UHGV virus genome: UHGV-1557986
DNA from: a virus
Direction: 5' to 3' (one strand)
Length of the DNA stretch: 30,395 nt
Shown here: positions 1 to 30,395 of the stretch, piece after piece
Position numbering within the stretch: position 1 is the first letter of the stretch
Layout: each line of letters opens with the position of its first letter
Position numbers and translations under genes: made by a program
The notes under the pieces: model-generated
The model's database searches: none
What the model was told of the DNA's origin: nothing
What the model saw: the letters and a program-made list of their open reading frames with translations, nothing else

Positions 1-11591: not shown

Positions 11592-11877
11592 TAGCACTCC
11601 ACCCAGGCGTGCTGAATGTCAGATATAATCGGCATACTCAAATCACTCCTAACGATATGAGTCATCACCAGAAAATCAGGATTAATGCGCCGGACTCTTC
11701 CCGGCTGTCACACCGAATCGCCAGGATGGTGAATCCCTTTACCCGAGAAACAACAAACGGTGGCTTGCACATTCCGGCTACCTGGTTCGTTGCCTGAGCT
11801 AGGGGCAAGGTTCCCCCCTTTTAACGTCACCAGACCGCTAACGACGCATGTGCCAGACGCCGTGTTACAACCAAATA

Positions 11878-11953
11878 TGGTGGCCCCTACCGGACTTGAA
11901 CCGGTGACCGTGCGATTATGAGTCGCCAGCTCTAACTACTGAGCTAAAGGGCC
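11878..11953 (-). tRNA. tRNA with CAT anticodon, most similar to tRNA-Ile2 (lysidine CAU, reads AUA); elongator Met not excluded
   Basis: Hand-folded 76-nt cloverleaf: acceptor GGCCCTT/AGGGGCC, D-arm GCTC-AGTAGTTA-GAGC, anticodon loop CTCATAA, T-arm ACCGG-TTCAAGT-CCGGT, CCA encoded; closely resembles E. coli ileX as remembered. Confidence 0.8.
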
Positions 11954-11956
11954 GGA

Positions 11957-12064
11957 TTACTGTTTCCTGAGTGCTTCTATGACGCCAGCAATACCGCCTA
12001 CAACTATGCCAGCAATGACAACGAGAACAATTGGATGCTTGTCAGCAAAATCCCAGAAGCCCAT
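11957..12064 (-). CDS. small hydrophobic membrane peptide, 35 aa
   Basis: Minus-strand ORF MGFWDFADKHPIVLVVIAGIVVGGIAGVIEALRKQ; its ATG overlaps the TGA of the upstream peptide (TGATG). Below ORF-track cutoff, hand-translated. Confidence 0.35.
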   Translation of the reverse strand: MGFWDFADKHPIVLVVIAGIVVGGIAGVIEALRKQ

Positions 12065-12228
12065 CACTGATCCTTAGAAGCTGTTTTTAATATCGGCCAT
12101 ACCAATGTTACAGCTACTGCCACCAACGCCCCGTCCGATAAAACTGACAGGATTGTGCTGGTGAAATCCACCAGCACGGACAGCAAGAGAAAACCAATGG
12201 CGATTGCGATACGTGCCTTGCTTGCCAT
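12064..12228 (-). CDS. small hydrophobic membrane peptide, 54 aa
   Basis: Minus-strand ORF MASKARIAIAIGFLLLSVLVDFTSTILSVLSDGALVAVAVTLVWPILKTASKDQ; ATG overlaps the TAA of the TerB-like gene (TAATG). Hand-translated. Confidence 0.4.
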   Translation of the reverse strand: MASKARIAIAIGFLLLSVLVDFTSTILSVLSDGALVAVAVTLVWPILKTASKDQ

Positions 12229-12662
12229 TACAGATAATCTTCCACACGAAGACCTAAACGACGGCCTACTTCTTCCAGTACTTTGTGTTCTGCTGGCTCG
12301 ATTTCACCGTCCGCTTCTGCAATTGTCAGCATGTTAACGAATACTTCTTCCGCTTCTTTTGGATCGTTTTTGATATCTTCAATTTCGCGAAGGATATTCA
12401 TGCGACCAACACGGAAGCCAGCTTCCAGTTGCTCGGTAAAGCGGGTAATTGTTGCAGTAATTTCGTTACCAAAATGACTAAGACGCGGATTAGAGCGGAC
12501 AAGCTGATCAAGTTTCGCTGTTTCTTCTTTTTCGATTTCACCATCAGCGGCAGACACCAACAAACAGCCACCGATAATGGCCTCCATCAGATCGCGATTC
12601 TCAACTTTTTTCAGCTCTACTTTTGCAGAAGCGACTTTCTTGCCGAACAATTTACCGAACAT
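12228..12662 (-). CDS. TerB-like (tellurite-resistance TerB family) protein, 144 aa; candidate P1 TciA equivalent
   Basis: Two repeated ADGEIE(K/P)xE motifs separated by about 70 aa, as in TerB domains. Confidence 0.55.
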   Translation of the reverse strand: MFGKLFGKKVASAKVELKKVENRDLMEAIIGGCLLVSAADGEIEKEETAKLDQLVRSNPRLSHFGNEITATITRFTEQLEAGFRVGRMNILREIEDIKNDPKEAEEVFVNMLTIAEADGEIEPAEHKVLEEVGRRLGLRVEDYL

Positions 12663-12809
12663 TGGTTATCCCTCAATAAAAGTGACATATTTATTAGATT
12701 GCGGTGCCGGGTTCCTCCCGGTGTCCTTTGGCTGGTTATCCACCGTGGACGGGGAAACAAGGAGAAATGAATGGACTGATATAACCATTTCCCCGCGTGC
12801 GCTTAGCCG

Positions 12810-12897
12810 CATTCACCGCAACGGAAAGAGCATTCTTGGTGGACCTGTAGATTGGGATATGAACCCGTTACAGGAGAATGCTCTTACCTGTTACGTG
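12810..12897. repeat. tRNA-like palindromic element H1
   Basis: Arms CGCAACGGAAAGAGCATTCT / AGAATGCTCTTACCTGTTACG; loop contains GTAGATTGGGATATGAACCCGTTAC, whose reverse complement is T-arm-like (GGGTTCATATCCC). Confidence 0.5.
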
Positions 12898-13070
12898 CTC
12901 CGTTTCGTGGAGCTAACGGCGGGTGATCGGGCCGCACCAGACTGGACTTATTTCAGCGTTATGCTCATGCCAGAGAATCAAACTGTGATGGTCGGTGCTG
13001 AACTCCGACACAGGGTTGTAGCAAGCCCCGCAAAGCGCGCACTACTGTAGTTGCGGCACATCAGCCTGTG

Positions 13071-13173
13071 CATTCACCACAATGTTGAGAACACTGGTTG
13101 TCACGCTGCAACGCAACATTTATTCGTAGATTGGGATATGACCCCGTTACGCCAGTGTTCTCAACGTTGTAGT
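13071..13173. repeat. tRNA-like palindromic element H2
   Basis: Arms CAATGTTGAGAACACTGG / CCAGTGTTCTCAACGTTG (17/18 complementary); loop contains GTAGATTGGGATATGACCCCGTTAC, shared with H1. Confidence 0.5.
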
Positions 13174-13304
13174 GCCGGTTACGGTTCCGGCCAGGCCTCT
13201 TCCTCAACGGGGTGTTCTCCATACGGACTACCGTTTATTGGTCGTTCCTGCGGTTTATGTTGTGAAGCCAGATGCTTATCTTCTGGTTGCTTCAAAGAGC
13301 TGCA

Positions 13305-13386
13305 CTTCATCACAACGGTAAGAGCACTCGATGCATTTAAGCCAAGCTCCATAAGGGAGAATGCCCTTACCTGTTGTGTTGTGATG
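13305..13386. repeat. tRNA-like palindromic element H3
   Basis: Arms CATCACAACGGTAAGAGCACTC / GAGAATGCCCTTACCTGTTGTGTTGTGATG. Confidence 0.45.
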
Positions 13387-13499
13387 ACCGGTGCTGATCT
13401 CCGGCTTGCGGTTATTTCAGACTCTCACGGGCGTTTAATTGCCCCGCCGAACAGCTCTTTTCCGCAATAGCTGCAATGTCTTTCGCGCATCAGCCTGCG

Positions 13500-13593
13500 C
13501 ATTCATCACAACGGTAAGGGTACTTCGTAGGGATTCGAACCCTCTGCCAAGCTCGGCGATCTCCGACGTCGCAAAATACCCTTACCTGTTGTG
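13500..13593. repeat. tRNA-like palindromic element H4, abutting the 3' end of tRNA-Thr; contains a canonical T-arm sequence
   Basis: Arms CACAACGGTAAGGGTA / TACCCTTACCTGTTGTG; interior GTAGGGATTCGAACCCTC, whose reverse complement holds GGGTTCGAATCCC; no canonical acceptor/anticodon arms found. Confidence 0.5.
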
Positions 13594-13594
13594 C

Positions 13595-13670
13595 TGGTGC
13601 CGATTAACGGACTCGAACCGCTGACATCCTGCTTACAAGGCAGGCGCTCTACCAACTGAGCTAAACCGGC
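13595..13670 (-). tRNA. tRNA-Thr (anticodon TGT)
   Basis: Hand-folded: GCCGGTT acceptor, D-arm GCTC-AGTTGGTA-GAGC, anticodon arm CCTGC-CTTGTAA-GCAGG, T-arm AGCGG-TTCGAGT-CCGTT, CCA encoded. Confidence 0.85.
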
Positions 13671-13672
13671 AT

Positions 13673-13748
13673 TGGCGATGGTGAATGGATTTGAACCATC
13701 GACCCGTTGATTAACAGTCAACCGCTCTAACCGCTGAGCTACACCATC
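13673..13748 (-). tRNA. tRNA-Asn (anticodon GTT)
   Basis: Hand-folded: acceptor GATGGTG/CACCATC, D-arm GCTC-AGCGGTTA-GAGC, anticodon arm GTTGA-CTGTTAA-TCAAC, T-loop TTCAAAT, CCA encoded; 2 nt from tRNA-Thr. Confidence 0.85.
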
Positions 13749-13949
13749 ACTTGCCGGGTACGTCTCCGGCGAGGGCTTCCACCTCCGTATGCTTTTCGGC
13801 GCACCTCGCCCTAGCTGCAATTCGGTAACAGGGGATGCACAACCCTGGCTTCCAGCGTGATTAGCGCCTTCAGCATGACGGGATATACCCGTAAATTCGT
13901 GGAACTGTACCCAAAGTGCTGTTAAGCACCGCTGTTACGCTGAAAAGAA

Positions 13950-14033
13950 AACGCAACAGGAAAGGACGCTGACCAACAGATGGCCCCTTCTCGTTCATCT
14001 GGTTAATCACACCAGCGCCCTTACCTGTTGTGC
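13950..14033. repeat. tRNA-like palindromic element H5 in the leader of the tRNA operon
   Basis: Arms CGCAACAGGAAAGG / CCCTTACCTGTTGTG, same arm family as H1-H4. Confidence 0.4.
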
Positions 14034-14400
14034 CTCCCCGTTCCCTAATACACAGACGGGGACACTCTGCGGTCGATTTTTTGACGGGGGACGACTCATA
14101 CCCCGTGGCATCTGGCTTCTTAGGCCGCTACCATCATAAGATCATCGTTTGCATTTACTTTAATGGTCAGTTTCTAAACCGCCGCAAAGTCGCTAACCAT
14201 GACGAAAACCCTGAAAAAAACGCCCACCCGAAGATGGGCAAACTGGAAGCTCGTAACGCACTTCGGCGTTGCCACTTAGGCGCATGGTCAACCTGGCAAC
14301 TCGGTGGTTTGTCTGGGAGGACTAGGCCCAGCCATGCTTACCGCCGCGCCTGTCGCGGCTAACAGCTAAATCGCTCTATAAATCACGATTCATTGAGGCG

Positions 14401-14430
14401 ATATTACACTAATAAATTTATTAGAGCAAT
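14401..14430 (-). promoter_or_regulatory. C1-type operator(s) overlapping a leftward promoter for the tRNA-tci-ban operon: perfect operator (revcomp ATTGCTCTAATAAATTT, 14414-14430) overlapping a second 15/17 site (14403-14419)
   Basis: On the minus strand: -35 TTGCTC (inside operator), 17-bp spacer, -10 TAATAT. Operator overlaps the dmt stop codon (14421-14423). Confidence 0.6.
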
Positions 14431-17400
14431 ATACCCAAAACGTCATGAGCTACACCTCGAGTGTCCCCCTTACAAGACACAGAACGTCTGGCAAAAAGAG
14501 GTTCCACTCTGAAGCCACTGTCATGATAAAGCTCTCTGATGTTTGGCGCGCCACTGTTAGTAATGAGAACCTTTGCACCTCGACGATGAGCATCCGTCAA
14601 CAGAGACACCAGGCGTTTTTGCTCTTCAAACTTAAAGTCATGACCGGAATAGTTCGTGAATCCCTCTGTATTTGGAAGCGGTTCATACGGCGGATCGCAA
14701 AAGATGACATCTCCTTCTCCGGCAGCTTCAATCACCGCTGCAAAATCACCGCATACAAACTCAGACCGCCCTTCCGCACCGAGGAAGGCTTCCATCTCCT
14801 GTAATGGGAAATACGGAGTTTTATACTTCCCATAACCGACATTGAACTCACCGGCCTGGTTGTAACGCGTCAATCCGTTAAAACAATGTCGGTTCAGGAA
14901 CAAAAACGCCGCTGCGCGATGTAAATCATCATAGACTTGTTTGTTAAACGCATTCCGTACTGCCAGGTATCCTTCCTGTGTGTTGTAGTCCTGGAAGAAA
15001 CGATGTGCCAGAGTGATAAGTGAATGCGCCTCGCGTTGCAGAGTCTTGTAAAAGTTAATCAGGTCAGCATTCACATCATTTAGCAGATTTTCCTGGTATC
15101 CGGCATTCATGAAGACAGCTCCGCCACCAACGAAAGGTTCAATCAGGCGCTTCCCTTCTGGCAAATAGCGAAAGATTTGTTCCAGAACACCAAATTTTCC
15201 ACCAGCCCATTTGAATATGGACCGTTCGAATTCTGCCGCTGGTTTAACTTTTCGCTCTTTTGTTTCACTTCCTTCTTTCTGCCGACATACGGCCTTAGTA
15301 ATCCGATCGCCAATCCAGCGCATTACTGGTATTGCCATACTATTGCCGATCGCTTTGTAACGCGGTCCGTCAGCTGCAAGCATCGCGGCCTCTTCTTCGC
15401 TTAAATCAGGATAGTTATTGCGAAGGTATGCCAGTTCATCTGAAGAAACTTTTTTACGCTTTTCCGTAGGGATCAACGTATGCCCATCAGGAAAACCTTG
15501 CAGCCTTTCACATTCGACAGGGGTAAGACGGCGTATTCTACCGTCGCCGAGCAATACAATTGGTGCTTCATGGTTACATGTTAAAGTTGGTGCCGAATTA
15601 TCGGTTTTTATCTCAGCCCCTCCTTGCCCATGTGCCATGGCAACTATGTTTGTATCATCGCAAGATCTGATAGCGATGTTTGAAGTATATCTGGTAGTTT
15701 CCTTCCCCTCGCCTCTGCTCGGCGCAATATCCCGGCGCACGCCTTCGAACTCAAAAAGTACCGTTGCGGGATCGAGGTCTGTTCGAGCACTTGCGACAAC
15801 AAACACGCGTCGGCGTCGTTGTGCCACTCCGAAGTATTGGGCATCAAGGATTCTCCAGGCCACCTTTCGCTGCGGCCCATAAATACAACCACACTGCGGC
15901 CACTTTGGAGCATGGCAACCGGTTTTGCCATCCCACCGCCAGAACGCGTTACTTTTTCCTGATTCAGGTCGATCACCTGGTTCAAATGGCGCATCTTCTC
16001 CAGCCAATCCGGCAAGGAAACATCCGAAGGCGTTATCTGCCGATGACAAGACTCCTGGGACATTTTCCCAGACAATAACGGCTGGTTTGAGAAATGACTC
16101 AGCCCGTTTGTCGTCAATTGCATTTGCAAGCTCCACATACTTTAAAGTTAGCGCGCCACGCTCATCATCAAGCCCACCACGTAATCCCGCGATACTGAAT
16201 GCCTGACAGTTATGGACCACCGCACCATTGAGGATATAGGAATGATCACCTTCGACTTCTATGTTGTATACAGTATCTAGGCCTACCGATTTAAACTCTT
16301 TGACTGTTCGTAAAAGCATTCCATGAGCCAATCTTGATTTACGTGACAATTTCTGCGGGCAGATTGTTACCTGATAATAATTCCGTTGATTTACCACGCG
16401 ATCCTCGATCACTTTTTTGGGCTCAACTTCAATAAAGCTGACCGAAGAAACATAACCACAAGTCTGTGACAACCCCGCAACGCCCCAAGCAAGCGCAGGA
16501 CTAACACTATTAATTCTAAATCCCGCTTTACCACTTGGTGTCCCATCAGTATCAAGATAGCCTTGTAAAAACACATGACGCAATGGATGCGACATCACCC
16601 ATGCAGGGATACGCTTAGCATGGCTTAACTCGCCAAAATGTTCATTAAGCCAATTGGCATAACACGTATCATTCAAGGTTACTTTGATGCTCCCTCGGAT
16701 TTCGCTTGCCACGGAAAATATGTTTTCTGGTATGCGGCAATGAAACTTTCTCAATTTCTGGCAATTTATGCCAAAAACAACCGCCTTCTTAGATTTACCT
16801 CTCCATCTCCTAATATATCCATCGCCAACATAAGCGCCCGCAAGATACATAGCCTGTTCTTCAGACAAGAACCGAGAACAAATATCTGGAGATGCAATAT
16901 TGAAATTAGTTAGAGCGCACCATTGATATCCCGGCATATCACATGCTGCTCGCCATTCCGGTTCAGACAACAACTCTCTCTTAAAATATGTGCCATTTTT
17001 CCGGGTGTTTTGGGCTTTCCACCGAACAGCCAGGAAGGGATGGTCATTGGTTGTTCTTATACCTAAAGGCTGCCCAACGGCATTAAGTAACCCCGTATTA
17101 GCTATTTTTGAACCAACTCTTTTTACTTGTTGTAACCGCCCGAGATGACTGACTACGTAATCGCCAGGGCAAACATCTTCTATTGGTTTATAACCATTTT
17201 TACAAAGAACCATATGCCCCGCGGTAAAACATGGTGTTCCCCCGACGAGCACGTCAGGGGATTCGATTTCCCCAGCCAAGACTTTTTTGGCAAGTTTTGT
17301 CATGTCGCCAAGGTTGGCGACATGGGGCCAGCGGAGCGCAAGAACGGCCGATGGAAAAGGCTCGATTTCAGCAAACCAAACCGGACGCATACCCAACGGT

Positions 17401-17462
17401 TCCCAGGCAATACTCGCGGCTTCAATTCCACTGCAAACAGATCCATAGCACAGCTCTTTCAC
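14421..17462 (-). CDS. dmt: bifunctional DNA methyltransferase: N-terminal C5-cytosine MTase domain interrupted by an intein, C-terminal Dam-type N6-adenine MTase domain; 1013 aa precursor, GTG start overlapping the hrdC stop
   Basis: C5 motifs: GGTP|CQAFSIAG (motif IV), [11 protein letters not shown] (ENV), [18 protein letters not shown]. Dam motifs: [32 protein letters not shown]. Confidence 0.9.
16209..17231 (-). other. Intein (341 aa) with LAGLIDADG homing-endonuclease domain, inserted between Pro and catalytic Cys of C5-MTase motif IV
   Basis: Starts CFTAGHMVL...[16 protein letters not shown] (Hint block A), TTNDHPF (block B), [11 protein letters not shown] and [11 protein letters not shown] (two LAGLIDADG motifs), ends ...[12 protein letters not shown] followed by +1 Cys of CQAFS. 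Confidence 0.8.
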
Positions 17463-18364
17463 TGCTTAGCCTCTCCACCAAGGGCATTTACCAGAGCATC
17501 AACCAGGCACGAAATTTCACTGGTCAATAGGAAGAAATCTGCGTCCAGTCGCTGCGCAACATCTTCACTATCAATATCAGAGTTCTGCTCAAGCAATTCA
17601 TCCGCAAAATTGACGCTGGTAATGCTGAAGTTATGGTCCAGTGTAAATTTAATGCGGTTCTGCCAGTCGAGTGCCAACTTAGTGACGAGCTTGCCAGCTT
17701 CCAGGTGTGTGGAAATTTCATCGCTTCCCAAATCCTGCTTTTTCACTCGGGCGATACCGCCATCCTCAAGCACTGCCTTAAGTTCTGCCGCATCCCCCAT
17801 TTGAAATCCCTGTGGAGCACTAGCATCACGTACCCAGTCGGTCAGCGTTAACTCAATGGGATTTTCAACACTTAGTGGCACAACAGGAAGAGAACCCAGA
17901 GACTTACGCATAAGCGCGAGCATATCCTCTGCCTGCCGCGCGCTGGCATTGATATAGATACGTTTAGTTGAACCGTCGTAGATCGCCTGGATAACAGAAA
18001 ACTTTGAAAAAGCCCGTGGCAGAAGAGAATGCAGAACTTCGTCTTTCAGGGAGTCCTTCTCTGTTTTCTTCAGTTTACGCGCTTGTTCTTGCTCAAGTTT
18101 TTCAATTTTTTCTTGAATAGCTCGCTGGATAACCGGCGGGGGAAGAATTTTTGTTTCGCGCTTTGCTTCAACAAGGATAAAACCATTTCCATGCATAGCG
18201 ATAACTTCGGAATTATCACCAAATGGCGATACAAAACCGAACTTGGCCATATCCTGACTACCGCATGGCGTGAAAAGGATCATTTTCTTTTTATCTTCTA
18301 AGTCGGTCAGATCCGCCTCACGAGAAAGTTTATAAATAGTAATATTTTTCCAGTGCTTAAACAT
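17459..18364 (-). CDS. hrdC: RdgC-like recombination-associated protein (P1 HrdC-like), about 302 aa; start placed at [13 protein letters not shown]
   Basis: N-terminus [15 protein letters not shown] parallels E. coli RdgC MLWFKNLMVYRLSR; length about 300 aa. Confidence 0.7.
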
Positions 18365-18641
18365 GTTGTAACCCTTGAATATCAACCACAGAAAGCTCGT
18401 CTTTGTAGAAAAAGGCCAAGTTGTGGCACCCCCTCGTTTGAGCGTATGAGCTGGGACCAATTTCGTTCTTCCAGACAAATGGCTTCAAATCCGTACGGCG
18501 AAGCATAAAAACGCGATTTGTTCCGCTCTGATTCCCAATGAGGCAAAAGCCTTCTTTCACCTTGATAGCCTGCAAGTTGTCGAGTTCACCGCTGGTTACA
18601 CGGCTATCGAACTCCTTGCGGCTTATTAGCTCCATCTGCAT
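18357..18641 (-). CDS. hypothetical protein upstream of hrdC (uhr-like), about 94 aa; start placed at MQMEL with GGAG SD
   Basis: ORF track 18357-18713; the most upstream start leaves no room for an RBS after the operator, so an internal ATG is preferred. Confidence 0.4.
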
Positions 18642-18712
18642 CTGACGACTCCAAACAAATGCCCATTGAAGGGCGATGGCTGAATGGTACCGAAAACACG
18701 ATATAAAAAACA

Positions 18713-18729
18713 ATATTTATTAGAGCAAT
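18713..18729 (-). promoter_or_regulatory. C1-type operator (16/17) upstream of the uhr-hrdC-dmt operon
   Basis: ATATTTATTAGAGCAAT = revcomp of ATTGCTCTAATAAATAT; TTGCTC -35-like hexamer inside the operator. Confidence 0.5.
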
Positions 18730-18810
18730 TTTGTAATAAGTAAACGCCATACAGACCACAAATAACCTAAGTTAAAATAACGAAAATCAGAGCAAATCAT
18801 TGGTGACGAC

Positions 18811-19095
18811 GTGGCAAGTATTGCAACAAAAGACAGCATTTGTTCGGGGCACGGAGGATTCCCATCCAGGCCTCCTGTAGAGAGTGAACCACTACTTAAA
18901 GTCAACGGAGTCGAAGTGTTAGTTGATGGTAAGCAATATGCACAGCATACCGATGGAAACAGTACGCACGGTGGGCAAGCTATATCAACCAGGGCATGGT
19001 TTACCGTCAATGGTAAAGGGATCGTATGCGTTGGTGACCCTGTTTCATGCGGATCTACCGTAGCGTCCGGAGACGGCCTAGTTCAGGTAAGTTAG
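18811..19095 (+). CDS. PAAR-like spike-tip protein (putative), 94 aa, GTG start
   Basis: Repeated HGG and VNG...VGD motifs plus Cys positions (ICSGHGGFP, LLKVNGVEVLVDG, THGG, FTVNGKGIVCVGDPVSCG) resemble PAAR-domain proteins. Confidence 0.4.
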   Translation: MASIATKDSICSGHGGFPSRPPVESEPLLKVNGVEVLVDGKQYAQHTDGNSTHGGQAISTRAWFTVNGKGIVCVGDPVSCGSTVASGDGLVQVS

Positions 19096-19103
19096 GAGAT
19101 ATC

Positions 19104-19892
19104 ATGCTGGAAAAAGACTACCAGTTATCCGCATATAAAAAATTGGCCGCAGCCGGTGGGATGAAAACACTTGGTGCCATAACATCGGCACGAAACAGTG
19201 CTAACACGGCAAAACAGCTTGCAGAAGAATTGATCGGATTAATTTTGGATACAATTGTCTATCCCGACACTATTACCAGTTATGTTTCAACGATCAGAAC
19301 AACCACAACAGGCTTAACGAACATTGTCGAACTGGCAACTAAGCACGCGGACCTGTTGGCTGGTTATGCAGATCTGTCAATGCTGCTTCAACTCGATATT
19401 GGTTGGGATGTTTACTGCCGTGCTAATGAGCGAGAAGTTTCAGAACTGCCGATCTCTATTGCCATTGGTGATGTGACTATTACTAAATCGCTTGAGGACG
19501 CTGTAAACGCGCTTAATACATCAAGTTTAGTTGCTGCTATGGGGGAGATTAACCAGACCCTTAACACTGGCTCAGGAAGCTCGTCAGGCTCTGGTTCAGG
19601 CGGCGGCACTGCCACTCCCCCACCAGCACTAACAGAAGAGCAAATTGAATCTCTGAAAGTAGCAACTGAACAGTTTGGGGTTGTTTTCAACCAGACAACA
19701 GCGCCCACAACTGCGTTACAACAGCAGTATGAACGAGCGAATGAAAGCGCCAACGTAGCCATAACTGCTTATAACCATGCTATCGGTACCGCGCTTGCGG
19801 AAGCATCAGCAAATAAGGCCAGCACAGCCAGCGCAGTTGCCGCTTTGGTTCCTGATTCTGTTCTTGATGAATTAAACAAAGCGGCACAGTAA
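19104..19892 (+). CDS. hypothetical two-domain protein with Gly/Ser linker (GSGSSSGSGSGGG), 262 aa
   Basis: Strong SD AGGAG overlapping the PAAR-like stop; ORF track start 19047 judged too far upstream. Confidence 0.5.
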   Translation: MLEKDYQLSAYKKLAAAGGMKTLGAITSARNSANTAKQLAEELIGLILDTIVYPDTITSYVSTIRTTTTGLTNIVELATKHADLLAGYADLSMLLQLDIGWDVYCRANEREVSELPISIAIGDVTITKSLEDAVNALNTSSLVAAMGEINQTLNTGSGSSSGSGSGGGTATPPPALTEEQIESLKVATEQFGVVFNQTTAPTTALQQQYERANESANVAITAYNHAIGTALAEASANKASTASAVAALVPDSVLDELNKAAQ

Positions 19893-19931
19893 CAAAGGAC
19901 TTCATTGATAATTTTTCTTCAGGAGGAAGAC

Positions 19932-20354
19932 ATGTCATTCTTTTCTACGTTAAAAACAGCTTTGTCTTTGAAGGAGAAACTTGCTGCTACTGGTGTTCTT
20001 GTTCTGATTTGCGCACTTGTTGGTGCTGGGTTTGCATGGGAACGTCATCAGCTAAAGCAAGCCATGGAGAAAATTGGCAGTCTTGATCAGGCTGTTAAGG
20101 AACGTGATAAGTCAATAATGGATCTTAACCAGACCATTGAGACGATGAACAAAGCAGAGCAACATTTTCACAGCCAGGAAGTGAAAAATGAATCAGAACA
20201 AGCCAAATATGCTGACAGGCAAATGGAACGAAAAGCTGAAGTTCAGAAACAACTGGTTGCGTCGGGTAGTGTTCGCCAGCGCATTCCTGTTGACACTCAG
20301 CGGTTGCTCCGGGAGTCGATCAGCGAATTTAACGCCGACGCCGACAAAGGTTAA
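19932..20354 (+). CDS. i-spanin-like protein (Rz-like: N-terminal TM helix, periplasmic coiled coil), 140 aa
   Basis: SD AGGAGG; TM segment LAATGVLVLICALVGAGFAW then charged coiled-coil region. Confidence 0.5.
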   Translation: MSFFSTLKTALSLKEKLAATGVLVLICALVGAGFAWERHQLKQAMEKIGSLDQAVKERDKSIMDLNQTIETMNKAEQHFHSQEVKNESEQAKYADRQMERKAEVQKQLVASGSVRQRIPVDTQRLLRESISEFNADADKG

Positions 20355-20520
20355 TCACCCTGCCCCCAAAAGTGCGTTTATGTGCAGGATGCCAGAGTTT
20401 AGCAGTGAATATTTTGATGATCTGCCAGCCTATATCCTTGATACAGAAACGATGCTGATGGGGATTAACAGGAAGAATCGCAACGTTAATGATTACAACC
20501 ACGCTATCAGTGGTAACTAA
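20188..20520 (+). CDS. o-spanin-like outer-membrane lipoprotein (Rz1-like), overlapping the i-spanin gene in another frame; true start uncertain (possibly TTG 20257 giving MRRVVFASAFLLTLSGC)
   Basis: Lipobox LTLSGC after a hydrophobic h-region; mature part Pro-rich with one Cys; overlapped architecture typical of Rz/Rz1. Confidence 0.45.
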   Translation: MNQNKPNMLTGKWNEKLKFRNNWLRRVVFASAFLLTLSGCSGSRSANLTPTPTKVNHPAPKSAFMCRMPEFSSEYFDDLPAYILDTETMLMGINRKNRNVNDYNHAISGN

Positions 20521-20531
20521 AAGGGATTTTT

Positions 20532-20924
20532 ATGTCTGATAAAGTAACAGTAAAGCAAACTATCAACAAAGCGACTTCAATCTACAAAATTGAGCAAATC
20601 ACTGTTGGCAAGCCAGGATCTGAACAATACCGTCATGCTTTCGAGCTTGCCGATCAGCTTGGTTTAAAACACCCGGATTGCATCGAGCATGTATTTCCGA
20701 CCTATGCTGATGAGCAATGCACTCATGTTCTTACCGAAGAGGATTTTTTCAGCACTGAAGAACGAGAAGGCGTTGATCGCTGCATTGGTGTGATTTGTTC
20801 TTCGGTAAGTGATGAGTTATTCCCTAATGTGCCTGAATATGGTGGTATTGGATACCAGTTCCTGTATGAAGGCGATGAGCTTAAATGCTATGAACATGGT
20901 CTTCTTATCGAAAGCGTAGAATAA
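20532..20924 (+). CDS. hypothetical protein, 130 aa
   Basis: ORF track; no motif recognised. Confidence 0.5.
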   Translation: MSDKVTVKQTINKATSIYKIEQITVGKPGSEQYRHAFELADQLGLKHPDCIEHVFPTYADEQCTHVLTEEDFFSTEEREGVDRCIGVICSSVSDELFPNVPEYGGIGYQFLYEGDELKCYEHGLLIESVE

Positions 20925-20937
20925 TACCCTTCCTTCC

Positions 20938-20961
20938 AACCGGCTATGTTGGCCGGTTTTT
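20938..20961 (+). terminator. rho-independent terminator-like hairpin
   Basis: AACCGGC-tatgttg-GCCGGTT followed by TTT. Confidence 0.4.
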
Positions 20962-20964
20962 CAC

Positions 20965-21221
20965 TTATCCACATTATCCACTGGGTAGATCCAATAATTA
21001 GGTCCATACAGATCCCAATTAGATCCATATAGATCCCTGATCGTTGCAGGCCGCGCCACGTCTGGCTTAGAAGTGTATCGCGATGTGTGCTGGAGGGAAA
21101 ACGATGTGTGCTGGAGGGATAAAAATGTGTGCTGACGGGTTGCTAATGTGTGCTGGCGGGATATAGGATGTGTGCTGACGGGAAAGCCTGGGTAGTTATC
21201 ACCACTTATAAAAACTATCCA
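20965..21221. other. oriR-type plasmid replication origin: tandem DnaA boxes (TTATCCACA 20965-20973, TTATCCACT 20974-20982), cluster of five GATC sites in AGATCC repeats (20986-21045), iterons, and another DnaA box (CTATCCACA 21213-21221)
   Basis: Motifs read directly; arrangement matches the known P1 oriR layout. Confidence 0.8.
21082..21184 (+). repeat. incC: five direct 19-bp iterons (GATGTGTGCTGGAGGGAAA family), 21- to 23-bp periodicity
   Basis: Five copies at 21082, 21103, 21124, 21145, 21166. Confidence 0.85.
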
Positions 21222-21241
21222 CACAATTCGGAAAAAGTAAT

Positions 21242-22102
21242 ATGAATCAATCATTTATCTCCGATATTCTTTACGCAGACATTGAAAGTAAGGCAAAAGA
21301 ACTAACAGTTAATTCAAACAACACTGTCCAGCCTGTAGCATTGATGCGCTTGGGGGTATTCGTTCCGAAGCCATCAAAGAGCAAAGGAGAAAGTAAAGAG
21401 ATTGATGCCACCAAAGCGTTTTCCCAGCTGGAGATAGCTAAAGCCGAGGGTTACGATGATATTAAAATCACCGGTCCTCGACTCGATATGGATACTGATT
21501 TCAAAACGTGGATCGGTGTCATCTACGCGTTCAGCAAATACGGCTTGTCCTCAAACACCATCCAGTTATCGTTTCAGGAATTCGCTAAAGCCTGTGGTTT
21601 CCCCTCAAAACGTCTGGATGCGAAACTGCGTTTAACCATTCATGAATCACTTGGACGCTTACGTAACAAGGGTATCGCTTTTAAGCGCGGAAAAGATGCT
21701 AAAGGCGGCTATCAGACTGGTCTGCTAAAGGTCGGTCGTTTTGATGCTGACCTTGATCTGATAGAGCTGGAGGCTGATTCGAAGCTGTGGGAGCTGTTCC
21801 AGCTTGATTATCGCGTTCTGTTGCAACACCACGCCTTGCGTGCCCTTCCGAAGAAAGAAGCTGCACAAGCCATTTACACTTTCATCGAAAGCCTTCCGCA
21901 GAATCCGTTGCCGCTATCTTTCGCCCGAATCCGTGAGCGCCTGGCTTTGCAGTCAGCTGTTGGCGAGCAAAACCGTATCATTAAGAAAGCGATAGAACAG
22001 CTTAAAACAATCGGCTATCTCGACTGTTCAATTGAGAAGAAAGGCCGGGAAAGTTTTGTAATCGTCCATTCTCGCAATCCAAAGCTGAAACTCCCAGAAT
22101 AA
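21242..22102 (+). CDS. repA: plasmid replication initiator RepA (iteron-binding), 286 aa
   Basis: Flanked upstream by 5 and downstream by 9 iterons; length and N-terminus MNQSFISDILYADIESKAKEL as recalled for P1 RepA. Confidence 0.9.
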   Translation: MNQSFISDILYADIESKAKELTVNSNNTVQPVALMRLGVFVPKPSKSKGESKEIDATKAFSQLEIAKAEGYDDIKITGPRLDMDTDFKTWIGVIYAFSKYGLSSNTIQLSFQEFAKACGFPSKRLDAKLRLTIHESLGRLRNKGIAFKRGKDAKGGYQTGLLKVGRFDADLDLIELEADSKLWELFQLDYRVLLQHHALRALPKKEAAQAIYTFIESLPQNPLPLSFARIRERLALQSAVGEQNRIIKKAIEQLKTIGYLDCSIEKKGRESFVIVHSRNPKLKLPE

Positions 22103-22388
22103 GTGTGTGCTGGAGGGAAGCTGCATTAAAAAAATGTGTGCTGCCGGGAAGGCTTGTCTAATTTCCTGTTTTTGATGTGCGCTGGAGGGGGACGCCCCGC
22201 AGTTTGCCCAGACTTTCCCTCCAGCACACATCTGTCCATCCGTTTTTCCCTCCAGTGCACATGTAATTCTCTGCCTTTCCCTCCAGCACACATATTTGAT
22301 ACCAGCGATCCCTCCACAGCACATAATTTAATGCGACTTCCCTCTATCGCACATTCTGGTCCTGCATCATCCCTCCAGCACACATCTA
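22102..22388. repeat. incA: nine 19-bp iterons, three forward and six reverse, copy-control locus
   Basis: Copies at 22102, 22132, 22173 (forward) and 22214, 22245, 22277, 22307, 22338, 22370 (reverse, TTTCCCTCCAGCACACAT family). Confidence 0.85.
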
Positions 22389-22399
22389 ATAGCCACATC

Positions 22400-22480
22400 G
22401 CCATTTCTTTACGTGCAATAATTGACGCACGAATCAAAAAAAGTTGCACGTAGCAGAATCAAACGTACAATTCACTCATA
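22400..22480 (+). promoter_or_regulatory. putative par operon promoter/operator region
   Basis: Inverted repeat CGTGC-N11-GCACG and A/T-rich sequence upstream of parA. Inference by position. Confidence 0.3.
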
Positions 22481-22495
22481 CGAAATGATAAGGAG

Positions 22496-23707
22496 ATGAT
22501 GATGAAACGCGATTACGGCGGTGTCGGCACCATAGCTCTTCGTGCAAGCGCATTACTTAAGGCCATGAGTCAGGATATTGAAGATCAGCGCAAAGAGTTC
22601 AATCAGACCGAGTATTATCAGACGTTCACTCGTAACGCTGTGGCAAAGTTGCCGAAGCTGAGCCGCCGTATTGTGGAGCAGGCCATCAAAGAGATGGAAG
22701 ATGATGGGTACCAGTTCAACAAGAAACAGGTCGGTAACGTTGAACAGTACGCGCTGACCATCCAGAACGTCATTGATATCTATGCCCACCGTAAGATCCC
22801 CAAATATCGCGACATTCACAAATCGCCTTACGTTATTTTTGTCGTAAACCTGAAGGGTGGCGTATCCAAAACGGTTTCCACAGTCACGTTGGCGCACGCT
22901 CTGCGTGTGCATCAGGATTTACTGCGTCACGATCTGCGCATTCTGGTAATTGACCTTGACCCTCAGGCATCCAGCACAATGTTCCTCGACCATACTCACA
23001 GTATTGGTTCCATCCTGGAAACCGCCGCGCAGGCGATGCTGAACGACCTGGACGCGGAGACGCTACGCAAAGAGGTGATTCGTCCGACCATCGTTCCTGG
23101 CGTAGACGTGATTCCAGCCTCTATCGACGATGGCTTTGTTGCCAGCCAATGGAAAGAGCTGGTTGAAGAGCATCTTCCCGGACAAAATCAGTACGAAATC
23201 CTTCGACGCAATATCATTGATCGTGTTGCGGATGATTATGACTTTATCTTTATTGATACCGGTCCACACCTGGATCCGTTCCTGCTCAACGGTCTGGCGG
23301 CCAGCGATTTGCTGCTTACCCCTACCCCACCAGCCCAGGTTGACTTCCACTCAACACTGAAATATCTCACCCGTCTGCCAGAAATGCTGGAGCAACTGGA
23401 GGAGGAAGGCGTAGAACCGCGTTTGAGCGCCAGCATTGGTTTTATGTCGAAGATGACCGGCAAGCGCGATCACGAGACATCACACAGCCTTGCGCGTGAG
23501 GTTTACGCCAGCAACATTCTGGACTCTTCTCTGCCTCGTCTGGATGGCTTTGAGCGATGCGGCGAGTCTTTCGACACCGTAATCAGTGCCAACCCGCAAT
23601 CGTATCCAGGCAGTGCAGAGGCGCTGAAGAAGGCACGAACCGAGGCCGAGCGTTTCACTAAGGCTGTGTTTGATCGAATTGAGTTTGTTAGGGGTGAGGC
23701 GGCATGA
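22496..23707 (+). CDS. parA: partition ATPase ParA (type Ia, deviant Walker A NLKGGVSKT); start may be the 2nd or 3rd ATG of ATGATGATG
   Basis: Colinear with P1 ParA as remembered, clearly diverged; RBS AAGGAG. Confidence 0.9.
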   Translation: MMMKRDYGGVGTIALRASALLKAMSQDIEDQRKEFNQTEYYQTFTRNAVAKLPKLSRRIVEQAIKEMEDDGYQFNKKQVGNVEQYALTIQNVIDIYAHRKIPKYRDIHKSPYVIFVVNLKGGVSKTVSTVTLAHALRVHQDLLRHDLRILVIDLDPQASSTMFLDHTHSIGSILETAAQAMLNDLDAETLRKEVIRPTIVPGVDVIPASIDDGFVASQWKELVEEHLPGQNQYEILRRNIIDRVADDYDFIFIDTGPHLDPFLLNGLAASDLLLTPTPPAQVDFHSTLKYLTRLPEMLEQLEEEGVEPRLSASIGFMSKMTGKRDHETSHSLAREVYASNILDSSLPRLDGFERCGESFDTVISANPQSYPGSAEALKKARTEAERFTKAVFDRIEFVRGEAA

Positions 23708-24669
23708 AAAAAATAGTTTCCCGTGGACGAGTGCTGGGCAAGAATAGCTCCGAGTTTGCTCGCATGCTTGAAGGCAGTGAAGGCACCAAAACCTTTACCC
23801 TAAAATCTGGCCGCCAGGCTAAATTCTTGCTTACCGTCGTGCTGAGTGGTGAGATTGAGTCGCGCACGTTCGTTGACCCGGCAGTTAACGGCCGCGATCA
23901 GTCTCTGCTCACCCCTGAGTCGGTAAGCGATATTTCCCGCACCATTAAATTGCAACAGTTCTTCCCGGCTATCGGTCGTATGGTTGGGGAGCGCATTGAG
24001 GTATTGGACGGATCGCGTCGCCGCGCTGCGTGTATCTTCAATGAAACGAAATTTGAGATTCTGGTGACGAAAGATGAGATCAGCCTGGCGGATGCCCGCC
24101 AGCTGGCCATTGATATCCAGACAGCCCGCGAACACACTCTGCGCGAGCTGGGTAAACGCTTCGAGGTTATGTACGGTAAGAATATGACCAAAGAAGAGAT
24201 CGCCCGAGCTGAGAACATCTCAAAGGCAAAAGTGACGCGAGCTTTCCAGGCTGCCGCGGTGCCGGATGAGATGATTGCTGTCTTCCCCGTAGCCAGCGAT
24301 CTCGCCCTTCCAGATTACCAGTTACTGCTCCAGATCGCCGAGGATGCTAACGCTAAAAGCGTGCCGATTGAAGAGCTGGTTGATACGGTGCGCGAACGAA
24401 TTGCAGAGACTGAGGGCGCGAAAGAGGATAAAGCGAAGATACTGGCTATCTTCAAAGCGGAAAGCAAAAGCCTGAAGCCCGCGCCGGTTAAATCTGTGGT
24501 GGTTGAGAAGCTGCGAGACTTCTCTGACCGTCGCCAATATGCCCGAAAGAAGTCCGATCCGAAAAAACGGGTTGTCGCCTACGAGTTCTCCAGACTCCCG
24601 TCTGAAGTGCAAACTGAAATTGACGAAGCAATAAAAAAAATCATTGGGAAAATGTCTGCTGGGGAATAA
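23704..24669 (+). CDS. parB: partition centromere-binding protein ParB, 321 aa
   Basis: Overlaps the parA stop (ATGA); conserved blocks NGRDQSLLTP, ILDGSRRRAA, AKVTRA as in P1 ParB. Confidence 0.85.
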   Translation: MKKIVSRGRVLGKNSSEFARMLEGSEGTKTFTLKSGRQAKFLLTVVLSGEIESRTFVDPAVNGRDQSLLTPESVSDISRTIKLQQFFPAIGRMVGERIEVLDGSRRRAACIFNETKFEILVTKDEISLADARQLAIDIQTAREHTLRELGKRFEVMYGKNMTKEEIARAENISKAKVTRAFQAAAVPDEMIAVFPVASDLALPDYQLLLQIAEDANAKSVPIEELVDTVRERIAETEGAKEDKAKILAIFKAESKSLKPAPVKSVVVEKLRDFSDRRQYARKKSDPKKRVVAYEFSRLPSEVQTEIDEAIKKIIGKMSAGE

Positions 24670-24699
24670 TCCCGCTGGTGGGAGGCGGCTTTAGCCCCC

Positions 24700-24800
24700 T
24701 CCCCTGTCTAAAATGTCCCGCGCCTATTTCATGTATAAATATATGATATATATAGATATTCATGGAAAATTTCAGACTGAAATTCCCACGATTTCACGCC
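24700..24800. other. parS-like partition site: AT-rich IHF-like core flanked by heptamer A-boxes (ATTTCA / TGAAAT / ATTTCAC) and hexamer TTCCCA in the position of the P1 B-box
   Basis: AAAATTTCAGACTGAAATTCCCACGATTTCAC closely parallels the P1 parS right arm as remembered, but with TTCCCA where P1 has TCGCCA. Confidence 0.5.
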
Positions 24801-24868
24801 TGTTTTACTTGCCCCCCTCCCCCGCACAAAAAATTTAAAAAATTACTTTTAGCGAGAAAGTCAACAAG

Positions 24869-24884
24869 TGACTTTCAATAAAAT
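24869..24884 (+). promoter_or_regulatory. Candidate late promoter TGACT-N5-TAAAAT upstream of the virion structural genes
   Basis: CAAGTGACTttcaaTAAAAT; same architecture as the site at 4386-4401. Confidence 0.3.
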
Positions 24885-24935
24885 CTCTTCCGAAAAGGGA
24901 TTCACACAAGTGCCTTGTGTTTAAGGAAGAGTAAA

Positions 24936-26642
24936 TTGAGTAACTTACGCGAATACCAGAATCGTATTGCAGATATCGCAAAACGCTCTAAAGCTGTGCT
25001 TGGCTGGGCAAGCACTGCGCAGTTCGGTACTGATAACCAATTCATTAAAGATGATGCCGCGCGTGCCGCATCTATCCTTGAAGCTGCACGTAAAGACCCG
25101 GTTTTTGCGGGTATCTCTGATAATGCCACCGCTCAAATCGCTACAGCGTGGGCAAGTGCACTGGCTGACTACGCCGCAGCACATAAATCTATGCCGCGTC
25201 CGGAAATTCTGGCCTCCTGCCACCAGACGCTGGAAAACTGCCTGATTGAGTCCACCCGCAATAGCATGGATGCCACTAATAAAGCGATGCTGGAATCCGT
25301 CGCAGCAGAGATGATGAGCGTTTCTGACGGTGTTATGCGTCTGCCTTTATTCCTCGCGATGATCCTGCCTGTTCAGTTGGGGGCAGCTACCGCTGATGCG
25401 TGTACCTTCATTCCGGTTACGCGTGACCAGTCCGACATCTATGAAGTCTTTAACGTGGCAGGTTCCTCTTTTGGTTCTTATGCTGCTGGTGATGTTCTGG
25501 ACATGCAATCCGTCGGTGTGTACAGCCAGTTACGCCGCCGCTATGTGCTGGTGGCAAGCTCCGATGGCACCAGCAAAACCGCAACCTTCAAGATGGAAGA
25601 CTTCGAAGGCCAGAATGTACCAATCCGAAAAGGTCGCACTAATATCTACGTTAACCGTATTAAGTCTGTTGTTGATAACGGTTCCGGCAGCCTACTTCAC
25701 TCGTTTACTAATGCTGCTGGTGAGCAAATCACTGTTACCTGCTCTCTGAACTACAACATTGGTCAGATTGCCCTGTCGTTCTCCAAAGCGCCGGATAAAG
25801 GCACTGAGATCGCAATTGAGACGGAAATCAATATTGAAGCCGCTCCTGAGCTGATCCCGCTGATCAACCACGAAATGAAGAAATACACCCTGTTCCCAAG
25901 CCAGTTCGTTATCGCGGCTGAGCACACGGTACAGGCGGCGTATGAAGCACAGCGTGAATTTGGTCTGGACCTGGGTTCCCTACAGTTCCGCACCCTGAAG
26001 GAATACCTGTCTCATGAACAGGATATGCTGCGTCTTCGCATCATGATCTGGCGTACTCTTGCGACCGACACCTTTGACATCGCTCTGCCGGTTAACCAGT
26101 CCTTTGATGTATGGGCAACCATCATTCGTGGCAAATTCCAGACTGTATATCGCGACATTATTGAGCGCGTTAAATCTTCTGGTGCGATGGGGATGTTTGC
26201 TGGTGCTGATGCAGCATCTTTCTTCAAACAGTTGCCGAAGGATTTCTTCCAGCCAGCCGAAGACTATATCCAGACTCCGTATGTTCACTACATCGGTACC
26301 CTGTTCGGTAACGTGAAAGTGTACGAAGTACCTGCTGGTATTTGTAAGAACTTAACGACAGAGAACATTCAGTTCAGCTCGATGGATGTGCTGTGCTACG
26401 TCCGTGATGAAAATCCGGGTAAAGCAGGCTTCGTGACTGGTGATGCTGTCCCGGCCATCCCGTTCCAGCATCCGACCACTCCGGCGCTGGTCAACCGTAC
26501 CACGCTGTGGGGTTCGGCTATCAACGATATGCACCCACGCAACGGCGCTGATTACTTCACTCGTGTAACGCTGACAATGGCCAAAAAAGGCGGGCTTAAC
26601 TTCATTAGCGGCGACACGATTGATGCCGGTGACTCTGAGTAA
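24936..26642 (+). CDS. virion structural protein, tentatively major head protein (P1 gp23-like); start placed at TTG 24936 after RBS AAGGAAG
   Basis: Size about 62 kDa and position next to parS match recollection of P1 gene 23; no motif confirmation. Confidence 0.45.
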   Translation: MSNLREYQNRIADIAKRSKAVLGWASTAQFGTDNQFIKDDAARAASILEAARKDPVFAGISDNATAQIATAWASALADYAAAHKSMPRPEILASCHQTLENCLIESTRNSMDATNKAMLESVAAEMMSVSDGVMRLPLFLAMILPVQLGAATADACTFIPVTRDQSDIYEVFNVAGSSFGSYAAGDVLDMQSVGVYSQLRRRYVLVASSDGTSKTATFKMEDFEGQNVPIRKGRTNIYVNRIKSVVDNGSGSLLHSFTNAAGEQITVTCSLNYNIGQIALSFSKAPDKGTEIAIETEINIEAAPELIPLINHEMKKYTLFPSQFVIAAEHTVQAAYEAQREFGLDLGSLQFRTLKEYLSHEQDMLRLRIMIWRTLATDTFDIALPVNQSFDVWATIIRGKFQTVYRDIIERVKSSGAMGMFAGADAASFFKQLPKDFFQPAEDYIQTPYVHYIGTLFGNVKVYEVPAGICKNLTTENIQFSSMDVLCYVRDENPGKAGFVTGDAVPAIPFQHPTTPALVNRTTLWGSAINDMHPRNGADYFTRVTLTMAKKGGLNFISGDTIDAGDSE

Positions 26643-26702
26643 TCAGGGGAAGTTCTCCGTTTAACATAGCGCCCCCGTGCGGGGCGCATAACAGGGAAAG
26701 TT

Positions 26703-28292
26703 ATGTCTCAATATTCAATTCAACAGTCATTAGGTAATGCATCCGGCGTCGCGGTTAGCCCGATCAATGCCGATGCGACGTTATCTACCGGTGTTGCATT
26801 AAATAGCAGCTTATGGGCTGGTATTGGCGTATTTGCGCGTGGCAAGCCGTTTACTGTTCTTGCGGTTACTGAGTCCAATTACGAAGATGTTCTCGGCGAA
26901 CCGCTGAAGCCGTCTTCCGGCTCACAGTTCGAACCAATTCGCCATGTATACGAAGCTATTCAGCAAACGTCTGGTTATGTTGTTCGCGCTGTTCCGGATG
27001 ATGCGAAGTTCCCGATTATTATGTTCGATGAATCAGGCGAACCGGCTTACAGTGCGTTGCCATACGGTTCTGAAATTGAACTTGATAGTGGCGAAGCCTT
27101 TGCTATCTACGTTGATGATGGTGATCCGTGTATTTCACCTACCCGTGAGTTAACCATCGAAACGGCAACAGCGGACAGCGCGGGTAATGAACGCTTCCTC
27201 TTAAAACTGACCCAGACGACTTCGCTCGGCGTGGTAACGACCCTGGAGACACACACTGTGTCTTTGGCGGAAGAAGCGAAAGATGACATGGGCCGCTTGT
27301 GTTATCTGCCTACGGCTCTGGAAGCCCGTTCTAAATATCTGCGCGCGGTTGTTAATGAAGAGCTGATTTCGACAGCGAAAGTAACAAACAAAAAATCGTT
27401 GGCGTTCACTGGCGGTACCAACGGCGATCAGTCGAAAATCTCAACCGCTGCGTACCTGCGTGCGGTTAAAGTGCTGAATAATGCGCCGTACATGTACACC
27501 GCTGTTCTTGGCCTGGGCTGCTATGACAATGCGGCTATCACCGCATTAGGTAAAATCTGTGCAGATCGCCTGATTGATGGCTTCTTTGATGTCAAACCGA
27601 CATTGACGTACACGGAAGCGATCTCTGCTGTTGAAGATACCGGTTTACTTGGTACCGATTATGTAAGCTGTGCTGTCTATCACTACCCGTTCTCCTGCAA
27701 AGACAAATGGACCCAATCCCGTGTGGTCTTTGGTCTGTCTGGCGTGGCGTATGCGGCGAAAGCTCGTGGCGTCAAGAAAAACTCTGATGTCGGCGGTTGG
27801 CATTACTCACCGGCTGGTGAAGAACGTGCCGTCATTGCTCGTGCGTCAATTCAACCGCTGTATCCGGAAGATACCCCGGACGAAGAAGCAATGGTCAAGG
27901 GCCGTCTCAATAAAGTATCTGTTGGCACCTCTGGCCAGATGATCATCGACGATGCTTTAACTTGCTGCACGCAGGATAACTATCTGCACTTCCAGCACGT
28001 CCCATCCCTGATGAATGCAATCAGCCGTTTCTTTGTCCAGTTAGCCCGACAGATGAAGCATAGCCCGGACGGTATTACTGCGGCTGGCCTGACTAAAGGG
28101 ATGACCAAACTTTTAGATCGCTTTGTCGCCTCCGGCGCTCTGGTGGCTCCTCGTGATCCTGATGCTGACGGTACAGAACCGTATGTGCTGAAAGTTACGC
28201 AGGCGGAATTCGATAAATGGGAAGTAGTCTGGGCCTGCTGCCCGACTGGCGTAGCCCGTCGTATCCAGGGCGTACCGCTGCTTATTAAGTAA
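26703..28292 (+). CDS. virion structural protein, tentatively contractile tail sheath (P1 gp22-like), 529 aa
   Basis: Size and synteny only. Confidence 0.4.
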   Translation: MSQYSIQQSLGNASGVAVSPINADATLSTGVALNSSLWAGIGVFARGKPFTVLAVTESNYEDVLGEPLKPSSGSQFEPIRHVYEAIQQTSGYVVRAVPDDAKFPIIMFDESGEPAYSALPYGSEIELDSGEAFAIYVDDGDPCISPTRELTIETATADSAGNERFLLKLTQTTSLGVVTTLETHTVSLAEEAKDDMGRLCYLPTALEARSKYLRAVVNEELISTAKVTNKKSLAFTGGTNGDQSKISTAAYLRAVKVLNNAPYMYTAVLGLGCYDNAAITALGKICADRLIDGFFDVKPTLTYTEAISAVEDTGLLGTDYVSCAVYHYPFSCKDKWTQSRVVFGLSGVAYAAKARGVKKNSDVGGWHYSPAGEERAVIARASIQPLYPEDTPDEEAMVKGRLNKVSVGTSGQMIIDDALTCCTQDNYLHFQHVPSLMNAISRFFVQLARQMKHSPDGITAAGLTKGMTKLLDRFVASGALVAPRDPDADGTEPYVLKVTQAEFDKWEVVWACCPTGVARRIQGVPLLIK

Positions 28293-28301
28293 GGGAATAC
28301 A

Positions 28302-29117
28302 ATGAGCAAAAACTTTTTTCAATCCGGGGCATTTTTGGGGAATGGACTGTCTCGTTTCGCTTTGAACTCTGATCCTGTGCAGCTGATGGAGTCTGCCCGA
28401 GCAAGCGCTGAACCGCCAACAGATCCGGTTATTAATAATAATCCGGAACCGGCGGCACAGACTAACGATAACGTTCCATCTGCCCAGGCTCCTGAGCAAA
28501 TCCTGGAAGGGAAAGACGGTAAAGAATGGACCGTCGAACAGGCGCACCAGATGATTCTGGAAGCTGCAAATCGAAGTGCTATGCAAAATGCGTTGAGTGA
28601 TGCGGCCGACGCCGTTTTCGCCTGGGCTGATAGCGGTGATCTGACTTTCGACTCCCTTGATGGTTTCGTTCAGGCTATCGCTGGTATCTCTGATGACGAC
28701 GACTCCGAAGTTACAGAAGAACAGGACGATGCCTATAACGAAGCATGGGCAAATGTTGCTGACTTCCTCGCAGCATGCGGTGTAGATGATGACCTGATCG
28801 AAGCACTGGCTGACGATGAAGACGACGACGCAGCTGCTGATGTTGGTGCCTCTATCGCTGGTTTAGATAGCGACGACCGCGACGAACTGGAAGCGGCGTT
28901 TGTTGTTGCTGGCACTTCTGATGAAATGCTGACTGAAGCATTTAAGAAGGTTGTTCGTAACGGTGAGATCAAACTCATCCGTAAACGCCTGCGTAAAAAA
29001 CGTCTGACTGCGGCTCAAAAATCGGCGCTGAAAAAAGCGCGTCGAAAAGCCCAGACCGGCGCGGCAAAACTTGCCCGCAAAAAGTCAATGAAACTGCGCC
29101 GTAAGCGCCTTGGCTAA
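28302..29117 (+). CDS. hypothetical acidic protein with poly-basic C-terminal tail, 271 aa
   Basis: Asp/Glu-rich body; last 45 aa about half Lys/Arg (KRLRKKRLTAAQKSALKKARRKAQTGAAKLARKKSMKLRRKRLG). Confidence 0.5.
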   Translation: MSKNFFQSGAFLGNGLSRFALNSDPVQLMESARASAEPPTDPVINNNPEPAAQTNDNVPSAQAPEQILEGKDGKEWTVEQAHQMILEAANRSAMQNALSDAADAVFAWADSGDLTFDSLDGFVQAIAGISDDDDSEVTEEQDDAYNEAWANVADFLAACGVDDDLIEALADDEDDDAAADVGASIAGLDSDDRDELEAAFVVAGTSDEMLTEAFKKVVRNGEIKLIRKRLRKKRLTAAQKSALKKARRKAQTGAAKLARKKSMKLRRKRLG

Positions 29118-29152
29118 AGGAGGAGGCCGGAGAACTCCGGCCTTTAACTTGA

Positions 29153-29734
29153 ATGGCACCTATTCCTTATGGGGTTTACAGCCAGGCTGACGGTGTATCG
29201 CCATATCTGAAAGTTACTTTAACGAACTCTCAGTACCAGGTTACCGGATATATCAGCCAGGGAGCGGCAATGAACATGGCCCAGAATTGGGAAGCGCCGT
29301 TTACCGGTATGTCCATGGGATCTGTTGCTGGTGCCTTCAGTGGTTTTGCGCAGGTTGGTACTGAAACAACGTCGGTTGCCCGTTGGAACAGCTTAATGGT
29401 TTGGGAAGGGGGAACACCGCCGACTTTCACGCTGCCAGTAACTTTCATCGCTTTGTTTGACCCATTCACGGAGGTTTCAGGAGCTATCGCCGCATTGTCA
29501 GCGATGATTAGCCCGGAACTTAAAGATGCCAGTATTGGTGGTCGAATCCCGGAGCGTGTGACGCTAAACATTGGTCGCCGGATCAACATCATTGATGTCG
29601 CTATCCAGGACATAAGTTTCGATCTCGATGCGCCCAGGGACAGCAATGGACATTTCCTGAAAAACACCGTCAACCTCCAGTTGACCGGTTCTTCGATATA
29701 TAACAGCTCCGATATTGTTCGGGCGTTCCAGTAA
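29153..29734 (+). CDS. virion structural protein, tentatively tail tube (P1 gp21-like), 193 aa
   Basis: Size about 21 kDa and synteny only. Confidence 0.4.
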   Translation: MAPIPYGVYSQADGVSPYLKVTLTNSQYQVTGYISQGAAMNMAQNWEAPFTGMSMGSVAGAFSGFAQVGTETTSVARWNSLMVWEGGTPPTFTLPVTFIALFDPFTEVSGAIAALSAMISPELKDASIGGRIPERVTLNIGRRINIIDVAIQDISFDLDAPRDSNGHFLKNTVNLQLTGSSIYNSSDIVRAFQ

Positions 29735-29745
29735 AAGGATTTTAT

Positions 29746-30255
29746 ATGGGGCACAATAACACTAAGGGAAACCGTAAATTTATTAAGGGCCGCTATACTG
29801 CCAACGCGGCCAAAGGCGAACGACTGGTATCTTCTGAATTCCAGCTCACTTTTGCAGGCCATGAAGATATCAGCGTACTGGTTCGCACGTCGCAAATTCC
29901 TGAAATGACCCGCGAGGATGTGGAGGACTATGGTCCGAATGGTGTGAAGTTCAACCAGCACGGTCCAATTCGAAACTCTGGGGAAATCCAGGTCCAGTGC
30001 GTGGAGACTATCGAAGGCGATATTCTTCAGTTCATTAAAGATCGCATTGCGGCGAAGGACTATGTTGATATCACGATGGCTGCTACCCCTGAATCCAAAT
30101 CTTCCGGGGTTAACGCTGTGACAAAAGCTGCTACAACAATTGAAATGTTGGACTGCAAAATCTACAGTGATGCAATCGACTTTAGTACCGAAGATGTGAC
30201 TGCCGCTGTGCGCCCGTCACTTCGTATCGTCTACAACTGGATTGAGTGGGATTAA
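29746..30255 (+). CDS. hypothetical structural protein, 169 aa, with possible T4 gp19-type tube-like features
   Basis: RBS AAGGA; C-terminal ...RIVYNWIEWD loosely resembles the C-terminal end of T4 gp19-type tube proteins; weak. Confidence 0.4.
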   Translation: MGHNNTKGNRKFIKGRYTANAAKGERLVSSEFQLTFAGHEDISVLVRTSQIPEMTREDVEDYGPNGVKFNQHGPIRNSGEIQVQCVETIEGDILQFIKDRIAAKDYVDITMAATPESKSSGVNAVTKAATTIEMLDCKIYSDAIDFSTEDVTAAVRPSLRIVYNWIEWD

Positions 30256-30278
30256 GAGTCATCCCTTGTATTTTAAAG

Positions 30279-30395
30279 GGCACTGTTGCAAATAGTCGGT
30301 GGTGATAAACTTATCATCCCCTTTTGCTGATGGAGCTGCACATGAACCCATTCAAAGGCCGGCATTTTCAGCGTGACATCATTCTGTGGGCCGTA
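30279..30395 (+). mobile_element. IS26 (IS6 family), left end; element continues beyond window end
   Basis: 14-bp terminal inverted repeat GGCACTGTTGCAAA at 30279, followed 63 bp later by the transposase start. Confidence 0.85.
30342..30395 (+). CDS. tnp26: IS26 transposase Tnp26, first 18 codons (partial)
   Basis: MNPFKGRHFQRDIILWAV matches the Tnp26 N-terminus as remembered. Confidence 0.85.
   Translation, partial: MNPFKGRHFQRDIILWAV

What the first reader, a model, noticed from the sequence alone, without database searches (positions are those of the whole stretch)
12810..14033. Family of five related palindromic elements with tRNA-like cores interleaved with the tRNA genes
About 1.2 kb with no convincing ORF on either strand holds five imperfect inverted-repeat elements (H1-H5) sharing arm sequences (CA(C/T)CACAACGGTAAG(A/G)G and complement C(C/T)CTTACCTGTT(A/G)(C/T)GTG). 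H1 and H2 also share a loop sequence that is T-arm-like on the transcribed strand. They lie in the C1-controlled leftward transcript with tRNA-Asn, tRNA-Thr, the TerB-like genes and ban. They could be decayed tRNA genes, structured RNA processing or stability elements, or small RNAs.
Basis: seen in the sequence. Interest (0 to 1): 0.55.

Follow-up and report, generated by a model that had tools for sequence, protein, structure and literature searches.

The report
Phage RNA-processing hairpins with tRNA mimics
Five long RNA hairpins in the leader of phage P1's ban operon belong to a widespread, unannotated family of phage hairpins that most likely mark RNase III cutting sites between tRNAs, small RNAs and mRNA, and two of them carry a conserved look-alike of the initiator-tRNA anticodon arm whose role is unknown.

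Summary
The window is phage P1. The five hairpins are real: each folds far better than shuffles (z -4.7 to -8.3) and better on the transcribed minus strand. They are not decayed tRNA genes, and the annotated + strand ORFs upl and plp are probably not genes.

All five share a 17-23 bp stem with the base CACAAC...GUUGUG and a variable inner "cargo". Such stems start 1-2 nt after the CCA of tRNAs in P1-like and unrelated phage-plasmids. They also open the early-left operons of lambdoid prophages. The matching hairpin in E. coli K-12 Qin contains the published RNase III cut that makes the 190-nt DicF precursor. My best reading, by inference, is RNase III processing hairpins that cut the ban-operon transcript into tRNAs, structured RNA modules and mRNA.

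H1 and H2 also belong to a roughly 80-116 nt three-way-junction RNA family with strong covariation. It occurs in about 24 other Enterobacterales species genomes, and a block containing it matches in about half of complete E. coli genomes. Its conserved hairpin copies the anticodon arm of initiator tRNA, not a T-arm. H4 carries a canonical T-arm. No Rfam family or paper describing the hairpins was found. The function of the tRNA mimics is open.

The parts
13945..14039 (-). H5: long hairpin of about 26-31 pairs with the base CACAACAGG/CCUGUUG and no tRNA-like cargo. It lies downstream of the dicF-like terminator and about 200 nt upstream of tRNA-Asn.
   Evidence: Fold z = -4.7. Hairpin scan. The P1/D6 comparison shows compensatory C-G to U-A changes and a mismatch kept at the same stem position (sequences).
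13673..13748 (-). tRNA-Asn (GUU)
   Evidence: ARAGORN; Rfam tRNA 72.7 bits.
13595..13670 (-). tRNA-Thr (UGU). Its CCA ends at 13595, and H4 starts after a single G.
   Evidence: ARAGORN; Rfam 72.9 bits; sequence.
13507..13593 (-). H4: 21-pair stem (CACAAC-A-GGUAAGGGUAUUUUG / CGAAGUACCCUUACC-GUUGUG). Its cargo holds a small hairpin, GAGCUUGGC, and a canonical T-arm (AGGGUUCGAAUCCCU, 13529-13543).
   Evidence: z = -5.4. The identical element follows tRNA-Thr in D6 and in L164.
13376..13512 (-). Structured spacer module A (loosely STnc100-like). Its closing stem is GUUGUGAUGA...UCAUCACAAC. It is 98-99% identical to segments of lambdoid prophages and Klebsiella phage IME207.
13311..13378 (-). H3: 19-pair stem with a 29-nt cargo (hairpin CUCCCUUAUGGAG plus CUUGGC, no T-arm). 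It is absent from reference P1 because of a 196-bp deletion between the H3 and H4 arms.
   Evidence: z = -4.9. The model R1 matches only its stem (18.9 bits).
13075..13174 (-). H2: member of the three-way-junction family. It has a 22-23 bp outer stem, an anticodon-arm-like hairpin (GGGGUCAUAUCCC, 13133-13145) and a third hairpin.
   Evidence: R1 59.5 bits, E 1e-14; fold z = -8.3.
12975..13085 (-). Structured spacer module B, a diverged copy of module A with compensatory changes in the first and last hairpins.
   Evidence: Repeat families D3 and D6; fold.
12814..12897 (-). H1: member of the three-way-junction family that lacks the third hairpin. Its anticodon-arm-like hairpin is GGGUUCAUAUCCC (12854-12866).
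   Evidence: R1 60.1 bits, E 8e-15; fold z = -6.1.
12696..12826 (-). Structured module C, the leader of tciA. It is homologous to the dicB leader in Qin and to the terB leader in P7.
   Evidence: Rfam STnc100 33.9 bits, E 3e-5, below the gathering score of 47. Folds and sequences.
14401..14432 (.). C1 operator and Pban promoter region that drives the whole transcript.
   Evidence: Inverted repeat I2. P1 reference annotation Op72ab/P1ban (L001 3005-3034 = window 14399-14428).

Best explanation
H1-H5 act as RNA, on the minus strand, within the C1-controlled ban-operon transcript. They are copies of a modular 'processing hairpin'. Each has a 17-23 bp stem with a conserved base (CACAAC...GUUGUG), an inner box RAGNNCA/UGNNCUY, and usually one bulge or mismatch. 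The stem encloses an exchangeable cargo.

The most likely mechanism is as follows.
- Host RNase III cuts both arms of each stem.
- This chops the long transcript into a leader RNA, a tRNA-Asn/tRNA-Thr precursor, the structured spacer modules, and the tciABC-tRNA(CAU)-ban mRNA.
- The short 3' trailer left on tRNA-Thr would then be trimmed by exonucleases.
- The hairpin tops are released as small RNAs.

What is shown: the RNA structure, its strand, its conservation and covariation, the family relationships, and the placement next to tRNAs.

What is inferred: cleavage by RNase III (by analogy with the counterpart hairpin at the same operon position in Qin), the fate of the products, and any function of the tRNA-arm look-alikes in H1, H2 (initiator-tRNA anticodon arm) and H4 (T-arm).
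For: Structure:
- All five fold far better than shuffles and better on the transcribed strand.

Family and covariation:
- In the H1/H2 family, 55 distinct sequences give 92.3% paired cells against <=49% with slid partners. 29 of 35 pairs change on both sides, and 0/500 shuffles reach the observed values.
- An unfitted MAFFT alignment gives 84.8% against <=51%.
- One stem position is kept unpaired (43 of 52 cells).
- Generic stems show at least 10 complementary versions of the inner box, such as AAGAGCA/UGCUCUU, AAGCGCA/UGCGCUU, GAGGCCA/UGGCCUC and GAGCGGU/ACCGCUC. Their cargos range from 7 to about 130 nt.

Placement:
- The stem starts 1-3 nt after the tRNA 3' end in P1, P7, D6, Ro157 and L165. 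It does the same in unrelated phage-plasmids from Klebsiella (L167: after Asn and Ser) and E. coli (L168: after Thr and Ser).
- In lambdoid prophages the order is hairpin, structured spacer, DicF-position sRNA, then three-way-junction hairpin.

RNase III link:
- Qin has the same order. Its hairpin at L129:873-959 has the same arm motifs (CAUAAC-GCG-AAAGCGCA / UGCGCUU-CCG-GUUGUG).
- The 190-nt DicF precursor has a 5' end made by RNase III and vanishes in a strain lacking RNase III (bioRxiv 10.1101/2023.04.14.536235).
- That 5' end maps to 1135-190+1 = L129:946, inside the 3' arm of this hairpin (939-958).

Not protein-coding:
- The upl/plp frames are broken in the window, P7, Ro157 and L163-L166, and they have no Pfam match.
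Against: - There are no cleavage data for P1 itself.
- The Qin cut is placed from a gel size (190 nt), not from a sequence I could read.
- E. coli RNase III has little sequence specificity. The strongly conserved CACAAC/GUUGUG base and RAG/CUY box are therefore more than RNase III is known to need, and may point to another factor or only to common descent.
- Some stems (H3, H4) are slightly shorter than the ~22 bp that RNase III accommodates.
- Processing alone does not explain why the anticodon-arm look-alike is conserved across very different outer stems.
- The GUUGUG strand can also pair with the 3' end of the next module, so the hairpins may not be the only fold.
- CRISPRi data class the region as non-essential in the laboratory (PMC10695390). 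This is neutral.
Confidence: 0.6

Rival explanations
1. The elements are decayed tRNA genes (pseudo-tRNAs) left over from a once larger tRNA cluster, with no function of their own.
For: - H4 holds an exact canonical T-arm, GGGUUCGAAUCCC.
- H1 and H2 hold a CAU anticodon-arm look-alike. The lambdoid version matches E. coli metY positions 27-43 at 15/17.
- P7 and D6 carry an intact tRNA-Ser(UGA), and Ro157 a tRNA-Tyr, in the same region.
Against: - ARAGORN finds no tRNA there, and the Rfam tRNA model gives no hit even at E<=10.
- The elements are long hairpins or three-way junctions with covarying stems, kept in more than 50 distinct sequences. That is the opposite of decay.
- Most family members have cargos with no tRNA-like part.
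- Intact tRNAs sit beside the hairpins, not inside them.
Confidence: 0.08
2. The hairpins are stabilisers or barriers rather than cleavage sites. In this view, stem-loops placed after tRNAs and sRNAs block 3'-5' exonucleases, or guide RNase E or RNase P, as REP elements stabilise upstream mRNA.
For: - They sit directly 3' of tRNAs and of the DicF-position terminator.
- They are very stable stems.
- A conserved (G/A)UGAAU follows the 3' arm and could be a single-strand nuclease site.
Against: - A stable hairpin 1-2 nt after the CCA would hinder, not help, exonucleolytic maturation of the tRNA 3' end unless something cuts it.
- The Qin counterpart hairpin is where an RNase III-dependent end maps.
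Confidence: 0.12
3. The stems are only a scaffold, and the real function lies in base-pairing sRNA activity. The G/U-rich 3' arms would mimic the GcvB seed, or the CA-rich 5' arms (CACAACA) would sponge GcvB, as the prophage anti-sRNA AgvB does.
For: - The H3 and H4 3' arms plus flank (CUUACCGUUGUGAUG, 13322-13308 and 13518-13504) match GcvB nt 58-72 at 14/15.
- CACAACA is the published GcvB R1 target consensus (PMC4104026).
Against: - Both strands are locked in the hairpin.
- Predicted duplexes of the 5' arms with GcvB R1 are not better than shuffles (-20.1 against a mean of -15.9, sd 3.6).
- AgvB is a different, 51-60 nt RNA at another prophage position.
- The arm sequence varies with compensatory changes, which points to selection on pairing rather than on a seed.
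Confidence: 0.06
4. They are selfish palindromic repeats (MITE- or REP-like, or recombination linkers) that spread between phages, with no RNA function.
For: - There are many copies, in different phage families and at different genome positions (IME207 structural region).
- Near-identical 137-143 nt blocks are shared by P1, lambdoid phages and a Klebsiella phage.
- Deletions and chimeras arise by recombination between copies (SJ46).
Against: - They always have the same orientation relative to transcription in the P1-like and phage-plasmid arrays.
- G-U pairs make the fold better on the transcribed strand.
- Covariation maintains the pairing.
- Their position relative to tRNA 3' ends is fixed.
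Confidence: 0.06
5. They are antitermination signals (nut-, put- or rrn-boxA-like), because the 3' arm often reads UGCUCUU(A/U), like boxA.
For: - The commonest 3' arm is GUGCUCUUACC or AUGCUCUUUCC.
- The hairpins lie just downstream of early promoters.
Against: - The boxA-like letters vary freely with compensating changes in the 5' arm (UGCCCUU, UGUUCUC, UGCGCUU, UGGCCUC, ACCGCUC).
- They are base-paired, whereas boxA must be single-stranded (established knowledge of NusB-NusE binding).
Confidence: 0.04
6. The region encodes the proteins Upl and Plp on the plus strand, as annotated in reference P1.
For: ORFs of 63 and 125 aa are annotated in NC_005856. The window holds ORFs of 157 and 139 aa.
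Against: - The Plp frame is split into 2-3 frames in this window, P7, Ro157 and L163-L166. Upl is absent from or truncated in most of these.
- A 196-bp (not a multiple of 3) presence/absence polymorphism lies inside plp.
- Plp's C-terminus is the antisense of tRNA-Thr.
- Neither has a Pfam match.
Confidence: 0.03

Closest known systems
RNase III processing site upstream of DicF in the dicBF operon of E. coli K-12 prophage Qin (Faubladier et al. 1990; bioRxiv 10.1101/2023.04.14.536235)
   Same: - It has the same hairpin design and arm motifs (CAUAAC...AAAGCGCA / UGCGCUU...GUUGUG).
- It has the same place in the operon: a hairpin, then a ~137-nt structured spacer, then an sRNA with a terminator.
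- P1 also carries homologues of the pre-DicF spacer and of the dicB leader.
   Different: In Qin only one such hairpin is present, and its role was described as a cut site, not as a member of a repeated family. P1 has five copies interleaved with tRNAs. Cleavage of the P1 copies is untested.
RNase III processing signals of phage T7 early and late transcripts, and the rRNA operon processing stalks (established knowledge)
   Same: They are repeated, related hairpins of about two helical turns, with internal irregularities, that cut a polycistronic transcript into units. In rrn operons the stems flank stable RNAs.
   Different: There is no sequence similarity. The elements here carry exchangeable cargos, some conserved in their own right, and sit 1-2 nt from tRNA 3' ends.
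Bacterial Y RNA-like YrlA (Rfam RF02553)
   Same: A long stem formed by the two ends plus a tRNA-like module. H4 has a long stem with a T-arm.
   Different: The Rfam YrlA model does not match any H element. Its only hit, at 23.4 bits against a gathering score of 69, spans the two true tRNAs. E. coli lacks the Ro partner (my own knowledge). H1 and H2 mimic an anticodon arm, not the T/D elbow.
tRNA anticodon-arm mimics used as protein-binding operators, such as the thrS mRNA operator bound by ThrRS (established knowledge), and the ASL-like substrates of VapC toxins (PMC7180214)
   Same: A hairpin copying the stem-loop of one specific tRNA. Here it is GGG/CCC plus CUCAUAA, as in initiator tRNA.
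   Different: No partner protein is known. The element is not next to a start codon. The stem below the three G-C pairs is replaced by a conserved internal loop (AC/AAUC).
Prophage sRNA family STnc100/PasD (Rfam RF02076; bioRxiv 10.64898/2026.05.13.724894)
   Same: The module after H1 gives a weak STnc100 hit (33.9 bits). Both are prophage RNAs.
   Different: The hit is below the gathering score. It concerns the spacer modules, not the hairpins. Published STnc100 and PasD lie near late or lysis genes.

Membership tests
tRNA (Rfam RF00005; ARAGORN) | Cloverleaf with acceptor, D, anticodon and T arms that scores above threshold. | tested here: not met
   ARAGORN finds only Met(CAU), Thr and Asn in the window. 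Rfam tRNA gives no hit on H1-H5 even at E<=10.
tRNA (Rfam RF00005; ARAGORN) | Individual arm sequences typical of tRNA. | tested here: met
   H4 holds GGGUUCGAAUCCC. H1 and H2 hold GGG-NUCAUAU-CCC, matching 12/17 of the metY anticodon stem-loop. The lambdoid relatives match 15/17. These are single arms only.
Three-way-junction 'initiator-ASL' hairpin family (model R1, defined here) | Full-length match to the covariance model: outer stem, ASL-like arm, third hairpin. | tested here: met
   H1 scores 60.1 bits and H2 59.5 bits, both full length. H3 scores 18.9 bits on the stem only. H4 and H5 give no hit. Caveat: H1 and H2 were in the seed alignment.
Three-way-junction 'initiator-ASL' hairpin family (model R1, defined here) | Base pairs maintained by compensatory change. 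| tested here: met
   92.3% paired against <=49% with slid partners; 29/35 pairs with double changes. On the unfitted alignment, 84.8% against <=51%.
RNase III processing hairpin (Qin dicBF type) | Intramolecular double-stranded stem of about two helical turns. | tested here: met
   Stems of 19-31 pairs with 1-3 irregularities. RNase III accommodates ~22 bp (PMC6212723).
RNase III processing hairpin (Qin dicBF type) | Sequence and synteny relationship to the hairpin that holds the mapped Qin cut. | tested here: met
   Shared arm motifs and shared order of modules. The cut maps to L129:946, within the 3' arm at 939-958, as computed from the 190-nt species.
RNase III processing hairpin (Qin dicBF type) | rnc-dependent cleavage with a 2-nt 3' overhang. 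| not testable with these tools
   No end-mapping data for P1 could be found. The supplements of the E. coli RNase III map are not held.
YrlA / bacterial Y RNA (RF02553) | Match to the family model. | tested here: not met
   The only hit is 23.4 bits (gathering score 69) and spans tRNA-Asn and tRNA-Thr, not an H element.
Intrinsic terminator | G+C-rich hairpin followed by a U tract. | tested here: not met
   The only minus-strand terminator-like site is at 14221-14240. H5 is followed by UUUUCUUUU in P1 but not in D6 or L165.
STnc100 (RF02076) | Score at or above the gathering threshold. | tested here: not met
   33.9 bits against 47, and only for 12700-12820, which is a spacer module rather than a hairpin.
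tmRNA | tRNA-like domain plus tag reading frame. | tested here: not met
   ARAGORN finds no tmRNA. Rfam permuted tmRNA scores 26.3 bits against 47 at 14120-14225, covering a tag-like frame only.

The most novel reading that the evidence does not exclude
The conserved cargo of H1 and H2, and of their many prophage relatives, may be a deliberate mimic of the initiator-tRNA anticodon arm. On this reading RNase III releases it as a small RNA early after induction. It would then act as a decoy or competitive inhibitor for something that reads that arm. The most attractive candidates are tRNAfMet-cleaving VapC-type toxins of enteric plasmids. Alternatives are MetRS or the 30S P site. That would make it a widespread RNA-based counter-defence or translation-control device of temperate enterobacterial phages.
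Probability: 0.18. Interest if true: 0.85.

Novelty: new variant of a known kind. Interest (0 to 1): 0.6.

Why it matters
If the reading is right, about 1.7 kb of P1 that is annotated as two doubtful proteins is instead a string of RNA modules joined by a standard processing hairpin. The same hairpin then organises tRNA and sRNA arrays in P1-like and other phage-plasmids and in the early operons of lambdoid prophages. A block that contains the element matches in 2931 of 5426 complete E. coli genomes.

This would give three things:
- A direct, testable rule for how phage tRNAs and DicF-type sRNAs are cut out of their transcripts.
- Corrected annotations for upl, plp, ymfH and several 'hypothetical proteins'.
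- A new, very common structured RNA with an initiator-tRNA anticodon-arm look-alike, whose partner can be sought by pull-down or by genetics with tRNAfMet-targeting toxins.

Tried and rejected
- **Rfam.** Searches at gathering and permissive thresholds on the window and on a lambdoid relative found no family for the hairpins. The microRNA-precursor hits only reflect long hairpins.
- **Y RNA idea.** Rejected, because the YrlA model does not match.
- **Integron attC idea.** The arms do not fit the GTTRRRY core as I recall it. I did not pursue this further.
- **boxA/nut idea.** Rejected, because the boxA-like letters covary with the other arm.
- **GcvB sponge idea.** Duplex energies are no better than shuffles. 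AgvB is a different RNA.
- **Coding hypothesis.** Rejected on broken frames and no Pfam match.
- **Literature.** I searched for P1 tRNA-like elements, initiator-tRNA mimics in prophages, STnc100, CUCAUAA, and P1 transcriptomes. Nothing on these hairpins turned up. Lobocka et al. 2004 is not held, and neither are the supplements of the RNase III map.
- **Qin cut numbering.** I tried to confirm the published '813/814' position through a promoter scan of the dicA-ydfA spacer. It found no consensus promoter, so the cut is placed from the 190-nt size alone.
- **Circularity check.** The first viral scan used the ASL motif itself, so invariance of that motif in alignment A1 is circular. I therefore repeated the retrieval using only the 3' arm.
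Full report
**Identity and context.** The window is phage P1. Region 12600-14450 is 100% identical to P1 record OP279344.1 and 99% identical to the reference NC_005856. The reference annotation places here, on the minus strand, the C1-controlled promoter Pban with operator Op72ab. A 'dicF-like region' follows, then tRNA-Asn, tRNA-Thr, tciA-C, tRNA(CAU) and ban. On the plus strand it annotates two proteins of unknown function, upl and plp. ARAGORN and Rfam confirm three tRNAs and nothing else above threshold.

Repeat finding recovers four-copy families for both arms and inverted repeats for each element. On the transcribed strand the hairpins lie at these coordinates:

| Element | Coordinates |
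|---|---|
| H5 | 14039-13945 |
| H4 | 13593-13507 |
| H3 | 13378-13311 |
| H2 | 13174-13075 |
| H1 | 12897-12814 |

- Each folds 4.7-8.3 standard deviations better than dinucleotide shuffles, and none of 200 shuffles does as well.
- Each is 4-8 kcal/mol more stable as minus-strand RNA than as plus-strand RNA, because of G-U pairs.
- H4 begins one nucleotide after the CCA of tRNA-Thr.

**The plus-strand ORFs are probably not genes.**
- Reference P1 lacks 196 bp relative to this window. The deletion joins the equivalent arms of H3 and H4, and it lies inside 'plp'.
- tblastn shows the Plp frame split over two or three frames in this window, P7, Ro157 and four P1-like plasmids. Upl is missing from or truncated in most of them.
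- Neither product has a Pfam match.
- The Plp C-terminus is the antisense of tRNA-Thr.

**A wider family of hairpins.** Part of the region (13376-13518) is 97-99% identical to non-coding DNA in lambdoid prophages and in Klebsiella siphovirus IME207. Those loci hold the same kind of hairpins. I scanned P1-like phages and plasmids, two unrelated phage-plasmid families (L167 from Klebsiella, L168 from E. coli) and about 150 prophage loci. This gave dozens of distinct hairpins with one common plan:
- a base CACAAC...GUUGUG (sometimes CACAGC...GCUGUG);
- 3-4 variable or unpaired positions;
- a box RAGNNCA/UGNNCUY in which NN covaries in at least ten complementary versions;
- further pairs that differ from copy to copy;
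- a cargo of 7 to about 130 nt that is mostly unrelated between copies.

In the phage-plasmids these stems start 1-3 nt after the 3' end of tRNA-Thr, tRNA-Asn or tRNA-Ser. In lambdoid early-left operons the order is hairpin, structured spacer closed by GUUGUG...CACAAC, an sRNA with a terminator at the DicF position, then a second hairpin.

**Link to RNase III.**
- E. coli K-12 Qin has the same order. Its hairpin at L129:873-959 has arms CCAUAACGCGAAAGCGCAUGG / CCGUGCGCUUCCGGUUGUGG. A 137-nt spacer follows, then dicF at 1083-1135.
- DicF is made from the dicBF transcript as a 190-nt species whose 5' end is produced by RNase III. That species disappears in a strain lacking RNase III (bioRxiv 10.1101/2023.04.14.536235, confirming Faubladier et al. 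1990).
- Counting 190 nt back from the dicF 3' end gives L129:946. This lies in the 3' arm (939-958) of that hairpin.
- P1 also has homologues of the Qin pre-DicF spacer (about 14270-14355) and of the dicB leader, which in P1 is the tciA leader.

So the P1 hairpins most likely work as RNase III sites. That step is an inference. No P1 cleavage data were found, and the Qin position rests on a gel size.

**H1 and H2 belong to a distinct, conserved RNA family.** Their shared loop is not T-arm-like.
- All fold as a three-way junction. The parts are a ~21-bp outer stem of the H type, a second stem, an invariant internal loop (AC/AAUC), three G-C pairs, a 7-nt loop YUCAUAW, and a variable third hairpin.
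- On an unfitted MAFFT alignment, 84.8% of cells pair against <=51% when partners are slid, and 20 pairs change on both sides.
- A covariance model (R1) scores H1 at 60.1 bits and H2 at 59.5 bits. It finds full-length copies (47-103 bits) in the species-representative genomes of about 24 other Enterobacterales. These include Leclercia, Enterobacter, Kosakonia, Citrobacter, Mixta, Erwinia, Yersinia, Pantoea, Raoultella and Shigella.
- Outside that order only the 19-nt motif matches.
- On 55 distinct sequences, 92.3% of cells pair against <=49% slid. 29 of 35 pairs change on both sides, no shuffle reaches the observed values, and one stem position is kept unpaired in 43 of 52 cells.
- A block containing the element has a match in 2931 of 5426 complete E. 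coli genomes. It is unannotated or lies under 'hypothetical protein' or ymfH.
- Rfam has no match.

**The hairpin copies the initiator tRNA anticodon arm.**
- E. coli metY positions 27-43 read GTCGGGCTCATAACCCG. The lambdoid element reads GACGGGCTCATAACCCA, which is 15/17, with 14 consecutive identities.
- P1 H1 and H2 keep the three G-C pairs, U33, CAU and A37 (12/17).
- Because the first retrieval used this motif, I repeated it with a pattern from the 3' arm alone. Of 122 elements, 93 have the exact motif. Most of the rest keep CUCAU (loops CUCAUUC or CUCAUUA), and only a few have lost it, for example e14 in K-12.
- The motif also occurs with quite different outer stems (L011, L028, L066, L115).
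- It is therefore conserved in its own right, which a role as a mere cleavage site does not explain.
- Enteric VapC toxins cleave tRNAfMet in this arm and recognise ASL-like structures (PMC7180214). A decoy role is conceivable but untested.

**The other cargos.**
- H4's cargo has a canonical T-arm. It is identical in D6 and in L164.
- A lambdoid hairpin (L008, L133) has two T-arm-like hairpins with compensatory changes.
- H3 is an H4 relative without the T-arm.
- H5 is a plain long hairpin. Comparing P1 and D6 shows compensatory changes and a mismatch kept at the same place.

**What lies between the hairpins.** Three copies of a second structured module follow H4, H2 and H1, at 13512-13376, 13085-12975 and 12826-12696. 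Their closing stems and terminal hairpins show compensatory changes. Only the third gives a weak Rfam STnc100 hit. The GUUGUG strand of each hairpin can alternatively close the following module. Cleavage of the hairpin could therefore trigger refolding, but that is speculation.

**Verdict.** The elements are new members and variants of a known kind (RNase III-type processing hairpins of phage operons). They form an undescribed, very widespread family, and one subfamily carries an initiator-tRNA anticodon-arm look-alike that deserves experiments.

Noticed in passing
window 14120-14152 (minus strand), with context 14082-14225: A ten-codon frame, GCA AAC GAU GAU CUU AUG AUG GUA GCG GCC UAA, encodes ANDDLMMVAA*. 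It resembles a tmRNA (SsrA) tag and is followed by a G+C hairpin. Rfam permuted tmRNA scores 26.3 bits (E 0.001, below the gathering score of 47) and beta_tmRNA scores 14.7 bits. P7 and D6 keep it with a synonymous (CUU/CUG) and a conservative (V/A) change. No tRNA-like domain is present, and ARAGORN calls no tmRNA.
   Followed up: partly
window 12696-12826, 12975-13085, 13376-13512 (minus strand): Three copies of a ~110-135 nt structured module follow H1, H2 and H4. The closing stem is GUUGUGRUGA...UCAYCACAAC, with compensatory changes. The same module precedes dicB in K-12 Qin (L129:1143-1300) and lies inside 'ymfH' of e14 (L130:1360-1480). Only one copy gives a weak Rfam STnc100 hit.
   Followed up: partly
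window 13376-13518: This segment is 97-99% identical over 137-143 nt to non-coding DNA of lambdoid phages (mEp460, several Stx phages) and of Klebsiella siphovirus IME207. That is far above the similarity of the flanks, which implies recent exchange of this RNA module between unrelated phages. In IME207 it sits in a small unit with its own promoter-like site, a hairpin and a tRNA-Ser.
   Followed up: partly
window 13323-13494 compared with NC_005856 (L001 2101-2123): Reference P1 lacks 196 bp (H3 plus module A) through recombination between the equivalent arms of H3 and H4. Phage SJ46 and one viral contig carry an H2/H1 chimera joined at the shared ASL-like core. The repeats therefore drive deletions within the array.
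   Followed up: yes
window 12858-13623 (plus strand): The reference genes upl and plp are probably mis-annotations. Their frames are broken in most P1 relatives, they have no Pfam match, and plp overlaps tRNA-Thr in antisense.
   Followed up: yes
window 13504-13518 and 13308-13322 (minus strand): The 3' arms of H4 and H3 plus flank read CUUACCGUUGUGAUG, which is 14/15 identical to nt 58-72 of E. coli GcvB at the start of its R1 seed. I expect about 0.015 such matches by chance. Predicted pairing of the opposite arms with GcvB is no better than shuffles.
   Followed up: partly
window 14203-14355 (minus strand): The 'dicF-like region' of P1 ends in the only strong intrinsic terminator of the leader (14221-14240). 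The stretch at about 14270-14355 is homologous to the 137-nt spacer upstream of DicF in Qin. Rfam's DicF model matches neither P1 nor the lambdoid DicF-position RNA.
   Followed up: partly
L003 (P7) 1126-1212 and L004 (D6) 1131-1217; L005 (Ro157) 1708-1794; L165: The tRNA content of the array varies among P1 relatives. Additional tRNAs found are Ser(UGA), Tyr(GUA) and Arg(UCU). Each extra tRNA lies between modules and is followed by its own hairpin. D6 annotates its tRNAs on the wrong strand.
   Followed up: partly
L130 1548-1638 (E. coli K-12 e14, under 'ymfH'): K-12 itself carries a full-length copy of the three-way-junction element (71 bits) after a DicF-position terminator, but its anticodon-like loop is mutated (GGGUUAAUAACCC). 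The ymfH ORF that covers it is doubtful.
   Followed up: no

What the first reader, a model, noticed from the sequence alone, without database searches (positions are those of the whole stretch)
13500..13593. Element H4 is a tRNA-like remnant abutting tRNA-Thr
One nucleotide downstream of the tRNA-Thr CCA end, a 16-bp perfect stem (CACAACGGTAAGGGTA / TACCCTTACCTGTTGTG) encloses 54 nt containing a canonical T-arm (GGGTTCGAATCCC on the transcribed strand), but no acceptor or anticodon arm could be assembled by hand. This looks like a fourth tRNA gene that has decayed or been rearranged, or a tRNA-derived processing element.
Basis: seen in the sequence. Interest (0 to 1): 0.45.

Follow-up and report, generated by a model that had tools for sequence, protein, structure and literature searches.

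The report
tRNA-mimic hairpin in P1 RNA array
The hairpin right after phage P1's tRNA-Thr gene is real and carries a conserved tRNA look-alike (D-arm plus T-arm, no anticodon arm); it belongs to a widespread, unannotated family of phage hairpins that separate tRNAs and small RNAs within one long transcript, so it is more likely a working processing signal or tRNA mimic than a dead tRNA gene.

Summary
The window is phage P1. Its minus strand is the C1-controlled ban operon. H4 (13507-13593, minus strand) is real: a 22-bp helix with one bulged A, a 4-bp hairpin whose 9-nt loop resembles a D-loop, a 12-nt linker, and a canonical T-arm. It begins 1 nt after the CCA of tRNA-Thr. The Rfam tRNA model and ARAGORN reject it as a tRNA, even at relaxed thresholds. 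Outside the T-loop it resembles no phage tRNA.

It is not a decaying gene. The same core occurs in P1-like, lambdoid and Uetakevirus-type phages inside at least five different outer stems, all compensated.

H4 is one member of an unannotated family. Members share a conserved ~20-bp stem with covariation and hypervariable interiors. These hairpins separate tRNAs, STnc100/PasD-like sRNAs and a tmRNA-like tag RNA in early operons. T-arm hairpins are strongly enriched in the interiors (13 of 76, against 0.15 expected). Other interiors copy the initiator-tRNA anticodon arm or hold a hammerhead core.

The best reading is a tRNA-like punctuation and processing hairpin cut by RNase III and/or RNase P. 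This function is inferred, not shown.

The annotated plp/upl ORFs here are probably spurious.

The parts
13507..13593 (-). H4 hairpin as a whole (87 nt RNA)
   Evidence: Sequence. MFE -40.3 kcal/mol, z -6.1. 100% conserved in P1, D6 and SJ46.
13572..13593 (-). H4 5' arm (CACAAC-A-GGUAAGGGUAUUUUG), with bulged A at 13587
   Evidence: Folds. Family covariation.
13507..13528 (-). H4 3' arm (CGAAGUACCCUUACCGUUGUG). Its last 6 nt (GUUGUG) are also the 5' strand of the closing stem of the next unit, S1.
13556..13572 (-). D-arm-like hairpin GCGA-CGUCGGAGA-UCGC (4 bp, 9-nt loop with GG)
   Evidence: Invariant in 18 aligned family members. Only resemblance to a D-arm; no covariation available.
13544..13555 (-). 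12-nt linker CGAGCUUGGCAG in place of the anticodon arm and variable loop. It varies among homologues except for ..GG.AG.
   Evidence: Alignment A2.
13529..13543 (-). T-arm AGGG-UUCGAAU-CCCU with the canonical T-loop signature (U54 U55 C56 R57 A58, G53-C61), 1 nt from the 3' arm
13595..13670 (-). tRNA-Thr(UGU). Its CCA ends 1 nt before H4.
   Evidence: ARAGORN. Rfam 72.9 bits.
13673..13748 (-). tRNA-Asn(GUU)
13378..13512 (-). S1: STnc100/PasD-like unit with closing stem GUUGUGAUGA/UCAUCACAAC. 98.6% identical to sequence in lambdoid and Stx2 phages.
13311..13378 (-). H3 hairpin (same arms as H4, different interior)
13259..13316 (-). S2: short S-like unit (closing stem GUUGUGAUGAAG/CUUCACAAC)
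13075..13174 (-). H2 hairpin (23-bp arms). Its interior holds GGGGUCAUAUCCC, a variant of the initiator-tRNA anticodon arm.
   Evidence: the repeat finder I1..
12982..13083 (-). S3: STnc100-like unit
   Evidence: Repeats D3 and D6..
12817..12895 (-). H1 hairpin. Its interior holds GGGUUCAUAUCCC.
12700..12820 (-). S4: best STnc100 (RF02076) match, 33.9 bits, below the gathering score of 47
13952..14032 (-). H0 hairpin upstream of the tRNA pair
   Evidence: Repeat D2.
14070..14213 (-). tmRNA-like tag RNA: tag frame 14120-14152 (ANDDLMMVAA*), followed by a hairpin and pseudoknot

Best explanation
H4 is a functional, conserved RNA hairpin in the untranslated front part of the P1 ban operon transcript. 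It is not a dead tRNA gene. Its top is a tRNA mimic without an anticodon arm. A D-arm-like hairpin and a canonical T-arm sit in tRNA order, and the T-arm stacks on a long helix that takes the place of the acceptor stem, so a tRNA 'elbow' can form. Its base is the conserved stem of a hairpin family ('H') that separates the RNA units of phage 'RNA islands': tRNAs, STnc100/PasD-like sRNAs and a tmRNA-like tag RNA.

Proposed mechanism (inferred, not shown). The polycistronic transcript is cut at these hairpins. RNase III would cut in the ~22-bp stem, and/or RNase P would cut at the base of the tRNA-like hairpin. Cutting would free the 3' end of tRNA-Thr, which has no single-stranded spacer for RNase E. 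It would also free the 5' end of the downstream sRNA unit, whose own closing stem re-uses the GUUGUG of the H 3' arm. The apical tRNA-like piece may persist as a small stable RNA. This is the logic of tRNA punctuation (plant mitochondrial t-elements, MALAT1 mascRNA) and of the RNase P-processed C4 RNA of P1 itself.
For: Shown here:
- The structure is real and strand-specific. z = -6. In 53 distinct family stems, 93.8% of cells pair, 7 pairs change on both sides, and the covariation score is 0.238 against 0.115 in shuffles (0 of 500) and <=0.07 when slid. G.U/U.G pairs number 89 against 9 A.C/C.A on the transcribed strand.
- The H4 core is conserved in other phages inside different outer stems, with 8 of 15 stem pairs compensated.
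- T-arm hairpins occur in 13 of 76 distinct H interiors against 0.145 expected (maximum 2 in 200 shuffles). Most lie 1-4 nt from the 3' arm, in at least 5 unrelated interior classes, and 4 of the 5 classes found by the scan keep the full T-loop signature, including G53-C61; the fifth reads UGCGAUU.
- At 80% thresholds ARAGORN draws two other interiors as full cloverleaves, one of which takes the top 7 bp of the H stem as its acceptor stem.
- Position: H starts 1 nt after the CCA of tRNA-Thr in about 87 contigs and directly after tRNA-Ser(UGA) in 27. Spacers between tRNAs in the same arrays are 2-6 nt.
- Units are packed with no spacers, and the arms are shared between H and S.
- No promoter-like site on the minus strand and only one strong terminator (14221-14240) were found between Pban and tciA.

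From established knowledge: RNase III needs about two turns of dsRNA; RNase P separates closely spaced tRNAs and processes P1 C4 RNA.
Against: - No cleavage or expression data for this region were found.
- The helix below the T-arm is about 27 bp when stacked, not the 12 bp of a tRNA, and there is no 3' NCCA, so H4 is not a standard RNase P substrate.
- Most H interiors have no T-arm, so the tRNA-like part cannot be needed for a function common to all H hairpins.
- The D-arm and T-arm stems never vary in the alignment, partly because the search pattern fixed them, so they carry no covariation support.
- The strong sequence conservation of the lower stem is not explained by RNase III, which has little sequence specificity. 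It may reflect another binding partner, or recombination.
Confidence: 0.5

Rival explanations
1. H4 is only a generic RNase III / structural spacer hairpin. Its tRNA-like interior is hitch-hiking cargo, shuffled in by recombination between the conserved arms, with no tRNA-specific role.
For: - Interiors of the family are hypervariable: 76 distinct in 109 instances, 29-170 nt. Most lack any tRNA feature.
- Cassettes clearly move by recombination between arms. Reference P1 lacks the 196-nt S1+H3 segment, which is flanked by the repeated 13-mer CCGTTGTGATGAA.
Against: - The H4 core is near-invariant across distant phages while its flanking stems change.
- T-arms are enriched about 90-fold over shuffles, in tRNA geometry, in several unrelated interiors.
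- Another interior class is an exact copy of the initiator-tRNA anticodon arm. This recurrence points to selection for tRNA parts.
Confidence: 0.2
2. H4-class hairpins are the tRNA-like domain that works with the neighbouring tmRNA-like tag RNA. Together they would form a rearranged, phage-borne trans-translation-like system or a mimic of one.
For: - A tag frame of 10 codons plus stop (ANDDLMMVAA and 7 variants) has a tmRNA resume context and no start codon.
- A covarying hairpin and pseudoknot follow it.
- The H4-class hairpin lies directly next to this RNA in 13 of 24 non-P1 loci, and within 650 nt in 77 of 77 P1-type loci with enough flank.
- About 10 of 16 non-P1 tag RNAs are followed by an H with a T-arm interior, against 13 of 76 for H next to S.
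Against: - There is no free acceptor end, no CCA and no G3.U70. The wobble at that place is U.G, and in 13 of 53 stems it is C-G.
- The hairpin occurs on either side of the tag RNA and also without it (11 of 24 loci).
- Rfam tmRNA models do not hit H4.
- The 'tmRNA' that ARAGORN calls at relaxed thresholds uses other, unconvincing tRNA-domain halves.
Confidence: 0.12
3. H4 is a decayed or rearranged tRNA pseudogene.
For: - It has a canonical T-arm, a D-arm-like hairpin in tRNA order, and sits at the end of a tRNA array.
- A related phage has an extra tRNA-Tyr in the same array, and others have tRNA-Ser/Arg/Gly, so tRNA content does turn over.
Against: - No tRNA model hit at E<=10. No ARAGORN call at 60% thresholds.
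- No similarity to 45 distinct phage tRNAs beyond the T-loop.
- The core is conserved, with compensatory stem changes, in lambdoid and other phages that have no tRNA genes nearby.
Confidence: 0.08
4. The feature acts at the DNA level (cruciform, recombination site, MITE-like element), or is part of the annotated protein genes plp/upl on the opposite strand.
For: - It has inverted repeats with conserved ends.
- There is indel polymorphism between the arms.
- GenBank annotates plp/upl here.
Against: - Wobble pairs are strongly strand-asymmetric: 89 G.U against 9 A.C.
- H is always in fixed register with the neighbouring RNA units, not dispersed.
- The + strand ORFs have no Pfam match and overlap tRNA-Thr. 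Most other records do not annotate them.
Confidence: 0.04

Closest known systems
tRNA-like processing signals: plant mitochondrial t-elements and the MALAT1 mascRNA (from established knowledge)
   Same: An acceptor-like stem plus a T-arm mimic, without a working anticodon arm, placed at the border between mature RNAs so that tRNA-processing enzymes define their ends. H4 sits 1 nt after a tRNA's CCA and shares its 3' arm with the next RNA unit.
   Different: The H4 helix is about 22 bp, not 7 bp, and has no discriminator/CCA context. It is bacterial/phage. Cleavage is not demonstrated. An RNase III step may replace or precede RNase P.
C4 antisense RNA of P1/P7 and CI RNA of P4 (Rfam RF01695), processed by RNase P from early-operon leaders
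   Same: Same phage and the same kind of location (leader of a repressor-controlled operon). A terminal stem with variable internal loops. There is precedent for RNase P acting on a non-tRNA P1 RNA.
   Different: No RF01695 hit at E<=10 on this region. No antisense target for the H4 interior in the window beyond chance. Different sequence and architecture.
tmRNA tRNA-like domain
   Same: A T-arm stacked on an acceptor-like helix, with no anticodon arm. It is physically linked to a tmRNA-like tag RNA in many phages.
   Different: No free 5'/3' ends, no CCA and no G3.U70. The mRNA-like part is beside the tRNA-like part, not nested within it.
Bacterial Y RNA YrlA (RF02553)
   Same: A long terminal stem plus a tRNA-like module with D- and T-arm mimics. 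Also found in phages.
   Different: The Rfam YrlA model does not hit H4; the only weak hit (23 bits against a gathering score of 69) spans the two real tRNAs. In YrlA the terminal stem extends from the anticodon-stem position, whereas here it extends from the acceptor position. No Ro/Rsr link was examined.
STnc100 / PasD prophage sRNAs (RF02076; bioRxiv 10.64898/2026.05.13.724894)
   Same: The units flanking H4 (S1-S4) match this family's core (33.9 bits) and share its prophage context.
   Different: H4 itself is not part of the Rfam model. The H hairpin is not mentioned in the passages of that paper retrieved by term search.

Membership tests
tRNA (RF00005) | Covariance-model score at or above the gathering score (29 bits), or a detector call | tested here: not met
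   No RF00005 hit on 13500-13593 even at E<=10. ARAGORN finds nothing at default, 90, 80, 70 or 60% thresholds when H4 is given alone. At 80% a 'tRNA-Tyr' call borrows the end of tRNA-Thr.
tRNA (RF00005) | Anticodon arm | tested here: not met
   Only a 12-13-nt unpaired linker lies between the D-like hairpin and the T-arm.
tRNA (RF00005) | 7-bp acceptor stem with a free discriminator-CCA 3' end | tested here: not met
   The helix runs on for about 22 bp. The bases after the seventh pair are C-CCU and are base-paired.
tRNA (RF00005) | T-arm with T-loop signature (UUCRANY, G53-C61) | tested here: met
   AGGG-UUCGAAU-CCCU at 13529-13543. The pattern is 16-fold over chance in the window and invariant in homologues.
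tRNA (RF00005) | D-arm (3-4 bp, loop with GG) | tested here: inconclusive
   GCGA-CGUCGGAGA-UCGC fits the pattern, but the pairs never vary, so there is no covariation.
tmRNA tRNA-like domain | Acceptor stem with G3.U70 and a 3' CCA end formed by the RNA's two termini | tested here: not met
   U.G (reversed) at that position, and not conserved. No CCA. No tmRNA model hit on H4.
tmRNA tRNA-like domain | Covalent link to a tag-encoding mRNA-like domain | tested here: inconclusive
   A tag RNA lies 560 nt upstream in P1 and directly adjacent in 13 of 24 non-P1 loci, on either side. The topology differs from any known tmRNA.
YrlA (RF02553) | Model hit; Ro-binding stem | tested here: not met
   No hit on H4. 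The stem sequence is unrelated. A Ro gene was not looked for.
C4 antisense RNA (RF01695) | Model hit; loops complementary to a target in the same operon | tested here: not met
   No hit at E<=10. Complementary 9-11-mers in the window are at chance level: 13 against 10.7 expected.
STnc100/PasD (RF02076) | Model hit covering the element | tested here: not met
   Hits cover the S units only (12700-12820, 33.9 bits against a gathering score of 47) and not H4.
RNase III processing hairpin | About two helical turns of near-perfect dsRNA | tested here: met
   22 bp with one bulge in H4. 19-23 bp in the family, 93.8% paired.
RNase III processing hairpin | Staggered cleavage in the stem in vivo or in vitro | not testable with these tools
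   No transcript-end data found.
tRNA-like punctuation element (t-element / mascRNA type) | Acceptor-like stem plus T-arm mimic at the border of mature RNAs | tested here: met
   Geometry. Position 1 nt after CCA in about 87 contigs, and the same for tRNA-Ser followed by H in 27.
tRNA-like punctuation element (t-element / mascRNA type) | Cleavage by RNase P / RNase Z | not testable with these tools
   Needs enzyme assays or end mapping.

The most novel reading that the evidence does not exclude
Temperate enterobacterial phages, including P1, carry an 'RNA island' in which one conserved stem serves as a scaffold that displays interchangeable pieces of tRNA. The pieces include a D-arm/T-arm elbow (H4) and exact or near copies of the initiator-tRNA anticodon arm (H1/H2 type). 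They sit next to a tmRNA-like tag RNA. Together these would manipulate the host's translation machinery or its rescue system, or would decoy tRNA-targeting toxins and defence nucleases. They would not merely serve as processing signals.
Probability: 0.15. Interest if true: 0.85.

Novelty: new variant of a known kind. Interest (0 to 1): 0.6.

Why it matters
P1 is a textbook phage, yet about 1.5 kb of its ban operon leader, annotated as the hypothetical proteins Plp and Upl, appears to be a dense array of structured RNAs.

If H hairpins are processing signals, they explain three things:
- how tRNAs and Hfq-type sRNAs are released from one repressor-controlled transcript;
- why the units can be shuffled between phages, since the shared arms act as recombination linkers;
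- how the ends of STnc100/PasD-type sRNAs, which are present in about 20% of complete E. coli genomes, are made.

If the tRNA-like interiors act as mimics, they would be a new class of phage tRNA-part decoys, relevant to tRNA-targeting defence systems. Either way the family deserves an RNA-family model and correction of the annotation.

Tried and rejected
- **Real or pseudo tRNA.** Rfam at gathering and E<=10, and ARAGORN from default to 60% thresholds, found nothing on H4.
- **Copy of a neighbouring tRNA.** Local alignment to 45 distinct phage tRNAs matched only the T-loop; the 5' part scored no better than shuffles.
- **Antisense regulator.** Complementary k-mers in the window are at chance level.
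- **YrlA, C4, tmRNA or other Rfam families on H4.** No hits; the only hits over H4 (ALIL and a plastid 3'-UTR family, 12-17 bits) are far below their cut-offs.
- **boxA-like antitermination site.** The common H 3' arm reads UGCUCUUU, like boxA (from memory). It is locked in the helix, however, and H4's own arm (ACCCUUAC) lacks it. Dropped.
- **AlaRS identity.** The wobble at the 3:70-equivalent position is U.G, not G.U, and is not conserved.
- **Link between T-arm interiors and nearby tRNA genes.** None: 9 without and 4 with.
- **Protein coding on the + strand.** No Pfam match.
- **Literature.** Searches for P1 ban-operon RNAs, phage tmRNA-like genes and tRNA-like prophage sRNAs found nothing relevant. 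The P1 genome paper is not held.
- **Genome-contig scan for the H4 core.** One P1-like Escherichia contig plus chance matches; uninformative.

Full report
**Context.** The 1.2 kb around the finding is 100% identical to Escherichia phage P1 (OP279344) and 99% identical to other P1 records. In the reference annotation (NC_005856) the window's minus strand is the C1-controlled ban operon. Its order is Pban, a 'dicF-like region', trnA (tRNA-Asn), trnT (tRNA-Thr), tciABC, trnI, ban. On the opposite strand, two hypothetical ORFs (upl, plp) are annotated over the stretch between trnT and tciA. ARAGORN and Rfam find exactly three tRNAs in the window, all on the minus strand.

**Check of the observation.** H4 occupies 13507-13593 (minus strand RNA). 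The stem is therefore 6 bp, a bulged A, then 10 bp. It continues inward for six more pairs (GGGUAUUUUG/CGAAGUACCC, two of them U.G), giving about 22 bp. The fold is far more stable than shuffled sequence (z = -5.6 to -6.1; 0 of 200 shuffles). The 3' CCA of tRNA-Thr ends at 13595 and H4 starts at 13593. The T-arm AGGG-UUCGAAU-CCCU is at 13529-13543. The pattern GGTTCRANYCC occurs four times in the 30-kb window, all on the minus strand: three in the real tRNAs and one in H4, against 0.25 expected. No anticodon arm exists. There is, however, a second hairpin, GCGA-CGUCGGAGA-UCGC (13556-13572). Its 4-bp stem and 9-nt GG-containing loop resemble a D-arm; compare GCUC-AGUUGGUAGA-GAGC in the neighbouring tRNA-Thr (alignment). 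A 12-nt linker takes the place of the anticodon arm and variable loop.

**Is it a tRNA or a dead tRNA?** Three tests say no.
- Rfam's tRNA model gives no hit on H4 even at E<=10.
- ARAGORN gives none when H4 is offered alone at thresholds down to 60%.
- Local alignment of the H4 interior against 45 distinct tRNAs collected from related phages finds only the 11-nt T-loop. The 5' part scores no better than shuffles.

'No similarity beyond chance' is not true either, because the T-arm is clearly tRNA-like.

**H4 is one of a family.** The region holds five hairpins with the same arms: H0 13952-14032, H4, H3 13311-13378, H2 13075-13174 and H1 12817-12895. Between them lie units (S1-S4) with their own closing stem, GUUGUGGUGAAU...CACCACAAC. 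These match the core of Rfam STnc100 (33.9 bits, below the gathering score of 47). STnc100 is a prophage Hfq-type sRNA family related to PasD (bioRxiv 10.64898/2026.05.13.724894). S1 is 98.6% identical to sequence in lambdoid and Stx2 phages, where it lies in the early-left operon next to the repressor. It is present in 1060 of 5426 complete E. coli genomes and is never annotated.

Of these, 109 have the matching 5' arm, with 76 distinct sequences. The stem CACAAC-A-GGUAAGAGCAUUG / CAGUGCUCUUUCCGUUGUG is conserved. The interior is hypervariable: 29-170 nt, median 47.5. On 53 distinct arm pairs, 93.8% of cells pair and seven pairs change on both sides. The covariation score is 0.238, against 0.115 in shuffles (0 of 500) and <=0.07 when the partners are slid. 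The lower 8 nt of the 3' arm were fixed by the search pattern, and the first 12 nt of the 5' arm were matched with at most two mismatches. Wobble pairs outnumber A.C/C.A mismatches 89 to 9 on this strand, so the fold belongs to the transcribed strand and not to DNA or the plp/upl strand.

**The H4 interior is a conserved module, not debris.** A pattern for its core (CGGAGATCGC, 8-20 nt, GGTTCGAATCC) found 115 IMG/VR loci with 49 distinct sequences. BLAST also found a homologue in Enterobacter phage BUCT554. The core is GCGAYGYCGGAGAUCGCC, then a 12-13-nt linker, then AGAGGGUUCGAAUCCCUAC. It sits in at least five different outer stems: P1 type; the common CAYAACAGGUAAGAGCAUUG type; CCCACCAAUGAGAGCACUG/CAGUGCUCUCAUUCGUGGG; UAUUGGCGAGGAUACUG/CAGCGUCCUCACCAAUA; and GAAAUCCGGUAAGGGCAUUG/CAGUGCUCUUUCCAGUUUUC. 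In an alignment of 18 representatives, 8 of the 15 stem pairs next to the core change on both sides. The two pairs nearest the junction run through U.G, C-G, A-U, G-C and U-A, G-C. The bases flanking the pattern-fixed parts (GCGAYGY, AGAG, CUAC) are also almost invariant. The D-like and T stems never vary, so covariation says nothing about them.

**tRNA parts recur in the interiors.**
- A strict T-arm search (4 bp, loop U[UG][CU]RAN[UC], 4 bp) is positive in 13 of 76 distinct H sequences, against 0.145 expected in shuffles (maximum 2 in 200).
- These fall into at least five unrelated interior classes, most of them 1-4 nt from the 3' arm, which is the geometry of a tRNA. Four of the five classes found by the scan keep the full T-loop signature and G53-C61; the fifth (UGCGAUU) has G at position 55. 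The KP591P1 and Madison interiors, found separately by BLAST, keep it too.
- There is no correlation with nearby tRNA genes: 9 without and 4 with.
- At 80% thresholds ARAGORN draws two other interiors as full cloverleaves. In one of them the acceptor stem is the top 7 bp of the H stem. Rfam's tRNA model still does not accept any of them.
- The commonest non-P1 interior contains GGGCUCAUAACCC, the exact anticodon stem-loop of E. coli initiator tRNA. The tRNA sequence was checked against all 5426 genomes, and the motif never occurs in 300 shuffles. P1's H1 and H2 carry variants (GGGUUCAUAUCCC, GGGGUCAUAUCCC).
- One interior holds a hammerhead core (Hammerhead_1, 24.7 bits, below the gathering score of 34).

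**Position and packing.** Within these arrays, tRNAs are 2-6 nt apart. The last tRNA of a block is followed after one nucleotide by an H 5' arm: tRNA-Thr followed by H4 in about 87 contigs, and tRNA-Ser(UGA) followed by another H in 27 (sequences). The 3' arm of each H supplies the first 6 nt (GUUGUG) of the closing stem of the following S unit. The S unit ends in CACAAC just where the next H begins. In non-P1 phages the tmRNA-like tag RNA is flanked by H arms in the same way. Reference P1 lacks the 196-nt S1+H3 segment, which is bounded in this window by the repeated 13-mer CCGTTGTGATGAA (13502-13514 and 13306-13318). The shared arms therefore also act as recombination points. No promoter-like site on the minus strand and only one strong terminator (14221-14240, at the end of the dicF-like region) were found between Pban and tciA. 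This is consistent with one long precursor.

**How it most likely works.**
- *Shown:* a conserved, strand-specific, roughly 22-bp hairpin with a tRNA-like top, placed at unit borders of an untranslated multi-RNA transcript.
- *Inferred:* the hairpins are processing signals. With a single nucleotide between CCA and a stable helix, there is no single-stranded AU-rich site for RNase E. The 3' end of tRNA-Thr must therefore be freed either by a cut at the base of the hairpin (RNase P treating H4 as the next 'tRNA', as it does in tightly packed E. coli tRNA operons and for P1 C4 RNA) or within the stem (RNase III, whose length requirement the stem meets), followed by exonucleolytic trimming. The same cut would release the downstream S unit with a 5' GUUGUG. 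That end could then pair with the CACAAC at the unit's own 3' end. This would explain why the lower stem sequence is the same in all H hairpins.
- *Weak points:* the stacked helix is too long for canonical RNase P measurement, there is no NCCA, most H interiors are not tRNA-like, and there are no expression data.

I put the whole reading (identity plus mechanism) at 0.5.

**Rivals.**
- A plain RNase III spacer with incidental cargo (0.2). The conservation of the core and the recurrent enrichment of tRNA parts argue against this.
- A tRNA-like domain serving the neighbouring tag RNA (0.12). It is supported by adjacency in 13 of 24 non-P1 loci and in all 77 P1-type loci with enough flank. Against it, there is no free acceptor end, no CCA and no G3.U70, and the order of the two elements is variable.
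- A dead tRNA (0.08).
- A DNA-level or protein-coding feature (0.04). No Pfam hits for the + strand ORFs, and the wobble pairs are strand-asymmetric.

**Comparison with known systems.** The closest analogues in function are tRNA-like punctuation elements (plant mitochondrial t-elements, mascRNA) and the RNase P-processed C4/CI RNAs of P1, P7 and P4. In shape H4 resembles a tmRNA tRNA-like domain or the tRNA-like module of YrlA. H4 fails the membership tests for tRNA, tmRNA, YrlA, C4 and STnc100. No Rfam 15 family covers it, and neither GenBank nor RefSeq annotates it. I rate it a new variant of a known kind: a tRNA-like structural mimic or processing signal. The 'conserved stem, interchangeable interior' scaffold appears to be undescribed.

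**Limits.**
- All homologue sets were gathered with exact-match patterns. Conservation of the pattern-fixed columns is therefore circular, and counts of contigs are not independent events.
- Identification of the D-arm rests on resemblance only.
- The RNase assignments come from general knowledge of E. coli RNA processing and not from data on this locus.

Noticed in passing
window 14070-14213 (-); tag frame 14120-14152: A tmRNA-like 'tag RNA'. The frame GCA AAC GAU GAU CUU AUG AUG GUA GCG GCC UAA encodes ANDDLMMVAA*. It has the resume context UAAAU|GCA and no in-frame start codon. Eight tag variants in other phages all keep 10 codons plus stop (ANDEQFLAVA, ANEEMYLAVA, ANDDVVLMAA and others). 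A hairpin and pseudoknot right after the stop covary (97% paired; all 4 pseudoknot pairs change on both sides). Rfam permuted-tmRNA scores 26 bits, below its cut-off. No tRNA-like acceptor end was found, and no literature was found.
   Followed up: partly
window 12700-13512 (-): S1 13378-13512, S2 13259-13316, S3 12982-13083, S4 12700-12820: Four tandem STnc100/PasD-like sRNA units in the P1 ban leader. S1 is 98.6% identical to sequence in the early-left operon of lambdoid and Stx2 phages. It occurs in 1060 of 5426 complete E. coli genomes and is never annotated.
   Followed up: partly
window 12817-12895 (H1) and 13075-13174 (H2); loci L044, L067, L074, L083 and others: Interiors of H1/H2 carry GGGUUCAUAUCCC / GGGGUCAUAUCCC. 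The commonest non-P1 H interior carries GGGCUCAUAACCC, an exact copy of the anticodon stem-loop of E. coli initiator tRNA (three G-C pairs plus CAU). This may be a mimic or decoy of the initiator anticodon arm.
   Followed up: partly
window + strand ORFs 13051-13470, 13439-13624, 12577-13050 (plp/upl in NC_005856): The annotated hypothetical genes plp and upl lie antisense to this RNA array, overlap tRNA-Thr, and have no Pfam match. They are disrupted or changed by the S1+H3 indel between P1 isolates, and are probably not genes.
   Followed up: partly
window 13306-13514: A 196-nt segment (S1+H3), bounded by the direct repeat CCGTTGTGATGAA, is present here and in some P1 relatives but absent from reference P1. 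Other P1-like plasmids carry a tRNA-Ser(UGA) plus a different H, a tRNA-Arg in place of tRNA-Asn, or an extra tRNA-Tyr. This is cassette exchange through the shared arms.
   Followed up: partly
window 11847-11872 (-), just downstream of trnI: GGUUGUAACACGGCGUCUGGCACAUG..., right after tRNA-Ile2(CAU), matches the start of the early-left leader of phage mEp460 and BUCT554, upstream of their H hairpins. In locus L104 an isrJ match (60 bits, above its cut-off) lies directly upstream of an H hairpin; whether it is the same element was not checked. It may be another shared leader RNA, or an antiterminator-like element.
   Followed up: no
locus L100 2138-2184: One H hairpin (209 nt) carries a hammerhead ribozyme core (CUGAUGAGUCC...GGGACGAAAC) in its interior. 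Rfam Hammerhead_1 scores 24.7 bits, below the gathering score of 34.
   Followed up: no
window 14204-14305 (-), terminator 14221-14240: The annotated 'dicF-like region' ends in a strong intrinsic terminator only about 180 nt downstream of Pban. Everything discussed here therefore requires read-through or antitermination. No N-like gene or nut site was identified.
   Followed up: no

What the first reader, a model, noticed from the sequence alone, without database searches (positions are those of the whole stretch)
16209..17231. LAGLIDADG intein inserted exactly at the catalytic Pro-Cys of the C5-cytosine methyltransferase domain
The 1013-aa methyltransferase carries a 341-aa insertion with a complete intein signature: Cys1 (CFTAGHMVL), block A ([16 protein letters not shown]), block B (TTNDHPF), two LAGLIDADG motifs ([22 protein letters not shown]) and a terminal HN followed by +1 Cys. 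Conceptual excision joins VLVGGTP to CQAFSIAG, recreating the PCQ active-site motif IV, so the +1 splice nucleophile is also the methyltransferase catalytic cysteine. C5 activity would therefore be splicing-dependent while the C-terminal Dam domain should work regardless. The intact endonuclease motifs suggest a recently mobile homing element.
Basis: partly seen in the sequence, partly recalled or inferred. Interest (0 to 1): 0.75.

Follow-up and report, generated by a model that had tools for sequence, protein, structure and literature searches.

The report
Homing intein splitting P1 Dmt methyltransferase
The DNA methyltransferase gene of this P1-like phage-plasmid is interrupted, exactly at the catalytic Pro-Cys of its cytosine-methylase domain, by a 341-residue self-splicing intein carrying a homing endonuclease; the element is real and looks mobile, but it is an ordinary member of a kind already known in phage methylases.

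Summary
The dmt ORF (14421-17462, minus strand, 1013 aa) carries a 341-aa in-frame insert (16209-17231). P1 and P7 Dmt lack exactly this insert, which leaves GGTP|CQAFS (motif IV). The insert has Cys1, a TxxH block B, two LAGLIDADG motifs with both catalytic Asp, a terminal His-Asn and a +1 Cys. An AlphaFold model (pLDDT 93) matches PI-SceI, TliVMA and PI-PfuI.

About 27% of P1-like plasmids in PLSDB (133/498) and 152/5426 complete E. coli genomes carry it. All copies are at least 99% identical, although they sit in dmt alleles that differ about 4-5 fold more. Both TRD forms of the host gene carry it, which indicates recent horizontal spread.

Among 50%-identity cluster representatives, the intein is one of at least 120 relatives at the same P|C...N|CQ site of C5 methyltransferases. 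Endonuclease and splicing residues are conserved across them.

- The native -1 residue is proline, which blocks most tested inteins.
- Block F has Asn where Asp is usual.

Inteins in phage C-5 methylases are already listed for actinophages. I found no description of this P1-family intein. Verdict: real, probably active, a new member of a known kind. Splicing and cleavage remain untested.

The parts
14421..17462 (-). dmt precursor ORF (GTG start, 1013 aa, 112.7 kDa): a C5-cytosine methyltransferase domain interrupted by the intein, followed by a Dam-type N6-adenine methyltransferase domain
   Evidence: annotated dmt in OP279344.1
17232..17462 (-). N-extein, residues 1-77, ending ...VLVGGTP (C5 motif I through the Pro of motif IV)
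16209..17231 (-). Intein, residues 78-418 (341 aa, 38.3 kDa), GC 43.0% against 48.7% and 54.5% in the exteins
17190..17231 (-). Block [15 protein letters not shown], with the Cys1 nucleophile
   Evidence: Cys1 is present in 144/144 relatives
17028..17069 (-). Block [15 protein letters not shown], with the TxxH motif (intein T61, H64)
   Evidence: T61 and H64 are invariant in 129/129 aligned sequences (the query plus 128 site-IV relatives)
16362..16874 (-). LAGLIDADG homing-endonuclease domain (about intein residues 120-290), two alpha-beta-beta-alpha-beta-beta-alpha halves in the model
   Evidence: DSSP of the model; Foldseek hits to PI-SceI, I-SceI and I-OnuI; Pfam LAGLIDADG_3
16818..16844 (-). 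LAGLIDADG motif 1, LAGAYVGDG (catalytic Asp = intein D137)
   Evidence: Asp in 122/129 aligned family sequences
16542..16568 (-). LAGLIDADG motif 2, LQGYLDTDG (catalytic Asp = intein D229)
   Evidence: Asp in 127/129 aligned family sequences
16209..16280 (-). Blocks F and [25 protein letters not shown], with the terminal His-Asn. Block F has Asn (intein N323) where Asp is usual
   Evidence: TIGR01443 hit
16206..16208 (-). +1 Cys (Cys419): the nucleophile for trans-thioesterification and, after splicing, the catalytic Cys of motif IV (PCQ)
15228..16208 (-). C-extein part 1: the rest of the C5 methyltransferase domain (ENV, QRRR, TRD, GNS motifs)
15543..15722 (-). Variable target-recognition segment of the C5 domain (short form here; P1 and RCS47 have an unrelated form 246 nt longer)
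14424..15227 (-). C-extein part 2: Dam-type N6-adenine methyltransferase domain (DPPY)
   Evidence: Pfam PF02086 at 192 bits, TIGR00571 at 249 bits

Best explanation
This is a canonical class-1 intein with an embedded double-motif LAGLIDADG homing endonuclease. It is inserted between Pro77 and Cys78 (numbering of the intein-free protein) of motif IV of the C5-cytosine methyltransferase domain of a P1-family Dmt protein.

Inferred mechanism:
1. The gene is translated as a 112.7-kDa precursor.
2. Cys1 of the intein performs an N-S acyl shift on the Pro-Cys bond.
3. The +1 Cys attacks the resulting thioester.
4. The terminal Asn cyclises and releases the 38.3-kDa intein.
5. An S-N shift leaves a 74.5-kDa Dmt with a native PCQ catalytic loop.

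Until splicing occurs, the C5 domain lacks a functional catalytic loop. The Dam domain lies downstream and is probably unaffected. The freed intein is expected to cut intein-free dmt alleles at the motif IV coding sequence when two P1-like elements meet in one cell, and repair then copies the intein in (homing).

Shown here: the anatomy, the fold, the clean indel, the conservation and the population pattern. Inferred: the splicing chemistry, endonuclease activity and the homing process itself.
For: - Exact 341-aa indel against P1 and P7, restoring GGTPCQAFS.
- Hint, LAGLIDADG and intein C-terminal profile hits.
- AF2 model at pLDDT 93.4. Its top PDB matches are PI-SceI, TliVMA, PhoVMA, PI-PfuI and PI-PkoII at E 1e-16 to 1e-9.
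- The C5 profile match becomes contiguous and stronger once the insert is removed.
- Among 144 full-length relatives in 50%-identity cluster representatives, all start with Cys and all end in Asn. 129 have -1 Pro and 120 sit in P|C...N|CQ.
- In the alignment of 129 sequences (the query plus 128 site-IV relatives), T61 and H64 are invariant and the two LAGLIDADG Asp are present in 122 and 127.
- A HEN-less mini-intein occupies the same site in P0023, as the homing cycle predicts.
- Population: 133/498 P1-like plasmids carry the intein, 128 of them at >=99% identity. In complete E. coli genomes 152/5426 carry it, all at >=99% and full length.
- Intein pi is 0.009, against 0.044 in the N-extein and 0.043 in the distal C-extein. 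Synonymous diversity is 0.019, against 0.04-0.15 in the extein segments.
- The intein is found with both TRD forms and with two upstream flank haplotypes.
- Intein pN/pS is about 0.3.
- The C5 exteins of intein-carrying alleles are as constrained (0.12-0.29) as those of intein-free alleles (0.13-0.28).
Against: - No experiment shows splicing or cleavage.
- The -1 residue is Pro, which blocks or strongly impairs splicing of most inteins tested (PMC6486613).
- Block F carries Asn instead of the usual Asp. That Asp is usual is from my own knowledge of intein motifs.
- Pfam Intein_splicing is below its cut-off (18-22 bits against 35.8), and Hint_2 only just passes.
- Low intein diversity across diverged flanks could also arise from ordinary recombination among co-resident P1-like plasmids, without endonuclease activity.
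- The constraint seen on the exteins may partly predate the invasion.
- The allele sample is small (19), and the intein-carrying alleles were picked from a ranked list.
Confidence: 0.85

Rival explanations
1. The intein splices poorly or not at all. The insert has an intein origin, but with Pro at -1 and Asn in block F it rarely completes splicing. The C5 domain is then effectively dead in carriers, and the gene is kept only for its Dam domain, which P1 needs for pac-site methylation. The element persists by homing or hitch-hiking.
For: Pro at -1 is reported to block most natural and engineered inteins (PMC6486613). The Dam function is the one with a documented role in P1 (PMC12707154). A predicted internal late promoter upstream of the Dam domain is conserved.
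Against: 129 of 144 diverged relatives keep -1 Pro together with intact Cys1, TxxH, terminal Asn and +1 Cys. That fits a lineage adapted to this junction rather than a dead one. The C5 exteins of carriers show pN/pS of 0.12-0.29, no weaker than in non-carriers. All C5 motifs are intact. At least one intein (Ssp DnaX) splices with -1 Pro (PMC6486613).
Confidence: 0.1
2. The intein splices but no longer homes. Splicing works, the endonuclease is inactive, and the patchy distribution reflects vertical descent plus ordinary homologous recombination between P1-like plasmids.
For: Some intein-free alleles (L014-L016, L018) share the intein-carriers' downstream flank haplotype, so recombination or precise loss does occur in this region. 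No cleavage data exist.
Against: Both catalytic Asp and a conserved Lys (intein K206) are kept here and in more than 94% of the aligned family sequences. Intein synonymous diversity is 2-7 fold below that of its flanks. The intein sits in two different immediate upstream haplotypes and in both TRD backgrounds. Nonsynonymous changes are not enriched in the endonuclease domain.
Confidence: 0.2
3. The segment is not an intein at all. It would instead be a group I intron with a free-standing endonuclease gene, an accessory domain of the methyltransferase, or an assembly artefact.
For: None found. PDB sequence search alone gave only weak hits (best E 0.0014).
Against: The segment is in frame with no stop codon across 1023 nt. 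It has Hint blocks at both ends and the Hint fold. The same sequence appears in 133 independent plasmid records and 152 complete genomes. Homologues lack it precisely.
Confidence: 0.01

Closest known systems
PI-SceI (Sce VMA1 intein) and the archaeal VMA/Pol inteins TliVMA, PhoVMA, PI-PfuI and PI-PkoII
   Same: A Hint splicing domain with an inserted double-motif LAGLIDADG endonuclease. They share Cys1, TxxH, a terminal His-Asn and a +1 Cys, and they are the best structural matches (Foldseek E 1e-16 to 1e-9, TM 0.53-0.63).
   Different: Only 11-16% sequence identity. The host protein differs (a DNA methyltransferase, not an ATPase, polymerase or reductase). This intein is smaller (341 aa against 360-540) and has no obvious extra DNA-recognition region. 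It has -1 Pro, and Asn instead of Asp in block F.
Inteins of actinobacteriophage DNA methylases (N6/N4 type: Kelley 2016 PMC5050341, Gosselin 2023 PMC9957025; C-5 type listed in bioRxiv 10.1101/2025.01.02.630785)
   Same: Mobile LAGLIDADG inteins in orphan phage DNA methyltransferases, with patchy distribution and evidence of horizontal transfer between diverged host alleles.
   Different: The studies that describe sites in detail concern N6_N4 methylases. The C-5 case is only listed, for actinophages, with no site detail in the text I could read. The intein here is in a gammaproteobacterial P1-family phage-plasmid, in a C5-Dam fusion protein, at motif IV.
The motif IV (P|C...N|CQ) intein family found here in public protein data (for example P0027-P0058, and P0011 from Mannheimia haemolytica)
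   Same: Same insertion point, same blocks, 40-57% identity for the nearest clusters, and the same -1 Pro, +1 Cys and +2 Gln.
   Different: Those proteins are mostly unnamed metagenomic or automatically annotated entries ('Hint domain-containing protein'). Most hosts are stand-alone C5 methyltransferases rather than Dmt fusions.

Membership tests
Class 1 intein (Hint/HINT splicing domain) | Cys/Ser at position 1 and Cys/Ser/Thr at +1 | tested here: met
   Cys78 (intein Cys1) and Cys419 (+1). Cys1 is present in 144/144 relatives.
Class 1 intein (Hint/HINT splicing domain) | Block B TxxH motif | tested here: met
   TNDH at intein residues 61-64. T and H are invariant in 129/129 aligned sequences.
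Class 1 intein (Hint/HINT splicing domain) | C-terminal Asn, usually preceded by His (block G), and block F | tested here: met
   The intein ends AVVHN. TIGR01443 scores 28.9 bits against a cut-off of 15.6. The block F Asp position is Asn (110/129 Asn in the family), so this position is atypical.
Class 1 intein (Hint/HINT splicing domain) | Hint fold with N- and C-terminal halves flanking any inserted domain | tested here: met
   AF2 pLDDT 93.4. Foldseek matches full-length inteins and also the mini-inteins Prp8 and gp41-1.
Class 1 intein (Hint/HINT splicing domain) | In-frame insertion that is absent from orthologues, whose removal restores a conserved host motif | tested here: met
   P1 and P7 lack exactly these 341 aa, and GGTPCQAFS is restored. 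The Pfam C5 match becomes contiguous. 360 plasmids have the uninterrupted site.
Class 1 intein (Hint/HINT splicing domain) | Protein splicing demonstrated (ligated exteins plus free intein) | not testable with these tools
   This needs expression, western blotting and mass spectrometry. -1 Pro is a known obstacle for other inteins (PMC6486613).
LAGLIDADG (DOD) homing endonuclease, monomeric double-motif type | Two LAGLIDADG helices, each ending in a catalytic acidic residue | tested here: met
   LAGAYVGDG (D137) and LQGYLDTDG (D229). These Asp are conserved in 122/129 and 127/129 aligned sequences.
LAGLIDADG (DOD) homing endonuclease, monomeric double-motif type | Two alpha-beta-beta-alpha-beta-beta-alpha half-domains | tested here: met
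   DSSP of the model over residues 124-275. Foldseek hits to I-SceI, I-AniI and I-OnuI at E 1e-4 to 1e-2. Pfam PF14528 at 35 bits.
LAGLIDADG (DOD) homing endonuclease, monomeric double-motif type | Site-specific cleavage of the intein-free allele, and homing | tested here: inconclusive
   Cleavage cannot be tested here. The population pattern (low intein diversity in diverged flanks, multiple backgrounds) fits homing but does not exclude plain recombination.
C5-cytosine DNA methyltransferase (host domain, PF00145) | Motif IV PCQ with the catalytic Cys, plus motifs I, VI (ENV), VIII (QRR) and X (GN) | tested here: met
   PF00145 scores 127.9 bits on the spliced sequence. The alignment shows ENVPG, QRRRR and GNS. 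PCQ exists only after conceptual splicing.
Dam-type N6-adenine methyltransferase (host domain, PF02086/TIGR00571) | D12-class fold with the DPPY motif | tested here: met
   PF02086 at 192 bits and TIGR00571 at 249 bits. FCDPPY is present.

The most novel reading that the evidence does not exclude
Splicing of this intein may be slow or conditional. Possible causes are the strained Pro-Cys scissile bond, or redox sensitivity, since the intein has 11 Cys and both nucleophiles are Cys. Under this reading the intein acts as a post-translational timer. It would separate Dam activity, which is available from the precursor or from an internal late transcript and is needed for pac processing, from C5 methylation, which would appear only after splicing. 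A corollary is that the motif IV family would be a natural reservoir of inteins evolved to splice with proline at -1, a junction that most engineered inteins cannot handle.
Probability: 0.12. Interest if true: 0.7.

Novelty: new member of a known kind. Interest (0 to 1): 0.42.

Why it matters
- P1 is a model phage, and P1-like phage-plasmids are common carriers of resistance genes in Enterobacteriaceae. About a quarter of them encode a Dmt whose cytosine-methylase half can only work after protein splicing, and the annotation calls it simply 'Dam family methyltransferase'. Anyone measuring Dmt size, activity or methylomes, or engineering P1 vectors such as OP279344.1 (whose dmt, including the intein, is identical to the window's), should know the gene contains a mobile element.
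- The intein supplies a candidate meganuclease that targets the conserved motif IV coding sequence.
- It is also a natural candidate for an intein that splices with proline at -1, which would be useful in protein engineering.
- The near-identical copies in diverged alleles give a tractable system for studying homing between co-resident plasmid prophages.

Tried and rejected
- Sequence search of the PDB with the intein gave only marginal hits (Spl DnaX mini-intein E 0.0014, PI-PkoII E 0.027). I therefore relied on a structure prediction and a fold search.
- Pfam Intein_splicing stayed below its cut-off.
- Ten full-text literature searches (two of them rejected for term syntax; the others) found no paper on an intein in P1, P7 or P1-like Dmt, or on the motif IV site. 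The only relevant mention was a listing of C-5 methylase as an actinophage intein host.
- I considered and rejected a group I intron with a free-standing endonuclease, an accessory or TRD domain, and an assembly artefact.
- I looked for co-conversion tracts. The proximal C-extein is more uniform among carriers (pi 0.016), but the same haplotype also occurs in some intein-free alleles, so the tract evidence is suggestive only.
- I did not examine the model coordinates for active-site geometry, because no tool exposes them.
Full report
**What is there.**
The window is a P1-like phage-plasmid. Over 25 kb it is 99.3% identical to OP279344.1 ('Escherichia phage P1 del res del mod') and 97.5-98% identical to P7 and P1. 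The finding lies in dmt, ORF 14421..17462 on the minus strand, 1013 aa. The gene sits between hrdC/rdgC upstream and the tRNA-Asn/Thr cluster downstream.

Removing them joins ...VLVGGTP to CQAFSIAG....

**Clean indel.**
I aligned the window protein with P7 Dam (672 aa), P1 Dmt (754 aa) and RCS47 Dmt (1095 aa). P7 and P1 lack precisely these 341 residues, with identical flanks. RCS47 has them.

The four proteins also differ in an unrelated variable (target-recognition) segment, which is 246 nt longer in P1 and RCS47. All four combinations of intein present/absent with short/long TRD exist.

Pfam on the full protein reports a split DNA_methylase match (107 bits). On the conceptually spliced protein the match is contiguous across motif IV (residues 8-135 = profile 5-119) and scores 128 bits. 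The C-terminal Dam domain is unaffected (PF02086 192 bits; TIGR00571 249 bits).

**It is an intein with a homing endonuclease.**
- Profile hits: LAGLIDADG_3 (31-35 bits, cut-off 22.5), Hint_2 (28.6, cut-off 28.4), NCBIfam intein_Cterm (28.9, cut-off 15.6). Intein_splicing is below its cut-off.
- Sequence search of the PDB was weak. I therefore predicted the structure from an alignment of 14 relatives, giving pLDDT 93.4 and pTM 0.90.
- Foldseek against the PDB returns only intein-endonucleases at the top: PI-SceI (E 1e-16), TliVMA, PhoVMA, PI-PfuI and PI-PkoII. Free-standing LAGLIDADG enzymes and mini-inteins follow.
- The model has beta-rich Hint halves at both ends. Between them are two alpha-beta-beta-alpha-beta-beta-alpha units whose first helices are the LAGLIDADG motifs.
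- Key residues present: Cys1, T61/H64 (TxxH), D137 and D229 (the endonuclease acids), H340-N341 and the +1 Cys.

**A large site-specific family.**
An exhaustive HMMER search of 1.84 billion cluster representatives found 4453 proteins at E<=1e-3, 1619 at E<=1e-10 and 192 at E<=1e-30. The figures below come from 144 full-length matches among the best hits.

| Feature | Count (of 144) |
|---|---|
| Begin with Cys | 144 |
| End in Asn | 144 |
| End in His-Asn | 129 |
| Pro at -1 | 129 |
| In the context P\|C...N\|CQ (typically GG[TS]P\|CF...VHN\|CQxFSxAG, motif IV of C5 methyltransferases) | 120 |

In the alignment of 129 sequences (the query plus 128 site-IV relatives), T61 and H64 are invariant. 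The two LAGLIDADG Asp are kept in 122 and 127 sequences, and a Lys (K206) in 127.

The word-indexed search showed PF00145 on nearly all hits. It also turned up decaying forms:
- a mini-intein without the endonuclease at the same site (P0023);
- a Mannheimia haemolytica protein with an intact intein but a truncated C-extein (P0011);
- an ORF that starts inside an intein remnant (P0024).

These stages are what the homing cycle predicts.

**Population evidence for recent spread.**
In PLSDB, 498 plasmids carry dmt. Of these, 133 contain intein DNA (126 full length, 128 at >=99% identity), and 360 have the uninterrupted junction. Among 5426 complete E. coli genomes, 152 carry it. All copies are full length and >=99% identical, all lie under a methyltransferase annotation, and 148 of 153 places are on plasmids.

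I fetched 19 alleles, 9 with the intein and 10 without.

| Segment | Nucleotide diversity among intein-carriers |
|---|---|
| Intein | 0.009 |
| N-extein | 0.044 |
| Proximal C-extein | 0.016 |
| Distal C-extein | 0.043 |

- Synonymous diversity is 0.019 in the intein, against 0.04-0.15 in the extein segments.
- Carriers show two different haplotypes within 15 nt upstream of the junction. One of them was not seen in any intein-free allele sampled.
- Intein pN/pS is about 0.3, and no variation touches a catalytic residue.
- The C5 exteins of carriers are as constrained (0.12-0.29) as those of non-carriers (0.13-0.28).
- Intein GC is 43%, against 49-55% for the exteins.

Together these results indicate an element younger than the alleles it sits in, moving among them. 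The caveats are that the sample is small, that the carrier alleles were chosen from a ranked list, and that ordinary recombination between co-resident P1-like plasmids could produce part of this pattern.

**Mechanism (inferred).**
1. The 112.7-kDa precursor undergoes the standard class-1 pathway.
2. An N-S acyl shift occurs at Pro77-Cys78.
3. Cys419 carries out trans-thioesterification.
4. Asn418 cyclises.
5. An S-N shift yields 74.5-kDa Dmt with native PCQ and a free 38.3-kDa endonuclease (masses).

The +1 nucleophile becomes the catalytic cysteine of the methyltransferase. The Pro and Cys of the catalytic loop are 341 residues apart in the precursor, so C5 activity should require splicing. 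This follows from the established role of motif IV and was not tested here.

Dam activity is probably independent of splicing. In addition, the late promoter LPdam2 predicted in the P7 annotation, which lies inside the C5 domain upstream of the Dam domain, is conserved 19/19 at window 15433-15451. A Dam-only product is therefore conceivable.

- The native -1 residue is proline. Natural and engineered inteins generally fail or splice poorly with Pro at -1, and Ssp DnaX is an exception (PMC6486613). Here -1 Pro is the family norm (129/144). This argues that the lineage is adapted to that junction, but it leaves real doubt about rate and efficiency.
- The block F position that is usually Asp (my own knowledge of intein motifs) is Asn here and in 110/129 aligned family sequences.

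**Comparison with what is known.**
Inteins commonly sit in catalytic motifs of nucleic-acid enzymes and are frequent in phages. They are described in actinophage N6/N4 DNA methylases (PMC5050341, PMC9957025). A 2025 preprint lists C-5 DNA methylase among actinophage intein hosts (10.1101/2025.01.02.630785).

None of my searches found a description of an intein in P1, P7 or P1-like Dmt, or of the motif IV insertion site. Database names are generic: 'Dam family methyltransferase' and 'Hint domain-containing protein'.

I therefore class it as a new member of a known kind. It is real, well formed and probably active. It has practical relevance for P1 biology and P1-derived vectors, and the -1 Pro junction is of modest interest to specialists.

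**Verdict.**
The element follows the standard intein pattern and the site is widely occupied in public data.
- The open questions are experimental: splicing efficiency with -1 Pro, endonuclease specificity, and whether splicing gates C5 methylation in vivo.

Noticed in passing
window 15543-15722 (-), and L003/L004: The variable (target-recognition) segment of the Dmt C5 domain exists in two unrelated forms: short in the window and P7, and 246 nt longer in P1 and RCS47. SJ46-like alleles are longer still (2424 nt gene). These forms assort independently of the intein, so the C5 specificity of P1-family Dmt probably differs between lineages.
   Followed up: partly
window 15433-15451 (-): The late promoter LPdam2 predicted in the P7 annotation is 19/19 identical here. 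It lies inside the C5 domain, about 70 codons upstream of the Dam domain, and in-frame Met codons follow it. It could give a Dam-only product that bypasses the intein. It is a prediction only.
   Followed up: partly
proteins P0069 and P0075: Some C5 methyltransferases carry a second, related intein at or next to the ENV motif VI (LLWENV|CF...VHN|CGALS; FVENVPEY|CF...VHN|C). C5 methyltransferases therefore have at least two intein insertion sites.
   Followed up: no
proteins P0023, P0011, P0024: Decay stages of the same intein lineage: a mini-intein without the endonuclease at the same site; a Mannheimia haemolytica protein (seen on 578 contigs) with an intact intein but a truncated C-extein; and a Rodentibacter methyltransferase ORF that begins inside an intein remnant.
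   Followed up: no
L009 (NZ_CP027443.1), L011 (NZ_CP057105.1), L012 (NZ_CP070953.1): These are damaged intein-carrying dmt genes. L009 has a 1-nt frameshift in the N-extein. L011 has its 5' end removed next to an IS91 transposase. L012 has only the last 320 nt of the intein, left beside an IS1.
   Followed up: partly
window 11878-11953, 13595-13670, 13673-13748 (-): Three tRNA genes (Met-CAT, Thr-TGT, Asn-GTT) lie downstream of dmt, as in P1 and P7.
   Followed up: no
window 1-116: The first 116 bases are not covered by the match to OP279344.1, P7 or P1, whereas 117-25000 align at 97.5-99.3%.
   Followed up: no
L001 (OP279344.1): A laboratory 'P1 del res del mod' genome has a dmt gene 100% identical to the window's (short TRD plus intein), unlike the reference P1 sequence (NC_005856: long TRD, no intein, and Trp instead of Gly in VLVWGTPCQ). 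'P1' stocks therefore differ at this locus.
   Followed up: partly

What the first reader, a model, noticed from the sequence alone, without database searches (positions are those of the whole stretch)
18811..19892. PAAR-like protein and coupled Gly/Ser-linker protein located away from the baseplate genes
A 94-aa protein with PAAR-like HGG and VNG-VGD repeats is followed, with an overlapping SD, by a 262-aa two-domain protein. PAAR proteins cap gpV/VgrG-type spikes, and a gpV-like spike gene sits about 10 kb away at 8550-9182. The pair lies next to a spanin-like gene pair, not in a tail operon, so the downstream protein could be a spike-associated cargo or injected effector.
Basis: partly seen in the sequence, partly recalled or inferred. 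Interest (0 to 1): 0.45.

Follow-up and report, generated by a model that had tools for sequence, protein, structure and literature searches.

The report
Phage P1 spike tip and tripod genes

Summary
The window is bacteriophage P1, 100% identical to record OP279344.1 over this stretch.

**upfC (18811-19095).** It encodes a 94-aa PAAR / T4 gp5.4-type spike-tip protein. A solved structure exists (PDB 9vyi, molecule 'UpfC'). A 2026 cryo-EM paper places one copy on the trimeric gp5 spike, whose gene is window 8550-9182 (PDB 9vzk).

**upfB (19104-19892).** It encodes a 262-aa acidic, all-helical protein with a disordered Gly/Ser linker. It has no Pfam, NCBIfam, PDB-sequence or specific fold match. 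The same paper assigns it, from medium-resolution density fitted with an AlphaFold3 model, to three trimers (a 'tripod') anchored on UpfC.

**What I added:**
- The PAAR-UpfB pair is conserved in P1/D6-like elements. In 30 of 30 IMG/VR loci the two genes overlap stop to start.
- In a Thaumasiovibrio relative the pair follows gene 5 by about 1 kb, so the 9.6-kb separation is not seen in that relative.
- A candidate Lpa-type late promoter, not annotated, lies at 18760-18778.
- The RefSeq upfB start (19047, 281 aa) is probably too far upstream.

Both genes are dispensable for plaque formation. The 'injected effector' idea has no support so far. Verdict: observation confirmed, interpretation largely right, already known.

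The parts
18760..18778 (+). Candidate Lpa-dependent late promoter for the upfC operon (AAATAACCT, 4 nt, TAAAAT). It is not annotated in the P1 RefSeq stretch I examined.
   Evidence: The window has only three matches with at most 2 mismatches to AAGTNACTT-N4-TANAAT. The other two are the annotated late promoters LP26 (4383) and LP23 (24866). A perfect AAGTAACTT-N4-TACACT sits at the aligned position upstream of the PAAR gene in L002-L004, and AAATGACTG-N4-CATACT in L005. This is inferred, not shown. The P1 reference sequence has a third mismatch here.
18811..19095 (+). upfC: 94-aa PAAR / T4 gp5.4-type spike-tip protein.
   Evidence: PDB 9vyi_A 'UpfC' E 1.7e-60; T4 gp5.4 (5iv5, 4ku0) E about 1e-7; 4jiv_D E 3.7e-4. 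Pfam PF05488 26.4 bits (cut-off 27), E 8.5e-6. phrog_281 E 2e-30. Cryo-EM assignment in PMC12810830.
19094..19098 (+). Shine-Dalgarno AGGAG for upfB, overlapping the upfC stop codon TAG (translational coupling).
   Evidence: Read directly from the sequence. In 30 of 30 IMG/VR relatives the PAAR stop overlaps the UpfB ATG by one base.
19104..19892 (+). upfB: 262-aa acidic all-helical protein, reported as the spike-tip 'tripod'.
   Evidence: phrog_1559 (unknown function) E 3.9e-136. No Pfam, NCBIfam or PDB sequence match. AF2 model pLDDT 81, all helices. Tripod assignment in PMC12810830.
19575..19631 (+). Gly/Ser/Pro-rich flexible linker of UpfB (residues 158-176).
   Evidence: pLDDT below 50 for residues 159-169. 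Composition. Indels between homologues.
19932..20354 (+). ppfA: Rz-like inner-membrane spanin; same strand as upfC/upfB, probably the same operon.
   Evidence: phrog_89 E 1.8e-24. P1 annotation.
20188..20520 (+). mlp: Rz1-like outer-membrane lipoprotein spanin, overlapping the 3' end of ppfA (20188-20354) in another frame and running 166 nt past it.
   Evidence: phrog_30284 E 6e-76 and phrog_456. Lipobox-like LTLSGC in the translation.
20532..20924 (+). upfA: 130-aa protein of unknown function, last gene of the apparent operon.
   Evidence: phrog_1453 only. Non-essential.
20936..20965 (+). Terminator-like hairpin plus T-run that closes the upfC-upfA gene string just before oriR.
   Evidence: Consensus scan and sequence.
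8550..9182 (+). Gene 5: trimeric central spike, the partner that UpfC caps. It is the last gene of the late operon 26-25-7-24-6-5.
   Evidence: PDB 9vzk_q 'Gp5' E 5.8e-136. Phage_base_V 23.2 bits. P1 annotation.

Best explanation
upfC and upfB are a translationally coupled gene pair that builds the distal tip of the phage P1 tail spike. They are probably transcribed late. UpfC is a single-copy PAAR / gp5.4-type cone held together by conserved Cys/His residues. It caps the blunt end of the trimeric gp5 beta-helix and sharpens the membrane-piercing spike. UpfB is a soluble, acidic, all-helical protein. It most likely assembles as trimers on the three pseudo-equivalent faces of UpfC (the published 'tripod'), which would make it the most distal axial component of the virion. 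I infer that it is an accessory tip decoration that meets the outer membrane or LPS first, and that it is shed or carried in with the spike when the sheath contracts. Shown: the identity and position of UpfC. Published at medium resolution and supported here by synteny: UpfB on the tip. Inferred only: what UpfB does, and the late promoter.
For: The window is P1. UpfC matches PDB 9vyi 'UpfC', T4 gp5.4 and the chain 4jiv_D, and the PAAR profiles. C11, H14, H46 and C80 are invariant in 19 distinct homologues. The cryo-EM paper PMC12810830 reports a spike of trimeric gp5 plus monomeric UpfC, and three UpfB trimers anchored on the tip. PAAR lies directly upstream of UpfB in L002-L005 and L007-L036, with the genes overlapping stop to start in L007-L036 and 3-36 nt apart in L002-L005; in L037 they are about 210 nt apart. 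The UpfB family was found only in P1/D6-like elements of about 80-100 kb. That covers 89 clusters at 50% identity and 744 plasmid records. UpfB has no transmembrane segment or signal peptide and a pI of 4.5. The candidate late promoter is described.
Against: UpfB was never built at atomic resolution; an AlphaFold3 trimer was fitted into medium-resolution density. That paper's main text has no match for 'mass spectrometry', 'LC-MS' or 'SDS-PAGE'. The name UpfB does not occur in the main text, including Table 1, of the 2022 LC-MS/MS virion proteome paper. That study also missed UpfC, gp5, gp26 and PmgA. A second cryo-EM preprint on the P1 baseplate does not mention UpfB. CRISPRi knock-down of upfB or upfC, and in-frame deletion of upfC, give no plaque defect, so no function is demonstrated. 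An upfB deletion strain is listed in the 2022 supplement, but its phenotype was not in the passages I read. In L006 UpfB lies 3 kb from the PAAR gene.
Confidence: 0.75

Rival explanations
1. UpfB is a spike-borne cargo or effector. It rides on the PAAR tip, as non-covalent T6SS effectors do, is delivered into the host envelope on contraction, and acts there, for example on the membrane, the periplasm or DNA passage.
Confidence: 0.15
2. UpfB is not a virion component. It is an assembly chaperone or adaptor that keeps the PAAR protein soluble or loads it onto gp5, in the manner of T6SS Eag/DUF4123-type adaptors.
For: Tight coupling to the PAAR gene. The name UpfB is absent from the main text and tables of the virion proteome paper. 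It is small, acidic and helical. It is absent from one of the two cryo-EM descriptions.
Against: A tripod density at the tip was fitted by a UpfB trimer. The proteome study also missed bona fide low-copy baseplate proteins. No similarity to known adaptor families was found.
Confidence: 0.08
3. UpfB is a lysis or envelope accessory protein that works with the PpfA/Mlp spanins, with which it appears to be co-transcribed.
For: It lies directly upstream of an Rz/Rz1-like pair in P1 and in D6-like relatives.
Against: It has no signal peptide, lipobox or transmembrane segment. In the Thaumasiovibrio element the PAAR-UpfB pair is followed directly by the capsid gene, with no spanins between, so the conserved link is to PAAR and not to the spanins.
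Confidence: 0.02

Closest known systems
T4 gp5.4 spike-tip protein (PDB 4ku0, 5iv5)
   Same: It is about 95 aa and gives a full-length alignment to UpfC (E about 1e-7). His14, His46, His53 and Cys80 of UpfC align with identical residues in gp5.4 in the HMMER alignment. One copy caps a trimeric gp5 beta-helix, and the protein is dispensable for plaque formation.
   Different: The P1 gp5 partner lacks the lysozyme domain. T4 has no UpfB-like gene downstream and no reported tripod on the tip.
T6SS PAAR proteins (4jiv_D; I recall this as Vibrio cholerae VCA0105) and their non-covalently bound effectors
   Same: Same fold family by sequence: PF05488 E 8.5e-6, NF033420 E 4.5e-9, 4jiv E 3.7e-4. The gene order, PAAR followed by a partner that binds the cone, resembles PAAR-effector pairs. 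That comparison rests on my own knowledge of T6SS loci.
   Different: UpfC scores 36 bits against the 124-bit equivalog cut-off, so it is not a T6SS orthologue. UpfB has no toxin domain, no immunity gene and no known adaptor.
P1 UpfC/UpfB as described in PLoS Pathog 2026 (PMC12810830)
   Same: Identical genes. UpfC differs from the PDB 9vyi chain at one of 94 residues (Ser85 here, Ala there).
   Different: Nothing differs biologically. This window is a P1 variant that is about 95% identical in DNA to the reference over this stretch.
UpfB family, PHROG 1559 (unknown function)
   Same: Full-length match, E 3.9e-136. The most distant members (18-20% identity) also match it.
   Different: No function is attached to the family. 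It has no Pfam model.

Membership tests
PAAR / gp5.4 spike-tip family | Match to a PAAR sequence profile | tested here: met
   phrog_281 'PAAR motif' E 2e-30 over residues 1-93. Pfam PF05488 E 8.5e-6, but 26.4 bits is just under the 27.0 gathering score. By Pfam's own threshold the match is borderline.
PAAR / gp5.4 spike-tip family | Sequence homology to structurally solved PAAR cones | tested here: met
   9f4b_BA E 4.8e-10; T4 gp5.4 5iv5 E 8.6e-8; 4ku0 E 1.2e-7; 4jiv_D E 3.7e-4. All are near full length.
PAAR / gp5.4 spike-tip family | Conserved His/Cys residues that hold the metal at the apex (three His plus one Cys, from my own knowledge of the PAAR structures) | tested here: met
   C11, H14, H46 and C80 are invariant in 19 distinct homologues. 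H53 is present in all but the most distant one, L037. H14, H46, H53 and C80 align with identical residues in T4 gp5.4.
PAAR / gp5.4 spike-tip family | One copy sits on the tip of a trimeric beta-helical spike | not testable with these tools
   Taken from the literature. Cryo-EM models place monomeric UpfC on trimeric gp5, and PDB entries 9vyi and 9vzk exist.
T6SS PAAR equivalog (NCBIfam NF033420) | Score above the curated cut-off | tested here: not met
   36.3 bits against a cut-off of 124. UpfC is related to, but not an orthologue of, T6SS PAAR proteins.
DUF4150 PAAR-like family | Profile match | tested here: not met
   Only PF05488 was reported at E up to 1.
PAAR-associated effector or cargo | Gene adjacent to the PAAR gene, and physical binding to the cone | tested here: met
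   Adjacency and coupling are conserved. Binding is reported only from medium-resolution density.
PAAR-associated effector or cargo | Recognisable toxin or enzymatic domain | tested here: not met
PAAR-associated effector or cargo | Translocation into the target cell | not testable with these tools
   This needs fractionation or reporter-fusion experiments.
Rz/Rz1 two-component spanins (neighbouring genes ppfA and mlp) | Profile matches, plus a lipoprotein gene overlapping the 3' end of the Rz-like gene in another frame | tested here: met
   phrog_89 E 1.8e-24; phrog_30284 E 6e-76; phrog_456 E 6e-5. The mlp ORF starts inside ppfA in another frame, runs past its end, and carries LTLSGC.

The most novel reading that the evidence does not exclude
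UpfB would be the first phage example of a separately encoded protein carried non-covalently on a PAAR tip and delivered to the host envelope. That would make it a phage counterpart of T6SS PAAR-bound effectors. It might matter only on hosts with altered LPS, as reported for T4 gp5.4.
Probability: 0.12. Interest if true: 0.55.

Novelty: already known. Interest (0 to 1): 0.15.

Why it matters
It matters little as a discovery. upfC has been linked to T4 gp5.4 in the P1 RefSeq record's annotation note, was predicted as the spike tip in 2022, and was solved in 2025-2026. UpfB was named the 'tripod' in January 2026.

What remains open is the function of UpfB. It is a fast-evolving protein found only in the P1/D6 lineage and sits at the very tip of a widely used transducing phage. 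Knowing whether it senses the surface, is shed or is delivered could explain host-range differences among P1-like phage-plasmids, many of which carry resistance genes.

The synteny, the start-codon correction and the candidate late promoter found here are small annotation improvements.

Tried and rejected
- **Profile searches on UpfB.** Pfam, NCBIfam and PDB-sequence searches of UpfB, and Pfam scans of ten distant family members, found nothing.
- **DUF7217 lead.** The BFVD search gave weak hits to DUF7217 proteins of similar length from Pectobacterium phage Wc4 and Serratia phage 3M (probability 0.98-0.99, TM 0.28-0.40). No Pfam scan reported DUF7217, so I left it as an unconfirmed lead.
- **Locus searches that failed.** The search for related loci with the broad alignments A2 and A3 failed because no stretch was conserved enough. 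Single proteins and the narrower alignment A4 worked.
- **Paper not held.** The 2004 P1 genome paper is not in the library, so I could not check what it says about upfC transcription.
- **Sigma-70 scan.** It found no promoter upstream of upfC. That is why I looked for the Lpa-type late-promoter motif instead.
- **Not attempted.** No multimer prediction of UpfC with UpfB or gp5 was possible, because the structure tool folds single chains only.
- **L006.** The split PAAR gene in this locus is probably an assembly error, since several other genes there are also split. I did not treat it as a pseudogene.

Full report
**Identity of the window**

The stretch 18700-20600 is 100% identical to Escherichia phage P1 record OP279344.1. 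It is 95% identical to the P1 reference NC_005856, in reverse orientation. The rest of the window is also P1. In the reference annotation the two ORFs of the finding are upfC and upfB. They are followed by ppfA, mlp, upfA, oriR and repA.

**The observation**

Both ORFs are present as described.
- upfC runs from GTG 18811 to TAG 19095 and encodes 94 aa with the HGG, VNG, VDG and VGD motifs.
- Its stop codon overlaps an AGGAG Shine-Dalgarno sequence that lies 5 nt before ATG 19104.
- RefSeq starts upfB at ATG 19047 (281 aa). All full-length homologues, from 97% down to 18% identity, begin at the residue that corresponds to 19104 (ML[E/D/S]...). The 262-aa reading is therefore the better one.
- The Gly/Ser linker (residues 158-176) is real. 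It is disordered in the model and variable in length.
- The 'gpV-like' gene at 8550-9182 is P1 gene 5. Its Phage_base_V score is 23.2 bits against a cut-off of 23.8, and it matches PDB 9vzk chain q over its full length.
- Gene 5 is the last gene of the late operon 26-25-7-24-6-5.

**UpfC is a PAAR-type spike tip**

- It matches PDB 9vyi chain A, deposited as 'UpfC', at 93 of 94 residues.
- It matches T4 gp5.4 (5iv5, 4ku0) at E about 1e-7 and the chain 4jiv_D (which I recall as the Vibrio cholerae PAAR protein VCA0105) at E 3.7e-4.
- Profile matches: phrog_281 E 2e-30; PF05488 E 8.5e-6 at 26.4 bits, just under the 27.0 gathering score; NCBIfam T6SS_PAAR_dom E 4.5e-9 at 36 bits, far below its 124-bit equivalog cut-off. 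UpfC is therefore a phage gp5.4-type relative, not a T6SS orthologue.
- C11, H14, H46 and C80 are invariant in 19 distinct homologues.

The literature agrees.
- The annotation note on upfC in the P1 RefSeq record already records 31% identity to T4 ORF 5.4.
- Gonzales et al. 2022 predicted UpfC as the spike tip by HHpred. They did not detect it by LC-MS/MS, and they found its deletion harmless for plaque formation (PMC9024508).
- A 2025 preprint and a 2026 PLoS Pathogens paper place monomeric UpfC on trimeric gp5.
- A T4 preprint notes that gp5.4 and UpfC are the only tail protein pair of T4 and P1 that match by BLAST.

**UpfB**

UpfB has no Pfam, NCBIfam or PDB sequence match. It belongs to PHROG 1559, which has no assigned function.

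An exhaustive profile search found 89 clusters at 50% identity. The full-length members are 236-265 aa; about a third of the listed hits are shorter fragments. In annotated collections the family occurs in 744 plasmid records of roughly P1 size. Most are from Escherichia and Salmonella, and one is from Acinetobacter. It also occurs in P1, P7, D6, SJ46, RCS47 and JK004 phages.

The AF2 monomer model (pLDDT 81, pTM 0.76) is entirely helical apart from the linker. Fold searches return only generic helical bundles. The protein is acidic (pI 4.5) and has no hydrophobic segment long enough to span a membrane.

The 2026 paper reports 'three trimeric tripod (UpfB)' anchored to the spike tip. It states that only a medium-resolution map was obtained and that an AlphaFold3 trimer was fitted. 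My term search of its main text found no mention of mass spectrometry or SDS-PAGE. The name UpfB does not occur in the main text or tables of the 2022 virion proteome paper. That study also missed UpfC, gp5, gp26 and PmgA. CRISPRi knock-down of upfB or upfC does not reduce plating. An upfB in-frame deletion strain is listed in the 2022 supplement, but its phenotype was not in the passages I read.

**Comparative evidence gathered here**

| Loci | UpfB identity to P1 | Arrangement |
|---|---|---|
| L002-L005 | 44-49% | 94-aa PAAR gene, then UpfB 3-36 nt downstream, then an Rz/Rz1-like pair |
| L007-L036 (30 IMG/VR loci) | 26-33% | PAAR homologue (E 1e-36 to 1e-41) ends on the first base of the UpfB ATG; a gp5 homologue, where it falls within the fetched flank, lies about 2-8 kb upstream on the same strand |
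| L037 (Thaumasiovibrio, 85.9-kb contig) | below the phmmer threshold | gene 6, gene 5, one 260-aa ORF, PAAR, UpfB, capsid gene 23, all contiguous on one strand with no spanins between |
| L006 | 24% | PAAR follows gene 5 directly; UpfB lies 3 kb further on, before gene 23 |

Two conclusions follow.
- The conserved link is PAAR with UpfB, close to the spike gene and the late head genes.
- The 9.6-kb gap in P1 holds dbn, ban, tRNA genes, tciA-C, upl, plp, dmt, hrdC and uhr, most on the other strand. It is absent in the Thaumasiovibrio relative, which is not what one would expect if the separation had functional meaning. Likewise, the rep/par module that separates the spanins from gene 23 in P1 is absent in these relatives.

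UpfB diverges faster (26-33% identity) than UpfC (56-67%) or gp5 (44-51%) in the same loci.

**Transcription**

No promoter is annotated for upfC in the stretch of the reference I examined, and a sigma-70 scan finds none. From the two annotated late promoters in the window I took the pattern AAGTNACTT-N4-TANAAT.
- LP23 reads AAGTGACTT-tcaa-TAAAAT.
- LP26 reads AAATGACTA-gcgg-TAGAAT.
- With up to 2 mismatches the window holds exactly three matches: these two and AAATAACCT-aagt-TAAAAT at 18760-18778, which ends 32 nt upstream of the upfC start. The expected number by chance is 0.74 for the whole window.
- At the aligned position L002-L004 have a perfect AAGTAACTT-N4-TACACT, and L005 has AAATGACTG-N4-CATACT.

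I therefore propose, as an inference, an Lpa-dependent late promoter for an upfC-upfB-ppfA/mlp-upfA operon. The operon would end at the hairpin at 20936-20965. The P1 reference has one further mismatch in the box, which weakens the case.

**Mechanism and rivals**

| Reading | Confidence | Main reason |
|---|---|---|
| UpfC caps gp5, and UpfB trimers decorate the cone as an accessory tip structure that meets the cell surface first | 0.75 overall; UpfC near certain, UpfB on the tip about 0.7 | Solved UpfC structure, published tripod density, conserved coupling |
| UpfB is a delivered cargo or effector | 0.15 | Fits the gene order and fast evolution, but there is no domain or fold evidence |
| UpfB is a non-virion chaperone for the PAAR protein | 0.08 | Absent from the proteome paper's text and tables, but a tip density was fitted by it |
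| UpfB has a lysis role with the spanins | 0.02 | Disfavoured by L037, where spanins are absent between UpfB and the capsid gene |

**Verdict**

Interest is low.

Noticed in passing
window 14421-17462 (- strand): Dmt is 1013 aa here against 754 aa in the P1 reference. A 341-aa insertion (Cys78 to Asn418, ending ...VVHN, followed by Cys419) sits exactly in the GTP-C-Q catalytic motif of the C5-methylase domain. It carries Hint_2 and LAGLIDADG_3 Pfam matches, so it has the hallmarks of an intein with a homing endonuclease. A central segment (about residues 599-640) also differs from the reference.
   Followed up: partly
window 18760-18778 (+ strand): A candidate Lpa-type late promoter upstream of upfC is not annotated in the P1 RefSeq stretch I examined. 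Matching boxes occur at the aligned position in distant relatives (L002-L005).
   Followed up: partly
window 19047 versus 19104: The RefSeq and GenBank upfB start (281 aa, overlapping upfC by 49 nt) is probably wrong. Homologues, the Shine-Dalgarno sequence and the stop/start overlap in relatives all point to ATG 19104 (262 aa).
   Followed up: yes
window 19932-20520: ppfA and mlp form an overlapping Rz/Rz1-type spanin pair (mlp starts inside ppfA in another frame and extends past its end) next to the plasmid origin. They appear to share an operon with the spike-tip genes. Some public records label the neighbouring PAAR gene 'alanine racemase' or 'putative phospholipase', which look like annotation errors.
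   Followed up: partly
window 20532-20924: upfA encodes a 130-aa acidic protein with no Pfam or NCBIfam match (phrog_1453 only). It is the last gene before the terminator at 20936-20965. In the comparison it had no match in any related locus other than the P1 reference, and its function is unknown.
   Followed up: no
L006 (IMG/VR UViG 2609460227), 4650-4947 and elsewhere: The PAAR gene and several tail and head genes are split across reading frames in this contig. Assembly errors are more likely than pseudogenes.
   Followed up: no
window 6088-6106 (+ strand): AAGTGACTG-N4-TAACCT lies inside the tail operon, at the gene 25 / gene 7 boundary. It has one mismatch to the late-promoter box but a poor -10 element, and it may be a chance match.
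   Followed up: no

What the first reader, a model, noticed from the sequence alone, without database searches (positions are those of the whole stretch)
30279..30395. IS26 inserted immediately downstream of the structural gene cluster
The IS26 inverted repeat begins 24 bp after the stop of the last structural ORF. IS26 commonly mobilises antibiotic-resistance modules, so the phage-plasmid may carry or have acquired cargo just beyond this window. The insertion could also separate downstream tail genes from their promoter.
Basis: partly seen in the sequence, partly recalled or inferred. Interest (0 to 1): 0.4.

Follow-up and report, generated by a model that had tools for sequence, protein, structure and literature searches.

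The report
Ordinary IS26 insertion after P1 bplB
The last 117 bases of the window are the start of a well-known jumping gene, IS26, cleanly inserted just after the last gene of a P1-type phage-plasmid tail operon; this is an ordinary, already annotated event that carries no antibiotic-resistance cargo at this spot.

Summary
Window 30279-30395 is 117/117 identical to the left end of IS26: IRL GGCACTGTTGCAAA at 30279-30292, tnp26 ATG at 30342. P1-type homology stops exactly at 30278, 23 nt after the bplB stop codon.

The window ends inside repeats on both sides (ISSen4 at 1-116, IS26 at the end), so it looks like a short-read contig. It matches E. coli "ATCC 98082" plasmid NZ_CP034659.1 (454,520 bp, IncY + IncHI1B) with 3 mismatches. 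That is the only record I found with this junction.

In that record the IS26 is a complete 820-bp copy flanked by a perfect 8-bp duplication, TTTTAAAG. Removing it restores the uninterrupted relative exactly. It is therefore a simple insertion, not the edge of a resistance module.

The target is the 5' foot of the conserved terminator that closes the late operon 23-22-21-pmgG-bplB. The next gene, hok, is convergent. No tail gene is cut off from a promoter; instead the operon is separated from its terminator.

Cargo does exist further on, behind a second IS26 3.8 kb away: higBA and an IS26-bracketed sucrose regulon. No antibiotic-resistance gene is predicted anywhere in the plasmid.

Already known; low interest.

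The parts
30279..30395 (+). Left end of IS26. Only the first 117 of 820 nt are present; the element runs off the window.
   Evidence: 117/117 identity to IS26 in at least 5000 plasmids. It continues to a full 820-bp copy at NZ_CP034659.1 9038-9857.
30279..30292 (+). IS26 left terminal inverted repeat (IRL), GGCACTGTTGCAAA
   Evidence: The only match in the window, with 0 mismatches. The same 14 nt are found inverted at the other end of the copy in the record.
30342..30395 (+). First 18 codons of tnp26 (MNPFKGRHFQRDIILWAV), on the same strand as the late operon
   Evidence: Sequence read. The full 234-aa product in the record hits Pfam DDE_Tnp_IS240 at 2e-48.
30271..30278 (.). Target site TTTTAAAG, the left copy of the 8-bp target-site duplication
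   Evidence: The same 8 nt follow the IRR at record 9858-9865. Uninterrupted relatives have a single copy.
30248..30275 (+). Weak terminator-like hairpin overlapping the bplB stop codon (GGGATTAAGAGTCATCCC, then TTGTATTTTA). It remains upstream of IS26.
   Evidence: Pattern scan only: 5 pairs, 8-nt loop. Function was not tested.
29746..30255 (+). bplB (169 aa), last gene of the late operon
   Evidence: ORF list; P1 annotation; PHROG phrog_1120 'tail tube protein' at 9e-83.
24936..29734 (+). Genes 23 (24936-26642), 22 tail sheath (26703-28292), 21 (28302-29117) and pmgG (29153-29734), the rest of the late operon that ends at the insertion site
   Evidence: Collinear with P1 NC_005856 genes 23-22-21-pmgG-bplB; PHROG hits.
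24866..24884 (+). Exact copy of the P1 predicted late promoter LP23, which would drive transcription towards IS26
   Evidence: The 19-nt LP23 sequence annotated in NC_005856 is found unchanged in the window. Promoter activity was not tested here.
1..116 (-). End of an IS3-family ISSen4 copy at the other edge of the window, followed by its 4-bp duplication CTGG at 117-120. Together with the IS26 end, this shows the window is a repeat-bounded contig.
   Evidence: Record annotation; flank comparison with the uninterrupted relative; the first 116 nt occur 4 times and the last 117 nt 16 times in the record.

Best explanation
The window ends in a complete, canonical IS26: an IS6-family element of 820 bp with 14-bp terminal repeats and one DDE transposase, Tnp26. 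It transposed into the IncY, P1-like phage-plasmid backbone at TTTTAAAG, 16-23 nt past the bplB stop codon. That site is the 5' foot of the conserved intrinsic terminator AAAGCTCC-TTCG-GGAGCTTT-TTTATTT, which closes the late operon 23-22-21-pmgG-bplB. It is a simple insertion: 8 bp are duplicated and nothing is deleted. Behind it the backbone continues with the intact terminator, hok/sok, repL, kilA, ant, icd and C4. Shown: the identity of the element, the exact junction, the duplication, restoration of the empty site, and the convergent gene arrangement. Inferred: the mechanism. Established IS26 biology predicts copy-in cointegrate formation by Tnp26, followed by recombination between the two IS copies, which leaves one IS with an 8-bp duplication. 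Inferred consequences are small. The main terminator is displaced 828 bp, so late-operon transcripts can run into the co-oriented tnp26, although a weak hairpin at 30248-30275 remains upstream. No hybrid outward promoter is created. hok/sok is probably untouched. In the sibling record this is the only one of 17 full IS26 copies that still has its own duplication. The other copies have recombined, scattering the P1 genome into at least 5 blocks of a 454-kb IncY::IncHI1B mosaic that carries non-antibiotic cargo.
For: IS26 identity is 117/117 with E = 3e-54, and the IRL is unique in the window. P1-type homology ends at 30278 in about 670 plasmids and 19 phage records. The window equals NZ_CP034659.1 433280-454520 plus 1-9154 with 3 mismatches. 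In that record the IS26 at 9038-9857 is 820 bp and is flanked by TTTTAAAG on both sides. Deleting IS26 plus one duplication copy gives 0 mismatches in 572 nt against the uninterrupted plasmid NZ_CP040069.1. In the collinearity map, reference 1-9037 aligns to record 1-9037 and reference 9030-12871 aligns to record 9858-13699, an 8-bp overlap. The terminator hairpin starts inside the duplicated 8 bp and is conserved in P1 and in 9 of 10 further relatives; the tenth lacked the search anchor. hokD lies on the opposite strand, and the sok and C4 RNAs are found behind the IS. The full Tnp26 hits DDE_Tnp_IS240. No promoter-like site appears at either junction. IS26 behaviour (8-bp duplication, cointegrates, plasmid reshuffling) is taken from PMC4196232 and PMC4471558. 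IS26 is the IS most often seen in P1-like phage-plasmids (PMC9600943).
Against: The window shows only 117 nt of the element. Completeness, the right-hand duplication and everything beyond come from a sibling record that differs from the window by 3 SNPs, so the window's own source could have a different right side after IS26-IS26 recombination. The long-range structure of the 454-kb record could not be checked independently. The terminator, read-through and hok statements rest on pattern scans, folding and analogy, not on expression data.
Confidence: 0.85

Rival explanations
1. The IS26 is the left boundary of an IS26-bounded antibiotic-resistance module (pseudo-compound transposon) that starts just beyond the window.
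For: IS26 is the IS most often found next to resistance genes in P1-like phage-plasmids (PMC9600943). A second, directly oriented IS26 lies 3.8 kb further on in the sibling record.
Against: The 3,842 bp between the two copies are P1 backbone (hok/sok, repL, kilA, ant, icd, C4), collinear and 99.8% identical with an uninterrupted relative. This copy has its own perfect 8-bp duplication. The only resistance genes predicted in the whole 454-kb record are heat-resistance and arsenic loci.
Confidence: 0.05
2. In the window's actual source the same left junction exists, but the IS26 has since recombined with another of the many IS26 copies by inversion, deletion or cointegration. In that case the DNA beyond it is not the hok-repL segment seen in NZ_CP034659.1.
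For: 16 of the 17 full IS26 copies in the record have mismatched flanks, and several form exchanged pairs (CGCGGTTT, ACGAAAGA, CATATCGG, TTCTGAAC), so such recombination is frequent in this plasmid. The window differs from the record by 3 SNPs, so it is not the same assembly.
Against: Only 3 differences in 30.4 kb, and both repeat junctions are identical, which argues for a very close sibling. By arithmetic, sibling short-read contigs of 30.2-31.0 kb end inside IS26 at the same place.
Confidence: 0.08
3. The terminal 117 nt are an assembly artefact, a graph overlap or chimeric contig end, and IS26 is not physically adjacent to bplB.
For: Both window ends stop 116-117 nt inside multi-copy repeats. 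That is how de Bruijn contigs end, and contig ends are error-prone.
Against: An independent complete assembly contains exactly this junction and the matching right junction with the duplication. A k-mer overlap into a repeat still requires reads that span the junction.
Confidence: 0.02

Closest known systems
IS26 (IS6/IS26 family insertion sequence), as annotated in NZ_CP034659.1 at 9038-9857
   Same: The first 117 nt are identical. In the sibling record the copy is 820 bp long and has 14-bp perfect terminal repeats, a 234-aa DDE transposase and an 8-bp target duplication.
   Different: The Tnp26 of this copy carries M58I relative to the commonest protein (WP_001067855.1). That position lies outside the window.
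IS26-carrying P1-like phage-plasmids such as RCS47 (FO818745, three IS26 matches) and others surveyed in PMC9600943
   Same: A P1-type IncY backbone that has acquired IS26, the IS that dominates accessory regions in this group.
   Different: In those elements IS26 brackets antibiotic-resistance genes at a few recurrent loci. Here the copy is solitary, sits at the bplB terminator, has backbone on both sides, and this junction is found in no other record.
Bacteriophage P1 (NC_005856), uninterrupted bplB-pmgF region
   Same: Identical sequence through bplB, TTTTAAAG and the terminator hairpin. The gene order 23-22-21-pmgG-bplB and the LP23 sequence are also the same.
   Different: P1 continues with pmgF-rlfB-rlfA. 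This lineage, like NZ_CP040069.1, has hok/sok instead. P1 has no IS at this site.
IS26-driven plasmid reorganisation by replicative transposition and recombination (He et al. 2015, PMC4471558)
   Same: The sibling plasmid shows many IS26 copies with exchanged 8-bp flanks, inversions and replicon fusion.
   Different: The copy at the window edge is the exception, because it still has its own matched duplication.

Membership tests
IS26 (IS6 family) | 14-bp perfect terminal inverted repeats GGCACTGTTGCAAA at both ends | tested here: met
   The IRL is in the window at 30279-30292. The IRR is seen only in the sibling record, ending at 9857.
IS26 (IS6 family) | Near-identity to the 820-bp IS26 sequence over its whole length | tested here: met
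   117/117 in the window. The sibling record has an 820-bp copy that is 98.7-100% identical to the 16 other full copies. The remaining 703 nt cannot be tested in the window itself.
IS26 (IS6 family) | A single DDE transposase, Tnp26, of 234 aa | tested here: met
   The first 18 codons are in the window. The full ORF in the record hits Pfam DDE_Tnp_IS240 at 2.3e-48 and has one substitution (M58I) relative to the common Tnp26.
IS26 (IS6 family) | 8-bp target-site duplication on insertion | tested here: met
   TTTTAAAG is on both sides in NZ_CP034659.1, and the empty site is restored with 0 mismatches in 572 nt. The right-hand copy lies outside the window.
IS26 (IS6 family) | Transposition through cointegrate formation (copy-in or targeted conservative) | not testable with these tools
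   Inferred from the literature (PMC4196232, PMC4471558). The exchanged flanks of the other copies are consistent with it.
IS26-bounded resistance module (pseudo-compound transposon or translocatable unit carrying antibiotic-resistance genes) | An antibiotic-resistance gene adjacent to, or bracketed by, this IS26 | tested here: not met
   P1 backbone lies on both sides. The only resistance genes predicted in the record are the heat-resistance and ars loci, far away.
IS26-bounded resistance module (pseudo-compound transposon or translocatable unit carrying antibiotic-resistance genes) | A second, directly oriented IS26 bracketing a segment | tested here: met
   IS26 at 13700-14519 is in the same orientation, 3,842 bp away. 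The bracketed segment is the phage's own hok/sok-repL-kilA-ant-icd-C4 region, not cargo.
P1-like (Punavirus, IncY) phage-plasmid | IncY repA-parAB together with P1 structural and late genes in P1 order | tested here: met
   95.9-99.5% nucleotide identity to P1 records; IncY typing and repA/parA/parB; PHROG hits.
P1-like (Punavirus, IncY) phage-plasmid | A contiguous genome of about 90-100 kb that could be packaged as a phage | tested here: not met
   In the sibling record the backbone lies in at least 5 separated or inverted blocks of a 454-kb replicon. About 75 of 97.6 kb of the relative are matched, and ISSen4 interrupts a morphogenesis gene. This cannot be tested for the window's own source.

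The most novel reading that the evidence does not exclude
This IS26 and the next directly oriented copy bracket 3.8 kb that holds the P1 lytic replicon (repL/oriL) and the hok/sok addiction module. Together they could form a translocatable unit that excises as a circle, replicates by itself and re-inserts next to other IS26 copies. In addition, because tnp26 now lies between the late operon and its terminator, prophage induction might raise IS26 activity. Neither idea is excluded by my evidence, and neither was tested.
Probability: 0.04. Interest if true: 0.4.

Novelty: already known. Interest (0 to 1): 0.08.

Why it matters
It matters little beyond bookkeeping. It explains why the contig ends where it does, because of a repeat. 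It shows that this P1-type element is not an intact resistance-carrying phage-plasmid at this locus. It also corrects the expected polarity effect: the operon's terminator is displaced, not a promoter. The sibling record is a clear example of IS26 scrambling a phage-plasmid into a large multi-replicon mosaic, but that process is well documented.

Tried and rejected
1. I searched for the exact 40-nt left junction in JGI metagenome contigs, IMG/VR viral contigs and GTDB species-representative genomes. There were 0 hits in each, so no further independent copies were found.

2. I looked for sibling contigs through exact proteins. The ISSen4-truncated 106-aa ORF gave 109 blocks, none with a contig above 50 kb. 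Examples are a 30,236-bp and a 31,039-bp contig, but the 10-kb flank limit does not reach their IS26 end. Gp23 is far too common (28,926 blocks) to isolate the lineage.

3. I tested for a hybrid outward promoter formed by the IS26 -35 box. No promoter-like site appears at either junction, and reading the sequence by eye shows no -10 hexamer at 16-18 nt. I rejected this idea.

4. I tested whether the insertion came with a deletion of pmgF/rlfB/rlfA. It did not. The hok-type arrangement is native to this lineage, and the empty site is restored exactly.

5. Literature on 'ATCC 98082' describes only its use as a production or reference strain and says nothing about the plasmid.

6. A junction-spanning 32-aa ORF on the right side could not be looked up, because it is not encoded in the window.

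Full report
**Observation.** The last 117 nt of the window (30279-30395) begin with GGCACTGTTGCAAA and continue through an ATG at 30342 that opens MNPFKGRHFQRDIILWAV. This stretch is 100% identical over its full length to at least 5000 PLSDB plasmids, E = 3e-54, under features annotated 'IS6-like element IS26 family transposase'. The 14-nt repeat occurs only once in the window. The preceding ORF, 29746-30255 (169 aa), is P1 BplB, PHROG 'tail tube protein'. Its stop codon ends at 30255, leaving 23 nt before IS26. Matches to about 670 uninterrupted P1-like plasmids and 19 P1-type phage records all stop at query position 1279 of 1396, which is window 30278. A second search of complete E. coli genomes places the break at the same base.

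**What the window is.** The whole window equals NZ_CP034659.1 (E. coli strain 'ATCC 98082', unnamed plasmid, 454,520 bp, circular, replicons IncY + IncHI1B) at 433280-454520 joined to 1-9154, with 3 mismatches. The first 116 nt are the end of an IS3-family ISSen4, followed by its 4-bp duplication CTGG. In the record the first 116 nt occur 4 times and the last 117 nt occur 16 times, while slightly longer end-pieces are unique. The window is therefore the unique stretch between two repeats plus about 117 nt of each. This is the signature of a short-read contig from a very close sibling of that record. The sequence 'beyond the window' has to be read in the sibling.

**How unique the junction is.** The left junction is found in 1 of 5,426 complete E. 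coli genomes and 1 of 72,556 PLSDB plasmids. It is absent from 50,697 phage records and from the metagenome, viral and GTDB representative contig collections. The right junction is equally unique.

**What lies beyond.** In the record the IS26 is a full 820-bp copy (9038-9857) with TTTTAAAG on both sides. Deleting the IS and one copy of the 8-mer reproduces the uninterrupted P1-like plasmid NZ_CP040069.1 with 0 mismatches in 572 nt. Whole-plasmid alignment shows reference 1-9037 matching record 1-9037 and reference 9030-12871 matching record 9858-13699, an 8-bp overlap. This is a simple insertion with no deletion.

The complete Tnp26 is a DDE_Tnp_IS240 protein. It carries M58I relative to the commonest Tnp26.

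Behind the IS come hokD on the opposite strand, sok RNA (Rfam 114 bits), repL, kilA, ant, icd and C4 RNA (Rfam 70 bits). These are P1's own lytic-replicon and immunity-I region. P1 itself has pmgF-rlfB-rlfA where this lineage has hok/sok.

**The target site.** In every relative examined that contained the search anchor, P1 included, bplB is followed by ...TTTTAAAGCTCCTTCGGGAGCTTTTTT. Immediately after that the lineages diverge into at least three alternative modules. The scan tool calls AAAGCTCC-TTCG-GGAGCTTT plus TTTATTT a terminator with 8 pairs, and it folds at -11 to -14 kcal/mol. The duplicated 8-mer overlaps the first four stem bases. IS26 therefore went in at the 5' foot of the terminator of the late operon 23-22-21-pmgG-bplB, whose predicted late promoter LP23 is conserved exactly at 24866-24884.

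Because of the duplication the hairpin is intact, but it now lies behind the IS, at record 9862-9881. A weaker hairpin at window 30248-30275 remains upstream.

**Consequences (inferred).**
- Late transcripts can enter the co-oriented tnp26.
- No promoter-like site is created at either junction.
- The hok transcript probably ends about 30 nt short of the IS. This estimate uses the promoter-like site at record 10290-10317, the sok match and, from my own knowledge, the roughly 400-nt length of R1 hok mRNA.
- No downstream tail gene is cut off from a promoter. The next gene is convergent, and in P1 the next structural genes (pmgC, sit and so on) have their own late promoter, LPsit.

**Cargo and context.** I rebuilt the whole record from ten fetched pieces. 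It has 17 full IS26 copies and one partial copy. Only the window-edge copy keeps a matched duplication. Other copies share exchanged flanks:
- CGCGGTTT at copies 13700(+) and 55936(-)
- ACGAAAGA at 27117(+) and 72407(-)
- CATATCGG at 85247(+) and 412355(-)
- TTCTGAAC at 86345(+) and 369961(+)

This is the pattern expected from IS26-mediated inversion and fusion (PMC4471558). The P1-like backbone is split into at least 5 blocks, and about 75 of 97.6 kb of the relative are matched.

After the second IS26 (13700-14519) come higBA, three hypothetical genes and a truncated ref. Then follow an inverted IS26, the scrK-Y-A-B-R sucrose regulon (20226-26772), and another IS26. None of this DNA has homology to the uninterrupted relative. 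The only resistance genes predicted in the record are a heat-resistance locus and an ars operon. No antibiotic-resistance gene is listed. One caveat is that PLSDB's gene table is incomplete for ordinary CDS.

**Comparison with what is known.** IS26 is among the best-studied insertion sequences: 8-bp duplication, cointegrate formation, translocatable units (PMC4196232). It is the IS most often seen in the accessory regions of P1-like phage-plasmids (PMC9600943). This copy is annotated in RefSeq. All defining features of IS26 that could be tested are met, partly in the window and fully in the sibling. The defining feature of a resistance module, an adjacent antibiotic-resistance gene, was tested and not met.

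**Verdict.** This is a real, correctly located, ordinary IS26 insertion. It is already known. Interest is low.

Noticed in passing
window 1-120 and 114-434 (- strand): The window starts 116 nt inside an ISSen4 (IS3 family) that interrupts a P1 morphogenesis-type gene, with a 4-bp duplication CTGG. This leaves a 106-aa truncated ORF whose stop codon is supplied by the IS end. That exact ORF is on record in 109 blocks of public assemblies, never on a contig longer than 50 kb (for example AFYG01000045.1, 30,236 bp, and ERZ1744949 NODE_477, 31,039 bp). The same repeat-bounded 30-kb block has therefore been sequenced many times.
   Followed up: partly
window 10464, 11937, 12001: These are the only three differences from NZ_CP034659.1. 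Position 11937 lies inside a tRNA gene (11878-11953, - strand) that ARAGORN calls tRNA-Met (CAT) and RefSeq calls tRNA-Ile.
   Followed up: no
L001 13597-13700 (NZ_CP034659.1): The second IS26 begins 18 nt upstream of the C4 antisense RNA. It therefore removes the c4-icd-ant promoters and the C1 operator known from P1. Its 8-bp partner flank (CGCGGTTT) is at the inverted IS26 at 55936, which implies a roughly 42-kb inversion.
   Followed up: partly
L001 9038-14519: Two directly oriented IS26 copies bracket 3,842 bp holding hok/sok, repL (lytic origin), kilA, ant, icd and C4. Structurally this is a pseudo-compound transposon made of phage backbone.
   Followed up: no
L001 18426-27936: A complete sucrose regulon (fructokinase-like kinase, porin, PTS IIBC, sucrose-6-phosphate hydrolase, LacI-type repressor) lies between an inverted and a direct IS26. 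It has no homology to the uninterrupted P1-like relative.
   Followed up: partly
L004, L005 and L018-L027, directly after the bplB terminator: The DNA right after the conserved terminator is a variable spot. There are three alternative modules (pmgF-rlfB-rlfA in P1, hok/sok, and an unrelated AT-rich module with a 198-aa ORF). One relative (L027) has a different transposase gene between bplB and hok.
   Followed up: partly
NZ_CP034659.1 IS26 copies at 9038, 13700, 27117, 85247 and 412355: Five IS26 copies encode a Tnp26 with M58I (WP_009364894.1) instead of the common protein. The window-edge copy is 100% identical to the copy at 27117, next to the sucrose genes.
   Followed up: no
NZ_CP034659.1, whole record (L006-L013): The 454-kb plasmid is a mosaic. 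It holds IncHI-type transfer genes, chromosomal-looking genes (corA, malT, ompC, mltB), a heat-resistance locus (clpK and others), ars, mrk fimbriae, Tn7-like elements and TIR/CBASS-type defence genes. Its long-range structure could not be checked here.
   Followed up: no
literature, PMC8638605: A genome announcement lists 'ATCC 98082' as the closest reference strain for many clinical urine E. coli isolates. Other papers use ATCC 98082 as a metabolic-engineering production host. The provenance of the record's strain label is unclear.
   Followed up: no
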